64,000 nucleotides of DNA from positions 1,957,584 to 2,021,583 of the forward strand of contig NW_015170887.1 in assembly GCF_001447785.1 (NCBI RefSeq). Direction: 5' to 3'. The notes beneath the pieces were generated by a model, which was not told where the DNA came from, made no database searches, and was given only the letters and a program-made list of their open reading frames with translations. This document shows, piece by piece, positions 1 through 64,000 of the stretch. The first letter of the stretch is position 1. Every line of letters starts with the position of its first letter. Position numbers and translations under genes: made by a program. Source of the stretch: Gekko japonicus. Taxonomy: Eukaryota.

Positions 1-620
1 AGCGATAATCTCACCAAGCACCCTCTTCTTGCCGATCTGTTTCAGGAACCCCCTGAAACCTGAGAATCATGTTAGCTTTTTCCATCTGTAGCTGCAAAAC
101 TCGATTCTCTTGGCAATTCTGCTTCGTTTCCACATCTCCCAGCCTTTTCTTCAACTTCTTGCTTGTGGTGTCTCTCTCTTTAATTTTCATTTTAAACTTT
201 CTCTGCTGGGCCGCCATCTTTCCTGTTTTGTTTACAGTTTCGGCCGCTTCCACACAACTCGGAAAACTCACCAAACGACTTTGCGATTCAGATAAGTCTC
301 TCAAAACACTTTCGGTTTACTTCCTCCCCTCTCCCTCTTCATGTCCGTTAGCCCCTCATTCGCACAAGAGGCGTCCCTCTTTGCAATCACTGTTTTCAAC
401 TGCGGGGGGGGTCGCTTTTCAAACTACTCCGTTTTATTCAGAAGTCACGTTCATTGTCGGTCAGTTTCTTTGACCATGCTCAGTTTTATGCCATTCCGCT
501 CGATCTCCGGCGCTTGTCCCAGTCAGTCCAGCTTATGCCCGAAGGCCACTCAGCGACTGGACCGTCAGGGCGGAGGGGAGCCTCAATTCTCTGACATTAC
601 GCCATCGAAGAGGCTACCCC
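1..620 (-). mobile_element. 5' part (ORF1 and CpG-rich 5'UTR) of an L1/Tx1-like LINE in POMT2 intron 1
   Basis: ORF 11..304 is coiled-coil-like, followed by EKANMILRFQGVPE, resembling the L1 ORF1 'NLRIxGIPE' motif; boundaries approximate. Confidence 0.6.
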
Positions 621-1498
621 TCAAAAGCCCCCTGGCCTGGAGCCTATCACAAAGGCTCCACAGGGGTGTCACTTGAGGTGGCACCCCTCCAGGCCGCCAG
701 TGTGTGAACCGCCCTTGAGTACATGAGTGCCACAAACACATAGTCTTTTTGCTCACAAGACTACACAACTTGGAGCATTGATGGGTGTCACAGAAAACCA
801 AAAGAATCAAATGTGGCTCCTGAGCAACTGAATGAGTATCACTGACTTAGCCAATCTGACCACACTGATCCATGCTAATTATCATTACTACATGGATCTA
901 CCCTTAAACAGAAATTTCAATTAAGGCAAAATACATCTACTCATTTATTGTCTAGGGTCAGCCATTAACACTGCACTACATCAGTTCTAAAGCAAATTCA
1001 TTTGTTGCCTGTTTGTTTCCAGGCTCAACTAAAGGTGCTTGTTTTTTTCCTTATAGGGCCTTCATATCCTGGACCATGCGTCTGAATGGCTGTCTCTATT
1101 GTGCCAACTGCATTCAGTGAACCAGCTTCTGTTTGCAATCTCCCCCCCTCCCCCCGTTCCCCTTGGTTCGAGCCTGTGATTTCTTGGCTGTGACACCAAC
1201 TCTGCACAGGAGACTTCTAGAGGTGGTAAGGAAAGCATTCTTATTGCACCTCTTCCTAAAACTCATCAAAGTTGCTTTTCTTTGGTAGAGTTCTTTTATT
1301 TACTTATTGATGGAGAGACTATGGTTTTATAATCTGGGGTTGGTCAATCACTGTTCATATTGTTACTTGTCTGAAGCTATGTTGCTGCTCTCTCTTGGGC
1401 TATGGATGACACAAGCCTTTCAGAAGAAAAGCAGGGAGAAATGTTTTAAAACAAATAAACAGTTTTTCACCCTACAACATATTCTCCCAGATGCTTAT

Positions 1499-1778
1499 TT
1501 AAGGTAAGAGCTTTTGTGTGCATGCACACTTTTTCAAATACATTGGAATGGAAGGCAAGAGTTCAAACTTATAGACAGAGGATGAACAGCAAATTAACAT
1601 GTAACATGATGATGTTTTAAGATCTTCATCATGTTACATGTTAATTTGCTGTTCAGCCTCTGACTAGAAGTTTGAACTCTTGCCTTCCATTCCAATGTAT
1701 TTGGAAAAGTGTGCATGCACACGAAAGCTCTTACCTTGAATAAACCGTTGTTGGTCTTAAAAGTGCCATTGGACTTTA
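1499..1778. mobile_element. Penelope-like element terminus arranged as a ~115-bp-arm inverted repeat
   Basis: 1501-1613 is the near reverse complement of 1626-1737; the tail ttggtcttaaaagtgccattggact matches the PLE-type termini at 10173, 24695 and 45660. Confidence 0.7.
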
Positions 1779-2587
1779 AATTTGTCTACAGCTTTAAACC
1801 AACAGGGCTGCCCACCTGGAACTATCTCCCAGATGCTGTTACTTTTAAGTAGCCCACAATGCATCCTGTATTACTGCAAAAGGATCATCTGTAGAGCAAA
1901 TGACAGGGTGGAGGCTAGGATGGATTGTGGCTCAGGGGAAGAGCATCTGCTTTGTATGTGGAAGGTCTCAAGATCAGTCCCCAGAGATCCAGGTGGCAGC
2001 AGTTGATGTCAAACATCTCTAGCTGGACCCTTAAGAGCCACTGCCAAGACAGACAATGCTGATATTGACAGACCAGCTGCTTGAGTCAGTGAAAAACAGC
2101 TTCTTGTGCTCAATGTAAGTTAGGGTCAAGCAAAATCTATGCAGCTGTTTGCCTCCCTATTCACCCTCAGAACTTCACAACTTAGTACTCTAGAACTGTA
2201 CTCTTCACATGCAAAGCCAACACTTGTCCACCAGCTGAGCATGGCCAATTTGATGAAAGTCCAATGAAGTCACTTGCTTTCAAAACTGGATGAAAGAAAA
2301 GGGAAGGGGAAACCTTTTCGTCTCCTTCTACCATAAATACGCTGGGAAAGTAGTTCAACTGGGGCAGCCCTGCCGTACTTGGGCGGAGCCAAAGCGCACA
2401 TTGCTAACCAGGACGGCCGCTGCGCTGGAGAAAGGGTTCGATCCCCGGCGCGCGCCCGCAATACCGGGTCCTTTCCTTCTGAACTAACCTCAATGGGTTC
2501 CAAGGTGCATCTTCCTTTCCCACAACCAAACCCCGCCCTCCCGTAACCAAGCTCCGCCCCCGTCGCCATGGCACCGCGGCCCCTCAC

Positions 2588-2784
2588 CAGATGTGTGGCG
2601 GCTCCTGCAGGCGATAGAAGCGGGTAGCGAAGCTTAGGAAAGTGACCAGGCCCAGCTGGGTCCAGAACCACACAGAACTCCGGGGTACGGAGGAAGCCGA
2701 CGCGGGGCTACTTGCCAGCCTGAGGGTTCTCCGTTGCTGCAGGCCCAACACGGCCTGGCAGGTTTTGTTCACTGCCAGAGGCAT
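2588..2784 (-). CDS. POMT2: Protein O-mannosyltransferase 2, coding exon 1 (gene continues left of the window)
   Basis: MPLAVNK...LVTFLSFATRFYRLQEPPHI(C) matches the POMT2 N-terminus (human LLSFATRFHRLDEPPHIC); phase-2 donor TG|GTGAG at 2587; CpG island. Confidence 0.93.
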
Positions 2785-2837
2785 TCGCGCCCTGACAGGA
2801 GGCGCCTCCTGCCGGCACCCCTGAATTTGCGCCCAAA

Positions 2838-2957
2838 GCACTATGGGAGGTAGAGTTCAGAAGGCATGATGGGAAAAAGAGTTCAGCATTTCGGAGCACG
2901 TGAACGACCAAGAGGGGGCGAATTAAGGGCTTTCATGGTATTGTGGGTAGTGTAGTT
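2838..2957 (-). promoter_or_regulatory. POMT2 promoter: three ZNF143/SBS-like motifs, an E-box and a CTCF-like motif
   Basis: Minus strand aactctacctcccatagtgc (2838-2857), ttcccatcatgcc (2863-2875), actacactacccacaatacc (2937-2956); CACGTG 2897-2902; gaccaagagggggcg 2906-2920. Confidence 0.6.
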
Positions 2958-3230
2958 TTTAAGGCGTTGTCGTGCGCTCATGAAAGGAATGGAATAGCGA
3001 GGAGCATCTCTCCTATCATTGCTACAGTCGCCGAAAACTGACTGTTGCAATATCTCTGCTCTCTACACGCGCCTATGCGCATTATGGGGGAGATACATGC
3101 TATATATTTATTTAGAACGCAAGAACATTATTTATGACGATGATGATGCGCTATCCCAGCTCACACCGGGCTCTGGGCAATGTACAAAAGGGCAAAATGC
3201 CATAAAATATATAAAATATTAAAATTCGAT

Positions 3231-3405
3231 TACTTTCCCGCCGAAGCGGTAGCTATTTATCTACTTGCAATTTCTTGCTTTCAAACTGCTAGGTTGGCAG
3301 GAGGTGGGACCAAAGACGGGAGCTCACTCCGTCACTCGAACTGCCAAACTACCAACTTTCCAGTCTGCAACTAAAGCGTCTTAACCACTGAGCCACGGTG
3401 GCCCC
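3231..3405 (-). mobile_element. Sauria-SINE-like fragment
   Basis: Shares tgctttcaaactgctaggttggcagga with the copy at 6074-6400. Confidence 0.6.
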
Positions 3406-3714
3406 TTAAAATTCAATATACAACTTAATAAAAATTTAAATTCAGAATAAAAGATCCAAAACGGCATCCTATAATGTTTTTTTATCCAATACTGGACTAC
3501 TGGGCAATTTTCTGGGCAAAGGAAACTCAGAACAAAAGGGGGGGAGAGGATGGGTGCCAGCCAATGAGGAAACCGTGGCTGCCCTCAATCAAAAGCCTGG
3601 CAGAACATCTCTGTCTTACAGGCCCTGAGGAATTGCATAAGATCCCGCAAGGCCTTGATGTCATTTGGCAGAGAGTTCCACCAGGTCGGGGCCAGGACCG
3701 AGAGGGCATAAATA

Positions 3715-4115
3715 CAGCCTACTGGATCACTCCATCTAGTCCAATATACAGCCACCAATTAGCTTCCCTGGCGGGCCAAACAAGCAGAACATAGAGACTA
3801 AAGCCCCCCCCCTTGCTGCTGCTGCTGCTTCCCCCCAGGACTGGTGTTCGGAGGTTTGCTGTCTTCAGTCATTGTGGCTAGTAGCTAGCCTGTGATAGAC
3901 CTCTCCTCCTAAATCTTTCTAATACCCTTTTAAAGCTATATATGCTTGTGGCCATGGTTGCCCCCAATGGCAGTGAATTCCACAACTGAATTACTTGTTG
4001 AGTAAAGAAATATTTCTTTTTGTCTGTCCTGAACCTTTCCCCCCAATAATTTGGTCCCCAAGGTCTACTATTATGGGAGAGGGAGGGAGACAAACCTACT
4101 TCTACCCACTTTCTC
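3715..4115 (-). mobile_element. CR1 LINE 3' fragment
   Basis: ORF 3878..4093 RFRTDKKKYFFTQQVIQLWNSLP is the CR1 ORF2 C-terminal motif. Confidence 0.8.
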
Positions 4116-5209
4116 CTCTAAGCTTACTCAGAAGCCTTTGATGAGGTTACTTGTCAAAAGCTGCTCAAATAACTAGAAGAGGTTTTGTGAGGCAGGATTT
4201 CCCTTTGCAGGATTTGGTATGCTTAATAATTTGTCTCTCTGAGAGACTGATGAACTTCTTCCCTTTTCCTTTCATTGCAGCACTTCGAATCTCTTCATCT
4301 GATGTGACTAAAGTCAGAGGAGGCCACCTGCTCTCTTCTTGGCTGCTCTGAGGGGAGGTGCCTGGCCCCACAGAAGATGTGCACAGATCACCTATTGTGA
4401 TTTTTCCAAGTGACCATAATGCTGGCTTTTGATTACCAAGCTGTGAAATGGTGACCAGTGACTGCCACCCTTGAAACACTTTTGTTAGAGTTTCTTCATA
4501 AAGAAGGAGAACATTGTATAAACTTTGTGCAAAGACCAGAATTTCTAACTTTTAAAGGCTCATGCCCAAACAAATCTGTCTGAAGAAAATTATTTCAGTC
4601 ATTTAAAATTTTCAAGTAGACACACACACACCTGTTTTACAGCAAGGAGCAAAGCTTGCTCACTTTAGGAACCTGATCTGGCTGCTAAACAGAAAAGAAA
4701 GATGAGACAGCGAAAAATAAATAACCCTGAGAAGTTTCATAATTTATGGTATTGCAATGGGCCTCTCTGTTTTACACCCAGATCATGAAACAGAAGTGAG
4801 CTGATGTCTTTATCAAACTAGCATCATAGTGATGGGAGATGTGAATACAAACTCCAAGAAGATGGGATCTCTCCGGCACAGGCAGGCAAACTGCCAAGAC
4901 TTCTTATGCTTGCCAATGCATGAGTGAGAACTGGAAAACCACTTCTCCAGAGTCTTTTATAATCTGGTTTGAATAAAGCAGTCTTCAATGTCATCCAGCT
5001 TTTTTTCCTGACTAGAATCTCTTGTACAGTGTTCTCTAAATTTTGCTTTAAATTTTAAATTGTTATTTGCCACTGTGATCCCGAGAAAAAAGCAAGTTGG
5101 ATAGCCAACTAGTTGAAAGGTTCTACTTTACAACGTAATTTTCAGTCTTGATGTATCTGCTTGATACCATCACAACTTAACTGAGAAAAATGTTGAGAAA
5201 ACAGCTACA

Positions 5210-5620
5210 ACTACAACTCCCAGAATCCCGTCAACTCTAGGAAAGACGTCTACTTTCAATACGACCAAGTCTCTGTTCAAGACTGGCCCCGTTAAAAGGA
5301 CCGGAATAGAGCAGTGCCGAGCGAGCCATAAAAGTGCCGTTTAGCTAGAGAGGGAGGGACTGACTGAAGGGAAGAGAGCAAGTCAAGATGTGTGCCGCGT
5401 TAGTAAAGGTATTTGCCATGACTGCCCAACGCGGACGGAAAGCTTTCTCTGGTGCAGCTGTAGATATAAAAGCAAGACGCGATTTCGCTTTTGTTATCTT
5501 TGTAAATATTTGCTCTCTATAGCTTGTCGCTAATATGAACGATGAATTAATTGTACTTAAGCTTCACGGATCAGAGCTGTTCCCCTGCAAGGTATGCGGG
5601 AGGGATAGTGCCGGGAAAAG
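5210..5620 (+). promoter_or_regulatory. Putative GSTZ1 distal promoter (CpG-enriched, ZNF143 motif)
   Basis: actacaactcccagaatccc at 5210-5229; CpG-rich stretch with phase-0 donors at 5409 and 5592. Confidence 0.55.
5388..5408 (+). CDS. GSTZ1: GSTZ1 candidate first coding exon A (MCAALVK)
   Basis: aagATG TGT GCC GCG TTA GTA AAG|gtattt; phase 0, in frame with exon 2; lies in the CpG-rich promoter. Confidence 0.5.
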
Positions 5621-6073
5621 CCATTTTCACATTCTGATTTTATACTGTTGAAATAAATACTTCCCAACTGCCTTGCTCTCCATTACTGACAAAAGGGGCA
5701 CTCCCAATCAAACCTATTTGGAAGTAAATCGCATTGAGTAGAGTAGGGCTTACTCCGAGGCAAGTGTGCGGAGGAATGCAGCCACAGATTGGAACTCTTG
5801 TATTTACAATGTGTGTAACTGTCACAGTGGTATCCCACCAGTTTGCTAAGATCAAAAGCTTTTTAAAAAGTTCTTTTACCATTGCAATCTGCAGCATGTC
5901 TACTCAGAAACAAGTACTTGTTATTCAGTGTGATCAACTGCCAGGAAAGTTATTTAGGAGTGCAGCCAGAATAGACAAATGTATGTTTCCAAAGAGTAAT
6001 TTAAAAATCGGGTAATGGTGCTTTGAAGAGTCACGTATGGCTCCCTATCCACTACATATCACTAGATCTGGGA

Positions 6074-6400
6074 GGTAAAGGTAAAGGTTTCCCTTGCTTG
6101 AAAGCTAGTCAAATCCAACGCTAGGATTCATCTCCGTTTCCAAGCCGAAGAACCAACGCTGTCCAAAGACATCTCCGTGGTCATGTGGCCGGCATGACTA
6201 GATGCCAAGGCGCACAGAATGCTGTTACCTTCCCACTGAAGCAGTACCTCCTGCAATTTCTTGCTTTCAAACTGCTAGGTTGGCAGGAGCTGGGGCCAGA
6301 GACAGGAGCTCACTCCATCACGCAGCACTAGGTCTTGAATTGCTGAACTACAGACCTTCCAGTCTGCAGCTCAGTGTCTTAACCTCTGAGCCACCACAGC
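6074..6400 (-). mobile_element. Sauria SINE-like element
   Basis: ggtaaaggtaaaggtttccc tail and ggtcatgtggccggcatgact core, as recalled for Sauria SINE. Confidence 0.7.
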
Positions 6401-6619
6401 CCCTAGATTTGAGAGACCCAGGTTCAAATCCCAACTCTGCCATGGAAGCTTACTGGGTGACCTTGGGCCAGTCACACACTCAGCCTAACGTACCCCACAA
6501 GGTTGCTGTGTGATAAAATGGAGAGAATACTGTAAACTGCTTTGGGTTCCTGTTCAGGAGAAAGGAAATGTGCACGTGAAGTAAATGAAAAGGTTTCTGA
6601 CTTGGGCTGCTGGAAGTGA

Positions 6620-6830
6620 TTAAGTGCAGTCAAGTGACATCTGATTTATGGCAAGCCTGGAGGGTTTTTCAGGCAAGAGATGTTCAGAGGCGGTTTGCCA
6701 TTGCCCGCCTCTGTGTAGCAACCCTGGACTTCCTTGGCGGTCTCCCATTCAAGTACTAACCAGGGCTGACCCTGCTTAGCTTCCAAGATCAGGCTAGCCT
6801 GGGCCATCCAGGACAGGGTAGGGATCAAGG
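6620..6830 (-). mobile_element. 5S rRNA-derived SINE
   Basis: Minus strand gatcttggaagctaagcagggtcagccctggttagtacttgaatgggagaccgcc matches the 5S internal control region, followed by a non-5S tail. Confidence 0.75.
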
Positions 6831-7102
6831 GACAAAATTACAGGGTCCCTTGCCATGCTAGTGGTGTAGGGAGCTGGGCAAGGCATGTGACTTGCTTGAG
6901 TGGCATGGTAAGTGGGCTCAAAGGGGAATCTTTGCTGGCCCAGTGGTGGCTCTCTGGAGCCCTTCTGGCCTTTCAGAAGTCTGACAATTGTTTCTCGCTG
7001 TCCTTTCTCCACCTTGTGTTGCCACTTAGATGGCTTTTTGAGGTTTTTTAAAAAATTGGTAATTACTATGGTGATGCTTACAAAAAAGACCGTTACCACA
7101 TA

Positions 7103-7295
7103 TGGAATGAGAAATGCCAGATGTTCAAGCTGGATTCAGAAAATGAAGAAGCACTAGAGATCATATTGCAAAATTTATATTGGTTACTGGAACATACCAG
7201 AGAACTTCAGAAGAAAATCAACTTGTGTTTCATAGATTACAGCAAAGCTTTGACTGTGTGGGTCATGAAAAGCTATGGTTGGTTTTAAAAGAAAC
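7103..7295 (+). mobile_element. RTE/BovB-like LINE reverse-transcriptase fragment
   Basis: Translates, with stops and frameshifts, as EMPDVQAGFRK*RSTRDHIA...LCFIDYSKA FDCVGHEKLW. Confidence 0.8.
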
Positions 7296-7858
7296 TGTGG
7301 ATTGGGAGTCAAGTGGGATATACATATTTTTAAACATGTTCTGGGTGGCACAGGACCTAGAGAAGGCTGTTGCTTGTTGACAGATGCCTCAAGCACTGTG
7401 AGCCAGGGGTTGTGGTATACATTTTGCAAATAGTTAAACTACGCAGGGTCTCTGTCTGGTGGGAAGCTTCATGGCCCTCCCAACCCCTTTTCCTACTGTT
7501 TCTTCTGCTTCCCACATCTCTTCTTGGTCTCTATCCTGTCAAAATATTCTGAGTCTAGCAGCAGCCCAGATCTTGCAACTGAACTAATCTCTGTTATGTG
7601 AGGCATTTAATAACGCTGGCAAAGCTTGCTGCTTTTGCAGTACAAAGTTCTGTATTTCTTTTGTACACAATTCACTTGGCTTTTGCCTTCTTTGGCATCT
7701 GGGCTGAAGAGGTCAGAAACTGTCAAAGTTTTCTTGCTGTTCTCTGCCATTTGACAGCTAAGGGGTGGGGCTTTTGCAACTACTTGGCTGCATAAGTTTT
7801 TCCCCGCTTCCCCAGTCTGTGTTGGGTTTCACAGGAGGATACTACATGAACAAACAGT

Positions 7859-7876
7859 ATGGAAGCTTCTAAAAAG
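7859..7876 (+). CDS. GSTZ1: GSTZ1 candidate first coding exon C (MEASKK)
   Basis: agtATGG Kozak; ATG GAA GCT TCT AAA AAG|gtgaga strong phase-0 donor; resembles the short human MQAGK exon. Confidence 0.55.
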
Positions 7877-8578
7877 GTGAGACAAAGAAGGTTCAGGGTG
7901 TCTGGGGAGCTGCCTTGTTATCTCATTGCAGAGTATCTCTTCCCATTCACTTTCACAGTACCCATCTGGAGCATTTGCTCCAGTTCTCATAGGAAGCATG
8001 TTTTTTTCATAGCCTGGCATTTCTGAGAGGAACTTCCCACCAATTTCAGTGGAAGCTGAAAATAAAAAAGGTGGGGAACGCCACTATTTCAAAACAGGGA
8101 TATGTGAGGCCAGTCTTGCCTAAATTGTACTTTTCTAGAAGTGAATCCATTACAATTTTAATGAAATAACATGAAACGCAGCCCCTATTCTGTGTTAGGC
8201 TTCTATGGTGGCTTAGGCTGCTGTTAGAGTGGAGAGGAGGGAAAGTCCTGTTTTTTTAATAGAGACTTAATCTCTTATTTTACCAGGTGACGTTATTTAC
8301 CTCCTGCCAAAAAGCTTCAGATGCCCATTGCCACACGTTAAAAGGAGCAGGACATTTTTTTTTCCAGGCCTGTTGGTAGCCCTCGTTACCAATCCCCCTT
8401 GCATAAAATGGGGTTTTAGTTCTGAGTAGAATTGTTCTGTTAAACTTTCATGGGCTACAACCCATATCATCAGTTGTAAGTTAAGTATGTTGCCTCCACT
8501 TTATACTTGTGTGTTAATGAAGCTGCTACAGTTGCAAATTAATGTCTACTTGCAAATTTTTCCCCTATACTTCTGCAG

Positions 8579-8630
8579 CCTGTTCTTTATAGTTATTTCA
8601 GAAGTTCCTGCTCCTGGAGAGTACGAATTG
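8579..8630 (+). CDS. GSTZ1: GSTZ1 exon 2
   Basis: [17 protein letters not shown]; cag|...|gtaag. Confidence 0.96.
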
Positions 8631-11600
8631 GTAAGAACAGTTATTAAATCCTATCCCATGCTTTTCAGATTTGCTTGCCAAAATTCAGTTAATCAGTGAC
8701 TTATTAAGTCAGAGATCAGCAAAAGATTAGCCACTTTGGGGGGGTTGAAGTGTTTTCTGTTTCCTTGCTGGACGGAGAAAAAATATCAGAGTTCGTCTGA
8801 GAGGGAGGAAGAAATCTCCTGGTTACGGCTATTTCACACATTACCAAATGGGAGTATCATGGAAGTTGTATTTAGGTTATCACATGTGGTAGTCACGCTC
8901 TTCATGTGCATGTAAGGGAGGGAGCAGCTGACTGTAGCCTATGTATGCCATATGTAAAACCATATGCACAAGCTGTATGTCAGTTCCAGTGCAGAATTTA
9001 AAAAGTGAAATTGCCCTCAAGAGTTGCAGGGAAATTTCATGATACAGACCAAGCTCACTCCTATATTGTAATATATATAGATATAATTGATGTTCTGAAA
9101 TCATTCTGCATTCTTAAGGGCATTTACGTGGCTATTCACTTTTTGTGTTTGGTTGTTCCTTCTATTCCAGATCTGGAATTAATTAAGAGACACAAAAATA
9201 GCACAATCCAGATGTATGCTTTCACTACATTCTTTAAAGGCATTGTAAAAATGCATTAGAAGGAAAAATGTATTAGAAGCAAACTGGGAAACTTGTATCA
9301 CTCAAATAGGTGAGGCTTGCCCTGAGTACCTAAGAAGCAGGATCAGACCAGTGGCCCAGGTAATTCAGCATTCTATTTCACACACAGTGATCAACCAGTT
9401 TCCCTGGATGGCCAATAAACAAAGCACAAAGGCTGAGGCCTTCTACTGATTTTGCTTCCTGGCACCAGTACTCAGAGGTTTTCTGCTTCTGAATGTGGAG
9501 GTTCCTTGTAGTAACCATGGCTAATAGCCACTGATGGACCTCTTTTCCATGAATGTCTAACCCCTATTAAAGCCATCTATGTTCTCATGGCCATTGGTCA
9601 GTCCACTGATAGTGAATGCTGCAATTTAATTACTCAGTGAGTAAACAAATACTTCCTTTTGTCTGTTGTGAATCTATTTCTCATCAACTTCAGTGGGTGT
9701 CCATTATAGTACTGGTGATGAGGGGGAAAAGTTCTATCCAGTTGTAGAATATGTACCATGGCAAGTTACTTATCAGGATTTGTGTTGTCCTTTTCTTACA
9801 GCATTGGCTTTGAAAGGAATTGCCTATGATCAAGCACCAGTGAATCTTGTGAAGGATGGAGGGCAGCAGGTAAGGAGATAGCTGTGTTCAATCTGTACAT
9901 CAGGCATGATCAGAAGCCATAACAAAAATTAGCAATTTTCTCTTTCAAGACAGATCCCATTTCCCTGTGAGCTCTCTATCTGTGACAGATGCTTTTTAAA
10001 CAGTCAGACTCAAAGGCAAATTCTCTTTAACTTCTGTAAGGTTTCCAGTTCTTAAAGGGAAAGAAAAATAGTTGGTTCCCTCCAATGCTGCCTAAAGTAA
10101 CAGCCTGACTTTCCCAACCTTTTCTGTAAAGTTTTTGTCCCACTTTGAATGTTAATGTAGTAGAAAAGAGTAAAAGTCCAGTAGCACCTTAAAGACTAAC
10201 AGTATTTGTGGTAGGGTATGAGCTTTCATGAGTATGAGCTCACTTCTTCAGATATCCATCTTGATCTGTCTAAGGCTGTGGTCACACTGGCAGCTTTGGC
10301 GCAATATGGTGCCACCTCTAATTGTAACAGTTTAAAGTCTTGCGGGGCATATCTTCCAGACAGCACACCCTGCTGTGGGTTACCCATGCAAACATCCTGT
10401 GGTCAAGTATCCACATTACTGCAGCGCATCAGCCACAGAGTGCGCTGCCTGGAAATGTTTCAAAATGCATGAACGTGCATGTGCACTCATGCACGCGCAT
10501 AAGTGTGCATGTGCACTCATGCACGCGCATAAGTGTGCATGTGCACTCATGCACGCGCATAAGTGTGCATGTGCACTCATGCACGCGCATAAGTGTGCAT
10601 GTGCACGCAGGTTCAGGCTGCCAAATCCATTCTGCATGTGCTCCTCATGTTGAGATATCCGGCCATGTGCAATGAATGTGTGAGGAACCAGAAATACCAC
10701 TTGTGATGTGGTGCCTTTTTAACCCAGCTCCAAGTCATCCTATGATGGTGTGAGTATGCCTGGGGAACACCTGACAGATGTGGCTGTGTAACTGTGCCCA
10801 TTTGATCCAGAGGGGAGGGGTGGCTGTGTCGGGCCAAACAGCCTAAATGTTAATGGTTAGTGCTGGAAATTAAAGGAACTTCTCTGTCTAGTACCTTAAA
10901 GTGTGCTGGAGACCCACACAGTGTGTGCCTTTCCTTGTTTTTCTTTTTTTGATCTCCACAACCCTCACTTTAAAAACAAGAATGAGACTTTCCTTTATGT
11001 TGCATTGGGAATGTTTGGATAATGGTTGCTTTGATTTGAGGAGGCTTGCTCCTTTGGACAAAGGCTTAGAAACTATATTCTTAATCAAGAAAAGGCACAA
11101 AGGTTGCCATGAATTAACAGATAGTGAGGGAAGATGTTGTTAGAGTTAGTTCTTCCCCATTCTCTGTTTTGGGGTTGGGGGCAAGCTAGAGAGACTATGC
11201 TGAACTGAAATCAGGAGGCTGCAGGGCAAACATTCTTCCCAGATCCTCTGCATGTGGAGAGAATATTTCAGAAGGTGGCTTCCATCTTTGAACACCAACA
11301 CCCTTGATTCTGCAGCTCAGAAAAAAATACTCTTCTGAGGATTAGAAGCAGGGTATAATTTTTTAATTAAGGAAATATGGGGGAATTTAGGAAAATTCCA
11401 GATCTGCAGTGCAATCCTAAGCAGAAGTACACATTTTATGCCCACTGAAATCAATGGGGTAACTCGTCTGTTTAGGACTGCAATACATGTAAGAAACTGT
11501 CCTGTTTTCACAGCTGTCACCTGAATTCTTTTCTGTGAATCCAATGCGACAAGTCCCGGCACTCAAAATCGATGGGGTCACCCTCTCTCAGTCAGTGAGT

Positions 11601-14600
11601 AAGCAATTTGTATTAATTATTTACTTGATGCCATCGTCCAGAATAAGTACTTTGTACCCTCTTTAAGGGTATAACTTATTCAGTATCAGATGGGATCTGT
11701 TGAAAGGGAAACCATCTTCAGTAGGATAGGATCATCCAGGAACACTGAACAAGAATTTTTGTGTGTGGTGATCCCACCCTGATTCAGTTTGAAAATTTAA
11801 TAGTTTGTGGTTTTAAGGTCCCACCAAGGTTTTCCATAGTGACAGACCATTACTTTATGCAGTGAACCCTAACCCCATTGACAACATTTGCTCAGCTTAT
11901 ACCATGATCTGGAATCTTCAGCCTTGATTCTTTGCTGTACCCCAGAGAAGCACTTTCCCCTACACAGTTTGGTGTAGTGGTTAAGTGCGAGGACTCTAAT
12001 CTGGGAGAACCGGGTTTGATTCCCCACTCCTCCACTTGCACCTGCTGGATGACCTTGGGCAAGCCATAGTTCTGACGAGAGCTGTCCTTGAAAAAGAGCT
12101 GTTTCTGTCAGAGCTCTCTCAGCCCCACCTACCTCACAGGGTGTCTGTTGTGGGGTGGGGAAGGGAAAGGAGTTTGTAAGCCGCTCTGAGACTCCTTTGG
12201 GTAGTGAAGGGCAGGGTATAAATCCAATCTCCTCTTCTTTATCATGTCAGTCTTACCTAATTCCTCTGTTTATTTCAGCTGGCCATAATAGAGTATCTGG
12301 AGGAGACACGGCCAAACCCTAGGATCCTACCTCAGGATCCTAAGAAGAGAGCTCAAGTCCGGATAATCTCTGATGTCATTGCTTCTGGAATTCAACCATT
12401 ACAGGTACTGCTTTTTGCCAGGGCATCTACTGTAGCATTGTCTCATCTACGGTCACTGCTGACACCAAGTCCAAGGGGAGATGGAAGTTCCTTTCCAGGG
12501 TAGAAAAAGTTACTTTATGACCCCATCCCTTTATTATTATTTGAATACTGCTACCCAGTACCTCCAGACTCCTTCGTTCTCATTTGTTATAGCTTTAGAA
12601 AATGAAGAGCACAGGATCTTGGGGAAAACTGTGAAGCTAAAAATATGGCTTTGAGAAAAGACTTTGTCAGCTACTCCTGTTTGAAATCTTGTCTCTGTTC
12701 TCCTGTCCCTAGTGCTGTGGAGTTACCTGACATGCCAAAGGGCACTAATCTAAGAGGACCTAGTAAATGCTAATTGCAAGGCTGCTCTGTATGCAAAACA
12801 GCAGAATTATAGAAGGATGACCCAGATCAAGTCTAAGCCCAGGTACAGAACCATATATGGCTGGGCACGTTTCAGAATGTTTTAAGGTGTTTGATGGTGT
12901 CATCATTGCCCCAGGTGTGAATACTCATCCTGTCGTCTCTGGACAACAAGAACTTGCAGGCTTTGCAACATTTCAAATCTCTGTTAGACAAGACAGTGCA
13001 GGGATAGGCAACTGGGAGTGCAAGGGCCAAATACCTCTCCCCAGAGTATTTCAATCTAGCCCAAGCATAGTCCCTGAACCCAAAGACTCCATCTGCATGT
13101 ACCTGCCACCGTGCACCTCAGCCACTTTCTGTGTAGAAGACAAAGTGCCTTTGCGTCATGGGTTGTGTGGGCCAGTGCTGTTGTCCAATCAGACAGTGCT
13201 GGATTAAAAATCTAGCTACCATTGAAAAGGTAGCTACACTAGCAACAAAGATAACAATGGCTCTCCCTCCCACCCTCTCAAACTCTTTTAAAAACAGTAC
13301 TGCCTATGTGTAGCCACAGTTAATTTCTAAGCTGTGAGGCAATCTAACCTTAAGACTCCTGTATTTTTCAGAACCTCTCCATCCTGCAGCAAGTTGGGGA
13401 TAAGAAGCTGGAATGGGCCCAGCTCTGTATCTCTGGTGGCTTTAAAGGTGAGACCCACAGTGAATTGCAGCTAGATTTAGCTCTCCCAGTAGACTAGGAG
13501 GTTATGAGGAAAGTTTTGTCTGGTATGGATCCACAAGGGTTAAGCTGACTCTAAATATTATAAAAATGCAAAATTTATTCAGGTGTACACATTTTAAAAC
13601 TTAAGACTCATTAAAAATATACCATTCAGACATAAAAAAAAAACTTCTCAATATTCATACATAGATGGGTTAGTGCTGTGCAACGGAACCAAACGCGTTT
13701 CGGCCCCTCAAAGGGCCTTCCTCAGTGGTCACAATTCCAATTATAAATTTGACATACATTCAAAAAATTTTTTTCATAAGATGTTACATACATATACAGT
13801 ACAAGGCCAGATGTTGTTTCCTAAATACTTCTGTATTTGTTTATTATTATTCTATAAGATGGGCCTCCAGTCTAGCCAATTAAAGTCCACCAATAATTCT
13901 GGTAGCACAAACTTGCGTGAGTTGAATGTATGTCACTCCATCCTGTACAAATTCTAGTACAAGCTTCAAGCATTTTGGAAGTTCTTTAAGTCCTCCCAAA
14001 GAGGGGGAAAGCAGGAAATAAATATTTAAATGAAAATAGAGAGCTGTCATTTGGCAAAGACACACAGCCAATGGAAATCAGTCTTCAGCAAGTTCTCAGA
14101 GAATAACCTTAAAAGCACAACTAACCTTTAATGCATAACTACAAAACTAAGCACATGAAGAATTGGCCTTAACAACAGCTGGACCAATCCATACTGGTGC
14201 AGACATAGCCTCAGTAACCAAAAGAATTATGTTAGAATTTACTCCCTTTACATTCACATTGGACTGCTGGAAATGAAGCTGAGAAATCCAGCAAACACAA
14301 GATTCCTATAGGACTTTGACAAAGGAGAGGAGAGGAAGAGAATGGCAGAAACGTAGCCCTTTCCCCGACCCACTGCTTTCTCCATTTGTATGAGAAATGT
14401 AAGTTGTGGGAAAAGGAGAAGGGACATGCAGTGGAAAAGTGACACATGGAAAAATGGTTCAGCACACCCCCTACCACCCCCTTCTGTGAAATTCCGCACA
14501 CCACATGGCTTTGTCACCATCGGTATGGTACTCTTTTCTGTATCTTAAAAATGCCCGTTGTGATGGTTTTCCCTAGAGGTGCCTCTTCCAGCCCACTTTC

Positions 14601-17600
14601 TGTTTTTTTTTCTAACACTATGACAAATTCAAAAGCTTCCTGGTATTATTTCACATTTCCTTGTTGATTTTTATTAGAACCCTATAAAGACATATAAAGT
14701 TGAAGGCAGCAGAAAAGAGGAAGACCTCACATGAGATGCATTTACTCAATAAAAGGAAGACATGGCCCTTGACTGGCAAGACCTGAGCCAGACTTGGCCA
14801 CTTCTGCACTGTCATTTTTGTCACTCATTTGTCCCTGTTGCTTCAGGGGTTCTCCCCCCCCAATGCTCTCCCTAGTAGTCCCAGAGGAAGCAAAACACAT
14901 GTGGAAAAGGGGGGGGGAGACACCCAAAGCAATAGGGACAAACGAGTGAAAAAAATGACAGTGCAGAAGTGGCCACTGTTAATGATAGAATGTCTTGGAG
15001 GTCATTAATTCACAGAGTCACCATCAGTTGGAAGCAACGTGATAGCACTGCACACACACAAAGATGCGCAATTCATTCATTAACCTACACAGAACTCTAT
15101 GCTGAAAGGAGGAGCTGCTGATTTTTAACTATTGTACAACTTTGTTCCTACAGCTTTGGAGCAGATCCTGCAGGAAACATCTGGGCGCTACTGTGTTGGG
15201 GATGAGGTAAGACAAGCTGAGATCATTGACACTTCCAATCACTAGTAGAACTACAGACCCGGAATCAGTCAGGTTTGTGTAACTAGACTATCTACCCTGG
15301 TTTTCACAGGTAAGGAATGTTTTTCTGTGCAGTATAGTCAGTGCAAAGGTCCAGTAGGCTCAGGCCTGTAGCTACCGGGGGGCATCTTGGGGCTAGGCCC
15401 CCTGACTTAATAGCAAGGCCCCACGACTTCCCATCCAGCCCAGGGCCCCTGAGCAGTGGCAGGTGTGAGGAAGGAGCCTTTGATTAGCCAGTGCCCCCTA
15501 AGAAATTTAAATGCCCCCGGACTTAATAAATCCTGGCTACAGGCCTGAGTAGGCTGAGATGCATGCTTCCTGTAAAGCCAACAAAATTGGAAGAGTACTA
15601 ACTCTACCACTGTAACCATCTATTTGCTTGTCCCTCCTGCCCCACCCATAATTTTGCATCCATTTTGAGAACCTCCGGCCAAGGGTCTTTCTTAGCTCAC
15701 CAAATATTAGATACAGCAAGTACGAGAATCTATAGCACCACTTACTGTTAATAATTGCACAGCATGTTTTAGTGCGCCCTGAACTGGATGGCACAGGCTA
15801 GCCTGATTTCACCAGATCTCAGAAGCTAAGCAGGGTCAGCTCTGGCTAGCATTTGGATGGGAGGCCTCCAAGGAATACCAGGGTCATGATGCAGAGGCAG
15901 GCAATGGCAAACCACCTCTGAATCTTGCCGTGAAAACCCTATGGGGTCACCGTGTTTCAGTGCACTTCTTTCTTCTGTACAAAGAGGTTGCCACTGAAGG
16001 TGCTCAGTGAAGCAGTTGAAACATTACTGGGTCCTGCAGGAGGCATGGATACTTTTTAAAGAGTCCTTAAAAGCTTGAATAGGCACTGCAATACAGGAGA
16101 AAAGAAGCAAGAAGAGGCAGCATAATGTAAATCTGATAATTTTTCTCCATGAGATGATCCAGGTTATTTGGTTAGCAGAATGCAACTTGAAAAAGCCCTA
16201 GATCCTTGGAGGTCAACCAAGCTTGCCATACACTGAGGTATATACACAGGGCTCTAGTCGGGGGGGAGCTCTCAGGTACGGAGCTCCGGAAGAGAACCTC
16301 TAGGGGGCGGGGCGGTCACGTGGTGAAGCCCCGCCCCCTTCTTTACCCCGCCCTCTGCTTCGATCCTCATTCCGTTTGGGAATGAGGATGAAGCAGGAGG
16401 GTAAGTAGCCGGGCCTTCTGACACACTTCCGGTGATGTCAGGGGGTGTGGCCTTCTGTCACTTCCGGTGATGTCAGGGGGCGTGGCATATGCAAATAAGT
16501 TATGCTAATGAGTTATGCTAATGAGCTCCGGCAGCTCTTTTTCTACAACAAGACCCCTGTATATACATAAGCCCTTAGCTCTCAGAAATGGCAGCAGATT
16601 GCTGCTTTTCTGTCTTTGCAGATAACTTGCTTGTCTCCAGCCTCAAGATGGTCACTGGAGGCTTAGATAGGTCACAAAGATTTTCTTTTTAAATGACTGT
16701 AGGAAATGCAAGAAAAAAGGGATCCTTCCAGATCCAGTTCTGTTTACTTGTATGCTTAGATACAAGGCTCCATGGTATAATTTTTTTTGTTATAGCCAAA
16801 GTGAGTACTGATAACACATATTATGGGTCATAAAGTATGGATTAGTAGATCAGCAAAATGAAGCTAGGGACAGATGGGGAGGACTTCTCTACAGACCTGA
16901 AGAAAGTCTAAAGTTTGTGGAAAAATCTGGAAAAAATTGGGGTATTAAAACTCTCCAAAATAACAGAAATAATCACTGCATCTTTAGGGGGGGGGGGAAA
17001 TGCCCACTGAGCTCTGTTGCCAGTCTGGAGGTTGCTAAGCCTCCCAGGCTTTGGTTTCTGTAAACCAGTTCATGGTGGGAGGGGTTTCAGGGGTGGACTC
17101 AGCCCTGGAAACGGTTCCCCCTGCCTCCATCATATCCCCAGAGGAGGACTCACTGGGGCCAGGCCTGGCTGGGACCACCAGTGATTCACTACCCGCACAA
17201 CTTGGCTGGGTCCAGCAGGAGCCACTGTGCAGCTTGGTCACAGCCGCTATATGACTCAGCTGGACTTACAGGCAACTACTGCATGACTTTTGCAACTTGG
17301 ACAGACTTTCTCTAGGGAGAGGCTACGAGGGGATGGGAAGGAGAGAAAGCTGAAGACTGGAGGGTAGATAAAGGCAGGTTTGGTGGACGGGTGGGTGGAA
17401 GGCAAGAAGGGGGGGGACAAGGGAAAATAAGATGCCCCCCAGAAAAATTGCCAGACTAGAACAAAAACAAACCAAAAGAGAAACTGAAGAACTATTGCAG
17501 TAATATGCAGACCAACTGACCTAATATTAAAATATGTTATATACAAAAAAGACACATTGTTAAACACAAAGTACAATAGTCACCAAAACATACCATTAGT

Positions 17601-20273
17601 CCTTTGCTTGTTCTCATGAGACTGTATCGGGCTGTGGTACATAAGCTGGTTTTCATTACGAAAGTGTGTTAAGCTGAAGTAAATGAGTCATAAGAATGTA
17701 AGAGTAGCTGTGCTGGATCAGATCAATGGTCCCTCTAGCCCAGCATTTTGTTTCATGCAGTGGCCAACCAGATTTCCCCCACAAGGCCACTGAACAGGAG
17801 CATGGAGGCCAAAGCCTGCCCCAGTACTGGTATTCAGAGTGTTTCTGTCTCTGAACATGGATGTTCTATTTAGTCACTATTGCTAATAAGCATTGATGGA
17901 CCAAGACTCTATGAATTTGTGTAATCCACTAGTATGATTTTACCAGTAACCATTGCTGTGTCCTCTGGCCGTGAGTTCCACACTTCAGCCAGACTCCAAA
18001 AACTATTATTTGCAGATCCACCTAAAAAAGCATCCAGCTCACTAACAGCAGCATGGCAACATTTGGAGAACAAGCACACTTTGTGTTTGAGAAGTATATT
18101 TTTGTGCATTATATTTTGTATTACATGGTCTACCACTTATTGCAAGTCTTCCCTTCGTCTTCTGTATCATGATGTTTTATGTTAAACATTAAAAGGGCTG
18201 AGTACTTTGAATTCCACAGGGAAACCAATACTGTGTGGTGTAAGACAGGGTTTGTTAATGTAAGGGCCACATAGAATAAATGTCAAATGTTTGAGAGCTG
18301 CAAGACATGAACAAATATCACACACACATTTTTATTAGGAAAAATATGCAAATTTGCTTTTTATTAATATTAAAATGAGACTGCCAGAAATAAAAACAAA
18401 AGGGGTAAAAACAGATCTTGATCATGATATTTGTCCAATGATATGTATTTGTTTGCTAATGATATTTATTTGTCTAAGAAAAAGAGAGAGAGAGAGAAAT
18501 AATAGATGGGGACGGGCAGGAGAGGCGGAAAGAAAACAACTTTAACTTTAAATGCATCCTCCAAGCCCCCAGCCCCCACCCCCGCGGCTTGGCTGGGAGA
18601 AGGGATTTAGAGACAAATGCCTTCTCCAAGCTGGCCGGAGGCAAGGGGAGGGCTTTGAGAAAGTATTTAAAGGGAAGATCGATCGGGGAGGCATGCCTCC
18701 CCTTTGCTTCCCCAGCCGCCCTGGCGGGAGCCACACAATATGTGTGAAAGAGCCACATGTGGCTCCCGAGCCACAGTTTGGCCACCCCTGGTGCAAAACA
18801 TTTGACAAAGGGCGAACAGCCAAAGCAAAAACTTGACTAGAACTACCTCATGAGCCCTTGATCCAAAGTATTAAAAGAGGGCTTTTGTGCACAGGTAGTA
18901 GGCTTGAACTGTACAAAATGGTTCACAAACTTGCTTGAATAAATGATTGGGGACTGCGATCTATACTACTGTGTGTAGCTTATTGTAAGTAGGATTTTAT
19001 TATGAATTTTTGCACTGCTTAATGTGTCATGTTAATATTTTCGCTAGGCTTCAGTTCTTTCTTCTTGTTTCCAGGCTTCGACAATCCTGACGCTTTGTTT
19101 ATTCAATGTCCCATTTTGTTGCTTGCATTGACTCACTCTGTGTAACCTGCCTTGAGTCCCTATGAGAAAGGCGGACTATAAATAATGTAAATAAATAATT
19201 AAATGGCCATCCCCTTCACTTAACAGCAAATTTATACAATGAAGGTCCAACACTCTAGCCAGCAACCCACAGTGGACTCAAAAGTGGTACCAGGAAATCT
19301 CAGGCTCCAGAAGAAGGGTACTTGAACTACTTGTTTATGCTTCACTGTAGGTGTCCATGGCTGACCTGTGCTTGGTCCCTCAGGTGTACAATGCAGAGAG
19401 GTAAGCAACAACACACTATTTGGTTGGGTGAGGTTCCATTTGTTGCCCAAGAGGCATGGCTGGCAGTTTGCATTGAGGCAGATTCCCAGTTTCTCAGATG
19501 GTAATATTATAAATGTTATTCTATTAGGATTTTGTTTCCAGAACCTTGTTCCAAAGGTCACATGCATTGCTCTCTTTTACACATAGAGCCAAACACCGAG
19601 ACATCCCTAGTCCCAGACCACTGATGTCAATTATCCTCTTGCATATGCTACACAGAATTAGGGAACTGTGTTTGCAACCCGATGTTAGGATCTATTGGCT
19701 AATGGAAAGAGGGGCTTGAGAGTTTGAGACATCTGTGTCCTTCACGTTCTGTCTGTGCACCTTCCACTGCATCACTTCCTATGGCTACTTGACCTTGTGT
19801 AATCTCTCAAGTCTTCAGCAAAGCCTTTCATGAACTACTCTGGATGGTTAATTTGCACCTGGCATGGAGCCACTTGCTGCTCCACTGTCCTGTCACCATT
19901 CAACAATCTCCCTCTCTTCTCCCATTCTACAATGGCTGCACAATCTAAGTTTTGGCCCCCCTGGACAAGGACACTCAGTTGTGTGTTTATCACCATGCTA
20001 ATAGTAAGTGAAAGTTGGTAGAGGTTGTTTTTCAAAGGAGGAGAGAGAATTCCCTTTGTAAAGAAGGTCTTTGTACAAGCCCTTGACTTTACTTATTTCC
20101 AGAGCACACTGCTACGGTAGCTACTAAATTGTGTTTCTCCTTCTAGGTATAAAGTGGATCTTGCTCCGTACCCCACACTCAGAAGAATCAACAAAGCTCT
20201 TCTGGAGTTAGAGGAATTCCAGACAAGCCACCCATCCCGGCAGCCAGATACCCCTCCAGAACTAAGAGCCTAA
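8579..20273 (+). CDS. GSTZ1: Glutathione S-transferase zeta 1 / maleylacetoacetate isomerase, exons 2-9: 8579-8630, 9802-9869, 11514-11594, 12279-12404, 13372-13447, 15154-15206, 19351-19400, 20147-20273
   Basis: Spliced product [24 protein letters not shown]...[15 protein letters not shown]; SSC active-site motif; all junctions GT-AG and phase-consistent (633 nt). Confidence 0.97.
9802..9869 (+). CDS. GSTZ1: GSTZ1 exon 3
   Basis: [23 protein letters not shown]. Confidence 0.96.
10173..10255 (-). mobile_element. Penelope-like terminus with a near-intact minimal hammerhead motif (10216-10255)
   Basis: Minus strand atat-CTGAAGA-a-gtgag-ctcata-ctcat-GAAA-gc-TC-atac. Confidence 0.65.
10466..10608. 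repeat. 30-bp minisatellite, about 4.5 copies
   Basis: Unit gtgcatgtgcactcatgcacgcgcataagt; internal copies identical. Confidence 0.95.
11514..11594 (+). CDS. GSTZ1: GSTZ1 exon 4
   Basis: [27 protein letters not shown]. Confidence 0.96.
11965..12238 (+). mobile_element. tRNA-derived squamate SINE (Squam3-like)
   Basis: A box tggtgtagtgg, B box ggtttgattccc; related copies at 36640-36870, 56962-57215 and 61390-61620. Confidence 0.8.
12279..12404 (+). CDS. GSTZ1: GSTZ1 exon 5
   Basis: [42 protein letters not shown]. Confidence 0.96.
13372..13447 (+). CDS. GSTZ1: GSTZ1 exon 6
   Basis: [25 protein letters not shown]. Confidence 0.95.
13687..13730 (-). ncRNA. Minimal type I hammerhead ribozyme motif in an AT-rich, probably Penelope-derived insert
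   Basis: GACCA-CUGAGGA-A-GGCCC-uuugag-GGGCC-GAAA-CGCG-UU-UGGUU: conserved core, 5-bp stem II, palindromic ACGCGU stem III, 5-bp stem I. Confidence 0.75.
14795..14975. mobile_element. MITE with ~48-bp terminal inverted repeats
   Basis: tggccacttctgcactgtcattttt... / ...aaaaatgacagtgcagaagtggcca. Confidence 0.75.
15154..15206 (+). CDS. GSTZ1: GSTZ1 exon 7
   Basis: [18 protein letters not shown]. Confidence 0.96.
15361..15547. mobile_element. Non-autonomous hAT element
   Basis: TIR caggcctgtagc / gctacaggcctg; perfect 8-bp TSD AGTAGGCT. Confidence 0.85.
15775..15960 (+). mobile_element. 5S rRNA-derived SINE
   Basis: gatctcagaagctaagcagggtcag...tttggatgggag 5S head plus gcaatggcaaaccacc tail; other copies at 21580-21780 and 36020-36235. 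Confidence 0.75.
16247..16559. mobile_element. Non-autonomous hAT element, same family as 30327-31691
   Basis: Ends caggg...ccctg; perfect 8-bp TSD TATATACA. Confidence 0.85.
18246..18789. mobile_element. Non-autonomous hAT (Charlie-like) element
   Basis: Ends tttggccacccctg; internal sequence shared with 44934-45121; TSD degenerate. Confidence 0.7.
19351..19400 (+). CDS. GSTZ1: GSTZ1 exon 8
   Basis: [17 protein letters not shown]. Confidence 0.96.
20147..20273 (+). CDS. GSTZ1: GSTZ1 exon 9 (stop)
   Basis: [41 protein letters not shown]; candidate AATAAA at 20849. Confidence 0.96.
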
Positions 20274-23200
20274 AAGCTGTTTGAGTTTTGTACTGCTGAC
20301 TTCTCTGTTCCTTTGCTGTTCTCTTCTACGTGGGAGTCCCTCTTTGGGGGCAGATTCAGCAAAGACCAGTGCTCTGATGCTTTTCAGCCAGCTTTTGGAC
20401 AGAGTGGACGAGGCCATACTGTACTGGCATGGTATGCAAGTATGCCTACTGTGGAGCACCTTGTGTACATGTCAGCATGAAGCCAATTTAAAAGAAAAGA
20501 GCTTGTGAATGTCCTGCGTGAGTTCAGTTGCTGCCAGCCTGGGTGAGTCACTGTGGTGGGCAAGAGTGACTGCACCTTGACGGCATACAAATTTGCACAC
20601 CGGGGGAAGGTTACATCTTGGGATGTGATATAACAGGGCATATGTGAGATGTTTTTGATTTAAAGTTAAAAGAAGAGGGTGGGTTTTCCCACATTCTCAG
20701 TTTCCTCACTTGTAAGTTCCTGTTTCTTCGAAGAAGGGGTTCTGTTCAAGATGTGTTTTGCTCCCTCTGTTGGTTGATTCAGTATTATACCACTTAAGAC
20801 GGGCATAACAACCTGCAGATTAAATCTGAAGAAAGAGATGATGGACATAATAAACCAGTGTAATATCAAATCAACCACTAGAGAAAGCAAAACACATGTG
20901 GAACATTAAAACCCCCAACAAAACAGGAACTTGCAAGCATGGGAAATAAGAACGTGGGAAAGCCCTGTGTTTGCGGGGAGGAGATTTTGTTCCTGTAAAT
21001 ACTACTTCTCCTGTTTGTGCAGCAGAGACACAAAGCCCATGAGAGTGATTTAGACAGCACATGCGGTAGTTACATACGGATACCTACTGGGAACCTATGC
21101 TAAGGGAGAGAGATAAAACAAATGAGACTCCTGTACATCTCCACTTGCTACTTCCCAGTCAAATAGCTGCTTTTAAAAACTTAGGAAAGAGCTTGATCAT
21201 AAATCTCCTGTGTCTTTCCATATACAAGAACCCTGCATATGCCAAACAGCTGCCATTGGGCTTATTGAGGAACTTCTATAAGTCAAAAGGTTACCCCAGT
21301 TCTAGTTAACAATTTATCCTTTGGGAGAAGACAAGCTGCCTTATTCTAAAGAACATAAGAAGAGCCATGCTGGATCAGACGAAAGGCCTATCAAGTCTGG
21401 CATTCTGTTCACAGGAGTGGCCAACCAGCTGCCTCCAGGAAGCCCACAAGCAACAGTCTCCTCGGGCCTGAGCTCCCCAGCATATACTGCCTCTTGGTAC
21501 TGGAGGGGGTAGATAACCATTGTGACTAGTAGCCACTGATAGCTTCATGCTTCATGAATCTGTCCACTCCCCTTTTTGTGTGCGTGTGCCTGGAGGTCAT
21601 GGTGACCTCTGGTGACTCCTACTGGGGGCATGGAGGATATTAAGAGAAGTGGCTTGATGGCCTGCCTCTGGCCCTGGTATTCTTTGAAGGTCTCCCATCC
21701 AAATACATGCCAGGGTTGGCCCTGCTTAGCTTCCAAGATCTGACAAGATAGGGCTTGCCTGGGCTACCCAGGTCAGGGCATCCACTCCCCTTTTTAAAGC
21801 CTTCCAAGTTGGCAGCTGTCACCAGATCCCATGATAGCGCGTCCCACAATTTAACTGTGTGCTATGAGAAGAAGGACTTGCTTCAGTGGATGACCCTGGG
21901 TTCTAGCATTATGGGAGAGGGACGAAAAGCTTCTGTTGCTTTACAGTGTACCAGCTGGAACACAAATGTTTTCAATTATCCCTTCTAGTAATTAGCGACA
22001 GCCCAAGTTCCAACCACATAGTCTTTTTTTTTCCCTTCTGAGAGCCAAAATATTCAGTCAGCAAGTACTTGATTCTAATGCTTCATTTTCTAAGATAACA
22101 GGGGTTAATAGGGATGCAATTATTTCACTTTTCCAGCAGGTGTATTTACAGCTGTGTTCTTGGAGCCCAGCTGGATGGGGAAATACCTGCTGGGGATAGG
22201 TTAAACAGCCATGCACCAGCTGTCCCTGGACAATGCTTTCCCCAGCTCTGTTCTTCACATTGAGGGAAACAGGGTTGCTTGTCCACAGTCCACATTTTAA
22301 AACGGCCAGATTTCTAGGTTACATTAAACAAGCATTCCTAGCCACATGAATCTTGGACTGTGTATTCAATTCTGGTACTCTCATACTGAATTAAAGAGAC
22401 TTTTGCTGGGTTTTGTGTGGGAAGATGATGATGAACAGCATGAAGTGTGTGAATGGGATGTCATTTGGGGTCTGAGGACTGCAGCCAAGCAGTCTCTAGG
22501 GTCAAAGTCTTCCCCCCCCCCAAGTTTTGCTCTCCAGTAATGACAGTGGGAACAGAAGCAACAAACTGGCAAGTAAAAAGGAAGTTATTTATACCTCCTA
22601 CACATAGCAAGTTTTCTTAGCAGTATCAGGCACACATTTCTCCACAGCATCAATTCCCCAGAGAATATTCTACACTTTTAAAAAAAAATCACCAGAAAAA
22701 GATAGATTCTGGGATTTATACAAGTTATGCAAGTGTACAGAATTTCTAAACTGACAGCACTGTCAAATGTTCAGGAAGCAGATCAGAAGATAATCTAGTC
22801 CAGACTGAAACAAAGGATCATTCCTAAACAAAACTCCTTTGCATGTGTGAAATAGTTTATTACACAATGACAAAAAGGGAAGAAGAAAGGATGTTTGCAA
22901 AATATGCAGAAATTAGGTCAAACTAACTGGCTGCGTAGAAGAGATAGTTGGGCAGAGAAACAACCCAGAAGACGCATACTTAAGCCATTGTTTCTACATG
23001 CTTAACAATACCTGTCCGGGCACTTTCAAGACATTCAACCCTCCCAGCAATAGTACAGGCTAAAAAAGAATACACAGTTTATCAGAATTTAGCTCAGGAA
23101 TTACCACATACCAAGTTCCATAGGAGGATCACAACCCCATGGCTCCTTTAGCCCTTAATTAGGCAAAATCCTAAATCAACGAGCAGTTAAGGGGTTCAGG

Positions 23201-23382
23201 AGCAGCAACTGATTCAGTTAAGACAATAAAAAGTTTACATGAAAATTTACTTGATACAAAAAGGGGGGGGCTGACTTGTAGTCCTTATTTCTTTTGCTTT
23301 TATTCTACTGACATCCACTCTGTCTTTCTGTTCCTGCCTCTGCTTGGCCTGGCCTAGAGCTTCCAATGGCTCAGACTGGATT

Positions 23383-23615
23383 CTAAGAGGTTCCCTTCAC
23401 CTCCCCAAGGTCCAGCTGAATTTTGCTGGTACTATTGTAGAACTTTCCAGCACGGTCAGAACCCCCGAAGACCAGTACTGTGCACAGGTTGCACTTGCCT
23501 CTGCTCTCCTTATCCATGTCTGTCAAGTGGACAGAAGTCAAGTTCAACAGCGTGTGGCCTGCCCGGGGTATCGAACAAAGATCACTGTGCACCACTGCAT
23601 TCCATGTTAACGTAT
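23383..23615 (-). CDS. Kelch gene exon 13 (stop)
   Basis: [24 protein letters not shown]...[31 protein letters not shown]. Confidence 0.9.
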
Positions 23616-26600
23616 CTGCAAAGGAAAGAGGGGACAGGGGCTGGAAAACCTGTTCTTGGCCTGAAGGAGAGTGGTGCAGTGAGAGGTGGTAACAGCTCCT
23701 CAGTTACTTACCAAGGTGGAAGGTGAATGCATCCTGAAAGGCTCCCTTGGCATTACAACCCCCACTTATCAGCACTTTCTGATCAGATACTGGCATGGCA
23801 GCATGGAAACTGAAATCAGAAGACAGTACCTTTGGTCAGCACAAAGCCTACAAGACGGCCTTCCGGCGGGGGGGGGGGGGTGGCCATGGCCAGGATTTAT
23901 GCAGAAAGCTACATGGATAACTGTAGCAAAAGGCAAAGATGCAGAGGGAGTTCTCCTGAAACTCTCTAATACATGCAAGAACAATCAGAGCAGAAGACTC
24001 CCCTCTGGATTTTCTCCAGCTCTACCCAAACTTGCATCACAGTCTTTATCACTCCCCCAGGACCTTACTCATTTATCTGTCCAGAAACCACAATACTTAA
24101 ACATCCACTGCCACCCCTTCAAAAAAAAAAAAATAGCACATCCAATTTATAACTCTTCCTCTGCTCTGGCCCAGGTGTCAGGGATGCCCACCTGATCAAC
24201 AATAGCATGCAATGACTGACGTGAACCAGGGGTGGCTTTCCCTTCTAGGCACTAGTATTGCTGCTAATCCCATAACCAGCTCTTACCTGCGAGCAGAAGG
24301 CTGACCAGAAAGAAAAGGAACTGACGTGTATTCCATGAAACCTGAGATGTCAGGAAGAATAATCAGGAGACGTTTCCAGATCAAGGATGCTGTAATAGCT
24401 GTATTGTTACAACCAAGGCCCCAAACATCATTTATTTCAGCTCAATATTACAGTGCTCCCCTTGGAGTGATAAAATTAATGGAAATTTGGAAACCATCGG
24501 GGGGTGGGGGAGCTTTTCTCTTTCTCACCCCCACCCCAGAAATGTTGAGAAAAACAGTTTTAATGCTACATTTGCTTTCTAATCAAACTTCAATCAAATA
24601 CGTTTTAATGGCATAAAAGGCATTATTTATTAGTTCAGCATATAAAAACTGTTGAGGCGAGTAGTCGTGTTGGTCTGCAGTAGAAGAGCAAGGTTCGAGT
24701 CCTGCGGCACCTTAAAGGCCAACCAGGATTCCAGGGAATAAGCTTTTGAGAGTCAAAGCGCCATTCACTAGGTACCTGATGAAGGGAACGTTGACTCTTG
24801 AAAACGTATACCCATATAAAACTGCACTCTTGGGCTTATGACATTTAAGAGCATAAATGCCTTCTGTTTCTAAAAACAAAATTGCAGATATACTCAGCTG
24901 TGAACTGCTGGCCTTATGCTACTGAAGCGCACAAAGCTTTATCTTAGAGGTCAGAGGTCCCCACTAAAGTGAACACTGCTGCCCCACTACTTAGGCAGTC
25001 ACTGCAAACCAAAGAGGCTATTGCATTCTCTATAGGTACAAGTTCTGTTGCAGGATCAGCTATCCTGCAATGGCCCACATGTGCTTTGAAACCTTCTGGA
25101 GAATCAAAGGCATTTCCCAGGTACTCCACCAAGGTAATCTCCTGTGCTCAGGCATTTCTCTTCTTCCTTTTATCCTCACCAGGCCTATCAGAAGATACTT
25201 GCCTAAAATGGACTCTGACCCAGACTCAGGCAGCTCTCAAGGAGGTAGGCCTTGTCCAGTTCTTACCTAGATCCAGGATGTGGGTATCATTCAGGTATGT
25301 AGAGTTCATCTGGCCCCCAAATATGATCAACTTGTTCCTCAGCAGGGTGCCTGAATGGCTACATAACAAAAAAGAGCACAAAGAAAGTACATGAAAGTGA
25401 ACTATCGTGCAATCTTCAAAGCCAGAGATCTTGTTCACAAATTACATTAGTTCACACCCCTCAATCTTAGTGGCAGTCAGGGGGCTCCCACAGGGGGGAG
25501 GGGTTTCAAAGAAGCCTCCAGTACAATGGGGCCACATCAAAGCTAGGAAGATCTTTGGAAGAAAAACTGCCTAGCTCCCCCGGGCCCTGTGAAAATAATG
25601 ATGACAGTATAGGAAGTTTTTAGGAAACTCCCAGGTTCCAATCACTACATCTAAGGTACACTACATCTAAGGTAGGGACATGACCTCAAAACATAGAATA
25701 TGAATCACAAACACAACAAGCAGTGCAAAAAACATACATTATTATAAGGAATACACCAAAATTTTACACACTACTGCCTGAGTAAATAAGATCTGCTAGT
25801 GCAAAAGCAGAGAACATCAAGTCCTCTAAGAGTATGTTTTCCTCTGAACATTAACAAAGCCTCTCACAAGAAATGTATTAGACAAAGCCACTGATCAAAG
25901 TGCTGGCCGACACTTAAGAGACCTGGTTCAAGTTCCCATTCTACCATACACCTCAAATCACTCCCTCACTCTAAGCTACCTCATAGGGGCTGTTGCATGG
26001 ACAAAGGAAGTGGAGAGAAGATAAGAGGCAAGGCACCACCCTNNNNNNNNNNNNNNNNNNNNNNNNNNNNNNNNNNNNNNNNNTGTTGAAAGGAGAAAAG
26101 TTTCAGCTAAGACTCAACATTAGTATGCTATGATGAGAGAGGCTCCATTACAGGGTGATAAGCAATCTACCTTTCTACTATACAGAACTGTCAGTGTAGG
26201 GTCATAGCACAGGGGGGTACATGCAGCAGGAAGAGGGGAAGAGACACTGGGAACACTCAATATATGAACAAGCTATTCCCCTCTCCCTAAAAAGAGAGGA
26301 GCTTTCTGAGCAATCTTTACACAGGCCTGTCTTCCTGGGGGTCATTTGACATAACAGTTCCACCAGATGGAGACAGAAGAGTCTCCAAAAAAAGAATCCC
26401 TTTGGGTTATTTTCAAATTGGGCAGGGGGAGAAGAGACCTAATAACACTATTTGACTTCCGAGGGATATGCGTCAAACTGCCTAAAACAAACTCAGAGCA
26501 TGATCCATTAACATCAGCACTGTCTACTGTCCTCAGTAAAGGAAGCCACAGCCCTCAGTTTGCAAGAGCTGAGCAAGGGTGTAAATGGTATGGCATTCCT

Positions 26601-29600
26601 AATAATTCCTAAGTCAGAAGCAACTTTATGACCCATAACACACACACCCTCCCATTCTGACTGGTTGCAGCTATCCAGGGTCCTAAGTAGAGGTCTTTTA
26701 CATCACCCACTACTTGATCCTTTTAAAGTGGTGGTGCTAGTGATTGAACTTAGGACCTTCTGCATGCAAGGCAAATGCTCCACCACCAAGCCACAGCCCC
26801 TCCCCCAAACCAAAAGACAGCCCCTGAACAAACAAAAAGCATCTTCCTTTTCAAATTCCTCTGAGATATGAAGCTAAAAGGTGCCTCACCCAAGCCTAGG
26901 CAGAGGCTTCTCTCCCTCCACAATGGGTTGGTACCAGATCTCATACTCGGGGTTGAAAATGAAAAGTGAATTACTGCAGGCTCCAGGCTCCAGGGCTGAG
27001 ATTTTTGGGAACGCACCTCCAAAGACAAACAGCTCCTTACGATAGATAGTAGCACTGTGATAAGCCAGTGTTGGCACCTTCCCCTTGGCCTGAGGAAGAA
27101 ATTTCCAGTCACAACAGAGTATTTGCATATTAGGGGGACCTGCACATCAAAATCTGGGGGGTGGGTTTCTAGCTACAGACATTACTGGATGACGCCTCTC
27201 AAGTTCCTGATGCACTTAGTTTTATAAAGCACCTCTCACTAATCTGTGAGCTGAATGAGGCATTAGGCCACCTCTCTATTACCTGAAGACACACTTACAA
27301 AAGGTGTTAGATGATCTGTAGAATCAGAAAGAGAGGAATGAACATACAGAGACACTTAAAGAACCTATTCTGTTGCTGACCAGTGCTTTGTTTAAAGGCC
27401 AAACTACCCTTTGCAGTTCTCTACTAGTTCTGTCTGGGTTCCCAGACCCGACTTTCAGTCATACAGCAGCTGCAAGTTCACTGCTTGTAACTCAATTCCT
27501 GAGCATGCAGGGGACCAATTCAGACTGTGGTCATCACCCAAAGAGGCCATTTTGCATCAGGAAAATTACATGAGAGGCTGAACACTGTCTCCCCATGCAC
27601 TTGGGAATTAAATTTCCAGTAGGGAACTCACAGATTATGCCAGACAGGCTGACATAAAGTCAGGTAGGGGAACCCACAGCCAGCCATAGAACCAAGTCAG
27701 CTGGGCTGGGAGACAGAACCCAGGAGAGAGCTGCTGGGAAGGTGAGTGTTTATTTGCCTTTCCTAAACTGCTATGGCCAGCATGGTTAATGAGACAAGAA
27801 AAGGAAGCTATAAAAAGTTAAGAGGCTTGTTTTCAAAACTGGAAGGTCTGCCCCAATGAATTAAACAAGAGGGACCACAGGCTCTGGCAAAAGAAATGCT
27901 AGTCAATAATTGAGAAGCGGGTTGCTAAAGCATCAAGACGAACAATAAACATTTTTTTAAATATATCTAGAGCCAGAAACCAGCCAGAGAAACAGTGGGG
28001 CCTTTGGATGACAAAGGAATAAAGGGATTGCTAAAGGAAGATGGGAAGATGACAGAAGCGCAATGACTTTTTTGCTTCTGTGTTCACTGTGGAAAGTGGG
28101 GGACTTGCTTTTGACATGATACCCCACCAAATACTCCTGAGTAAATTTAGCAATCCTGGGATAAGAAGATGGGTTCTCTTATGGATTAAAAACCAGTTAC
28201 ATGACAGGAAGCAAAGAGTAGGAATCGATGGACAGTTCTCACAATGGAGGGAAGTAAGCAGTGGGGGTCCCACAAGGATCAGTATTGGGGCCTGTACTAT
28301 TTAATTTCTTTATAAATGGATCTGGCACTAGGGCTGAGTAGTGTAGTGGCCAAATTTGCAGATGACACAAAATTATTCAGGATGGTAAAAACCAAGGCTG
28401 ACTTTGAAAAGCTCCCAGAGGAACTCCACAAAGTGGGTGAGTGGGCGACAGTAAGTGAAAAGTGATGCACACTGGGACAAAAAATCCCAGCTTCAAGTAT
28501 AAGCTAATGGGGTTTAAACTCGCTGAGATGGAGAGGGAAAAAGATCTTGGGGTCACAGGGGATAGCTCAATGAAAGTATCAACCCAGTGTGCTGCAGCAG
28601 TGAAAAAGGCAAACTCTGTTAGGGATCATTAGGAAAGGGATGAGAATAAAATGGCCAATATTGTAATGTCCCTGTATAGATCTATGGTGCAGCCTCATCT
28701 GGAATACTGTGTACAGTCCTGGTCACCATATGTCAAAAAGGACATTGGAGAGCTGGAAAAAGTACAGAGGAGGGCTAGCAAGATTATTAGGGGGTTGGAG
28801 CACCTTCCCTATGAGGAAAGGCTGAAGAATCTGGGACTTTTCCATTTAGAAAAGACACAACTGGGGGGGACAGGACATGATAGAGGTTTATAAAATTATG
28901 CGTGGAGAGAGCTGACAAAGAGAAATTTTTCTCCCTCTCCCAAAATACTAGAACTTGAGGGCATCCAATGAAACTTATGGGCAGTAGGTTCAACAGACAG
29001 AAGGAAATACTACTTTACACAGAGAGTGATTAAAATGTGGAATTTGCTGCCCCAGGATGTAGTAATAGCCACAGGAATAAACAGCCTTAAAAGGGCATTA
29101 GATAGATTCATGGAGGATAAGTCTATCAATGGGTACTAGCCATGGTGACTGATGGGAACCTCCACACACAGAGGCACTGAGCCTCCGAATCTCAGAGCTG
29201 AGAGGTAACACCAGGGAATTACTTGGCCTCTATGCCCTGTTGTTGGCCACTGTGTCAGACAAGATACTGGACTAGATGGACCATTGGTCTGATCCGGCAG
29301 GGCTCTTCTTATGTTCAGCCAGTGGAAAGTTGTAACATGCAGTCTGGCCCTCACTCACAGATATGCGAAGCCACTTCCAAGATGTCGTGTCCAGTACATG
29401 GATGCTGCTATAGCGCTTCCCTTCCCTTAGGCCGCCAAAGATGTAGATACGTTTGGTGTCTGGGTCATAGGTGGCAGTGTGACCCCGTGAACACTGTGGC
29501 ACAAAATTTTGCCCTGGGAAGTCCATGGGGAACCAGAAGTCGTCATCTGCAAAGTCAGTAGCAAAAGACAAGGAGCAAAATCAGGAAGCCCCAGTAGCCA

Positions 29601-32600
29601 TAAACATGTTAAAACCTGGAGCCAGCTTCTTGGCCCCCAGGGCTCAAATATCAAGAAATGGCAGCTTATTCTGTTTCACTATCCATCATGGCTCTTAAGG
29701 GACTCATACAGAGGGTTATCTGGAGGTCTCCCATCCAGGCACTGACCAGACTTAAACCAGTACAGCTTTAGCAAAGTTTTCTGCCTTCAACCATACCCAA
29801 GGACCTCTGAATTCTTTTCAGATTTCCTCCAAATCACTTTCAAGTCCAAAATGCCAGGTAACAGCATTGGATACTCCTTTCTCATCTGAAATACAATCAG
29901 TTCTTACCTATTCTCTCATTGTCTCCCCCACTCACTAATACAATCAGAGAAGATGCTCACCAATTTCCAGTTTCCAAAGAGCATCCTTGCAAAACTGTTG
30001 ATTGGCTCCTTCACCACCCATCAAAACAGCTGTTTCAGGGTCACTGAGGCACATGGCATGACACCATCGAGGGCTTGGACATGCTGCAGAGCAGAAATTC
30101 ATACAGTCAACAGAACTGCATTATAGACCCCACCCTACTTTGAGATGGTAGGTCAGGAGACCCCTCCCCTCAAAACTATGATGTATAATTAATAGAGAGT
30201 TCAAGATAGTTCACAACTATAAATACAAGGGGGTAAAAAAGAAAAGGCAGTTCAGCTCCTCCCCACACACAAAATCAGAACAAAATAATTTTCCTCAAGG
30301 TAATAACTGGTTAGTTTACTCTTCAGCAGGGGTCATTTCGTAGAAAAAGAGCTGCAGGAGCTCATTAGCATAACTTATTCGCATATGCCACACCCCCTGA
30401 CATCACCGGAAGTGTGCACCAGCCCCTCTGACAGGCAGAGGGAGAGGCTCCAAAATCGCAGGGTAGCTGCTGGAGCCTCTCCCCAAGATACCCTCCATGT
30501 TTCAGGAACATTGAACCAGGGGGTCCAATTCTACGGCCCCCCAAACAGGTTGCCCCCATCCCCTCCATTGTTCTCTATGGTGGGGGGAAAAGTTACTTTT
30601 TTCCCGCCATAGAGAACAATGGAGAGAATAGGGGCAACCTGTTTGGGGGCCCGTAGAATTGGACTCCCTGGTCCAATGTTCTTCAAACTTGGTTGGTATC
30701 TAGGCCCGGCGTTCTAGCGGGGAGCCTGAAAAGGGGGGGCAGCTGTGCAGGCCATTTTTCAGGCCCGGTGCTCCGGCGCGGAGCCTGAAAAAGGCGGCCA
30801 TAACTTTTTTAAGAGCCCCTCCCGAGAGCTGGGGGTGCCAGAATGACCTCTCGCGTGTGATGTCCGAGAGGTAGCGAGAGGTGGAATTTGTCCCTACGAG
30901 TCCAAGGCCACCATCCCGGGGCTCAGGGAGGCAAGGGAACGTTTCGCCCCACCCCTCCCCCCGCGGGCGGGCATTGCAGCTGCTGCTGAGAACAGCGAGA
31001 GCGGCCATAACTTTTTAAAGAGCCCCTCCCGAGAGCTGGGGGAGCCAGAATGACCTCTCGCATGTGATATCTGAGCGGCAGCGCCACAGGCATCACACAC
31101 GAGAGGTGGAATTTGCCCCTATGAGTCTAAGGCCACCACCCCGGGGCTCAGGGAGGCAAGGGAACGTTTCGCCTTGCCCCTCCCCCCCGCGCGGGCATCG
31201 CAGCTGCTGGCGAGAACAGCGACAGCGGCCATAACTTTTTCAAGAGCCCCTCCCGAGAGCTGGGGGAGCCTGAATGACCTCTCACATGTGATGTTCGAGT
31301 GGCAACGCCGCTCGGACATCACACGCGAGAGGTGGAATTTGCCTCTACGAGTCCAAGGCCACCACCCCAGGGCTCAGGGAGGCAAGGGAACGTTTCGCCT
31401 CACCCTTCCCCCCGTGCACGGGGGTCGCAGCTGCCGCCATAACTTTTTAAGGAGCCGGGAAGGAGAGCTGGGGGAGCCAAAATGACCTCTCGTGCGAGGG
31501 GTGGAATTTGCCCCTACGAGTCCAAGGCCACCACCCCGGGGCTCAGGGAGGTGGGGGAACGTTTCGCCCCCCACACACTGTGTCCCACCTGATGGCTGGT
31601 GGGAGCAGGGGGCGGGGCTTATGTGCCCGCTCCCTGGGCCCCTGACTGGCAGAGCGGTGCTCCGGTGTGCTCCGGCAGGAACCAAGGCCTGCTCTTCAGG
31701 AATTAGTGGCATGGGTAAAATGTCTATTGGACCAGCTGTATTTTAAAACTAGCTTTTAAACAAAAACAGATGCGGAGATCAAAGAGAAGAACTATATAAT
31801 GAAATAAGATGTTATTTCCCAGAGTATGTATGGTTCTTATCTGACATTTCATCACTCAGTTTTTTAGTATATCCTGCATTTCTTCCATCACAGAGTTCAG
31901 GGTGATGAACACTGAGTTCAAAGGCAGTCTCCCATCCATTAACTGACCAGATCCAGACTTGCTGAGCTTCAGTAAGGTTGCTCTATCTAGTGCCAGTACC
32001 CTGACACTTTGAGGGTCAACATATGAACAGCCTCTATTGAGACAGATTGCATTTAAGTTGATGGGCAGCAATTTCTCAAAGCTCACTTTGAGGCTTTTGA
32101 TCTGCCAAAGCTATTTTATACTCATCACCACTTCCTGTTATGGCTTTTGAACAACCCACCATGATTGTATCTATGTCCACATGTTAGCTGTTAGTATTTA
32201 AGGTTCAATTAGAAATGGAAAAGGTATTTTCTGCCTGAACCAGTGATGTAGGTTTTCTGAGGAAAACTGAACCTGAAAATTTGCCAATTCAAATTTAAAT
32301 AAATGATTTAAATTATGTTAGCAAAAGAAGGCAAATACACCATGTACAAGTACTGGGGTATGTCCATGCTTCATATTGCATTTAGCTCATTTTAACATGA
32401 CTGATATGTAGCACAACAGCCCTGATAACTAGTTCATATTTACATATGCAGGGCAGAAAATTTTCCATGGAAAAACATAGCATCAGAAAACGTTCTTCCC
32501 CACATCACTGGTCTGAATTTGAAAGAAATGTGTATTTTTGGTCTGCATAACTGTACCCAAGAGAACTACCTTCAGCCAGGAACCCTGCAACTCTTTGAAA

Positions 32601-35600
32601 CAATTACGAGCATGATCAAAGACATGGGAACGAATTCTCTTTTGCTACTTATAAAGAAGATACAGATGCATGCCAATTTTTACTTCTTTTTTATAAGGAA
32701 TTTCTGGACCTATTTGAGAACAAGATTAAGAATAGAATACTTGCTCTCAAGCTGCCCCAGAGATTCATTATAAAAAAGGCGGCAGCAAGACAACTGGTAT
32801 CCACAGATTTCTCATGACAACTCTCCTCAAACTGCCCCAGGGATTCATTATAAAAAAGGATGTGACATGACAACTGGTACCCACAGATTTCTCTTTACAA
32901 TACTCCCACAAGTCTTTCTGCAGTGGTGTCTCAGCCTCACATTACTGGAAGATAAGCGGCAATAGATATACTACTAAGGCTGAGTGTGGGGAAAATGCAG
33001 TGTTCTGGGAACAGAAGCATTTCCTTGAGAAAATATTTTATTCCTAGGGAACAGATAAATTCACTCTCACATTTCCAACAAGTAACCAAGTATCCAGATG
33101 AGGTATCTAATCAACTCAATAATGGAGTGACTCAGCCACAGCTGCACATTATTGTAATTACCCATATCTATCACCTGTAGAGTGGGAGCAGGAATACAAT
33201 TTAAAGTGCCAAAAGGAGTACACAGGAAACTATCAGATCCTATTTTTAACCACAGCTCTTGGCCTTGTACTCCACACACATCCCCCACTTTTTCCCAGAC
33301 AGATGTGGACACAAGTAGTAAGCATGGGAGAAATGCTTTGAAAGATGCTTGGGAGGGGGGACAGTACCCACCACATCCACATGACACTTGGGCACATTAA
33401 ATGTACCCCCCCCCATCCCCAGCATTATGCACAACCAGAACATATCTGGCTTTGAAAATACGGTTCTGCCAATCATATGTACAGCTTGAGCTTCAAAGGA
33501 AGCACTTGTTTGGCGTATTGTTCATTCTGGGGTTCATTTCTGTTCCTCACATTGGAGAACACTGAAGAAAACCAAACAAAACTTACAAGAATCTTTGCCC
33601 ACAGAAGAAGAAACTCAAGAAAAGTCTAAAGGATAGAGGTGCTCACCTTGCAACTCTTTCATTTCTAAATCTGCGGAGAGAACAGACATAAATTATCTTG
33701 GTGTGCAATGGTGTTTTCATGCTTCTTTTAAAAAGTTCTGGGCTACCCACCACTACCCAAAAGGAGAGTGATCAGCTTATGGGTTGACTGATCTTTCACC
33801 TACTTCCTCTCCAATTTTTTCGTACAGCTATGTCCACTCATAGCTATTAATGTATGTGCAACTGAAGTAAACAATTCAGAAACCAGAGAAAAGGATCTAA
33901 GCCCACAAGTGTTGACTTTATCAAAGGAAATCATACACACTCCCTAGTTCATGCAACTAATGACCAACCATATGAATAATAGTTTTCATGCTTCATTCAC
34001 CCTTCCTAAACTCCTACTTCTTGGCTGTTTGTTGCAACAAGTGCTTCTCCTTATCACAAAAGAATCTGCAACCTTGGAGCAAAGCAGCTGGACATATAGA
34101 TGTCTGAACTTTTAAGCTAAAACAGGAAGCACTGTATGTCTTGCACTACTTAGATTCAAGTTTCTACAGAGAATAATATTTTATGACTGGTTAAAAATGC
34201 AAGTAACACAGGGGAATTAGTTTAAATGATCTCATTTTGCTTGACTAAGGTAATATTTGGTGTCTTAATGCCATAAACTCTACCCTTCAAAGCAGCCATT
34301 TTCTCCAAGGGAACTGATTACTGTCATCTGGAAAGCAGTTGTAATTCTAGGTAATCTCCAGCTCCCACCTGGAGGATGGCAACCCTAGTTCCCCTGGAGG
34401 CATGATATCGCTCTGAAGTCCCACCTGTGCTCAAACCCCACCCTCCATCCCCAAATCTTTAGGAATTTCCTAACCTGGAGTTGGCAACCCTATCTCTTTC
34501 CTACCCAACACTCAACCTACCTTTATCTGCCCCCCCCATCTTAAGCTTCCCGCCCCCAGCAGCCTCTTCCTAGGAAAACTGTGGCCCAGTTGTGTGGTGC
34601 AAGCCACTGGGTCAAGCCCACTAGCATGGAATTGTGGGGAAGCACTTCACTTTCCCCTCTATCTCCCTCCCCACATTATTTCCTGTTTTCCTTCCCCTGG
34701 CAACCCCCATATTCTCCCCCCTTTCCCTGCCTCATTCTATCCTACTCAGCCATTCACCAACCTACCTTTTATCTGCCTCCCGTCTTCAGCTATATGTATT
34801 CTTTATTATTTAATTCATTCATACCCCACCTTTCTCCACAGTTGGGGACCAAAGCAGCAGAGGGCCCTTTTCAGGTTTGCAGAAAGATCTGACCTGCCTA
34901 TTCACAGCTCCAGTCACCGGATTTTACGTATCCTCAGATCTGGCTAACTTTGCTACCAACTTTGCTACTGGTATATAGAGGATGATATCATGAAATAAAC
35001 AAACAAACCAGAAGCCTTTTTTCTATGTCCAGAAATTGAATTATTTTTGCTGGGCCAAGGAAGTACCCTTTATATAGACACACTATGAGCCCAAAAGTGG
35101 ACAGTGGACAGGTGCGTAAAGATCAATGCCTCAGTCTTTGGAACTTTGTTAACCAGCTGGTGGTAAAGTTCAGAAATAAAATGTGTGCCTAGTCACCGGA
35201 TAACCTTAAATTTTAGAAGTCTAAAGAAGCTCAATTTAACTCAAGTTAAATTTGTGGGTTGATTTGCATGTTTAGTTCCAGGCACTGAAAGCACCTGATT
35301 TGGGTAACAAATTTTGAGATTCTATGCCCATAAAAAGCAGCATGTTTTTTGTTATGGTACCCAGGGCCAAGCACTTTTAATCCATTCAGATATGCATCTG
35401 AATGATGGTGCGCAGCATGCAGACGATAGACCAAAACTGCATGTGGACCCCCCTTCCCATTACTGGTTTATGCACATTCACTATTCTTTTGCCGGAAGCG
35501 TGCAAACAGAACAAATCCCTGCGTACTTTTGTACATCCACTACCTACAGCTATTGTTCACACTTGCTCAAACTCCAGTCATCTTTGAACACGCTTCATTT

Positions 35601-38600
35601 GCTCACTGATTTTTGATTGCAGGAAAGGTAAGCCAAGGAGTGAAAGACACAGGGGAGATGGTTCTGAGACACAGACATTGGAGAAAGAACTGCCAAACGG
35701 TTATGTTAATAGCACTCAGGTTTGGGCACATGGCTGATAGAGAGCTATTCACAGAGCGGAGTGCTCTGAATGCAGGCTGAATTGTACATGCAGAATGACA
35801 GGTATGTCTGTACATGTGTTTTCTCTCTTGTGGTGGCTCCCTCCTGATGGAACAGCCTGCCTGAGAAGGTCAGGAAGGCCCCCATTACTTCTACCACTTC
35901 ACAGAATGTGCAAAACAGAAATGTTCAGCAGGGCATTTTTATAAAGGAAATTGAGTTATGGTATAATGGAATGGTTCAAAAAGTGCTTTTCTAAAGGGAA
36001 GAGGTCTTGGTGGTGGTGGTGGAAAGTGCCATAAAGTCACAGCTGACTCATGGCAACCCTGTAGAGTTTTTGAGGCAAAGAGATGCTGAGAGGTGGTTTG
36101 CCATTGCCTGCCTCCGTGTCACGACCCTGGTATTCCCTGGAGATCTCACATCCAAACACTAGCCAGGACCGACCCTGCTTAGCTTCCAAGATCTGATGAG
36201 ATCCAGCTAGCCTGGTCTATCCAGGTCAGGGCAGTCTATGCTCTTACTACATTGTTTTCTACTTGTACAATACCATGTACTGCATTGCTTGACATACCTC
36301 ATCTGATCATTTTTGCACTGCTATGAATTCATAATCCTAGTGTCACTGCATTGCTTATTAGATATCCCACGCTATTGGATACATTTTTTAACATTGTGAA
36401 AGCCACCTTAAGTTTACTGAAGGGACGATCACTATCCCGAGCACTTCAAAGTATGAACTGTTTATCGTTTGGTTGTTTTAACTTGTTTTTAAGTGTTTTA
36501 TTGTAATCTGGCACATGGTGCCAATAAATGTAAGCCGCCCTGAGCCTGTCCGCGGGGAGGGTGGGATATAAATATAATAATAAATAAATTAATTAAGTCA
36601 ATAATAAAGGTTGGGCTATAAACAGAATCAATATAAACAACAAAAGGTTTTATACCCCACCCTTCACTACCCAAAGGAGTCTCAGAGCAGCTTACGATCG
36701 CCTTCCCTTCCTCTCCCCACAACAGACACCCTGCGAGGTAGGGGGGCTGAGTGAGAGAGCTGTGACTGACCCAAGGTCACCCAGCTGGCTTCATGTGGAA
36801 GAGTGGGGAATCAAACCCGTTTCTCCAGATTAGAGTCCTGCCTCTCTTAACCACTACACCAAACTGGCTCTCACTCCTTTATTATTTTACCTTCCATTTT
36901 GTCCTCTCCTTTGGCTGCTGAAGGCTCAAAGAGAACCCTTCTGGTCTTCCGTAGAGGAACTGGGCTAGGCTGGCAAGTTTTCTGTTTGGCCTCCTCACAT
37001 TCTTGCTGTATAGAAGTTGTTTCTAGAGCTGGAAGCATCAACAGTGTCTCCAATGATGGAGAAAATTCCTTCTTCTCAGGCACAATTTCTTTAACAGGTA
37101 CTGCTGATCTCTGGCCTTCAGCCTGTCTGACACAGTAGAATTAGATCAAAAGCAGGAAATTAGTTGTGAAGAATGCAGGGGTGGTCCTGAAAGGAGTGTT
37201 GTGCAGGGCACAGCTCTTGGCTACAAGGAATCCTGCAACTTTCAATGAGAACTGCAACAACTGGGCAACTGCTCTGCAACTGGCACACAGTGTCTGAGCT
37301 GGAGCCATCCAACACAGTATGAAGGAAGAGATCTGGATTGTACTCATTTCTTGTGGAGAATCGGAGAATCCAAGGGACATTGCTGTCAACCTGTTTGTTC
37401 AAAGAAATCACAAACAAGCCTCCCTCCCTCTACTAGTAACCCGTTTGTTCAGACAGCCAATGTGAAGTTATACTTCTGAACATTCTTCTGTGCAAAAAAC
37501 CCAAGTATCTTTGAATGCAGAAAATAAGCCTGTCAAGGAGACAGGCTTAGTGTAGCACATATTATGTGCATGAACTTTTAACCTGAAGGGAGCAAAACCA
37601 GTACCGCCCCCCTCAACACACACAGTCTAAAGAAGCTCAATTCAGGCTTCTGCCATTTCAGTATGCTTTGAATCATTGCTGATCTGGCCGCGTTCTTTAG
37701 GTTCACAATTATTCATGCAGATGATACCAAAAAATGACAGAGATGAACGAACAAGGCTAACAGGAGAGAGCTCAACAGCTAAACATACCTCAAGAGCCTC
37801 ATCTGGTCCCTTGACGTCAGAAACAATCTCTTCAGGAAGAACAGGTGACTGACCCAGTTCTGGGGCCTGAAATGGGCGAGTGGGGGTGCTGTTGAGCAGC
37901 TAAGAAGGAGATGCAGATATGAGGACAGCTGAATCTACTTGACCCAAGTTTAATACAGAAATGGTCAGCAGCTGCCTTTGGCTCTTTCAGACAGACAGTC
38001 AAAGCCCACAGTATGGTTGCTTACACACTAGGTGCTTAGTCTGAAGTAGGCATCTTTCTTTCACTCACTATTTATGGAGAATCCAAGCTATGCTGTCATG
38101 GGCTTTTTGCATTTCAATGTTATCTGTGCTGTTTCCTTTTTTAGAGGTCTGATTTGTGGAGATTTTTCCTCACATAAAATGCAACTGCACCACTGGCCAC
38201 CTATGTACACATCAATAAAGCACCACTGAGGCTTTCCAGGGCTACCTTTTTAAATACCTCCTTTCTTCTTCTCAGCTTATTTAATTACATCCTGTTCACT
38301 CCTGCAGCATTCCTGAATGGGTCCATGATCAGTTCCTAGTCCAGGCCGGGGGGGAGGGGCGGGAAGTTTCAGTTGCTGCCGCTCTTGTCTTTGCAGCAAA
38401 ATAATTTTGTTCACTAGCTTTATTTCTTCAATCATGCCTTTATGAAATTATGCCCAAGAAAAATAAAAATATCTCAGTTGCAAAGGGGAAAAAACAATTA
38501 AAGCCACCTGTTTTGTGGGGGACTCTTTAGAGATCTGTTCAGGAATGCTACAGCCATTTTGAGTTAACAGGCATTAATTAATCAAGGAGAAGCAGAAGCA

Positions 38601-41600
38601 CTCTCAGCCATGTTGTGAAACAAGAAGGAAATAACAGTATTTTAAAGGACTTCTCCTGAATGGGACTGACTTGCTTTCTTCCCAAGTAAACGTAATGTCT
38701 TGCGCATAGGGATACACACTGCTGGATTTTTATGTAAGTGCTGTTTGGAATCAGAGTTTCAGATCCACACTAAGCCAGTTGTGGAAAAGGAACTCTTCAT
38801 CCATGAAAAAGGGGTCATAGTGTGGAAGCAACTAGTGGAGTTGTTCTACCTCAATCCTACTTTGCATTACAGAAAGATGGCCAAATCAAGACTCAAGCCA
38901 TGAGAATGGTCTGTATAGTTTATAGACTACAACTGATAGTATCATTGATGGGAATTAAGGGAATCCCATTAACCTAGTAATTAGTAAAACCCATCTGAAC
39001 TCAAGACAAGAACCATCGAACAAGACAGTCTAGAAAACATGCAGACAAGCACTTTTCAAATATATCAGATAACACTCAATAGCAAAACGTTACCATCCCC
39101 AGTCAAAGCAATATTACAGGGATGGATACTGTTTTCAGAACATCTACTTTGTGGCTTGGGTCTAAGTTAAAAGAATCCAAATGGCCCAAGTTCAGGGCTC
39201 AGAAATGAGATATCAGTTCTCTTACCTTTTCCTTGACAGTCAAGAGCAGCTTAATAGGGTTACCACTCTCTGCTTGCTTCAACGAAGCCATCAGAACATC
39301 CACCCTCCATTCACCTTCCCACACCAAACACCTGCCCAGGCAAAAACACAGGTCACTGTTGACATTGCTCTGGGATAATTTCATTTTTACTTTGATAGCT
39401 GTTGATATAATAACAGAGATTTTATGGAGCATCTCAAAGAATACCCCAAAGGATCTCGATGGTAACAAGAGCAGAACATCCCGGGTGGGCCTCATAATAG
39501 ACAGTGCATAGTAAGTTACATAAGAACATAAGAGAAACCAATGTTGGATCAGGCCAATGGCCCATCCAGTCCAACACTCTGTCACACAGTGGGCAAAAAT
39601 ACCAGGTGCCATCAGGAGGTCCGACAGTGGAGCCAGGACACTAGAAGCCCTCCCACTGTTGCCGCCCTCCACCCAAGCACCCAAGAATACAGTGCATCAC
39701 TGCCCCAGACTGAGAGTTCCTATCTATACCTTGTGGCTAATAGCCACTGATGGACCTCTGCTCCATATATTTATCCAATTCCCTCTTGAAGCTGTCCATG
39801 CTTGTAGCTGCCACACCTCCTGTGGCAGTGAATTCCATGTTTTAATCACTCTTTGGATGAAGAAGTGCTTCCTTTTATCTGTTCTAACCCAACTGCTCAG
39901 CAATTTCATTGAGTGCCCACGAGTTCTTGTATTGTGAGAAAGGGAGAAAAGTACTTTTTTCTCTACCTGCTCTATCCTATGCATTATCCTGTAAACCTCA
40001 ATCATGTCAACCCTCAGTCCTCATTTCTCTAAGCTAAAGAGCCCCAAGCGCTTTAACTTTTCTTCATAGGGAAAGTGTTCCAACCCTTTTATCATTCAAG
40101 TTGCCCTCTCCTGCACTTTTTCCAGTGCTATAATATCCTTTTTGAGGTGTGGTGACCAGAACTGTACACAGTATTCCAAATGAGGTCGCGCCATCGATTT
40201 ATACAAGGGTATTATGACACTGGCTGATTTGTTTTCAATTCCCTTCCTAATAATCCCCAGCATAGCGTTGGCCTTTTTTATTGCAGTTGCACACTGTCTC
40301 AACATTTTCAGTGACTTATCTACTATGACTCTAAGATCTCTCTCTTGGTCAGTCTCCGCCAGTTCAGACCCCATCAACATGTATTTATAGTTAGGATTTT
40401 TGGCCCCAATGTGCATCACTTCATCACATCAGTTCATCCTTCAAGCCTGAATTCTACGGCAGACTGGGATGGTATCCATATGGAAGTAGGCTTGTGTGGT
40501 TTCCCCACTGTTGGTGTGGTGGCCAATACAGAGCAGCAACAAGACTTTAACATGGTAGGTTTTTCTGCAGTTAACCTGTCCCAGTCTCCCAACAGTAGCC
40601 ACCCCTCTCCCCAGGGCCACTGTAGTTGTTTTTTATTTTTAAAATGGTAATTAAATTACAGTTATAGCACTATAGCACATATCAATATGTGTAACAAGTT
40701 CTCTGAATTGTCAAGCTTTCTTTCTTTCTTTTTAACGGAAGTCTCTAGTGTCTTGCATTGTGGAGATATGCCTTTCCCCTTATATGCAATAGAAAAGGCT
40801 AGAGACTTACTTACAAAAAGAAAGCTGGGAATTCAGAGAGCCTGTTATACATATGTTATTATATAGATATAATGATGTTTAATTGGCAATTTTTTAAAAA
40901 ATGAAAACCTGGTGGGTGGAAGAAGAAGCTGCTACAAGGACAATGCCAGGGAAAATGGCTGCCAAATGAGTGGGAAAATCCAAACTTTCACACCCACATA
41001 GCAGCAATTCAAGCTTTACTGTGCTCTTTCCCAAAACTTCATAGCAAAGCAGGTTTAAGTAATATTGGGAAAAGGCTGAGGACACCCTAGAATGTGTGCA
41101 GATGCACCACAATGCTGTGGGGAAGCAGAGAAAAAACCCACTTTCCAGCAGTACTGACTGTGGGGCAGGTAACCCGTGTGGAAATGGCCGGGGTTAACAT
41201 ACTGGAAGGTCTTCGTTTAATTCCCTGCTGTCTTTATAATGTCAGTTTCTTAAAACTATCCTGTCACCGTAAATTTGGAAAGGATTTTACATGTTAAGAC
41301 AACCGTGACAGGCAGCATATTCCACTTGGCATCTAGAATCTACCTGGTTTCAGGCCCCAGTTTTCCAATCCTTTGTGGCTTAAGGTCCGGATTCACTAGT
41401 ATTTCCACAGTGATGCTCATCTTCTGAGAACAGCAGCTCCAGTCACCCAAACCAAAAATCACTAGCTGTTTCGGCAGCGGAAGTGGCAAGAGAATCTGGT
41501 AACATTTCTGACCGCATTTGCTTGGGCAAAAAAAGGGAAAGAAAACAGGGTCACCATATATCAAAAAGGATGGGGGCAGGGCAGAATTCCAGTTTTTTTT

Positions 41601-42210
41601 TCTTATCTTTAAGGCTTCTTTTGCTTGTAATCATGGTGTGCACCCACAGGAGAAAGTAGACGAAAATGTACAGGAAATTAGGAATCAGACTGAATCTCCT
41701 TGCCCTGCTACTTTCTGTTCACACTGAGGATTTTTTTGATGTAAACATTCAAAGGTAGAACCCACCACGTGCCATCTGAAGTGGCACAAGCCAGGCTTGC
41801 TTACCCAAAAGCTTCTTTTTAGTCACATTCGACAAGCCAAGATAGAGGGGGGAAAGCAACTACAAAGCGAAGACCAAACAGGCGACGCCTTATGATAGGA
41901 CTTACAATAAGGTTTCGCCGTTTAGTTACAACTTCTGCCGGCTTTCTTGCTCATTAAGGCCACAGAAATGGATCTGGCTACGTGAAGCCAACACTCGGAG
42001 GTCTCACCTGCTGAGCTGACGGGGCGGCTCCTGCAGAGACCAAAGAACGTAGAACTCGAGCTGAGCTCCCCCCTGGGCAAAGGCAACCCCTCGGGGCTTC
42101 TGGGTGGCTGCTGCAGCACCCTCCCGCCGCCAGAGGCCTCCGGGCGTCCAGCTCCATCGACGGTGCAGAGGCTGCGGGCCGTCTATAGTTAGGACGCTTG
42201 AAGAGAGCAT
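23383..42210 (-). CDS. Uncharacterised Kelch-repeat protein (~613 aa), 13 exons: 42210-42008, 41520-41344, 39331-39226, 37899-37789, 37122-36891, 33670-33647, 30083-29961, 29546-29359, 27089-26890, 25358-25267, 24341-24287, 23809-23712, 23615-23383
   Basis: All junctions GT-AG and phase-consistent, 1842 nt open; six R-x-x-H/GG blades (PRWCH..MGG, RGHTA..FGG, AYHSA..FGG, RLGHS..FGG, RSFHA..SGG, RAGHT..FGG); CpG island at exon 1; start codon less certain. Confidence 0.88.
23712..23809 (-). CDS. Kelch gene exon 12
   Basis: [32 protein letters not shown]. Confidence 0.9.
24287..24341 (-). CDS. Kelch gene exon 11
   Basis: [19 protein letters not shown]. Confidence 0.88.
24660..24815. mobile_element. 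Penelope-like inverted terminus with degenerate hammerhead cores
   Basis: CTGATGA...GAAA on + at 24776-24803; decayed mirror copy on - at 24737-24772. Confidence 0.6.
25267..25358 (-). CDS. Kelch gene exon 10
   Basis: [30 protein letters not shown]. Confidence 0.9.
26043..26083. other. Assembly gap (others at 43040-43143 and 62051-62121)
   Basis: Run of N. Confidence 0.99.
26890..27089 (-). CDS. Kelch gene exon 9
   Basis: [25 protein letters not shown]...[23 protein letters not shown]. Confidence 0.92.
27880..29316 (+). mobile_element. CR1 LINE, internally deleted ORF2 through the 3' tail
   Basis: [39 protein letters not shown] motifs; ttcttatgttc tail. Confidence 0.9.
29359..29546 (-). 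CDS. Kelch gene exon 8
   Basis: [63 protein letters not shown]. Confidence 0.92.
29961..30083 (-). CDS. Kelch gene exon 7
   Basis: [40 protein letters not shown]. Confidence 0.9.
30327..31691. mobile_element. Non-autonomous hAT element with an internal palindrome and a GC-rich ~225-bp tandem array
   Basis: Perfect 8-bp TSD CTCTTCAG; cagg...cctg ends; inverted arms ~30505-30580 / 30608-30690; about 3.5 tandem units in 30790-31570. Confidence 0.88.
32743..32894. repeat. Local tandem duplication, 2 copies of ~75-80 bp
   Basis: ctgccccag.gattcattataaaaaagg...gacaactggta.ccacagatttctc occurs twice. Confidence 0.85.
33647..33670 (-). CDS. Kelch gene exon 6 (24-nt microexon)
   Basis: gttctctccgcag|AT TTA GAA ATG AAA GAG TTG CAA G|gtgagc; symmetric phase 1. 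Confidence 0.65.
36891..37122 (-). CDS. Kelch gene exon 5 (linker)
   Basis: [20 protein letters not shown]...[20 protein letters not shown]; phase 0 to 1. Confidence 0.75.
37789..37899 (-). CDS. Kelch gene exon 4 (linker)
   Basis: [37 protein letters not shown]; ttag|...|gtatgt. Confidence 0.75.
39226..39331 (-). CDS. Kelch gene exon 3
   Basis: [36 protein letters not shown]. Confidence 0.85.
39518..40422 (-). mobile_element. CR1 LINE 3' portion
   Basis: ORFs 40096..40419 ([20 protein letters not shown]) and 39724..40005 (TRGHSMKL...WNSLP); tail ttatgttcttatgt. Confidence 0.92.
41344..41520 (-). CDS. Kelch gene exon 2
   Basis: [58 protein letters not shown]. Confidence 0.85.
42008..42210 (-). 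CDS. Kelch gene exon 1 (start uncertain)
   Basis: gccATG at 42210 in frame to ...[19 protein letters not shown]|GTGAGA; CpG island ~41870-42700. Confidence 0.75.
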
Positions 42211-43395
42211 GGCTGGCAAAAGAGACCTAATGGGACACTGGATTTTAACTGACGGAGGCCCCGGGAATTGGGGATGCGCCTGCCAATTAACTCGGGGCAA
42301 CCCGAACGCGGAAACCTCTTTGGCTGGAGAAAGGAGGCCTCCTTGACCGGCTAGCTTTGCTGTTTAATCTCAGATGAGTGCTAAGGGGGGAAGGCAGACA
42401 TTTTGTGCGTGCTCTGAGGTATTTGTTACCTCACATGGTTGGGCGCATTTACTTTTCGTGCTAATAAAATAGGCTTCTAACGCTTGCGTGCGAGAACCGG
42501 TGCACACTGAATCATTTTTTAAAGCGCCGGGTGTGATCCGTATCTGGAGAGGATAGTTTTACAGGAAGCGGAGAGAGAGAAGAAAGCGTACATCTCCTTA
42601 CTTGAGTTTCTGCGACAACTCCGGCGTAGATGCGTTGCATCCTCTAGGTCTGATACTCCACTAATTACCTAGAAACCTCTGAGTCGCACAGCGCTCAAAA
42701 GACAGGTTGTAACATACTTCTTGATGGACTGTCAATGCTAGCCTGTACATTTTTATTCAGAAGCTTGTTTGTTTTATAATTCTCACTTTGTTCAGTATGG
42801 TTTTCAGATAAGGGTGCCTAAGATGCTGCATTGGTATTTTCCGCTGCTTCCGCGACACTCTCCCTCTCTCCTAAAACGATGTCCACATCTCTTTAGATTT
42901 CACTCTCCTACTGCACTGTTAGAATTTCTGCTGTCTGCACTATTTTATTGCCCAATGGTTTCGGCTCCGTTGTAATTGTGGCTTCTCCCTGAGGCAACCT
43001 GATATGGTTAAAAGCCCTCTAAGCCCCCCCCCCCCCTAANNNNNNNNNNNNNNNNNNNNNNNNNNNNNNNNNNNNNNNNNNNNNNNNNNNNNNNNNNNNN
43101 NNNNNNNNNNNNNNNNNNNNNNNNNNNNNNNNNNNNNNNNNNNCTTCTGCAAAGTAAACACCCAGTCTTTACCGGTTTTTGGCTATTTTTGCTTTTTTGT
43201 TTGAATCAAAAGCTGGGCAAAACTGAAAGCTGAGAAAATCCTTCTCTTTGAATGTAAAGAGAAGTTTATGGCTTGTTGGCTTGTTGCCTTAAGTAATTTA
43301 TTGCCTTGTGTAAAGCTAATGGGTGCCTGCAAACACTAGAGAAGAGGGAGAACAAAAACATTCCCAGCCAGCAAGCAGAAATAAATAGCAGATTT

Positions 43396-43616
43396 TTTAT
43401 ACCAGTTTGAAACAAGTAGCGTACCTGTATAAAGAAAGACGGCATCAAGACTGCTTTAAAAATGAACATGCAAATTCAGCCTAAAGCTCCCAGTGCCTGT
43501 GCTGAAGCCAAGCAGTTATACCACTTTGAAACAAGTAGCATACCTGTATGAAGAAAGACGGCGTCCCAGTGCCTGTGCTGAAGCCAAGCTCCCACTGCCT
43601 GTGCTGAAGCCAAGCG
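43396..43616. repeat. Nested direct repeats: ~50 bp x2 and 25 bp x3
   Basis: ttatacca.tttgaaacaagtagc.tacctgtat.aagaaagacggc occurs twice; ccca.tgcctgtgctgaagccaagc occurs three times. Confidence 0.85.
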
Positions 43617-43799
43617 GTACTGGCTGAGATTACTGGCAAGAAGGCTAGGTTCCCCTATGCTCCTACCCCAAGCGCTTTAGCTTTTTCCCGGTGAAGGTGC
43701 TCCATCTCCACCCCAGTCATTTATGAGGGTTGTTTTTGAATGTTTCACAGTTATGATGCACTGTGGATCTATAGAAGGACAATACAGTATTGGCTATTT

Positions 43800-44640
43800 T
43801 ATTTTCAGGCCTCTTTCAAGTAATTTCTGTTTAGAATTTGGCTTTTTCATTGGTCTTCTGCAGTAAGTCAACATTTTCATTGAGCTACTCACCACAAGCC
43901 CAAGATTGCTGTTCAGTCACCATCAGTTTATATTTACTTAGGATTTTTTTAACCTCACACTACATTTACTCTGGGTTTCATTTGACAAGTTACCACCCCC
44001 ACCCAGTTGTGAAAAATATTGGGCCTCTTCACACTTCATTTTGCTTTCACCATTCTGAGTAATTTGGTGTCATTTGCAAACTTGGCTAGTTCACTACTAA
44101 GATCCTGATTGTTTATGAATATCAGTAACCCACCATTTACTTCCCTACATTATGAAATATGTCCCTTTTCTGCTTCCGGTTAACTTAATTACTGATTGAT
44201 GCACAAGAGGTCCCATCTTCTTATCTCAAGACGGTTTACTGAGGAGCAGGCCTTTGTCAAAAGTTTTTTTGAAAATCCAAGTATATAATGTCTGCCAGCT
44301 CACCCTTATCCATTTGCTTGTTAACACTTTCAATGAACTCCAAAGGGTGGGCTTCTTTTTGTAGAAGCCATGCCAGTTCTTCATCATTAAGGCTTGTTTC
44401 CCCTAATTTACCCAGAACAGCCAGCAGATTAACTGGTGTGCAGTTTCCTGGATTTCTTCTCCCTCCCCACTCTCTTTTTAGAAGTTGGTATTGTGTGTGT
44501 TACTTTCCAGGGAGGCATATTTAAATGACATTGCATATGATTTTCAAACTATTTTCTATTAAAGTTCCTTAAGAATCCTCAGGTGGATACCAGCCATTCA
44601 TGGTGTTAATTTTCAGTTTGTCAGTTAGTCTTAGAAGCTT
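43800..44640 (-). mobile_element. Old CR1 LINE fragment
   Basis: ttggtgtcatttgcaaactt (KFANDTK on minus strand); ctttgtcaaaagttttttgaaaatccaagtata (YLDFxKxFDK). Confidence 0.7.
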
Positions 44641-44933
44641 ATCTTGTCTTCTATATTCTGTGCACTGACTTTCTTTGTACATACAACTGAGTAACTCTTG
44701 CATTACATTCAGCATATGGACAGCTGAATATGCTATTTAAACTGCACATTTATTCAAATACCGGTCCCCCATTTTATTTTCATTGTTCTTTCTTAAATCA
44801 GCTCCATATACATTCACTATAATCATTTACACCCCACCTTTCCATTCCCATTTTATCCTGACTGGCCCAAAGTCACTAAGCAAGCTTCCATGGCACAGTG
44901 GGGATTCAAGTCTGGCTCTCCCAGATCCTAGAC

Positions 44934-45121
44934 CAGGGGTGGCCAAACTTGCTTAATGTAACAGCCACACAAAATAAACATCCGATGTTTGAGAGCCGCA
45001 AGACATGAACAAATATTACACAAATGTTTTTATTGGAAAATATGCAAATTTGCTTTTTATTAACATTAGACTGTGTGAAATAACCGCATGTGGCTTTTGA
45101 GCTGCAGTTTAGCCACCCCTG
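44934..45121. mobile_element. hAT Charlie-like MITE inserted into a SINE
   Basis: TIR caggggtggc.aaact; perfect TSD TCCTAGAC. Confidence 0.88.
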
Positions 45122-46007
45122 TCCTAGACCAACTCTAAGCACTACACCACACTGGCTAAGTAATATGCTCCAAAAATTCTCACACTTTGCATTAGCTGCC
45201 ATATAAAGAACAATCTTAAACAGGCTAAATAGGTTGGCTCGTTACTTATGGGGCTTACTCAGAAAAGTGTCCTTAGCGCTATAGCCTTATTATGCCAGAG
45301 CCTGTGTTCTTTCTTATTTTCCTTGTATGGGCAGGATTTTCACAAAGGAAGTCTTCTTGCCTTTTATAGCTTTTTTGGCATCCTCTTAGTTTTCAATACC
45401 ACCTATCTAAGCTTCAGTTATTATGACAGATGGAAAGTATCTATAGTAGCAGCAAGATTACCTATTGCAAATACTGGATATGATGATGCCAGCAACAGCA
45501 ATATAAGCATTGGTATAGTATGATCAAGAGGAGGGAGGTTATATACTCAGGCTTTCTGAAAAGGTGGAGGCCTTTTATTAATCACTAGAGTATGTTAAAA
45601 TTAGGGAAAAAAAGTTGAGATATTATATTTCTATGTCTTCGTGTTATAAAGAATGATATTTGAGTCCAGTGGCACCTTTAAGACCAACAAAGTTTTATTC
45701 ACAGTATAAGCTTTCATGTTAGACTTAATTAGACATTAGAATATGTTGTATGACTTTGTTGTAATGTTTTTGTTGTATGATTTAGATTTTGTAATAGTAA
45801 TACATTGTGTATTGAAATATCTTCCATGTATCCTGTAAAGATTTGAACCTTTTAGCGTCCTTCTGATTAGTCCCCTCATTGTTTTTAGTTCAGTCATCTT
45901 TCATTATAAAACCTGAATGCAATCAGAATCTCTGTCCTTTCCCCTCACACTAGTTCACTAGTTACAGCACCAAAAGACAGAAAAACCTGGACAGTGTGGT
46001 GAAAATA

Positions 46008-46013
46008 TTTATT
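46008..46013 (-). terminator. Probable TMED8 polyadenylation signal
   Basis: AATAAA on minus strand followed by a U/GU-rich stretch; marks the end of a ~6.8-kb repeat-poor region downstream of the TMED8 stop. Confidence 0.6.
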
Positions 46014-46040
46014 GCGATATTTTTAAAACACACACACACA

Positions 46041-46165
46041 ATCACAAAAAACAACTTCACACAAAAGTAAGACTGATTTCTAAAAGGTACACATTAGACT
46101 TCATCTAGTTATCACAAAAAACAACTTCACACAAAAGTAACAGACTGATTTCTAAAAGGTACACA
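46041..46165. repeat. Tandem duplication of ~54 bp, period 70
   Basis: atcacaaaaaacaacttcacacaaaagtaa(ca)gactgatttctaaaaggtacaca occurs twice. Confidence 0.9.
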
Positions 46166-49100
46166 GAACAAGTACCAGAACAAGTGATTCAGTGCTACAG
46201 CATAGATGAATACCCTCTCAGTTTAAGAGAAAAATTGCTTGGGAGGACACAAGCAGCAGATTTGTGCACATAAATTCTGATTTAGAAGAGATACCACCAA
46301 ACAGCCCACATGGATTCCCGGTGGAAGTCTTTATGAAGGATATGTTGTAGCCAAAGGCTGAACATGACAGTCTGTGCTTTTCCTCTCAGTCGCAATTCCC
46401 AAACTTCAGTACTACTACAAAGATCTCTTACAGCCCAGTTCTATGCATCCATATTCAGAAGTAGCTCCTGTTATGAAGCTTTCCTCCCTGGGCCTAGATT
46501 CAGCCCTCAGTTGCCATCCCAGTGTCAAGCCCCCAATATCATTAAACTTGAAATAGAACTACTAAGGCAATATCTGAATGGAGATACCAGCTAGTGTTTA
46601 AAAAGTAGGAGATAAACCTGTAGTTACACAGAAGTTCTCTTCAGACACAAGTGTTCATAGCAAAAACTCCAACTGTAATGGTGTTCCCAGTTAAAAACCT
46701 ACTTTTGTTTCCAAGACCACTCAACATCATTTATTTTTTAATAGAACTATTCTGGAAAAAGTATGGTGCAACTCAAAAGCCCACTTCCTGCACTTTGAAC
46801 ATTAATTGACCCAAAACATCTGATCACTTACCTACTACATGTTGGTTTGTTAAACACTGCCCTAAACCTGTAGCAGTTCAGCACATTCCTACAGCTCAGC
46901 CTTATCCATATTTATTGAGAAGCCAGCTCCAAGTTCAGTGAAGGATTGCATCTTTAAAATATTGGTGTATATCTTAACTTGAGATCATGCCAAGTTAATG
47001 GATTATTAGTTGAGCTGTTTCTTTGAATATTGTCATTGTTAAAGAAAATAACCTCCTTGATCCATAAGAAATGATAATCACATATTTTACAGATATCTTC
47101 AACACTATGCACTTGGTTATCTACTTCACTTTTCTTCAAGAGAACCAGTAAACTTCACCATGCTGAGTCTCTTCCAGACAGTTCGCTTGGCGTAAGTTAC
47201 TTTTATTCACAGGGCAGGGGGCCAGCATAGCACAGAATAAGTAAAGAAGGGCCACTCAAATGCACAGTGTGCTTGAAGGTCAGAAAGACTGGCCCACTGA
47301 TCTCCCAAAAGATCAACAGATGATGCAGGACAAATGAACTCTTAAATTTCATGGATTTGGATCTTGGTGCTGGGACAAAACACTGTATGATGACACTGTG
47401 AAACAAAACATATAGGAAAGTGTCAGGGGATGAGCTGGAACCTCAGTAGATCCTTCCCTCTGGGCCTTTCTTACTTAGGGAACCATGCCTTTCAAGAGTA
47501 CCAAGCTTGCTGCCTTGCTTTACCTCACCTGTCTGTAGTATTACAGCATCCTGCAGCTGACCTCCAGAGGATGCTGTTACCCAACGGGTGCTTTCAGAAT
47601 ATAAAGTGATCATAAAATGTATTTGTCCTATCTTTCAACAGAACATTAATGGAGCAATTGACCTGGTGCATCCATATGTAAAGGTGATGCTATCTGAACA
47701 ATATGCTTGCCAAGTGGTTCAGAATTTGTGTAAGTTTAAATGAAGGCTGCATCCAGTCTTTCAAAATCCTTTTCAAAGAATGTCATTGCATCTTCAGACC
47801 AAACACAGAACAGACTGAGAATGTCAAGATGGAGGAATGCCTTTTGTGATCAGGTTTTGATTCATGGAACATCTTGAATGTTTATCACTGAGTTAAGGGT
47901 ACTAGAAGTACCAAAGCAATTCACTTGGTCAAGCATTGTTCCTGCACTGTGTGAGCATACAGGATTTCCTTACTTTAACTTAAAGATGCAACTTAGCAAG
48001 CAATCCTTCAAAAGTTACTTCCTCAAGATATCTGCTGTGTTTGCTTCTTGTGATCTTACCAAACTGATACAATCAGCAGCATCAAGAAGCTGCACCCAAC
48101 TGATAACTGCCTCAATTAAAGGGCCTTCAGCTGAAGAGGTTCAGGCAAAGTGTAAGTACACTGATTTTGTGTGCAGTCTGATTAGCTACATTTATGTTTG
48201 TTATAGTTTTAGGGCCTGTAAGTCAGGTAGCAGGAATATGAGCTGAAGACAGAAGACCTTTCTGGAAAGTGCATTCTGTTACGCACAGCAGCTTTGATTC
48301 TCCTAAGTAGCCTGAATACAATAGTACAATCAGTTAGTGCCAATTTACCTCTCTAGCATGCTTTTCTAGCACAACAGAGAAAGATGCAATTGCAGAAACC
48401 TTGCCAAATGGCATGATTAACTCTGCTTGGGTTGTCTCTATAAAGCACATACATGTATTGAATATGATTTCTCCACTTACTTCAGAGGAGGGGGAGGTTG
48501 TACGAAGAAGGGAAAGAAGCAAATTAAGTAAGGGCAAACAACATTAGGCTACACGTTGGGGGTCAGATATGACTAGGCTTTGTATCCAGAAACTGCTACA
48601 CATTTTTCTCTATAATTCAATCCTGTTAATTCTGTACAGTACCTAATGAACATGGCTGAGGTAATGTTTCTTCACCTACATCATACACAACGTCAGCGTG
48701 GTTGAATTCTGCAATCACATTAAAATTGGCTTCAAACTACTGTTCCCACATACGTCTGAATCAAAGTCAAGTTTCTCCAGCTACCTGAAAGTGCTTTTCT
48801 GTCCCATTTTCAACAACGTAAAGGTAAAGCCAAACAAATTATTTTGTTCAATTTTACAAAAAAGTTTTGAACTTTCTAAGATGCTCTTGCATAATTCCTT
48901 AGGCTCAAAACAATAGACTACCAAGGATTTGGGTGTTATGATCTAAGAAATGTGCAGAAATCTGTTGCTCTCACATCCTCACAGGATAGAAAGAGAGCAG
49001 AACAGGGTCCTGAGTACTCCACTCCCATATAGGATGCTTCAGCTTCTTGAAGGAAGGAATGCCTGCGCGGCAGTTTGTCACTAGATGCAGTCATGAGCTA

Positions 49101-52100
49101 TACTCAAGGGAATGTCCTGTATATTCAATTCCCCTTAAACTAATATGTGGGCAACTTATGCTTGCCACAAAAAAAGGTAAATTTAAAACTGATTAATGGG
49201 AAGAGGCTTGAAACCAGTTTGTCATCAGGCAGCCTACAGAAAGGAAAGAATGCAAGGGCGCAATTGAAACCTATTGCAAGTTTCTACTGGCTGCACTTTA
49301 GGATGATTTTAATTTCTAATCCTATTCCAAAATCCAATCCTATTTCCCAGTGGAGGAGACTGCAATCAAGACATGTGGCCCAGCTTCAGCAGCAGTTACC
49401 TTGCTCTAGTATACTACTAGCTGATGCTGTGGGCGAAAGAAAAATGACAGACTCATCTTGACGAGGGGAGCTGTCCATATTACTCAGGCTTAACAGACTG
49501 ATCTACACAGGCTCTTTCTTTTACAGTCCTCTCTTCAGGCAGACTCCCAAGCAAAGCAAACATCCATCTTTGTAGCATGCAAGGCTGAAGGTGTGTTGAA
49601 AACAGGCATCTATACAGCAGGCTTTTGCACTTTCCATGAAATGTGGTAAATCAAGAGATGATGCTTTATAAAGGAAATGCTTCAAACAATATGGTATATA
49701 TCACAGGAAGGAGAGCACATTCAGTTTTAAAAAGCTGTCCAGGGGCTGCACAGTAGAGAGAAGCAGTTGTGGAACAGGCCTTTGTATGGGAAAAATAGAA
49801 TACACAGACTACGATCAAAGACTTAAGTATCCATTTGTAAGATTACTGATATGCCTGCCTGACACAGCCAAACTTTGCCACTTGCATGCCCTTCTTTTCC
49901 TGGCTACTGACTTGAAATAGGTCATGTCTCACCCTTCCTCCAGTCTCAGAAGGAAAAACAAAAACAGGAGCAGCTACTCCTACCAGTGTCTCTTCTTTGA
50001 AGATAGCAAGAATCAATGCTCTCTTTCAATATTTGAAATATTTAGGTTTTTGCTCCCTAAGCCTTTCTTCCCCATTAAAAAGAAGTTAATTGAAACCAAC
50101 TGACTCTTGCAAACCCATTTGCTTTGCCAGCAGAGTACAACAGGACACAAGGGTATTACCAGGCATCTCTGAAGGTAAATTCTTTGGTTTGATATCTTCC
50201 CTTGCTAAATCTGCACAGCAAAAGACAGGTATATTCACATCAAAAGCATCCCCCAGGAAGGGTACTATGAGCATTAGCTACAATCATGCTAAGAGATAAG
50301 CATATACATTCAACACACTTTACAAAAAGCAAATGCTTTTTAAAAAAGCATAATCACATTTGAACCTGAAATCTTCATAAATACATTTACCAATCCTCTG
50401 CTAAAGAAACATGTTTTGCCCAGTAGGCACAGTATTTGTTAGCTTTCAGAAGGACCCTTCTCATTTAACTACAAACGAGGGAGGTTTATCCTCCTACTCC
50501 TACGATTGCCCTGCCTAGTTCACAGCCCAGCAACTGGGAAACAGTTTTCTAGCTGAGATACAAGAAGCTCAGCTTTTAATTGTATGTCTCCTCTTTAGAT
50601 TTTTGCCTCTGTCTCTTCTTCCCTCCCAGCTCATCCTAGTTATGGTAGAGAACCCTCCACTACTCAGGCCCAGAGATCCTAACCTGGTACTTGCCAAGCT
50701 AGTAGGAGCCACCACCTTCCTTCCTCCTCCCCAGTCCCCAACAGAGTGCAGAAGTGACAGAGCAGCTGGCCCAGGCCCAAGTTGGTTGGAGCTGTCTCTA
50801 GTCACTTCCTTTCCACTAGAGACTTTTCTAGGGGAGAGGAGCAACCAAGAAACAAAAAGCACCCTGCTGTCGCTACACTTAGCCCAACTCTCTGGGAACA
50901 AGGCTAAGAAGTCTTCTGATCAGAAGCGGGCAGAAAGGCATTTCATCTGCCATTGTCAAGTGGGATCAGTTTGTTCTGTATACTAGTGACATGTGAGGAA
51001 ATGCTGTCCCTCACCTGCTGTCCTCACTATTTTCTACAAATTCTCCCTGCCTTTCTGGACTTTGTACTGTTAACAATTTGAAGCTGACCAGGTAATTTTT
51101 CTCCATTTGGGTATGTGTTGTTTCTCTCTGTTAGAGTTATGAGCTTCCCACTCTCCCAGTGCCTTATGGGAATAGGAAGGCAATTCCCCTACCCAGAAGG
51201 CAATTGTGAAGCAGTCCTGCCACCAAGCCAGATTGGAGGGGGCAGCCTGGAGTCTAACGAATGCTTTTCTTCCTACTATAAGAACAAGACTTTACAGTTT
51301 TGAAAAGGAAAAGGAAATATCCTTATCTAAACACTCCACCCCCCATAAAACCTGAGATTTGAATGACAAGCAATTTCACTGACATTTTCTTGAAATGCAA
51401 CAGGAAGATGTGTTTGCTGTGTTGGGCACTGGACTCTGACATCTCAACAAGTGCACACGGATGGAAAGAAACAGGGTTTTTAAAAAAATGATTAAAGACC
51501 TGAGATCTGAAACTAAGTGTGACAAACATAAGGCCAGGAGATTTTATCAGACCCTTTAAGGGGCACCATATAAATTCCACACAAATTAGACAAAAGGAAC
51601 CAATGCCTACAATAGAACAAGGGTTGGCATTGCATGCATCTACATCATGCTCTGTCACTGATGCTATCTTGCAAGGGCCTTCACTGGAGTGGGTGTGGGA
51701 TGGTTCATATTCCTCTATGTAACAATCTTGTGACTGAGAATGCTTGTTCTTGGAATCCCAGGGCACTGTATGGGGAAAGGGGGTAAAGCATAATAACTTT
51801 TATTATATTCAAGCTATAATGATCAGAAACAGCTTTTTCTCAATTTTAGTGTAACTGATTAATTTCATGAAAATCAATTTCTCTGAATTTCATTAAAACT
51901 ATAATCAAAAGGTGAAATTGATTGTTATTTGGTGTCAAATTATACTAAAAGAGGGGGTTTGGGCTAAAGGTGTGGCCTCTGGACATCAGCTTGAGGAATT
52001 TGGCACTCCAGTTCAATTGTGTTTGACACCCTTATGTTAACCTATATTGACAATTGACAAGACAATTGAAAGAAGTCCATAAGCGGTTTCGATTTTTTTT

Positions 52101-52844
52101 TTTGCTATTGACAATTTTCCTAACCATTTCCATAATCAGAATTATCTAGATTATGATTCTGACTTCCATATTGGCTTTGCACCCTAATTCAGAATACACA
52201 CATGCTATTTAGACTCTTTTCAGTCAACCTGTAGAATCCACGTGTATAGCAGCCACTGCACACCAGCTGTGGCGTGTAGTGAACATGCTACAGATGCTAG
52301 AGAAGCATCTGTCTCTTCTTCCCTCCAGAGACTGAGATAGCAATGGCATGTGTATGTTCCAACTCACAAGATTCCCAGAGACTGAGCGAACAGCAGCGTA
52401 CAGCAGCACAGCAATATCACCATTTGAGACAGAGTTCCACAGGCTGGCTTGGTCATTGTTTCCAGGGATCTATTTGCAGTTAGCACGATCGAAGATGACA
52501 GTGTTTCCTTTCCCTCCCACACCCCTCAAAAAGGCATACTTCAGTTTCAGTTTACATAAGTGCAATAGAATAGAAAGAAAAAGCAGACACCTGAATATTC
52601 AGTGACTTGTAGCTAAAATTCCAGCTTCTTGTCTGCCTAAAACAAAGCAGAGTTTCCAGTGATCAGCTGAACCACTATAGCAGTGAGGAAGAGCAGCAAG
52701 AGGTCATCTGCACATAAGCATAGAGGTGGGTGTCCGATTCAGCCATCAGGTGGTACCCGTTAAGAGACTTCAGTCTTGGCAGGCAACTTGCTCTCCTTAT
52801 TTTGGTGCCTTTGGTCACACTAACTTCCAGCACCACTAACTTCT

Positions 52845-53062
52845 TTAACTGGTATAATAAACGTGGAAAAAGAGAATCTTGTTTCGCAGAAGGGAGTAAG
52901 AATTGTCAAATTTGAGCAAGTAAATGCCTTCCCCAGGATAATCATGGCTGCCTACTTGTACTTCCCGATGACTATCTCGACGGTAGACAGGCATGATCTC
53001 CCCATAGCGATTTCGCAAATAGCTTTTGGAGCCCCTTTCCACATCACCAACAGGAATAGGCC
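52845..53062 (-). CDS. TMED8: TMED8 last coding exon (GOLD domain C-terminus)
   Basis: GDVERGSKSYLRNRYGEIMPVYRRDSHREVQVGSHDYPGEGIYLLKFDNSYSLLRNKILFFHVYYTS*. Confidence 0.95.
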
Positions 53063-53519
53063 CTGAGAAGGGAAAAAAAACATACTATGTATCCACCTGT
53101 CAAGAAATGGTGCACTGATAACTTGGGGTCACGAGTCTAAAGGTGGCTGCATGAAAATCACATTATGCTACATACTGGACTGTGATCTTCAAATAATCTG
53201 CTGCCAATGATAGATTTGAGGTCTAACACCCCAGTCTTTCATACATTACATAAAAAACTCCTGCTCAAATTGTATAGTCTATTTTTACCAAACACGTTTA
53301 GAATTAGAACATTTGAATTACAGAGTAAATATATAAGCAACATTTCATTGTTTAATGTTTTTAAATTTGCTATTATTGTTAGCTAGAAAAATGGTAGTTT
53401 CAAGGCTACAGAATTCACTCGTTTTTCAAGATGATGCACAAGGACCATTTGTTCCAGCAGGCCAGTCAAGGGTTTTAATAATGCTGTTGAAGTTGTAGTG
53501 GTTTGTTTATAAATATATA

Positions 53520-55030
53520 TATGTTTTTATTAAAGGTAAAAAGGTTTAACAAACATAGTAATACAACAAACTAATTTTTCTTTTGTTTTTTGTACAATGA
53601 AACATACCATTTACAAGGCATGACTCATAAAAATATAGAGTTTACATAACATAGCGAAGTGTAGAAAGCCTAACAAAGTTATCAAGGGAAACTTTATACT
53701 CTAAGATCAAAATGTATGCATTTTGGGTGAATCAAAAATTCAGTTACCAAGATGAAGAAAAGACATTATTAATATGTTGATTGACCCAACTATTTAGAAA
53801 CTCACTGGGCTTCTTAGCCAGTATACATGTTGAGGCTAGAATATTCTTTTTGTTTCCACCAGGTTACACATAATTTGATCTTCAGATCCATGTCAGGAAA
53901 CCCGACCAGGATGAAGGTATGTATTCTTCTTCTGATAGAAGGGTTAAGATTGGGAATCACTTTGCATTGAACTCTGTATTAGATTGGTTTTCAGGGGCAT
54001 TCTTACATTTATCTGTTATACTCTCCATTACATATTGATCCCATAGTTTTCTGTACCAAATCTGGATACTCGGAGGGTCCATGTCTTTCCAAGTTGAGGC
54101 AATAGAGACCCTAGCTGCATACAGCATTGTTTCTAGCGTGCTCCTGTGGTGGTGTTGTTTAATAGGTTTGGGTCATAGTTCTAGTAATAGGCTTTCAGGA
54201 TTTAGCGGTAAATCTATATCTAAGATCAGTTTTATGTGTTTTAACACTTCTAACCAGAATAGTTTAATTTTAGTACACTCCCACCAGCAATGTGCAAAAG
54301 AGCCGAGAGATCCTTTCCATCATAGAGGGGAATAGGAGGGAATAGGAATAGGAGGGAGACATATGTGATAAGGCTTGGGGAGAGAGATATCATCTCGTGA
54401 TGATTTTGAGCTTTTGGACTTCCACTGGGTAAGAGCGGGGGGGAGATTTGTTCGACCTCCAAATTTCAGACCACAGCGTTTCATCTAAGTGCATTGTGCA
54501 GTCCTTCTGCCAAGATTTTTGATATGATAATGATTTTAAGTCAGTTTCTTTCAGTAGCAATTTATAAATAGCTGAAATCATGCCTTTGTTCTGTGAGTTA
54601 TAGCATTTGAGGATGAGTTCAAATTCTGTGGGTGGCTTCAGCGTGACTTATCTTATTTTATATTGTTTGACTGCGTATTGAATTTGTAAATACAAGTACC
54701 ATGGAATCTTGTATTTCAACACCTTTTCTAAGTCTAGTTTGGGACGGAGACCCTCCTTCTGGACTATATCACAGTAACGGAACAAGTGAACTTCTCTCCA
54801 TCATTTACCTAAATCACAGTGTACAGTTTCTAAGAACCAGGGTTGAGAGGTGAAGGTGGAATATCGAGAAATCTGTGGGAGGAGTTTACATTTCATTTTT
54901 GCCCAGTATTGTAGAGAAGGGTACATGAGGTTGTTTTGTGTTATTTCAGTAGTTTTGTTAGGGAGATTGCCCCATATTAGGCTGTCTATGTTATGTGTGT
55001 TAGAGTGGTCAGCTACTAATTAGACCCATG
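53520..55030 (-). mobile_element. L1/Tx1-like LINE 3' fragment
   Basis: Decayed ORF2 C-terminus (MISAIYKLLL...SWQKD...WSEIW; HWWEC zinc-knuckle remnant) with an AATAAA/A-rich tail near 53525. Confidence 0.7.
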
Positions 55031-55538
55031 GAGGGTTGTAGTGTTTTTTAATGTTTCTATCAATGCCCCTGAGTATGGTCCAAAGAAGTATGATGCAATT
55101 CTACTGCTGAAACTACAGCAGTGACAAATGAGTGGCTGACCAGGAACTGCACATAATCCACTCTGCATTCACAAGGAACACGCACAGCAGATGTGTGTCT
55201 AGAAAGCTGTCAGGTGTTCAGCTTCAAGAACACCAAAATTGACCTACCTGGTTCTGTTTTATTAATGTTGTTGGCTTTAGAAATTATTGACATTATGCTT
55301 TCACTTTGTAAAACTCCTCAAACATATGGGGGGAGGAATCTGAATAAACAAAAAGTGATGAAGCATTCATGGTACAAGTGAAAGATAAAAATGAAAGATC
55401 TTGAAGGGCATTCTTCATCTGGTGTCTAAAAATGTTGAAACTCATTGAGAAGTGTATGAACAAATGTGAATTACACTGAGGTTCATAGGTTCTGATACCA
55501 ATCCCATTGCTTTGCCCCTTAGACAGTTGTGCACTGAC

Positions 55539-55835
55539 CTTCAAACTCTTCTTCATCATCTTCATCTTCATCACTTGATTCACTGACTTGTACAGTAATG
55601 GCAGTACTTGTAACAGGAGTCCAATCAAAATAGACTCCAAAGCCAATATCATAATCTTCTGTGGCAAACTCCCAGCATACTCGCTTCCCATCAGGATGGG
55701 TTGGTACCCGGACAGTCACTACTTCACCCCGTTTCACTACCATGCGGGCATTCTTCTCCTTTGCCATCTTTGTTTTGAAGTCCCTTATCTTGGCACTTGT
55801 CCATGTAGTTGGTGGAATTAGAGGAGGTGGCTGAG
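55539..55835 (-). CDS. TMED8: TMED8 penultimate coding exon (upstream exons not found in the window)
   Basis: VVKRGEVVTVRVPTHPDGKRVCWEFATEDYDIGFGVYFDW plus acidic loop; tag|...|gtcagt. Confidence 0.95.
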
Positions 55836-58800
55836 CTAAAAGGAAACAAGACAAAATTGGATCAAATTCACACAAGCCACAAGGCTCTTCTTAGTTCTCC
55901 TACTCTTGATGTGCAAGTATGAAAAACAGAAAGGCAGTTTTAAATAATCTTGTATCAGTTGCTTCCCTGCTTTCTTACACTTTGCAATGCAATGTCATTG
56001 CAGTCTCTATTGAAGTTGTGATTAGCTGGGAAGGGGGGAATATTCTTTAACAGAATCAGGCTTTTGAGTCACGTTTCAATTGAAAAACAGAACCTTACTC
56101 ACCATAAGGGCTCCTTCTGCTTTGAGATTAGGAGGGCATCCTGGAATGGGGGATTCCCACCAATCGCTTAGGGAGACAGGACTAAACTCTTCAACTTCCT
56201 GTCTCCTGGGTGGGAGTCACCCTGTCTCAGTTTGGTTACTTCAGGAGTTAATGATCCCAGGAGCAGGAAGGAACAGAACAGAGAAAAAACAACAACCACA
56301 ACAGGTAAGTCACTGTTAGAAGCATAACAGATGATAATCAGAGAAGAAACATGACTGGGGGTTAAAGAAAGATTAGAGCAGCAGGCATCTTCCCCTGCAG
56401 CTTGATCCCATAGGATTAGTCAGACTCAGGACCCTGCTTTTGTAGACATTCTTTCTGGGGTTTATTGTGTTTTTTGGGTGGGACAAGAGGGTGAGTATCC
56501 AGGGTTCCATTCTCACTCTGAAAAGGAGGGCATCTTGCAATGGGACTTCCAATAGCAGTGTCCCAGTGAAGGGAGGGGACTGATGATCTTCCACCATATT
56601 CTGCACCAGTCTACGCCCAAAGCCGGCATCAGCTGAGGAGAAGGAATTAAGTTTGTAGTGTCTGACAAAGGTTGAGACTGAAGACCATGTTGCCACCTTG
56701 CATATTTCCTCCACTGATGCTTGATGATTGAAGACTATGGTTGTGGCTGCACTTCTCACTGAGTGGTCCGTGATCCCTGCTAGAACCAGAATGACCATTG
56801 CCTTGGAGGCATGGGAGATGCACTGTTGAATGCCATAGCTGATGGCCAATCTGGACAGTATCTTCCCTTATTTGAGGCTGTTAATGAAATGAAAGGAGAG
56901 TCCATCTTTCTGATGGGATTCTGTACACTGGTGGTAGATTCTGAGGGCTCTCTGCGGGTCTGAGAAGAGGGAAGAAGAGATTGGATTTATACCCCGCCCT
57001 TCACTACCTGTAGAAGTCTCAGAGCAGCTTACAATCCCTTTCCCTTCCCCTCCCCACAACAACCAGTGAGATAGGTGGGGCTGAGAGAGCTCCCTCAAGA
57101 ACTGCCCTCTGAAAGAGCAGCTCTGCAAGAACTTCTGACTGATGCAAGGTCATACCAGCAGCTGCATGTGGAGAAGTGGGGAATCAAACCCAGTTCTCCC
57201 AGATTAGAAGTGCCACTCTCTCTCCTTGGGGTGGTCAGGATGCAGGCAGAAGGAAGGGAGGTGAATCTCCTGAGTCTTGTAAAAAATTGAGTTCACCTAG
57301 GTGATAAAGATGGGATTTGGCCTGAGCACCACCTTGTCATTGTGGAAGACACGTAGGCCTTTTCTGGCTGACAAGGCTCCCAGTTTCAACACCCTTCTAG
57401 CTGAAGTCACTGCCATGAGAAAGGAAGTTTTCACACGGAGCCATTTTAGGGGGAACATCCCTTAAGAACTTGAAGAGAGAATTAGTGAGAGTTGAAAAAA
57501 CTATACACATTCTCCATGAAGGCGATCTGTGGAACACAGTAGGTTGATCTGTGTGACCCCTTGGAGAAAGCAGAAGATATGAGGATGTCTAGTCAAGAGA
57601 TGCTAAGTACATAAGGTAGGATTGTGGCTATAGCTGATACCTTTCAATGAAGGGTGGACTTTTGTATTTTTTTAATAAACACACTCTGAAGGAGGGCTAA
57701 CCAATGGCCCAAGCCAGGGTTGAGGGGGCTGACGTGCTTGCATTGGCATCACCTCAAGAAGGTTCTTTCCCATGTAGTACTATAGATACATCCTGTGGAG
57801 GCCTTCCTGAAAGCCATGACAGTCTTTGTGACCTCTGAGGAGTAGCCGAGGTTCAGGAGTCCATTTCTTTCAAGAGCCACATGGACAGATAGAGCCACTC
57901 TGGATCCAGGTGCCAAACTGGCCCCTGCTGCAATATGTCTGGGCTCACAGAAATCTCCCAGGGGGCCTGAACTGGGAGTTCCACCAAGGATGGAAACCAT
58001 GGCCTGTGGGACCAATCTGGAGATACAAAGATCACTTCCATCTGCTCCTGATGTATCTTCCATAGAGCCGGGGATCACTGGGAGGGGCAAAGGGGCATAT
58101 ACTAGGCCCTTGGGCCATGGAGAGGTTAGAGCCTCCAGTCATTCTGACTGTGGGAAACAGGATCTGGAGAAAAGTCTCAGTATTTGATGACTGGATCTGT
58201 CTGCTCAGCAAGTCTGCCTGGATGTGTTCTTCTGAGATGGACTGTGGGTATTTTTCCACCCAGAACAGGGATAAGTTGGGCCTCTGCATGAAGGAGATTA
58301 TCCCTCTGCTGCTTGATATGGGCATTGGCTGGGAAAAATGACCACTTGGCTGGAAAAAAATGAGTATGTGCCGGTCTGCCCAGAAGAAGATGAGCATTTT
58401 CCTGACAGCTCTGAGTTCCAAGGTGTTGATGTCCATTGTCTTTTCCTTTGACATTCTTCTGCCTTGGGCTGGACAGCCAAGTAGTGATGCTGCCCAACCG
58501 GAGAGAGTCATGGTCTGAAAGTTTGCAGGATGTTATCCAAGACACAGAATTGGGCCCATCTCAGTTGTAGGGGTTAGGCCATCAGATCATGTTCTGTCTC
58601 AGAGACCATATTAGGTTTGGGTTACAGTGCTCCTCTGCAGGACCTCTAACTGATAGAGCTGGAGGAACTACTGTGGTCTGGCAGGAAATCAGGCCCATGG
58701 AACTGTCCCTTTCCAGGTTATTAGGCCCTAGAAGCGTGCCTGGGGCATCAGCTGGGGAGTCTTGGCTTTGACCAGATTTTTCAGTCAAGCGCAAAATCCT

Positions 58801-58837
58801 GGACGCCTTGTCTGCTGAGGTGGGGAGGAGTTACAGC

Positions 58838-59043
58838 TAATGCTCCCTCTAAGCTGTGGAGACTTGTGAGCAAAAATTCTACTTTGTGAGCTACTGGTAT
58901 TAAGGTTGTGAGTGAGCGATTTGGCTGCTGCATAAATTAGTTTGCTGTGGAGCCATCCTTCCTGAGCTGAGACAAAAATCTGCAAGCTGGAGGCTAAAAA
59001 ACTGTGAGCTAGCTCACACTAACTCAGCTTAGAGGGAACACTG
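58838..59043. mobile_element. hAT MITE nested in the DIRS element
   Basis: TIR tg.tccctctaagctg / cagcttagagggaacactg; perfect TSD GTTACAGC. Confidence 0.88.
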
Positions 59044-59302
59044 GTTACAGCCTATTCTAGTGTCTGCCTATGATCATGCCAAGATGTTCTAGCCCTTGCA
59101 ACAGCATAAGACTGCTCTTTTCCTTGTTTAAAGCAAAACCATGGATTTCCCAGAGCTGAGGGTGCCCCTGATTGCCAGCTCCAGAATGGGAGAACAGATT
59201 AGGATGTTGTCAAATAAGTACGGATTTAGTTTCCTTGCTGGTCAACCAGGACCTCTAGAGCTACAAGGATGTTGGGTAAGACCCATGGAGCTGATGCTAG
59301 GC

Positions 59303-59581
59303 TGTTATGTCCGCTGACCGCCAACAGGTGCCAGCGAATACCCCCGAGCTTGACTCTATAGGAACAATCGGGACTAGGCTCCTAGTCTCTCCACTGGGGA
59401 ACCAATAGGACCATGGCGGGAGATTTAAACCCACCAACGGGACCTAGGGGTGTGTCCCCAGGTGTGTATATAGTTGGCCAGCCGGCCAGTAGTCTTTAGT
59501 CTTTGTTGTGTACCAGTAAACCATGCTGATCACTACACCACTTTCAGTGGTTTCTACATGCGTCTAACCCACTACACTTCA
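59303..59581 (+). mobile_element. Solo LTR nested in the DIRS RT
   Basis: TG...CA ends; 5-bp TSD TAGGC; TATA-like and AGTAAA signals; removing it restores PFGL-ASAP. Confidence 0.8.
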
Positions 59582-60715
59582 TAGGCCAAAGGGAAGAACT
59601 CTGCACTGGATGCAAACTGGAGGAACCTGCAATGTCCTTGAAGGATGGGAATATGTAAGCAGGCTTCCATGAGATAGGTGGGTGTCTGATGGACCACAGG
59701 GTCTCCATGCAGAAGTGACCTGTTCACATACTTCAGGTCAAGAATGGCTGTCCAGTCCCCATTTCCCTTGGGCACCAAGAAAAATATGGAGTAAACTCCT
59801 GAGCAATGCTCACAGGAGGGAACAGGCTCTACAGTTTGTACCTTTGGTAGGTGTCTTTTTTTGAGACAGAGAAAGAGAGATCTGGGAGACTGAAGTAGAA
59901 TTTTTGCTCACAAGACTCCATAGCTTAAAGGAAGCACTGGCTGGCAATCTCCGCTTTTCTTCCATCTTGCCCCTTCGGCCTCCTCCTAACCTGCCCATGA
60001 CACGGAAGAACAGTCCAGAGCAGGTTTTAGATTAAATTAGAGATGCCATCTGGAGACTGTATAATTAGGATTAATTGATTTGTTGATTTTAAATTGTATT
60101 TTGTATGTTTTAATCTGTTGTAAACCACCCAGAGTCCGGTGTACTCAGGGATGGGGCAATTCAGAAATTTAATCAATAATAAGTAATAATTTTAATGGTG
60201 TGTTTTTAAGCATTTTGTTTTGGGCTCCAGCTGTCTTCCTAGGCTGCTCTGGGCTAGACTCAGCAGGGGAGCTGTCTCATTTTCAGAGGTAAATTTGTCT
60301 CTTATGTTCCTCCAGAGCCTCCAAGGCTTGCCACTAGGCCATTCTCTTCCATATTCCTCCAAGAAAGGATGGGAAAGCAAAGAAAAAATTGGGATGTAAA
60401 AAGAAACAGCAGAGCCAAGAGGAGGTGTGAAAGAAAGTGTGAAGAGAAAAAAGGGACAGGCTGGAGAGTTAGGAAAATCTTCCTCAGGTATGAAATCGCT
60501 TCAGGAGAAAAGCAAGAGAAAAGCAAATAAAAAAGAGCAAAGTGCTCTGCTCCAAAGCTGCACTCCTTAACGAAGCAGGAAGCAAACTGAGCCAGGGCAA
60601 CTCCCACCCATGAGGCAGGAAGTTGAAGAGTTTAGTCCTGTCTCCCTAAGCAATTGGTGGGAACCACTCATTCCAAGATGCCCTCCTCCTCAGAGAGAGA
60701 ACAGAGGCTTTGCCC

Positions 60716-61146
60716 TAGGGTTGCCAGCCCCCAGGTCCAGGTGGGGTTTCAATTTGCCCCCAAAGCGACTACCTGTTTGGCCACTCCTCTCCTTCCCCTC
60801 CTGCCTGATTCAAAGGGCTTCAGCTGATCAGCAGAGACCACATGGCCCACTGATTGGCTGGTGGACCCTTTAAATCTAGCAGGAGGGAGAGGGGTGGTCG
60901 TGGGCTGCACGTTCAGCTCGTGTGGGGCTTGCAACCACACTTCTCCCTCCTGCTAGATTTAAAGGGCCCTCCCAACTGGTCGGCAGGCCATGTGGTCCCC
61001 ACCAATCAGCTGAAGCCCTTTAAATCGGGCAGGAGGGGAGGGAGAGGGGTGGCTGGGCAAGTGGTCACTCTTGGAGCTGTCCCTACCTACCCCTGAAACG
61101 CTCCCCAAATCCCCCCACCTGAGCAACGAGGGGACCTGGCAACCCC
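60716..61146. mobile_element. MITE with GGGTTGCCAG-type TIRs and an internal palindrome
   Basis: tagggttgccag ... ctggcaacccca. Confidence 0.7.
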
Positions 61147-61671
61147 ACTTTGTCCCCATGTATTGCCAGAGCTTTTGAGCACAATTGTGACCACTTTCCA
61201 TTCCCTTCACCTCTACATACTCATTCCCAAACTTTCTCTGGGCCACCTGATAACTTTTCTAGTGTGGCTGATTCAATCCACACAGTATCTCACAGTGACA
61301 CAGTTGTGCAGCTGCTTCACTACACATCCAGTCCAACTTGAAGCTCACCACACATTTAACACACCCTGGCAATGCTTCTGTCTACTTAGTGCCAGCATGG
61401 TGAGTGGTTAAGGGCGGTGGACTCTAATCTGGAGAACTGGGCTTGATTCCCCACTCCTCCTCCACATGAAGCCTGCTGGGTGACCTTGGGCCAGTCACAG
61501 TTCTCTCAGAACTCTCTCAGCCCCACCTACCTCACAAGGTGCCTGTTGTGGGGAAGGGAAGGAGATTGTAAACCGCTCTAAGACTTCTTAGAGTAGAGAA
61601 AAGCAGAGTATAAAAACCCAGTCCCCTTAGTACATTTTTATCCTGCCTTCCTCCAAGGGGCTCAGGACTGG

Positions 61672-62302
61672 AGCCATAGAATCATACAGTTGGAAGAGGC
61701 CTCCAGGGTCATCTAGTCCAACCCCCTGCACGATGCAGGAAATTCACAAATACCTCCCTCTCCACACCCCCAGTGACTGCTGTTCCATGCCCAGAAGGTG
61801 ACAAAAAACCTCCAGGGTCTCCAGCCAAACTGGCCTGGACAAAAATTGCTTCCTGTCCCCAAAGTGGTGATCAGCATGTCCCTGGGTATGTAAGAAAGGG
61901 CTACAAAAACTAAGCACTGAGGCAACCCTTCCTGCCCTCCCTCTCATGATCTACTTAAGTTCACAAAATCAGCATGGCTGTCAGATGGCCATCTAGCCTC
62001 TGTTTGAAAACCTCCAAAGAAGAAGAGCTAACCACCTCCCGAGGAAGCCTNNNNNNNNNNNNNNNNNNNNNNNNNNNNNNNNNNNNNNNNNNNNNNNNNN
62101 NNNNNNNNNNNNNNNNNNNNNGTACCATCCTCTATGTGACAGCCCTTCAAGTACTTGGTTATCATATTACCTCTCAGTCATCTCCTCTCCAGGCTAAACA
62201 TACTCAGCTCCTTCAACCTTTCCTCATAGGATTTGGTCTCCATACCTCTCACCATCTTTGTTGCCCTCCTCTAGACATGTTCCAGCTTGTCTATATCCTT
62301 CT
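61672..62302 (-). mobile_element. CR1 LINE 3' fragment (contains a gap)
   Basis: catagaatcata tail; CR1-type ORF2 remnants. Confidence 0.8.
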
Positions 62303-64000
62303 TCATTCATTCATAGACCTTTACTGGCATATCATCAGTCATAAAGTATATAAAACATTGTACCGTAAAATTAAATCTAAAATTCCATATAAATTTAGTA
62401 CAATCAAAATAGTACTATCTAAAATATTGTATCTTAAGAACTTCTGTAAGAAACTTGGCAACATCATTAGTGATCTCATGGAGCGAATCATTTAAGAGAA
62501 GTTGACATTTTGACTTATTACTCAAATAACTTTTAGGATGTTAGAAGGAATTTTCCGTGAGGTAGCTCATACAGGGGGTGTCACGACTCAGATGGGGGTG
62601 TCACCTGACGCTGCCACCACTCTGGATTTAGGTTCCCTTGAGAAGGCCCAGAGTACCCTCCCAAGACCTTCAGACCTCCCTTTAGGCGGAATAACAGACG
62701 TGAGGACCAGGCAGAGTGAAACAAGAAAAAGGTTTATTTTATAGGAGGTCAAACAACAAGGTGCAGAATAATAACAGTAATTGGGTGAAAAGAAAAGAAA
62801 TCAAATGCCCTAACGCGTCTAAATATACACTGTCCCTAGCTCACTATCTCACGTGGCCTTACACTACTCACCCTGTCCTCAGGATGAGGGTCTCTCCCCT
62901 GTAGCAGCCTTCCTTCCAGCTCTACCCTCTGGAAGAAAGAACAGCTCTTCCTGCTGCTCCAGAACTTTCATTCCCAGCCCTCCTCTTTTCCTATTGGTCC
63001 ATTTTGGCTCCAAAACCTCCCAGGGGCTTCTGGGAGTTGTAGGCCCAGCCTCACCTACTGCTAGCCAGGCTCCTTGGGCCTAGTAGGCCTCTACTGGCAC
63101 AGCCCAGATCATGACAGGGGGCATTTGACACTTATGTGCTCAATCATGTCCAGGGAGTTAAAACCACAGGGGCACAGCCGTTCTTGTCTTGGGATTTGAT
63201 GATATCTGCCATAGAGTATTCTAGAGGGAAATGCGTTAACCCTGGCCAGAAGAAAAGCTCTGCAATGAAGAGGGATATCGAGAGTATAAAAATATTGGGG
63301 GATCTTGCCTAAATGGTTAAGAAAGGCTGAGCGTGGCAGGTGAACAAATATGAGGTTGGGTAGGGTGAAGCTTTTGCAGATCAATATCGTTGTTGTTAGA
63401 TTAGTTTAAAAATACGAGGTTCATTGGTTAGGGCTAGGTCTTCAAGAGGAACACCAAATTGATTTAATTTGGATATAATTATGGAATCCCAGGAGGAATT
63501 ATGCAGGGTTTTTTGCATAAACGATAAAAAGGAGCCCGGCTCAGCTCTAAAGTAGATCCTGAGCCAGTAGCGTGTCATTGAGACAATCAAATTTTGTCCC
63601 ACTTCAGAGCAGATTGTAAGGTAAGGCATGCATTTGGGGACACCCATTATTTGTCTAAGAAAGATCGCTTGGATGTTCTCCACATCACGGTTATGGGCAG
63701 TGAACCAAATAGGGATTCTGAACAGGACCTGAGATAGAATCTTAGAGTTAAGTACTCTGATTGCAGCAGGGACATATTGATTGCCGTTGGTAAAAAAGAA
63801 GGATCTAAGTTGGTTTAGAGAGATCCTCGCTAGTTTTATAGTCCTATTTCTGTGGGTTGCCCAACTGAGATTGTAGTTGTAAATTACACCAAGATATTTA
63901 TAACTTTTAACTTGTTGAATTCTGACATTGCCAATATGCCAATTGTAGGGAACCCATTTTTTAAAAAATACTATGACATTTGTCTTGGTATAGTTGATTT
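62303..64000 (-). mobile_element. Non-LTR retrotransposon 3' half with C-terminal CCHC finger (RTE-X-like)
   Basis: YKYLGV thumb motif; FLRQIMGVP; GRYHQIPRQERLCPC...EHISVKCP; (ATGA)n tail at 62303. Confidence 0.75.
62579..63116 (-). mobile_element. Solo LTR nested in the LINE zinc-finger region
   Basis: TGTCACGA...TCATGACA inverted ends; 5-bp TSD GGGGG; AATAAA on minus strand at ~62733. Confidence 0.8.

Follow-up and report, generated by a model that had tools for sequence, protein, structure and literature searches.

The solved propellers that lie closest to the subject of this paper are those of KLHDC2, KLHDC3 and KLHDC10, six-bladed Kelch proteins that act as receptors for C-terminal degrons in CRL2 ligases. 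In the pocket of KLHDC2, the residues that hold the C-terminal carboxylate are Arg236, Arg241 and Ser269. LZTR1 and FBXO42 carry a BTB-BACK or F-box module that ties them to cullins. A further described protein is KLHDC9 (or KARCA1), a Kelch-only nuclear protein of 349 aa that is enriched in testis; it is reported to occur in the nucleoplasm, in nucleoli and on mitotic chromosomes, and to bind cyclin A1–CDK2 (PMC12035522). Finally, there is a family whose database names are placeholders: zgc:163014 of zebrafish and the LOC genes of Anolis, Zootoca, Gallus (LOC772017), Xenopus (LOC108698685) and Chrysemys. A literature search found no paper on zgc:163014 or under six LOC numbers.

In this paper, we describe a gene of that last family from the gecko Gekko japonicus, found in a stretch of 64,000 nucleotides of its genome (here called the window). 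What does such a protein look like, to what is it related, and what might it do? Our explanation as a whole—that a gene between GSTZ1 and TMED8 encodes a two-domain Kelch protein with an adaptor role—is one that we consider probable.

The gene and its transcripts

The gene lies on the minus strand (Table 1). Its 13 exons agree in phase, all 12 introns are GT-AG, and the 1842 nt of coding sequence give 613 aa and a stop codon, with no other stop in frame. To place the exons, we combined splice-site reading and RNA with a tblastn comparison to the nearest orthologue of full length (Heteronotia binoei, P0165); this comparison produced 11 HSPs at ~80% identity that cover residues 1–600, and in exon 4, the two species are identical at 34/34 aa. 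The joined 613-aa model itself was used only for codon counting and for reading two SNP codons. An earlier note on this DNA had proposed 13 phase-consistent exons for ~613 aa, a proposal that these data uphold down to its end points: the reading frame begins with the A of the first ATG, at 42210, and ends with the last base of the stop codon (23383–23385), at 23383.

Table 1. Features of the window, in positions of the window (position 1 is its first letter).
Feature	Positions	Strand	Description
Exon 1, coding part	42008..42210	-	203 nt; ATG 42210-42208; donor CAG/GTGAGA; N-extension, then N-domain start
Exon 2	41344..41520	-	177 nt; N-domain core; invariant motif and QRIGKL
Exon 3	39226..39331	-	106 nt; N-domain end (LVWEGEW, helix, KLLLTV); RNA depth in X11 and X1
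Exon 4	37789..37899	-	111 nt; start of disordered linker; NSTPTRP, a TPxR site
Exon 5	36891..37122	-	232 nt; acidic, Pro-rich linker with basic patch
Exon 6	33647..33670	-	24-nt microexon; DLEMKELQ, split codons included; flanks CGCAG/ and /GTGAGC
Exon 7	29961..30083	-	123 nt; Kelch blade 1; Pfam Kelch_4; 98% identity to Heteronotia orthologue
Exon 8	29359..29546	-	188 nt; Kelch blade 2; Pfam Kelch_KLHDC2_KLHL20_DRC7 (2.4e-11), Kelch_3, Kelch_4
Exon 9	26890..27089	-	200 nt; Kelch blade 3 and a long loop specific to the family
Assembly gap (N)	26043..26083		Within intron 9; non-coding
Exon 10	25267..25358	-	92 nt; Kelch blade 4
Exon 11	24287..24341	-	55 nt
Exon 12	23712..23809	-	98 nt; Kelch blade 5
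Exon 13, coding part	23383..23615	-	233 nt including stop; Kelch blade 6 with HLTDMDKE insertion
TMED8	52848..55875	-	Two GOLD_2 exons, 55522-55875 and 52848-53042; Pfam 2.9e-31, 5.6e-32
GSTZ1	9693..9878	+	Exon matching GST zeta / maleylacetoacetate isomerase; PDB 1fw1 3e-05, 2cz2 3.8e-05

The one assembly gap of Table 1 is separated from exon 9 by ~800 nt and from exon 10 by ~680 nt, and the number of N bases in the coding sequence is 0. Because the gap is intronic, it is unlikely to hide a frame break. The junction of exons 9 and 10, in phase 2, yields the Kelch motif PLPRL-G-HSGTLL, and residues 445/446 of the orthologue are contiguous across it.

RNA-seq of the same species adds direct evidence for the first seven exons. 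Run X11 covers exons 1–5, at a depth of ~1–3 in exon 1 (a region with a GC content of 0.67 and a CpG o/e of 0.63 at 42000–42199), 3–6 in exon 2 and 6–20 in exon 5. The exon 4/5 junction is crossed by 8 reads with 7 distinct starts, and 29 reads cross the donor at 36891 to continue into exon 6 and the first 6 nt of exon 7. It was through the loose end of RNA reads that microexon 6 was found, its exact match being unique in the window. A spliced contig of 561 nt from run X1 spans the exon 4/5 junction and reaches 7 nt past exon 5; to judge from bin depths, its first 211 nt cover exon 3 as well as the last part of exon 2. The RNA also carries an allele at 41494 in exon 2 (A>G) that turns I77 into T, the residue of the orthologue. 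Runs X10 and X12 showed no exon coverage. RNA support is confined to exons 1–7; for the junctions from 7 to 13, the evidence is homology together with splice signals. The joining of exons 1–5 to the Kelch exons, on which the proposed gene depended, is borne out by RNA of the same species and by annotated orthologues.

The microexon deserves a further word. Its homologue, DLEVKELQ, is present in Zootoca, a snake, a turtle, Gekko kuhli and chicken; the annotated proteins of Heteronotia and Paroedura used here lack these 24 nt, whereas the RNA of Gekko japonicus contains them.

Matches to Pfam and the PDB confirm that the gene sits, as had been claimed, between GSTZ1 and TMED8 in the window. TMED8 is upstream of it on the same strand, and GSTZ1 is convergent with it. 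A family member from a plover (P0331) is labeled “protein TMED8 isoform 3,” which is the sole hint at synteny elsewhere. That the gene is real, intact and transcribed, with the identity and architecture described below, we regard as very nearly certain.

A conserved N-domain, a linker and a propeller

The protein begins with a short, low-complexity extension that is specific to sauropsids. Then comes a domain of ~110 aa (the N-domain), encoded by exons 1–3 and predicted to consist of seven strands, one helix and a final strand. Its motif set (FYVLW..PR, QxIGxL, LVWEGDW and KLxLTV) is present in full in exons 1–3, in columns that show little or no variation among 63 orthologues, and ten columns of the domain are strictly invariant in these 63 species. 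By mean pairwise identity in the same species, the N-domain (0.55) is conserved like the propeller (0.64), and the linker reaches 0.28. The AlphaFold2 model of the Heteronotia orthologue has a pLDDT of 83–92 at residues 41–155, of <50 at residues 156–273 and of ~90 or more in the propeller.

To what known domain might this one belong? Pfam offers no family for it, either in the window exons or in the 63 orthologues, and PDB sequences give no match to exons 2 and 3 at E up to 10. An HMM of the N-domain, run against 401 proteins compared, matches family members only; look-ups in the ESM Atlas returned no usable match for the domain; and a search for short N-terminal fragments, with region 119–161 of the 161-aa open reading frame that holds exon 3 as query, produced one candidate and no match. 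A reading of the N-domain as a pair of degenerate Kelch blades was discarded (hhalign probability, 3.7%). The domain may have a known fold, such as a PH-like barrel.

The linker, from exons 4–6, is disordered, rich in Pro, Glu and Ser, ~120 aa long and equipped with an RKTRR patch. In the alignment, it varies freely except at a TPx(R/K) site and at the basic patch, K/R-K-x-R-K/R-(V/L)-L-F. Exons 7–13 then encode six Kelch blades (Pfam; AlphaFold2) that form a propeller of the KLHDC2/KLHDC3/LZTR1 type, and the protein stops directly behind the sixth. When the whole model was used for fold searches, all matches listed were propellers (at least 50 by VIA-align 2, over residues 265–600, and likewise with Foldseek).

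Much of this had been read from the letters beforehand. Conservation and AlphaFold2 agree with the earlier note that exons 1–3 encode a compact N-terminal domain, and the absence of a known Pfam family for that domain stands in the window exons and in 63 orthologues (and extends to PDB sequences). The succession of a linker from exons 4–6 with its RKTRR patch and six KLHDC-type blades was likewise correct by Pfam and AlphaFold2.

The family, its paralogues and the mammals

By its sequence, the gene is an orthologue of the zgc:163014 family and belongs to clade A of that family. The tentative recall of zgc:163014 in the earlier note was, according to the family searches, right, and so was its view of an old vertebrate gene: there are members from sharks to birds, with relatives in cyclostomes. 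The window gene shares its architecture, N-domain motifs, microexon and blades with this family. Identity is 80% with Heteronotia, 76% with Paroedura and 45–57% with members from fish and amphibians. At least 120 named members, from fish to birds, are among the matches listed, and full-length orthologues in >100 species have the same architecture. Across the family searches, members are present in teleosts, gar, sturgeon, bichir, coelacanth, sharks, rays, amphibians, turtles, squamates and birds. Relatives occur in lamprey and hagfish too, and these cyclostome members share the N-domain. HMMER searches with a single Kelch exon were swamped by multi-repeat proteins, and orthologues were chosen by a combination of few stretches and high identity.

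A midpoint-rooted tree separates clade A from a sister clade made of paralogue B and the cyclostome proteins, with 100/100 support. In this tree, the window gene is represented by the Heteronotia orthologue (80% identical to it), which falls inside clade A at 100/100. Paralogue B comprises the “kelch repeat-containing protein” of gar, sturgeon, Scleropages and Melanotaenia and the “KLHDC1-like” protein of the frog Mixophyes. It resembles the window gene in having the N-domain (HMM E 3.6e-16 to 8e-5), the linker and the six-bladed propeller in the same order, at ~35% identity, but it forms a separate clade that groups with lamprey and hagfish. The automatic names of family members are inconsistent, among them ACBD4/5, TEA1, RING finger protein B, KLHDC1/2-like and MEGF8. 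One salmon record carries the name “Rab9 effector ... -like.”

And what of mammals? Two family searches yielded no mammalian protein among the 240 matches listed (120 each), a result that is consistent with loss in mammals. It might be argued, however, that the family was never lost: its orthologue would be mammalian KLHDC9, which would have evolved fast, moved to another locus and been shortened at the N terminus, unless KLHDC9 were instead the orthologue of paralogue B, and the family should then be called “KLHDC9-like.” A member from Gopherus agassizii (P0334), whose sequence is plainly of the zgc:163014 family, bears the name “Kelch domain containing 9” in its UniProt/Ensembl record; the nuclear location of KLHDC9 and its binding of cyclin A1–CDK2 fit the conserved basic patch and TPx(R/K) site; and the ranges of the two are complementary, KLHDC9 being annotated mainly in mammals and the zgc:163014 family only outside them. 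Against this identity, 134 proteins in the range of 166–527 aa reach E 1e-5, and no mammal is among the 120 listed, so the many mammalian KLHDC9 clusters are not detectably similar by that search. NCBI uses the KLHDC9 name for no family member among the matches listed, the N-domain would not fit in a protein of 349 aa, and the KLHDC9 gene, at human 1q23.3, is not next to GSTZ1. KLHDC9 does not occur among the PDB matches. We think it rather unlikely that KLHDC9 is the orthologue of either clade, though it may be a divergent, relocated mammalian relative.

Possible functions and what they would mean

Returning to our own explanation, the three parts of the protein (the N-domain of ~110 aa, the disordered linker and the six-bladed propeller) would let it act as an adaptor with two ends. 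On its top face, the propeller would hold a short peptide from a partner, as its structural relatives do, and the N-domain would provide a second, family-specific contact. The basic patch, to go by short motifs in the sequence, would serve as a nuclear targeting signal, perhaps one controlled by a CDK. A role as a substrate adaptor is argued by analogy with these relatives, and the adaptor and nuclear mechanism as a whole we put forward tentatively.

Such a role could take a specific form, namely that of a cullin-RING substrate receptor for C-terminal degrons. After all, KLHDC2, KLHDC3 and KLHDC10 supply the closest solved propellers, and the Pfam family that bears the name of KLHDC2 matches at 2.8e-77. 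Those receptors have a helical C-terminal BC/Cul2 box, their link to Elongin B/C; the window gene has the N-domain and the long disordered linker in addition to the propeller. In the Heteronotia orthologue, the last strand ends at 595/600 (AlphaFold2), and in exon 13, 9 residues remain after the last strand; because only ~5–9 residues follow the propeller, that box is absent. Identity with KLHDC2, KLHDC3 and KLHDC10 is 18–26%. The N-domain is strand-rich, unlike BTB, F-box or SOCS modules, none of which Pfam found, and nothing like the BTB-BACK or F-box of LZTR1 and FBXO42 was found in the window gene. (Indeed, the earlier statement that no BTB, F-box or ACB domain is recognizable is supported by Pfam, which has no such family at E up to 10 in the 63 orthologues and window exons 1–5.) A C-degron receptor of the KLHDC2 kind is, in our judgment, quite improbable.

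Some automatic names would make the gene an orthologue of RABEPK (p40), which we consider very improbable: RABEPK is a Kelch-only protein of ~370 aa, unlike the window gene with its conserved N-domain and linker; mammalian RABEPK clusters are absent from the 134 matches (166–527 aa; 120 listed); and human RABEPK lies at 9q33, unlike the GSTZ1–TMED8 block. That the gene model is spurious, describing a pseudogene or fusing two separate genes by mistake, has in its favor only the prior risk of reading exons by eye and the two RNA runs mentioned above, and it is scarcely credible against an intact frame, canonical splice sites, RNA that runs from exon 5 through the microexon to exon 7, a like architecture in >100 species and a conserved N-domain.

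The two-domain Kelch gene was not hidden. RefSeq and Ensembl have already predicted it in >100 species, under misleading automatic names. What is new here is the definition of the family. Its conserved N-domain matches no Pfam family and no PDB sequence, its linker keeps a basic patch and a TPx(R/K) site, and its propeller resembles that of KLHDC2 but has no cullin box; there are two paralogues of ancient origin, cyclostomes have members, and no clear mammalian counterpart was seen. One may go further and imagine that the N-domain is a new module and that the family is vertebrate-only, its two ancient paralogues both being Kelch adaptors that work in the nucleus with a link to the cell cycle, with clade A lost or changed beyond recognition in mammals; this larger picture is speculative, and we would not yet bet on it. 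If it is true, the loss or change in mammals would explain how a gene conserved for ~450 million years has gone unstudied. If clade A is truly missing in mammals, then work in mouse and human can never reveal the gene, and zebrafish, Xenopus and chicken are where it should be studied. If, instead, the gene proves to be KLHDC9's lost relative, that poorly understood partner of cyclin A1 would gain an evolutionary context and, with it, a missing domain.

A spliced Kelch gene and its neighbours

The gene model for this minus-strand locus, which the earlier note, made by a model from sequence alone, had put at 13 phase-consistent exons encoding about 613 amino acids across 23383-42210, turned out to be exact. 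Open reading frame listing and single-exon Pfam scans find Kelch repeats in six pieces at 23383-30102 (minus strand), and the pieces upstream of these have no Pfam match in the same single-exon scans. We placed the exons by tblastn of the closest full-length relative, the Heteronotia binoei orthologue P0165, on the window, together with splice contexts and, for one exon, RNA. Each of the twelve introns is GT-AG, with phases in agreement, and the exons, free of internal stops and of N, total 1842 nt (613 amino acids and a stop). The first ATG of the frame lies at 42210, and the flanking 400 nt are GC-rich (CpG o/e, 0.55-0.63).

Features of the locus, with coordinates in the window
Feature	Position	Strand	Remark
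POMT2-like first exon	near 2584-2841	-	read by eye only
GSTZ1 exon	9693-9878	+	
Kelch gene exon 13	23615-23383	-	
Kelch gene exon 12	23809-23712	-	
Kelch gene exon 11	24341-24287	-	
Kelch gene exon 10	25358-25267	-	
Assembly gap	26043-26083		intron 9, hundreds of bases from both exons
Kelch gene exon 9	27089-26890	-	
Repeat	28080-28893		
Kelch gene exon 8	29546-29359	-	
Kelch gene exon 7	30083-29961	-	
GC-rich tandem repeat	30875-31438		intron 6
Kelch gene exon 6	33670-33647	-	24-nt microexon, from RNA
Kelch gene exon 5	37122-36891	-	
Kelch gene exon 4	37899-37789	-	
Kelch gene exon 3	39331-39226	-	
Repeat	39376-40479		intron 2
Kelch gene exon 2	41520-41344	-	
Kelch gene exon 1	42210-42008	-	
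Assembly gap	43040-43143		~830 nt upstream of the ATG, toward TMED8
TMED8 GOLD-domain exon	52848-53042	-	
TMED8 GOLD-domain exon	55522-55875	-	
Assembly gap	62051-62121		

The junction of exons 9 and 10 is in phase 2 and completes a canonical Kelch motif, and residues 445 and 446 of P0165 are contiguous over that junction by tblastn; judged by sequence, the gap in intron 9 hides no exon. The tandem repeat, with 2.5 copies of a 224-bp unit at 88% matches, accounts for a run of similar reading frames at 30700-31700. The intron 2 repeat is hundreds of reads deep in all RNA runs, with reads mostly 95-99% alike and many "goes back" joints; its reading frames and those at 28080-28893 resemble CR1-type LINE reverse-transcriptase tails, and both are transposon copies outside the Kelch gene.

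Do the N-terminal exons truly belong with the Kelch exons? We mapped three same-species RNA-seq runs and one RNA contig set (X1) to the region 36800-42300. In run X11, depth is 1-20 over exons 1-5 and about zero in the introns, except over a repeat, and the exon 4/5 junction is crossed by eight reads with seven starts. Twenty-nine reads exit the exon 5 donor (36891) into 30 letters made up of a 24-nt microexon and then six bases from the start of exon 7; the microexon sequence has a single exact match in the window, flanked by AG and GT. These reads show directly that splicing joins the linker exons to the Kelch exons, as the note had supposed, and they recover the exon 6 it had claimed; RNA support spans exons 1-5, the microexon and the start of exon 7, and the junctions from exon 7 to exon 13 are placed by homology and splice signals. 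A 561-nt X1 contig holds the exon 4/5 junction and, from bin depths, would also span exon 3 and 106 nt at the end of exon 2. The other two runs, X10 and X12, have zero exon coverage in this region, so that expression, found in one of three runs, is probably tissue-specific. Two exonic X11 variants, 41494 A>G (Ile77 to Thr, the Heteronotia residue) and 36949 C>T (synonymous, Arg257), are probably polymorphisms. The microexon peptide, DLEMKELQ, also occurs in proteins of Gekko kuhli, Sphaerodactylus, Zootoca, a snake, a turtle and chicken and is absent from the annotated proteins of Heteronotia (P0165) and Paroedura picta (P0173); given its presence in RNA and relatives, it is either alternatively spliced or overlooked by annotation.

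Two ordered modules and a disordered linker

AlphaFold2, run on P0165 with a 63-member alignment, predicts an N-terminal domain at residues 41-155 (pLDDT 83-92), with strands at 44-49, 60-62, 67-72, 80-86, 96-102, 110-115 and 121-124, then a helix (130-142) and one more strand (146-153). The domain has ten invariant columns, and its mean pairwise identity over 63 species, fish to birds, is 0.55. That this domain could not be assigned to a family has held up: Pfam gives none for the window exons, five orthologues or the 63 aligned members at E up to 10. Exons 2 and 3 match no PDB sequence at E up to 10, the PDB matches of full-length P0165 all begin past residue 250, and the ESM Atlas yielded no usable match for the domain. 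Among the 401 proteins collected, an HMM of the domain finds family members only, including those of sharks, lamprey, hagfish and paralogue B, the sister group described below. The domain is not a degenerate Kelch blade (hhalign probability, 3.7%). The predicted order, seven strands and then a helix, would also fit a PH-like barrel, and we claim no new fold.

The linker (residues 156-273, pLDDT below 50) is predicted to be disordered, and its mean pairwise identity is 0.28 in the same 63 species. Its conserved features are a TPx(R/K) site directly past the N-terminal domain and, directly ahead of the microexon, a basic patch that reads K/R-K-x-R-K/R-(V/L)-L-F in tetrapods and PKK(R/K)(K/R)L in teleosts.

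The rest is predicted to be a six-bladed Kelch propeller (pLDDT about 90 or more; mean pairwise identity, 0.64). In five orthologues and, at E up to 10, in the 63 aligned members, Pfam gives Kelch families only, all from about residue 260 on, which bears out the claim that the protein has no BTB, F-box or ACB domain. The top Foldseek match is KLHDC2 (E 4e-23), and the closest propeller structures, KLHDC2 and its kin, share 18-26% sequence identity with our protein. Whereas KLHDC2, KLHDC3 and KLHDC10 carry a C-terminal box that binds Elongin B/C, our protein has no such box, because it ends at most ten residues past its last strand.

An old vertebrate family and the place of mammals

One Kelch exon searched against a library of 1.84 billion proteins returned many multi-repeat proteins and a few of about 580-590 amino acids with two matching stretches only (44-50% identity), and these few share N-terminal sequence with window exons 1-3. 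A word search with the axolotl member, P0047, found at least 120 full-length relatives, and those listed represent teleosts, gar, sturgeon, bichir, coelacanth, amphibians, turtles, squamates and birds. They go under inconsistent names (zgc:163014, "uncharacterized protein LOC...", ACBD4/5, TEA1, "RING finger protein B", KLHDC1/2-like). Closest to the window gene are two gecko proteins, P0165 (~80%) and P0173 (~76%), which makes the source a gekkotan lizard. A second search, with a 301-aa fish fragment that admits only proteins of 166-527 aa, gave 134 matches in that range, including members from sharks, skates and rays, records named "Zgc:163014" from lamprey and hagfish, and, in gar, sturgeon, Scleropages, Melanotaenia and a frog, a paralogue B (~35% identity) that goes by the name "kelch repeat-containing protein." Members of paralogue B (P0373, P0375-P0378, P0382) have the N-terminal domain, linker and propeller in the same layout.

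A 25-row maximum-likelihood tree gives 100/100 support to a split between the zgc:163014 orthologues, from sharks to birds and including the gecko P0165, and paralogue B together with the cyclostomes; the grouping of lamprey and hagfish with paralogue B depends on a midpoint root. By this split, the two-module architecture dates to the origin of vertebrates. The tentative zgc:163014 identity and the old vertebrate age proposed in the note both stand: relatives bear the name, the gecko orthologue falls inside the clade, and members run from shark to bird with lamprey and hagfish relatives. One family member, Pluvialis apricaria P0331, is annotated "protein TMED8 isoform 3," which suggests a read-through or a model merged with the neighbouring TMED8 and, if so, the same gene order in that bird.

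And mammals? In humans, GSTZ1 presumably abuts TMED8. The note's inference that the gene was lost in humans and possibly in other mammals is consistent with the searches here and may hold. A less likely rival, which we do not count as a result, is that mammalian KLHDC9/KARCA1 would be a relative. An Ensembl-derived record from the tortoise Gopherus agassizii, P0334, is a family member named "Kelch domain containing 9"; a Gopherus evgoodei protein in the same 90% cluster is "uncharacterized LOC115649906" at NCBI. KLHDC9/KARCA1 has 349 aa, is testis-enriched and nuclear, and binds cyclin A1-CDK2 (PMC12035522; PMC3534086). Against the link, no mammalian protein is among the matches listed, the best 120 in each of the two family searches (for the fragment, the best 120 of 134 in the 166-527 aa range), both of which detect only proteins sharing five-residue words with the query. 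In the P0047 search, turtles, lizards and birds stand at 48-56% and teleosts, at the lower end of the matches listed, at 44-47%; since amniotes should be about equidistant from axolotl, a list that reaches teleosts with no mammal in it makes a mammalian orthologue of ordinary conservation unlikely. The same lack of mammals among the matches listed also speaks against equating the family with RABEPK or KLHDC1/2/3.

What such a protein might do

We found no paper on zgc:163014 or on six LOC numbers of family members. The substrate-adaptor role that the note thought plausible is an analogy. From the protein's anatomy and its relatives, our best reading, held with low confidence, is a two-ended adaptor: the propeller would offer a peptide-binding face, the N-terminal domain would make a second, family-specific contact, and the basic patch would act as a nuclear signal. 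Annotations of many genomes already include the Kelch gene, and it is therefore a clearly delimited representative of an unstudied family, not a new kind of thing.
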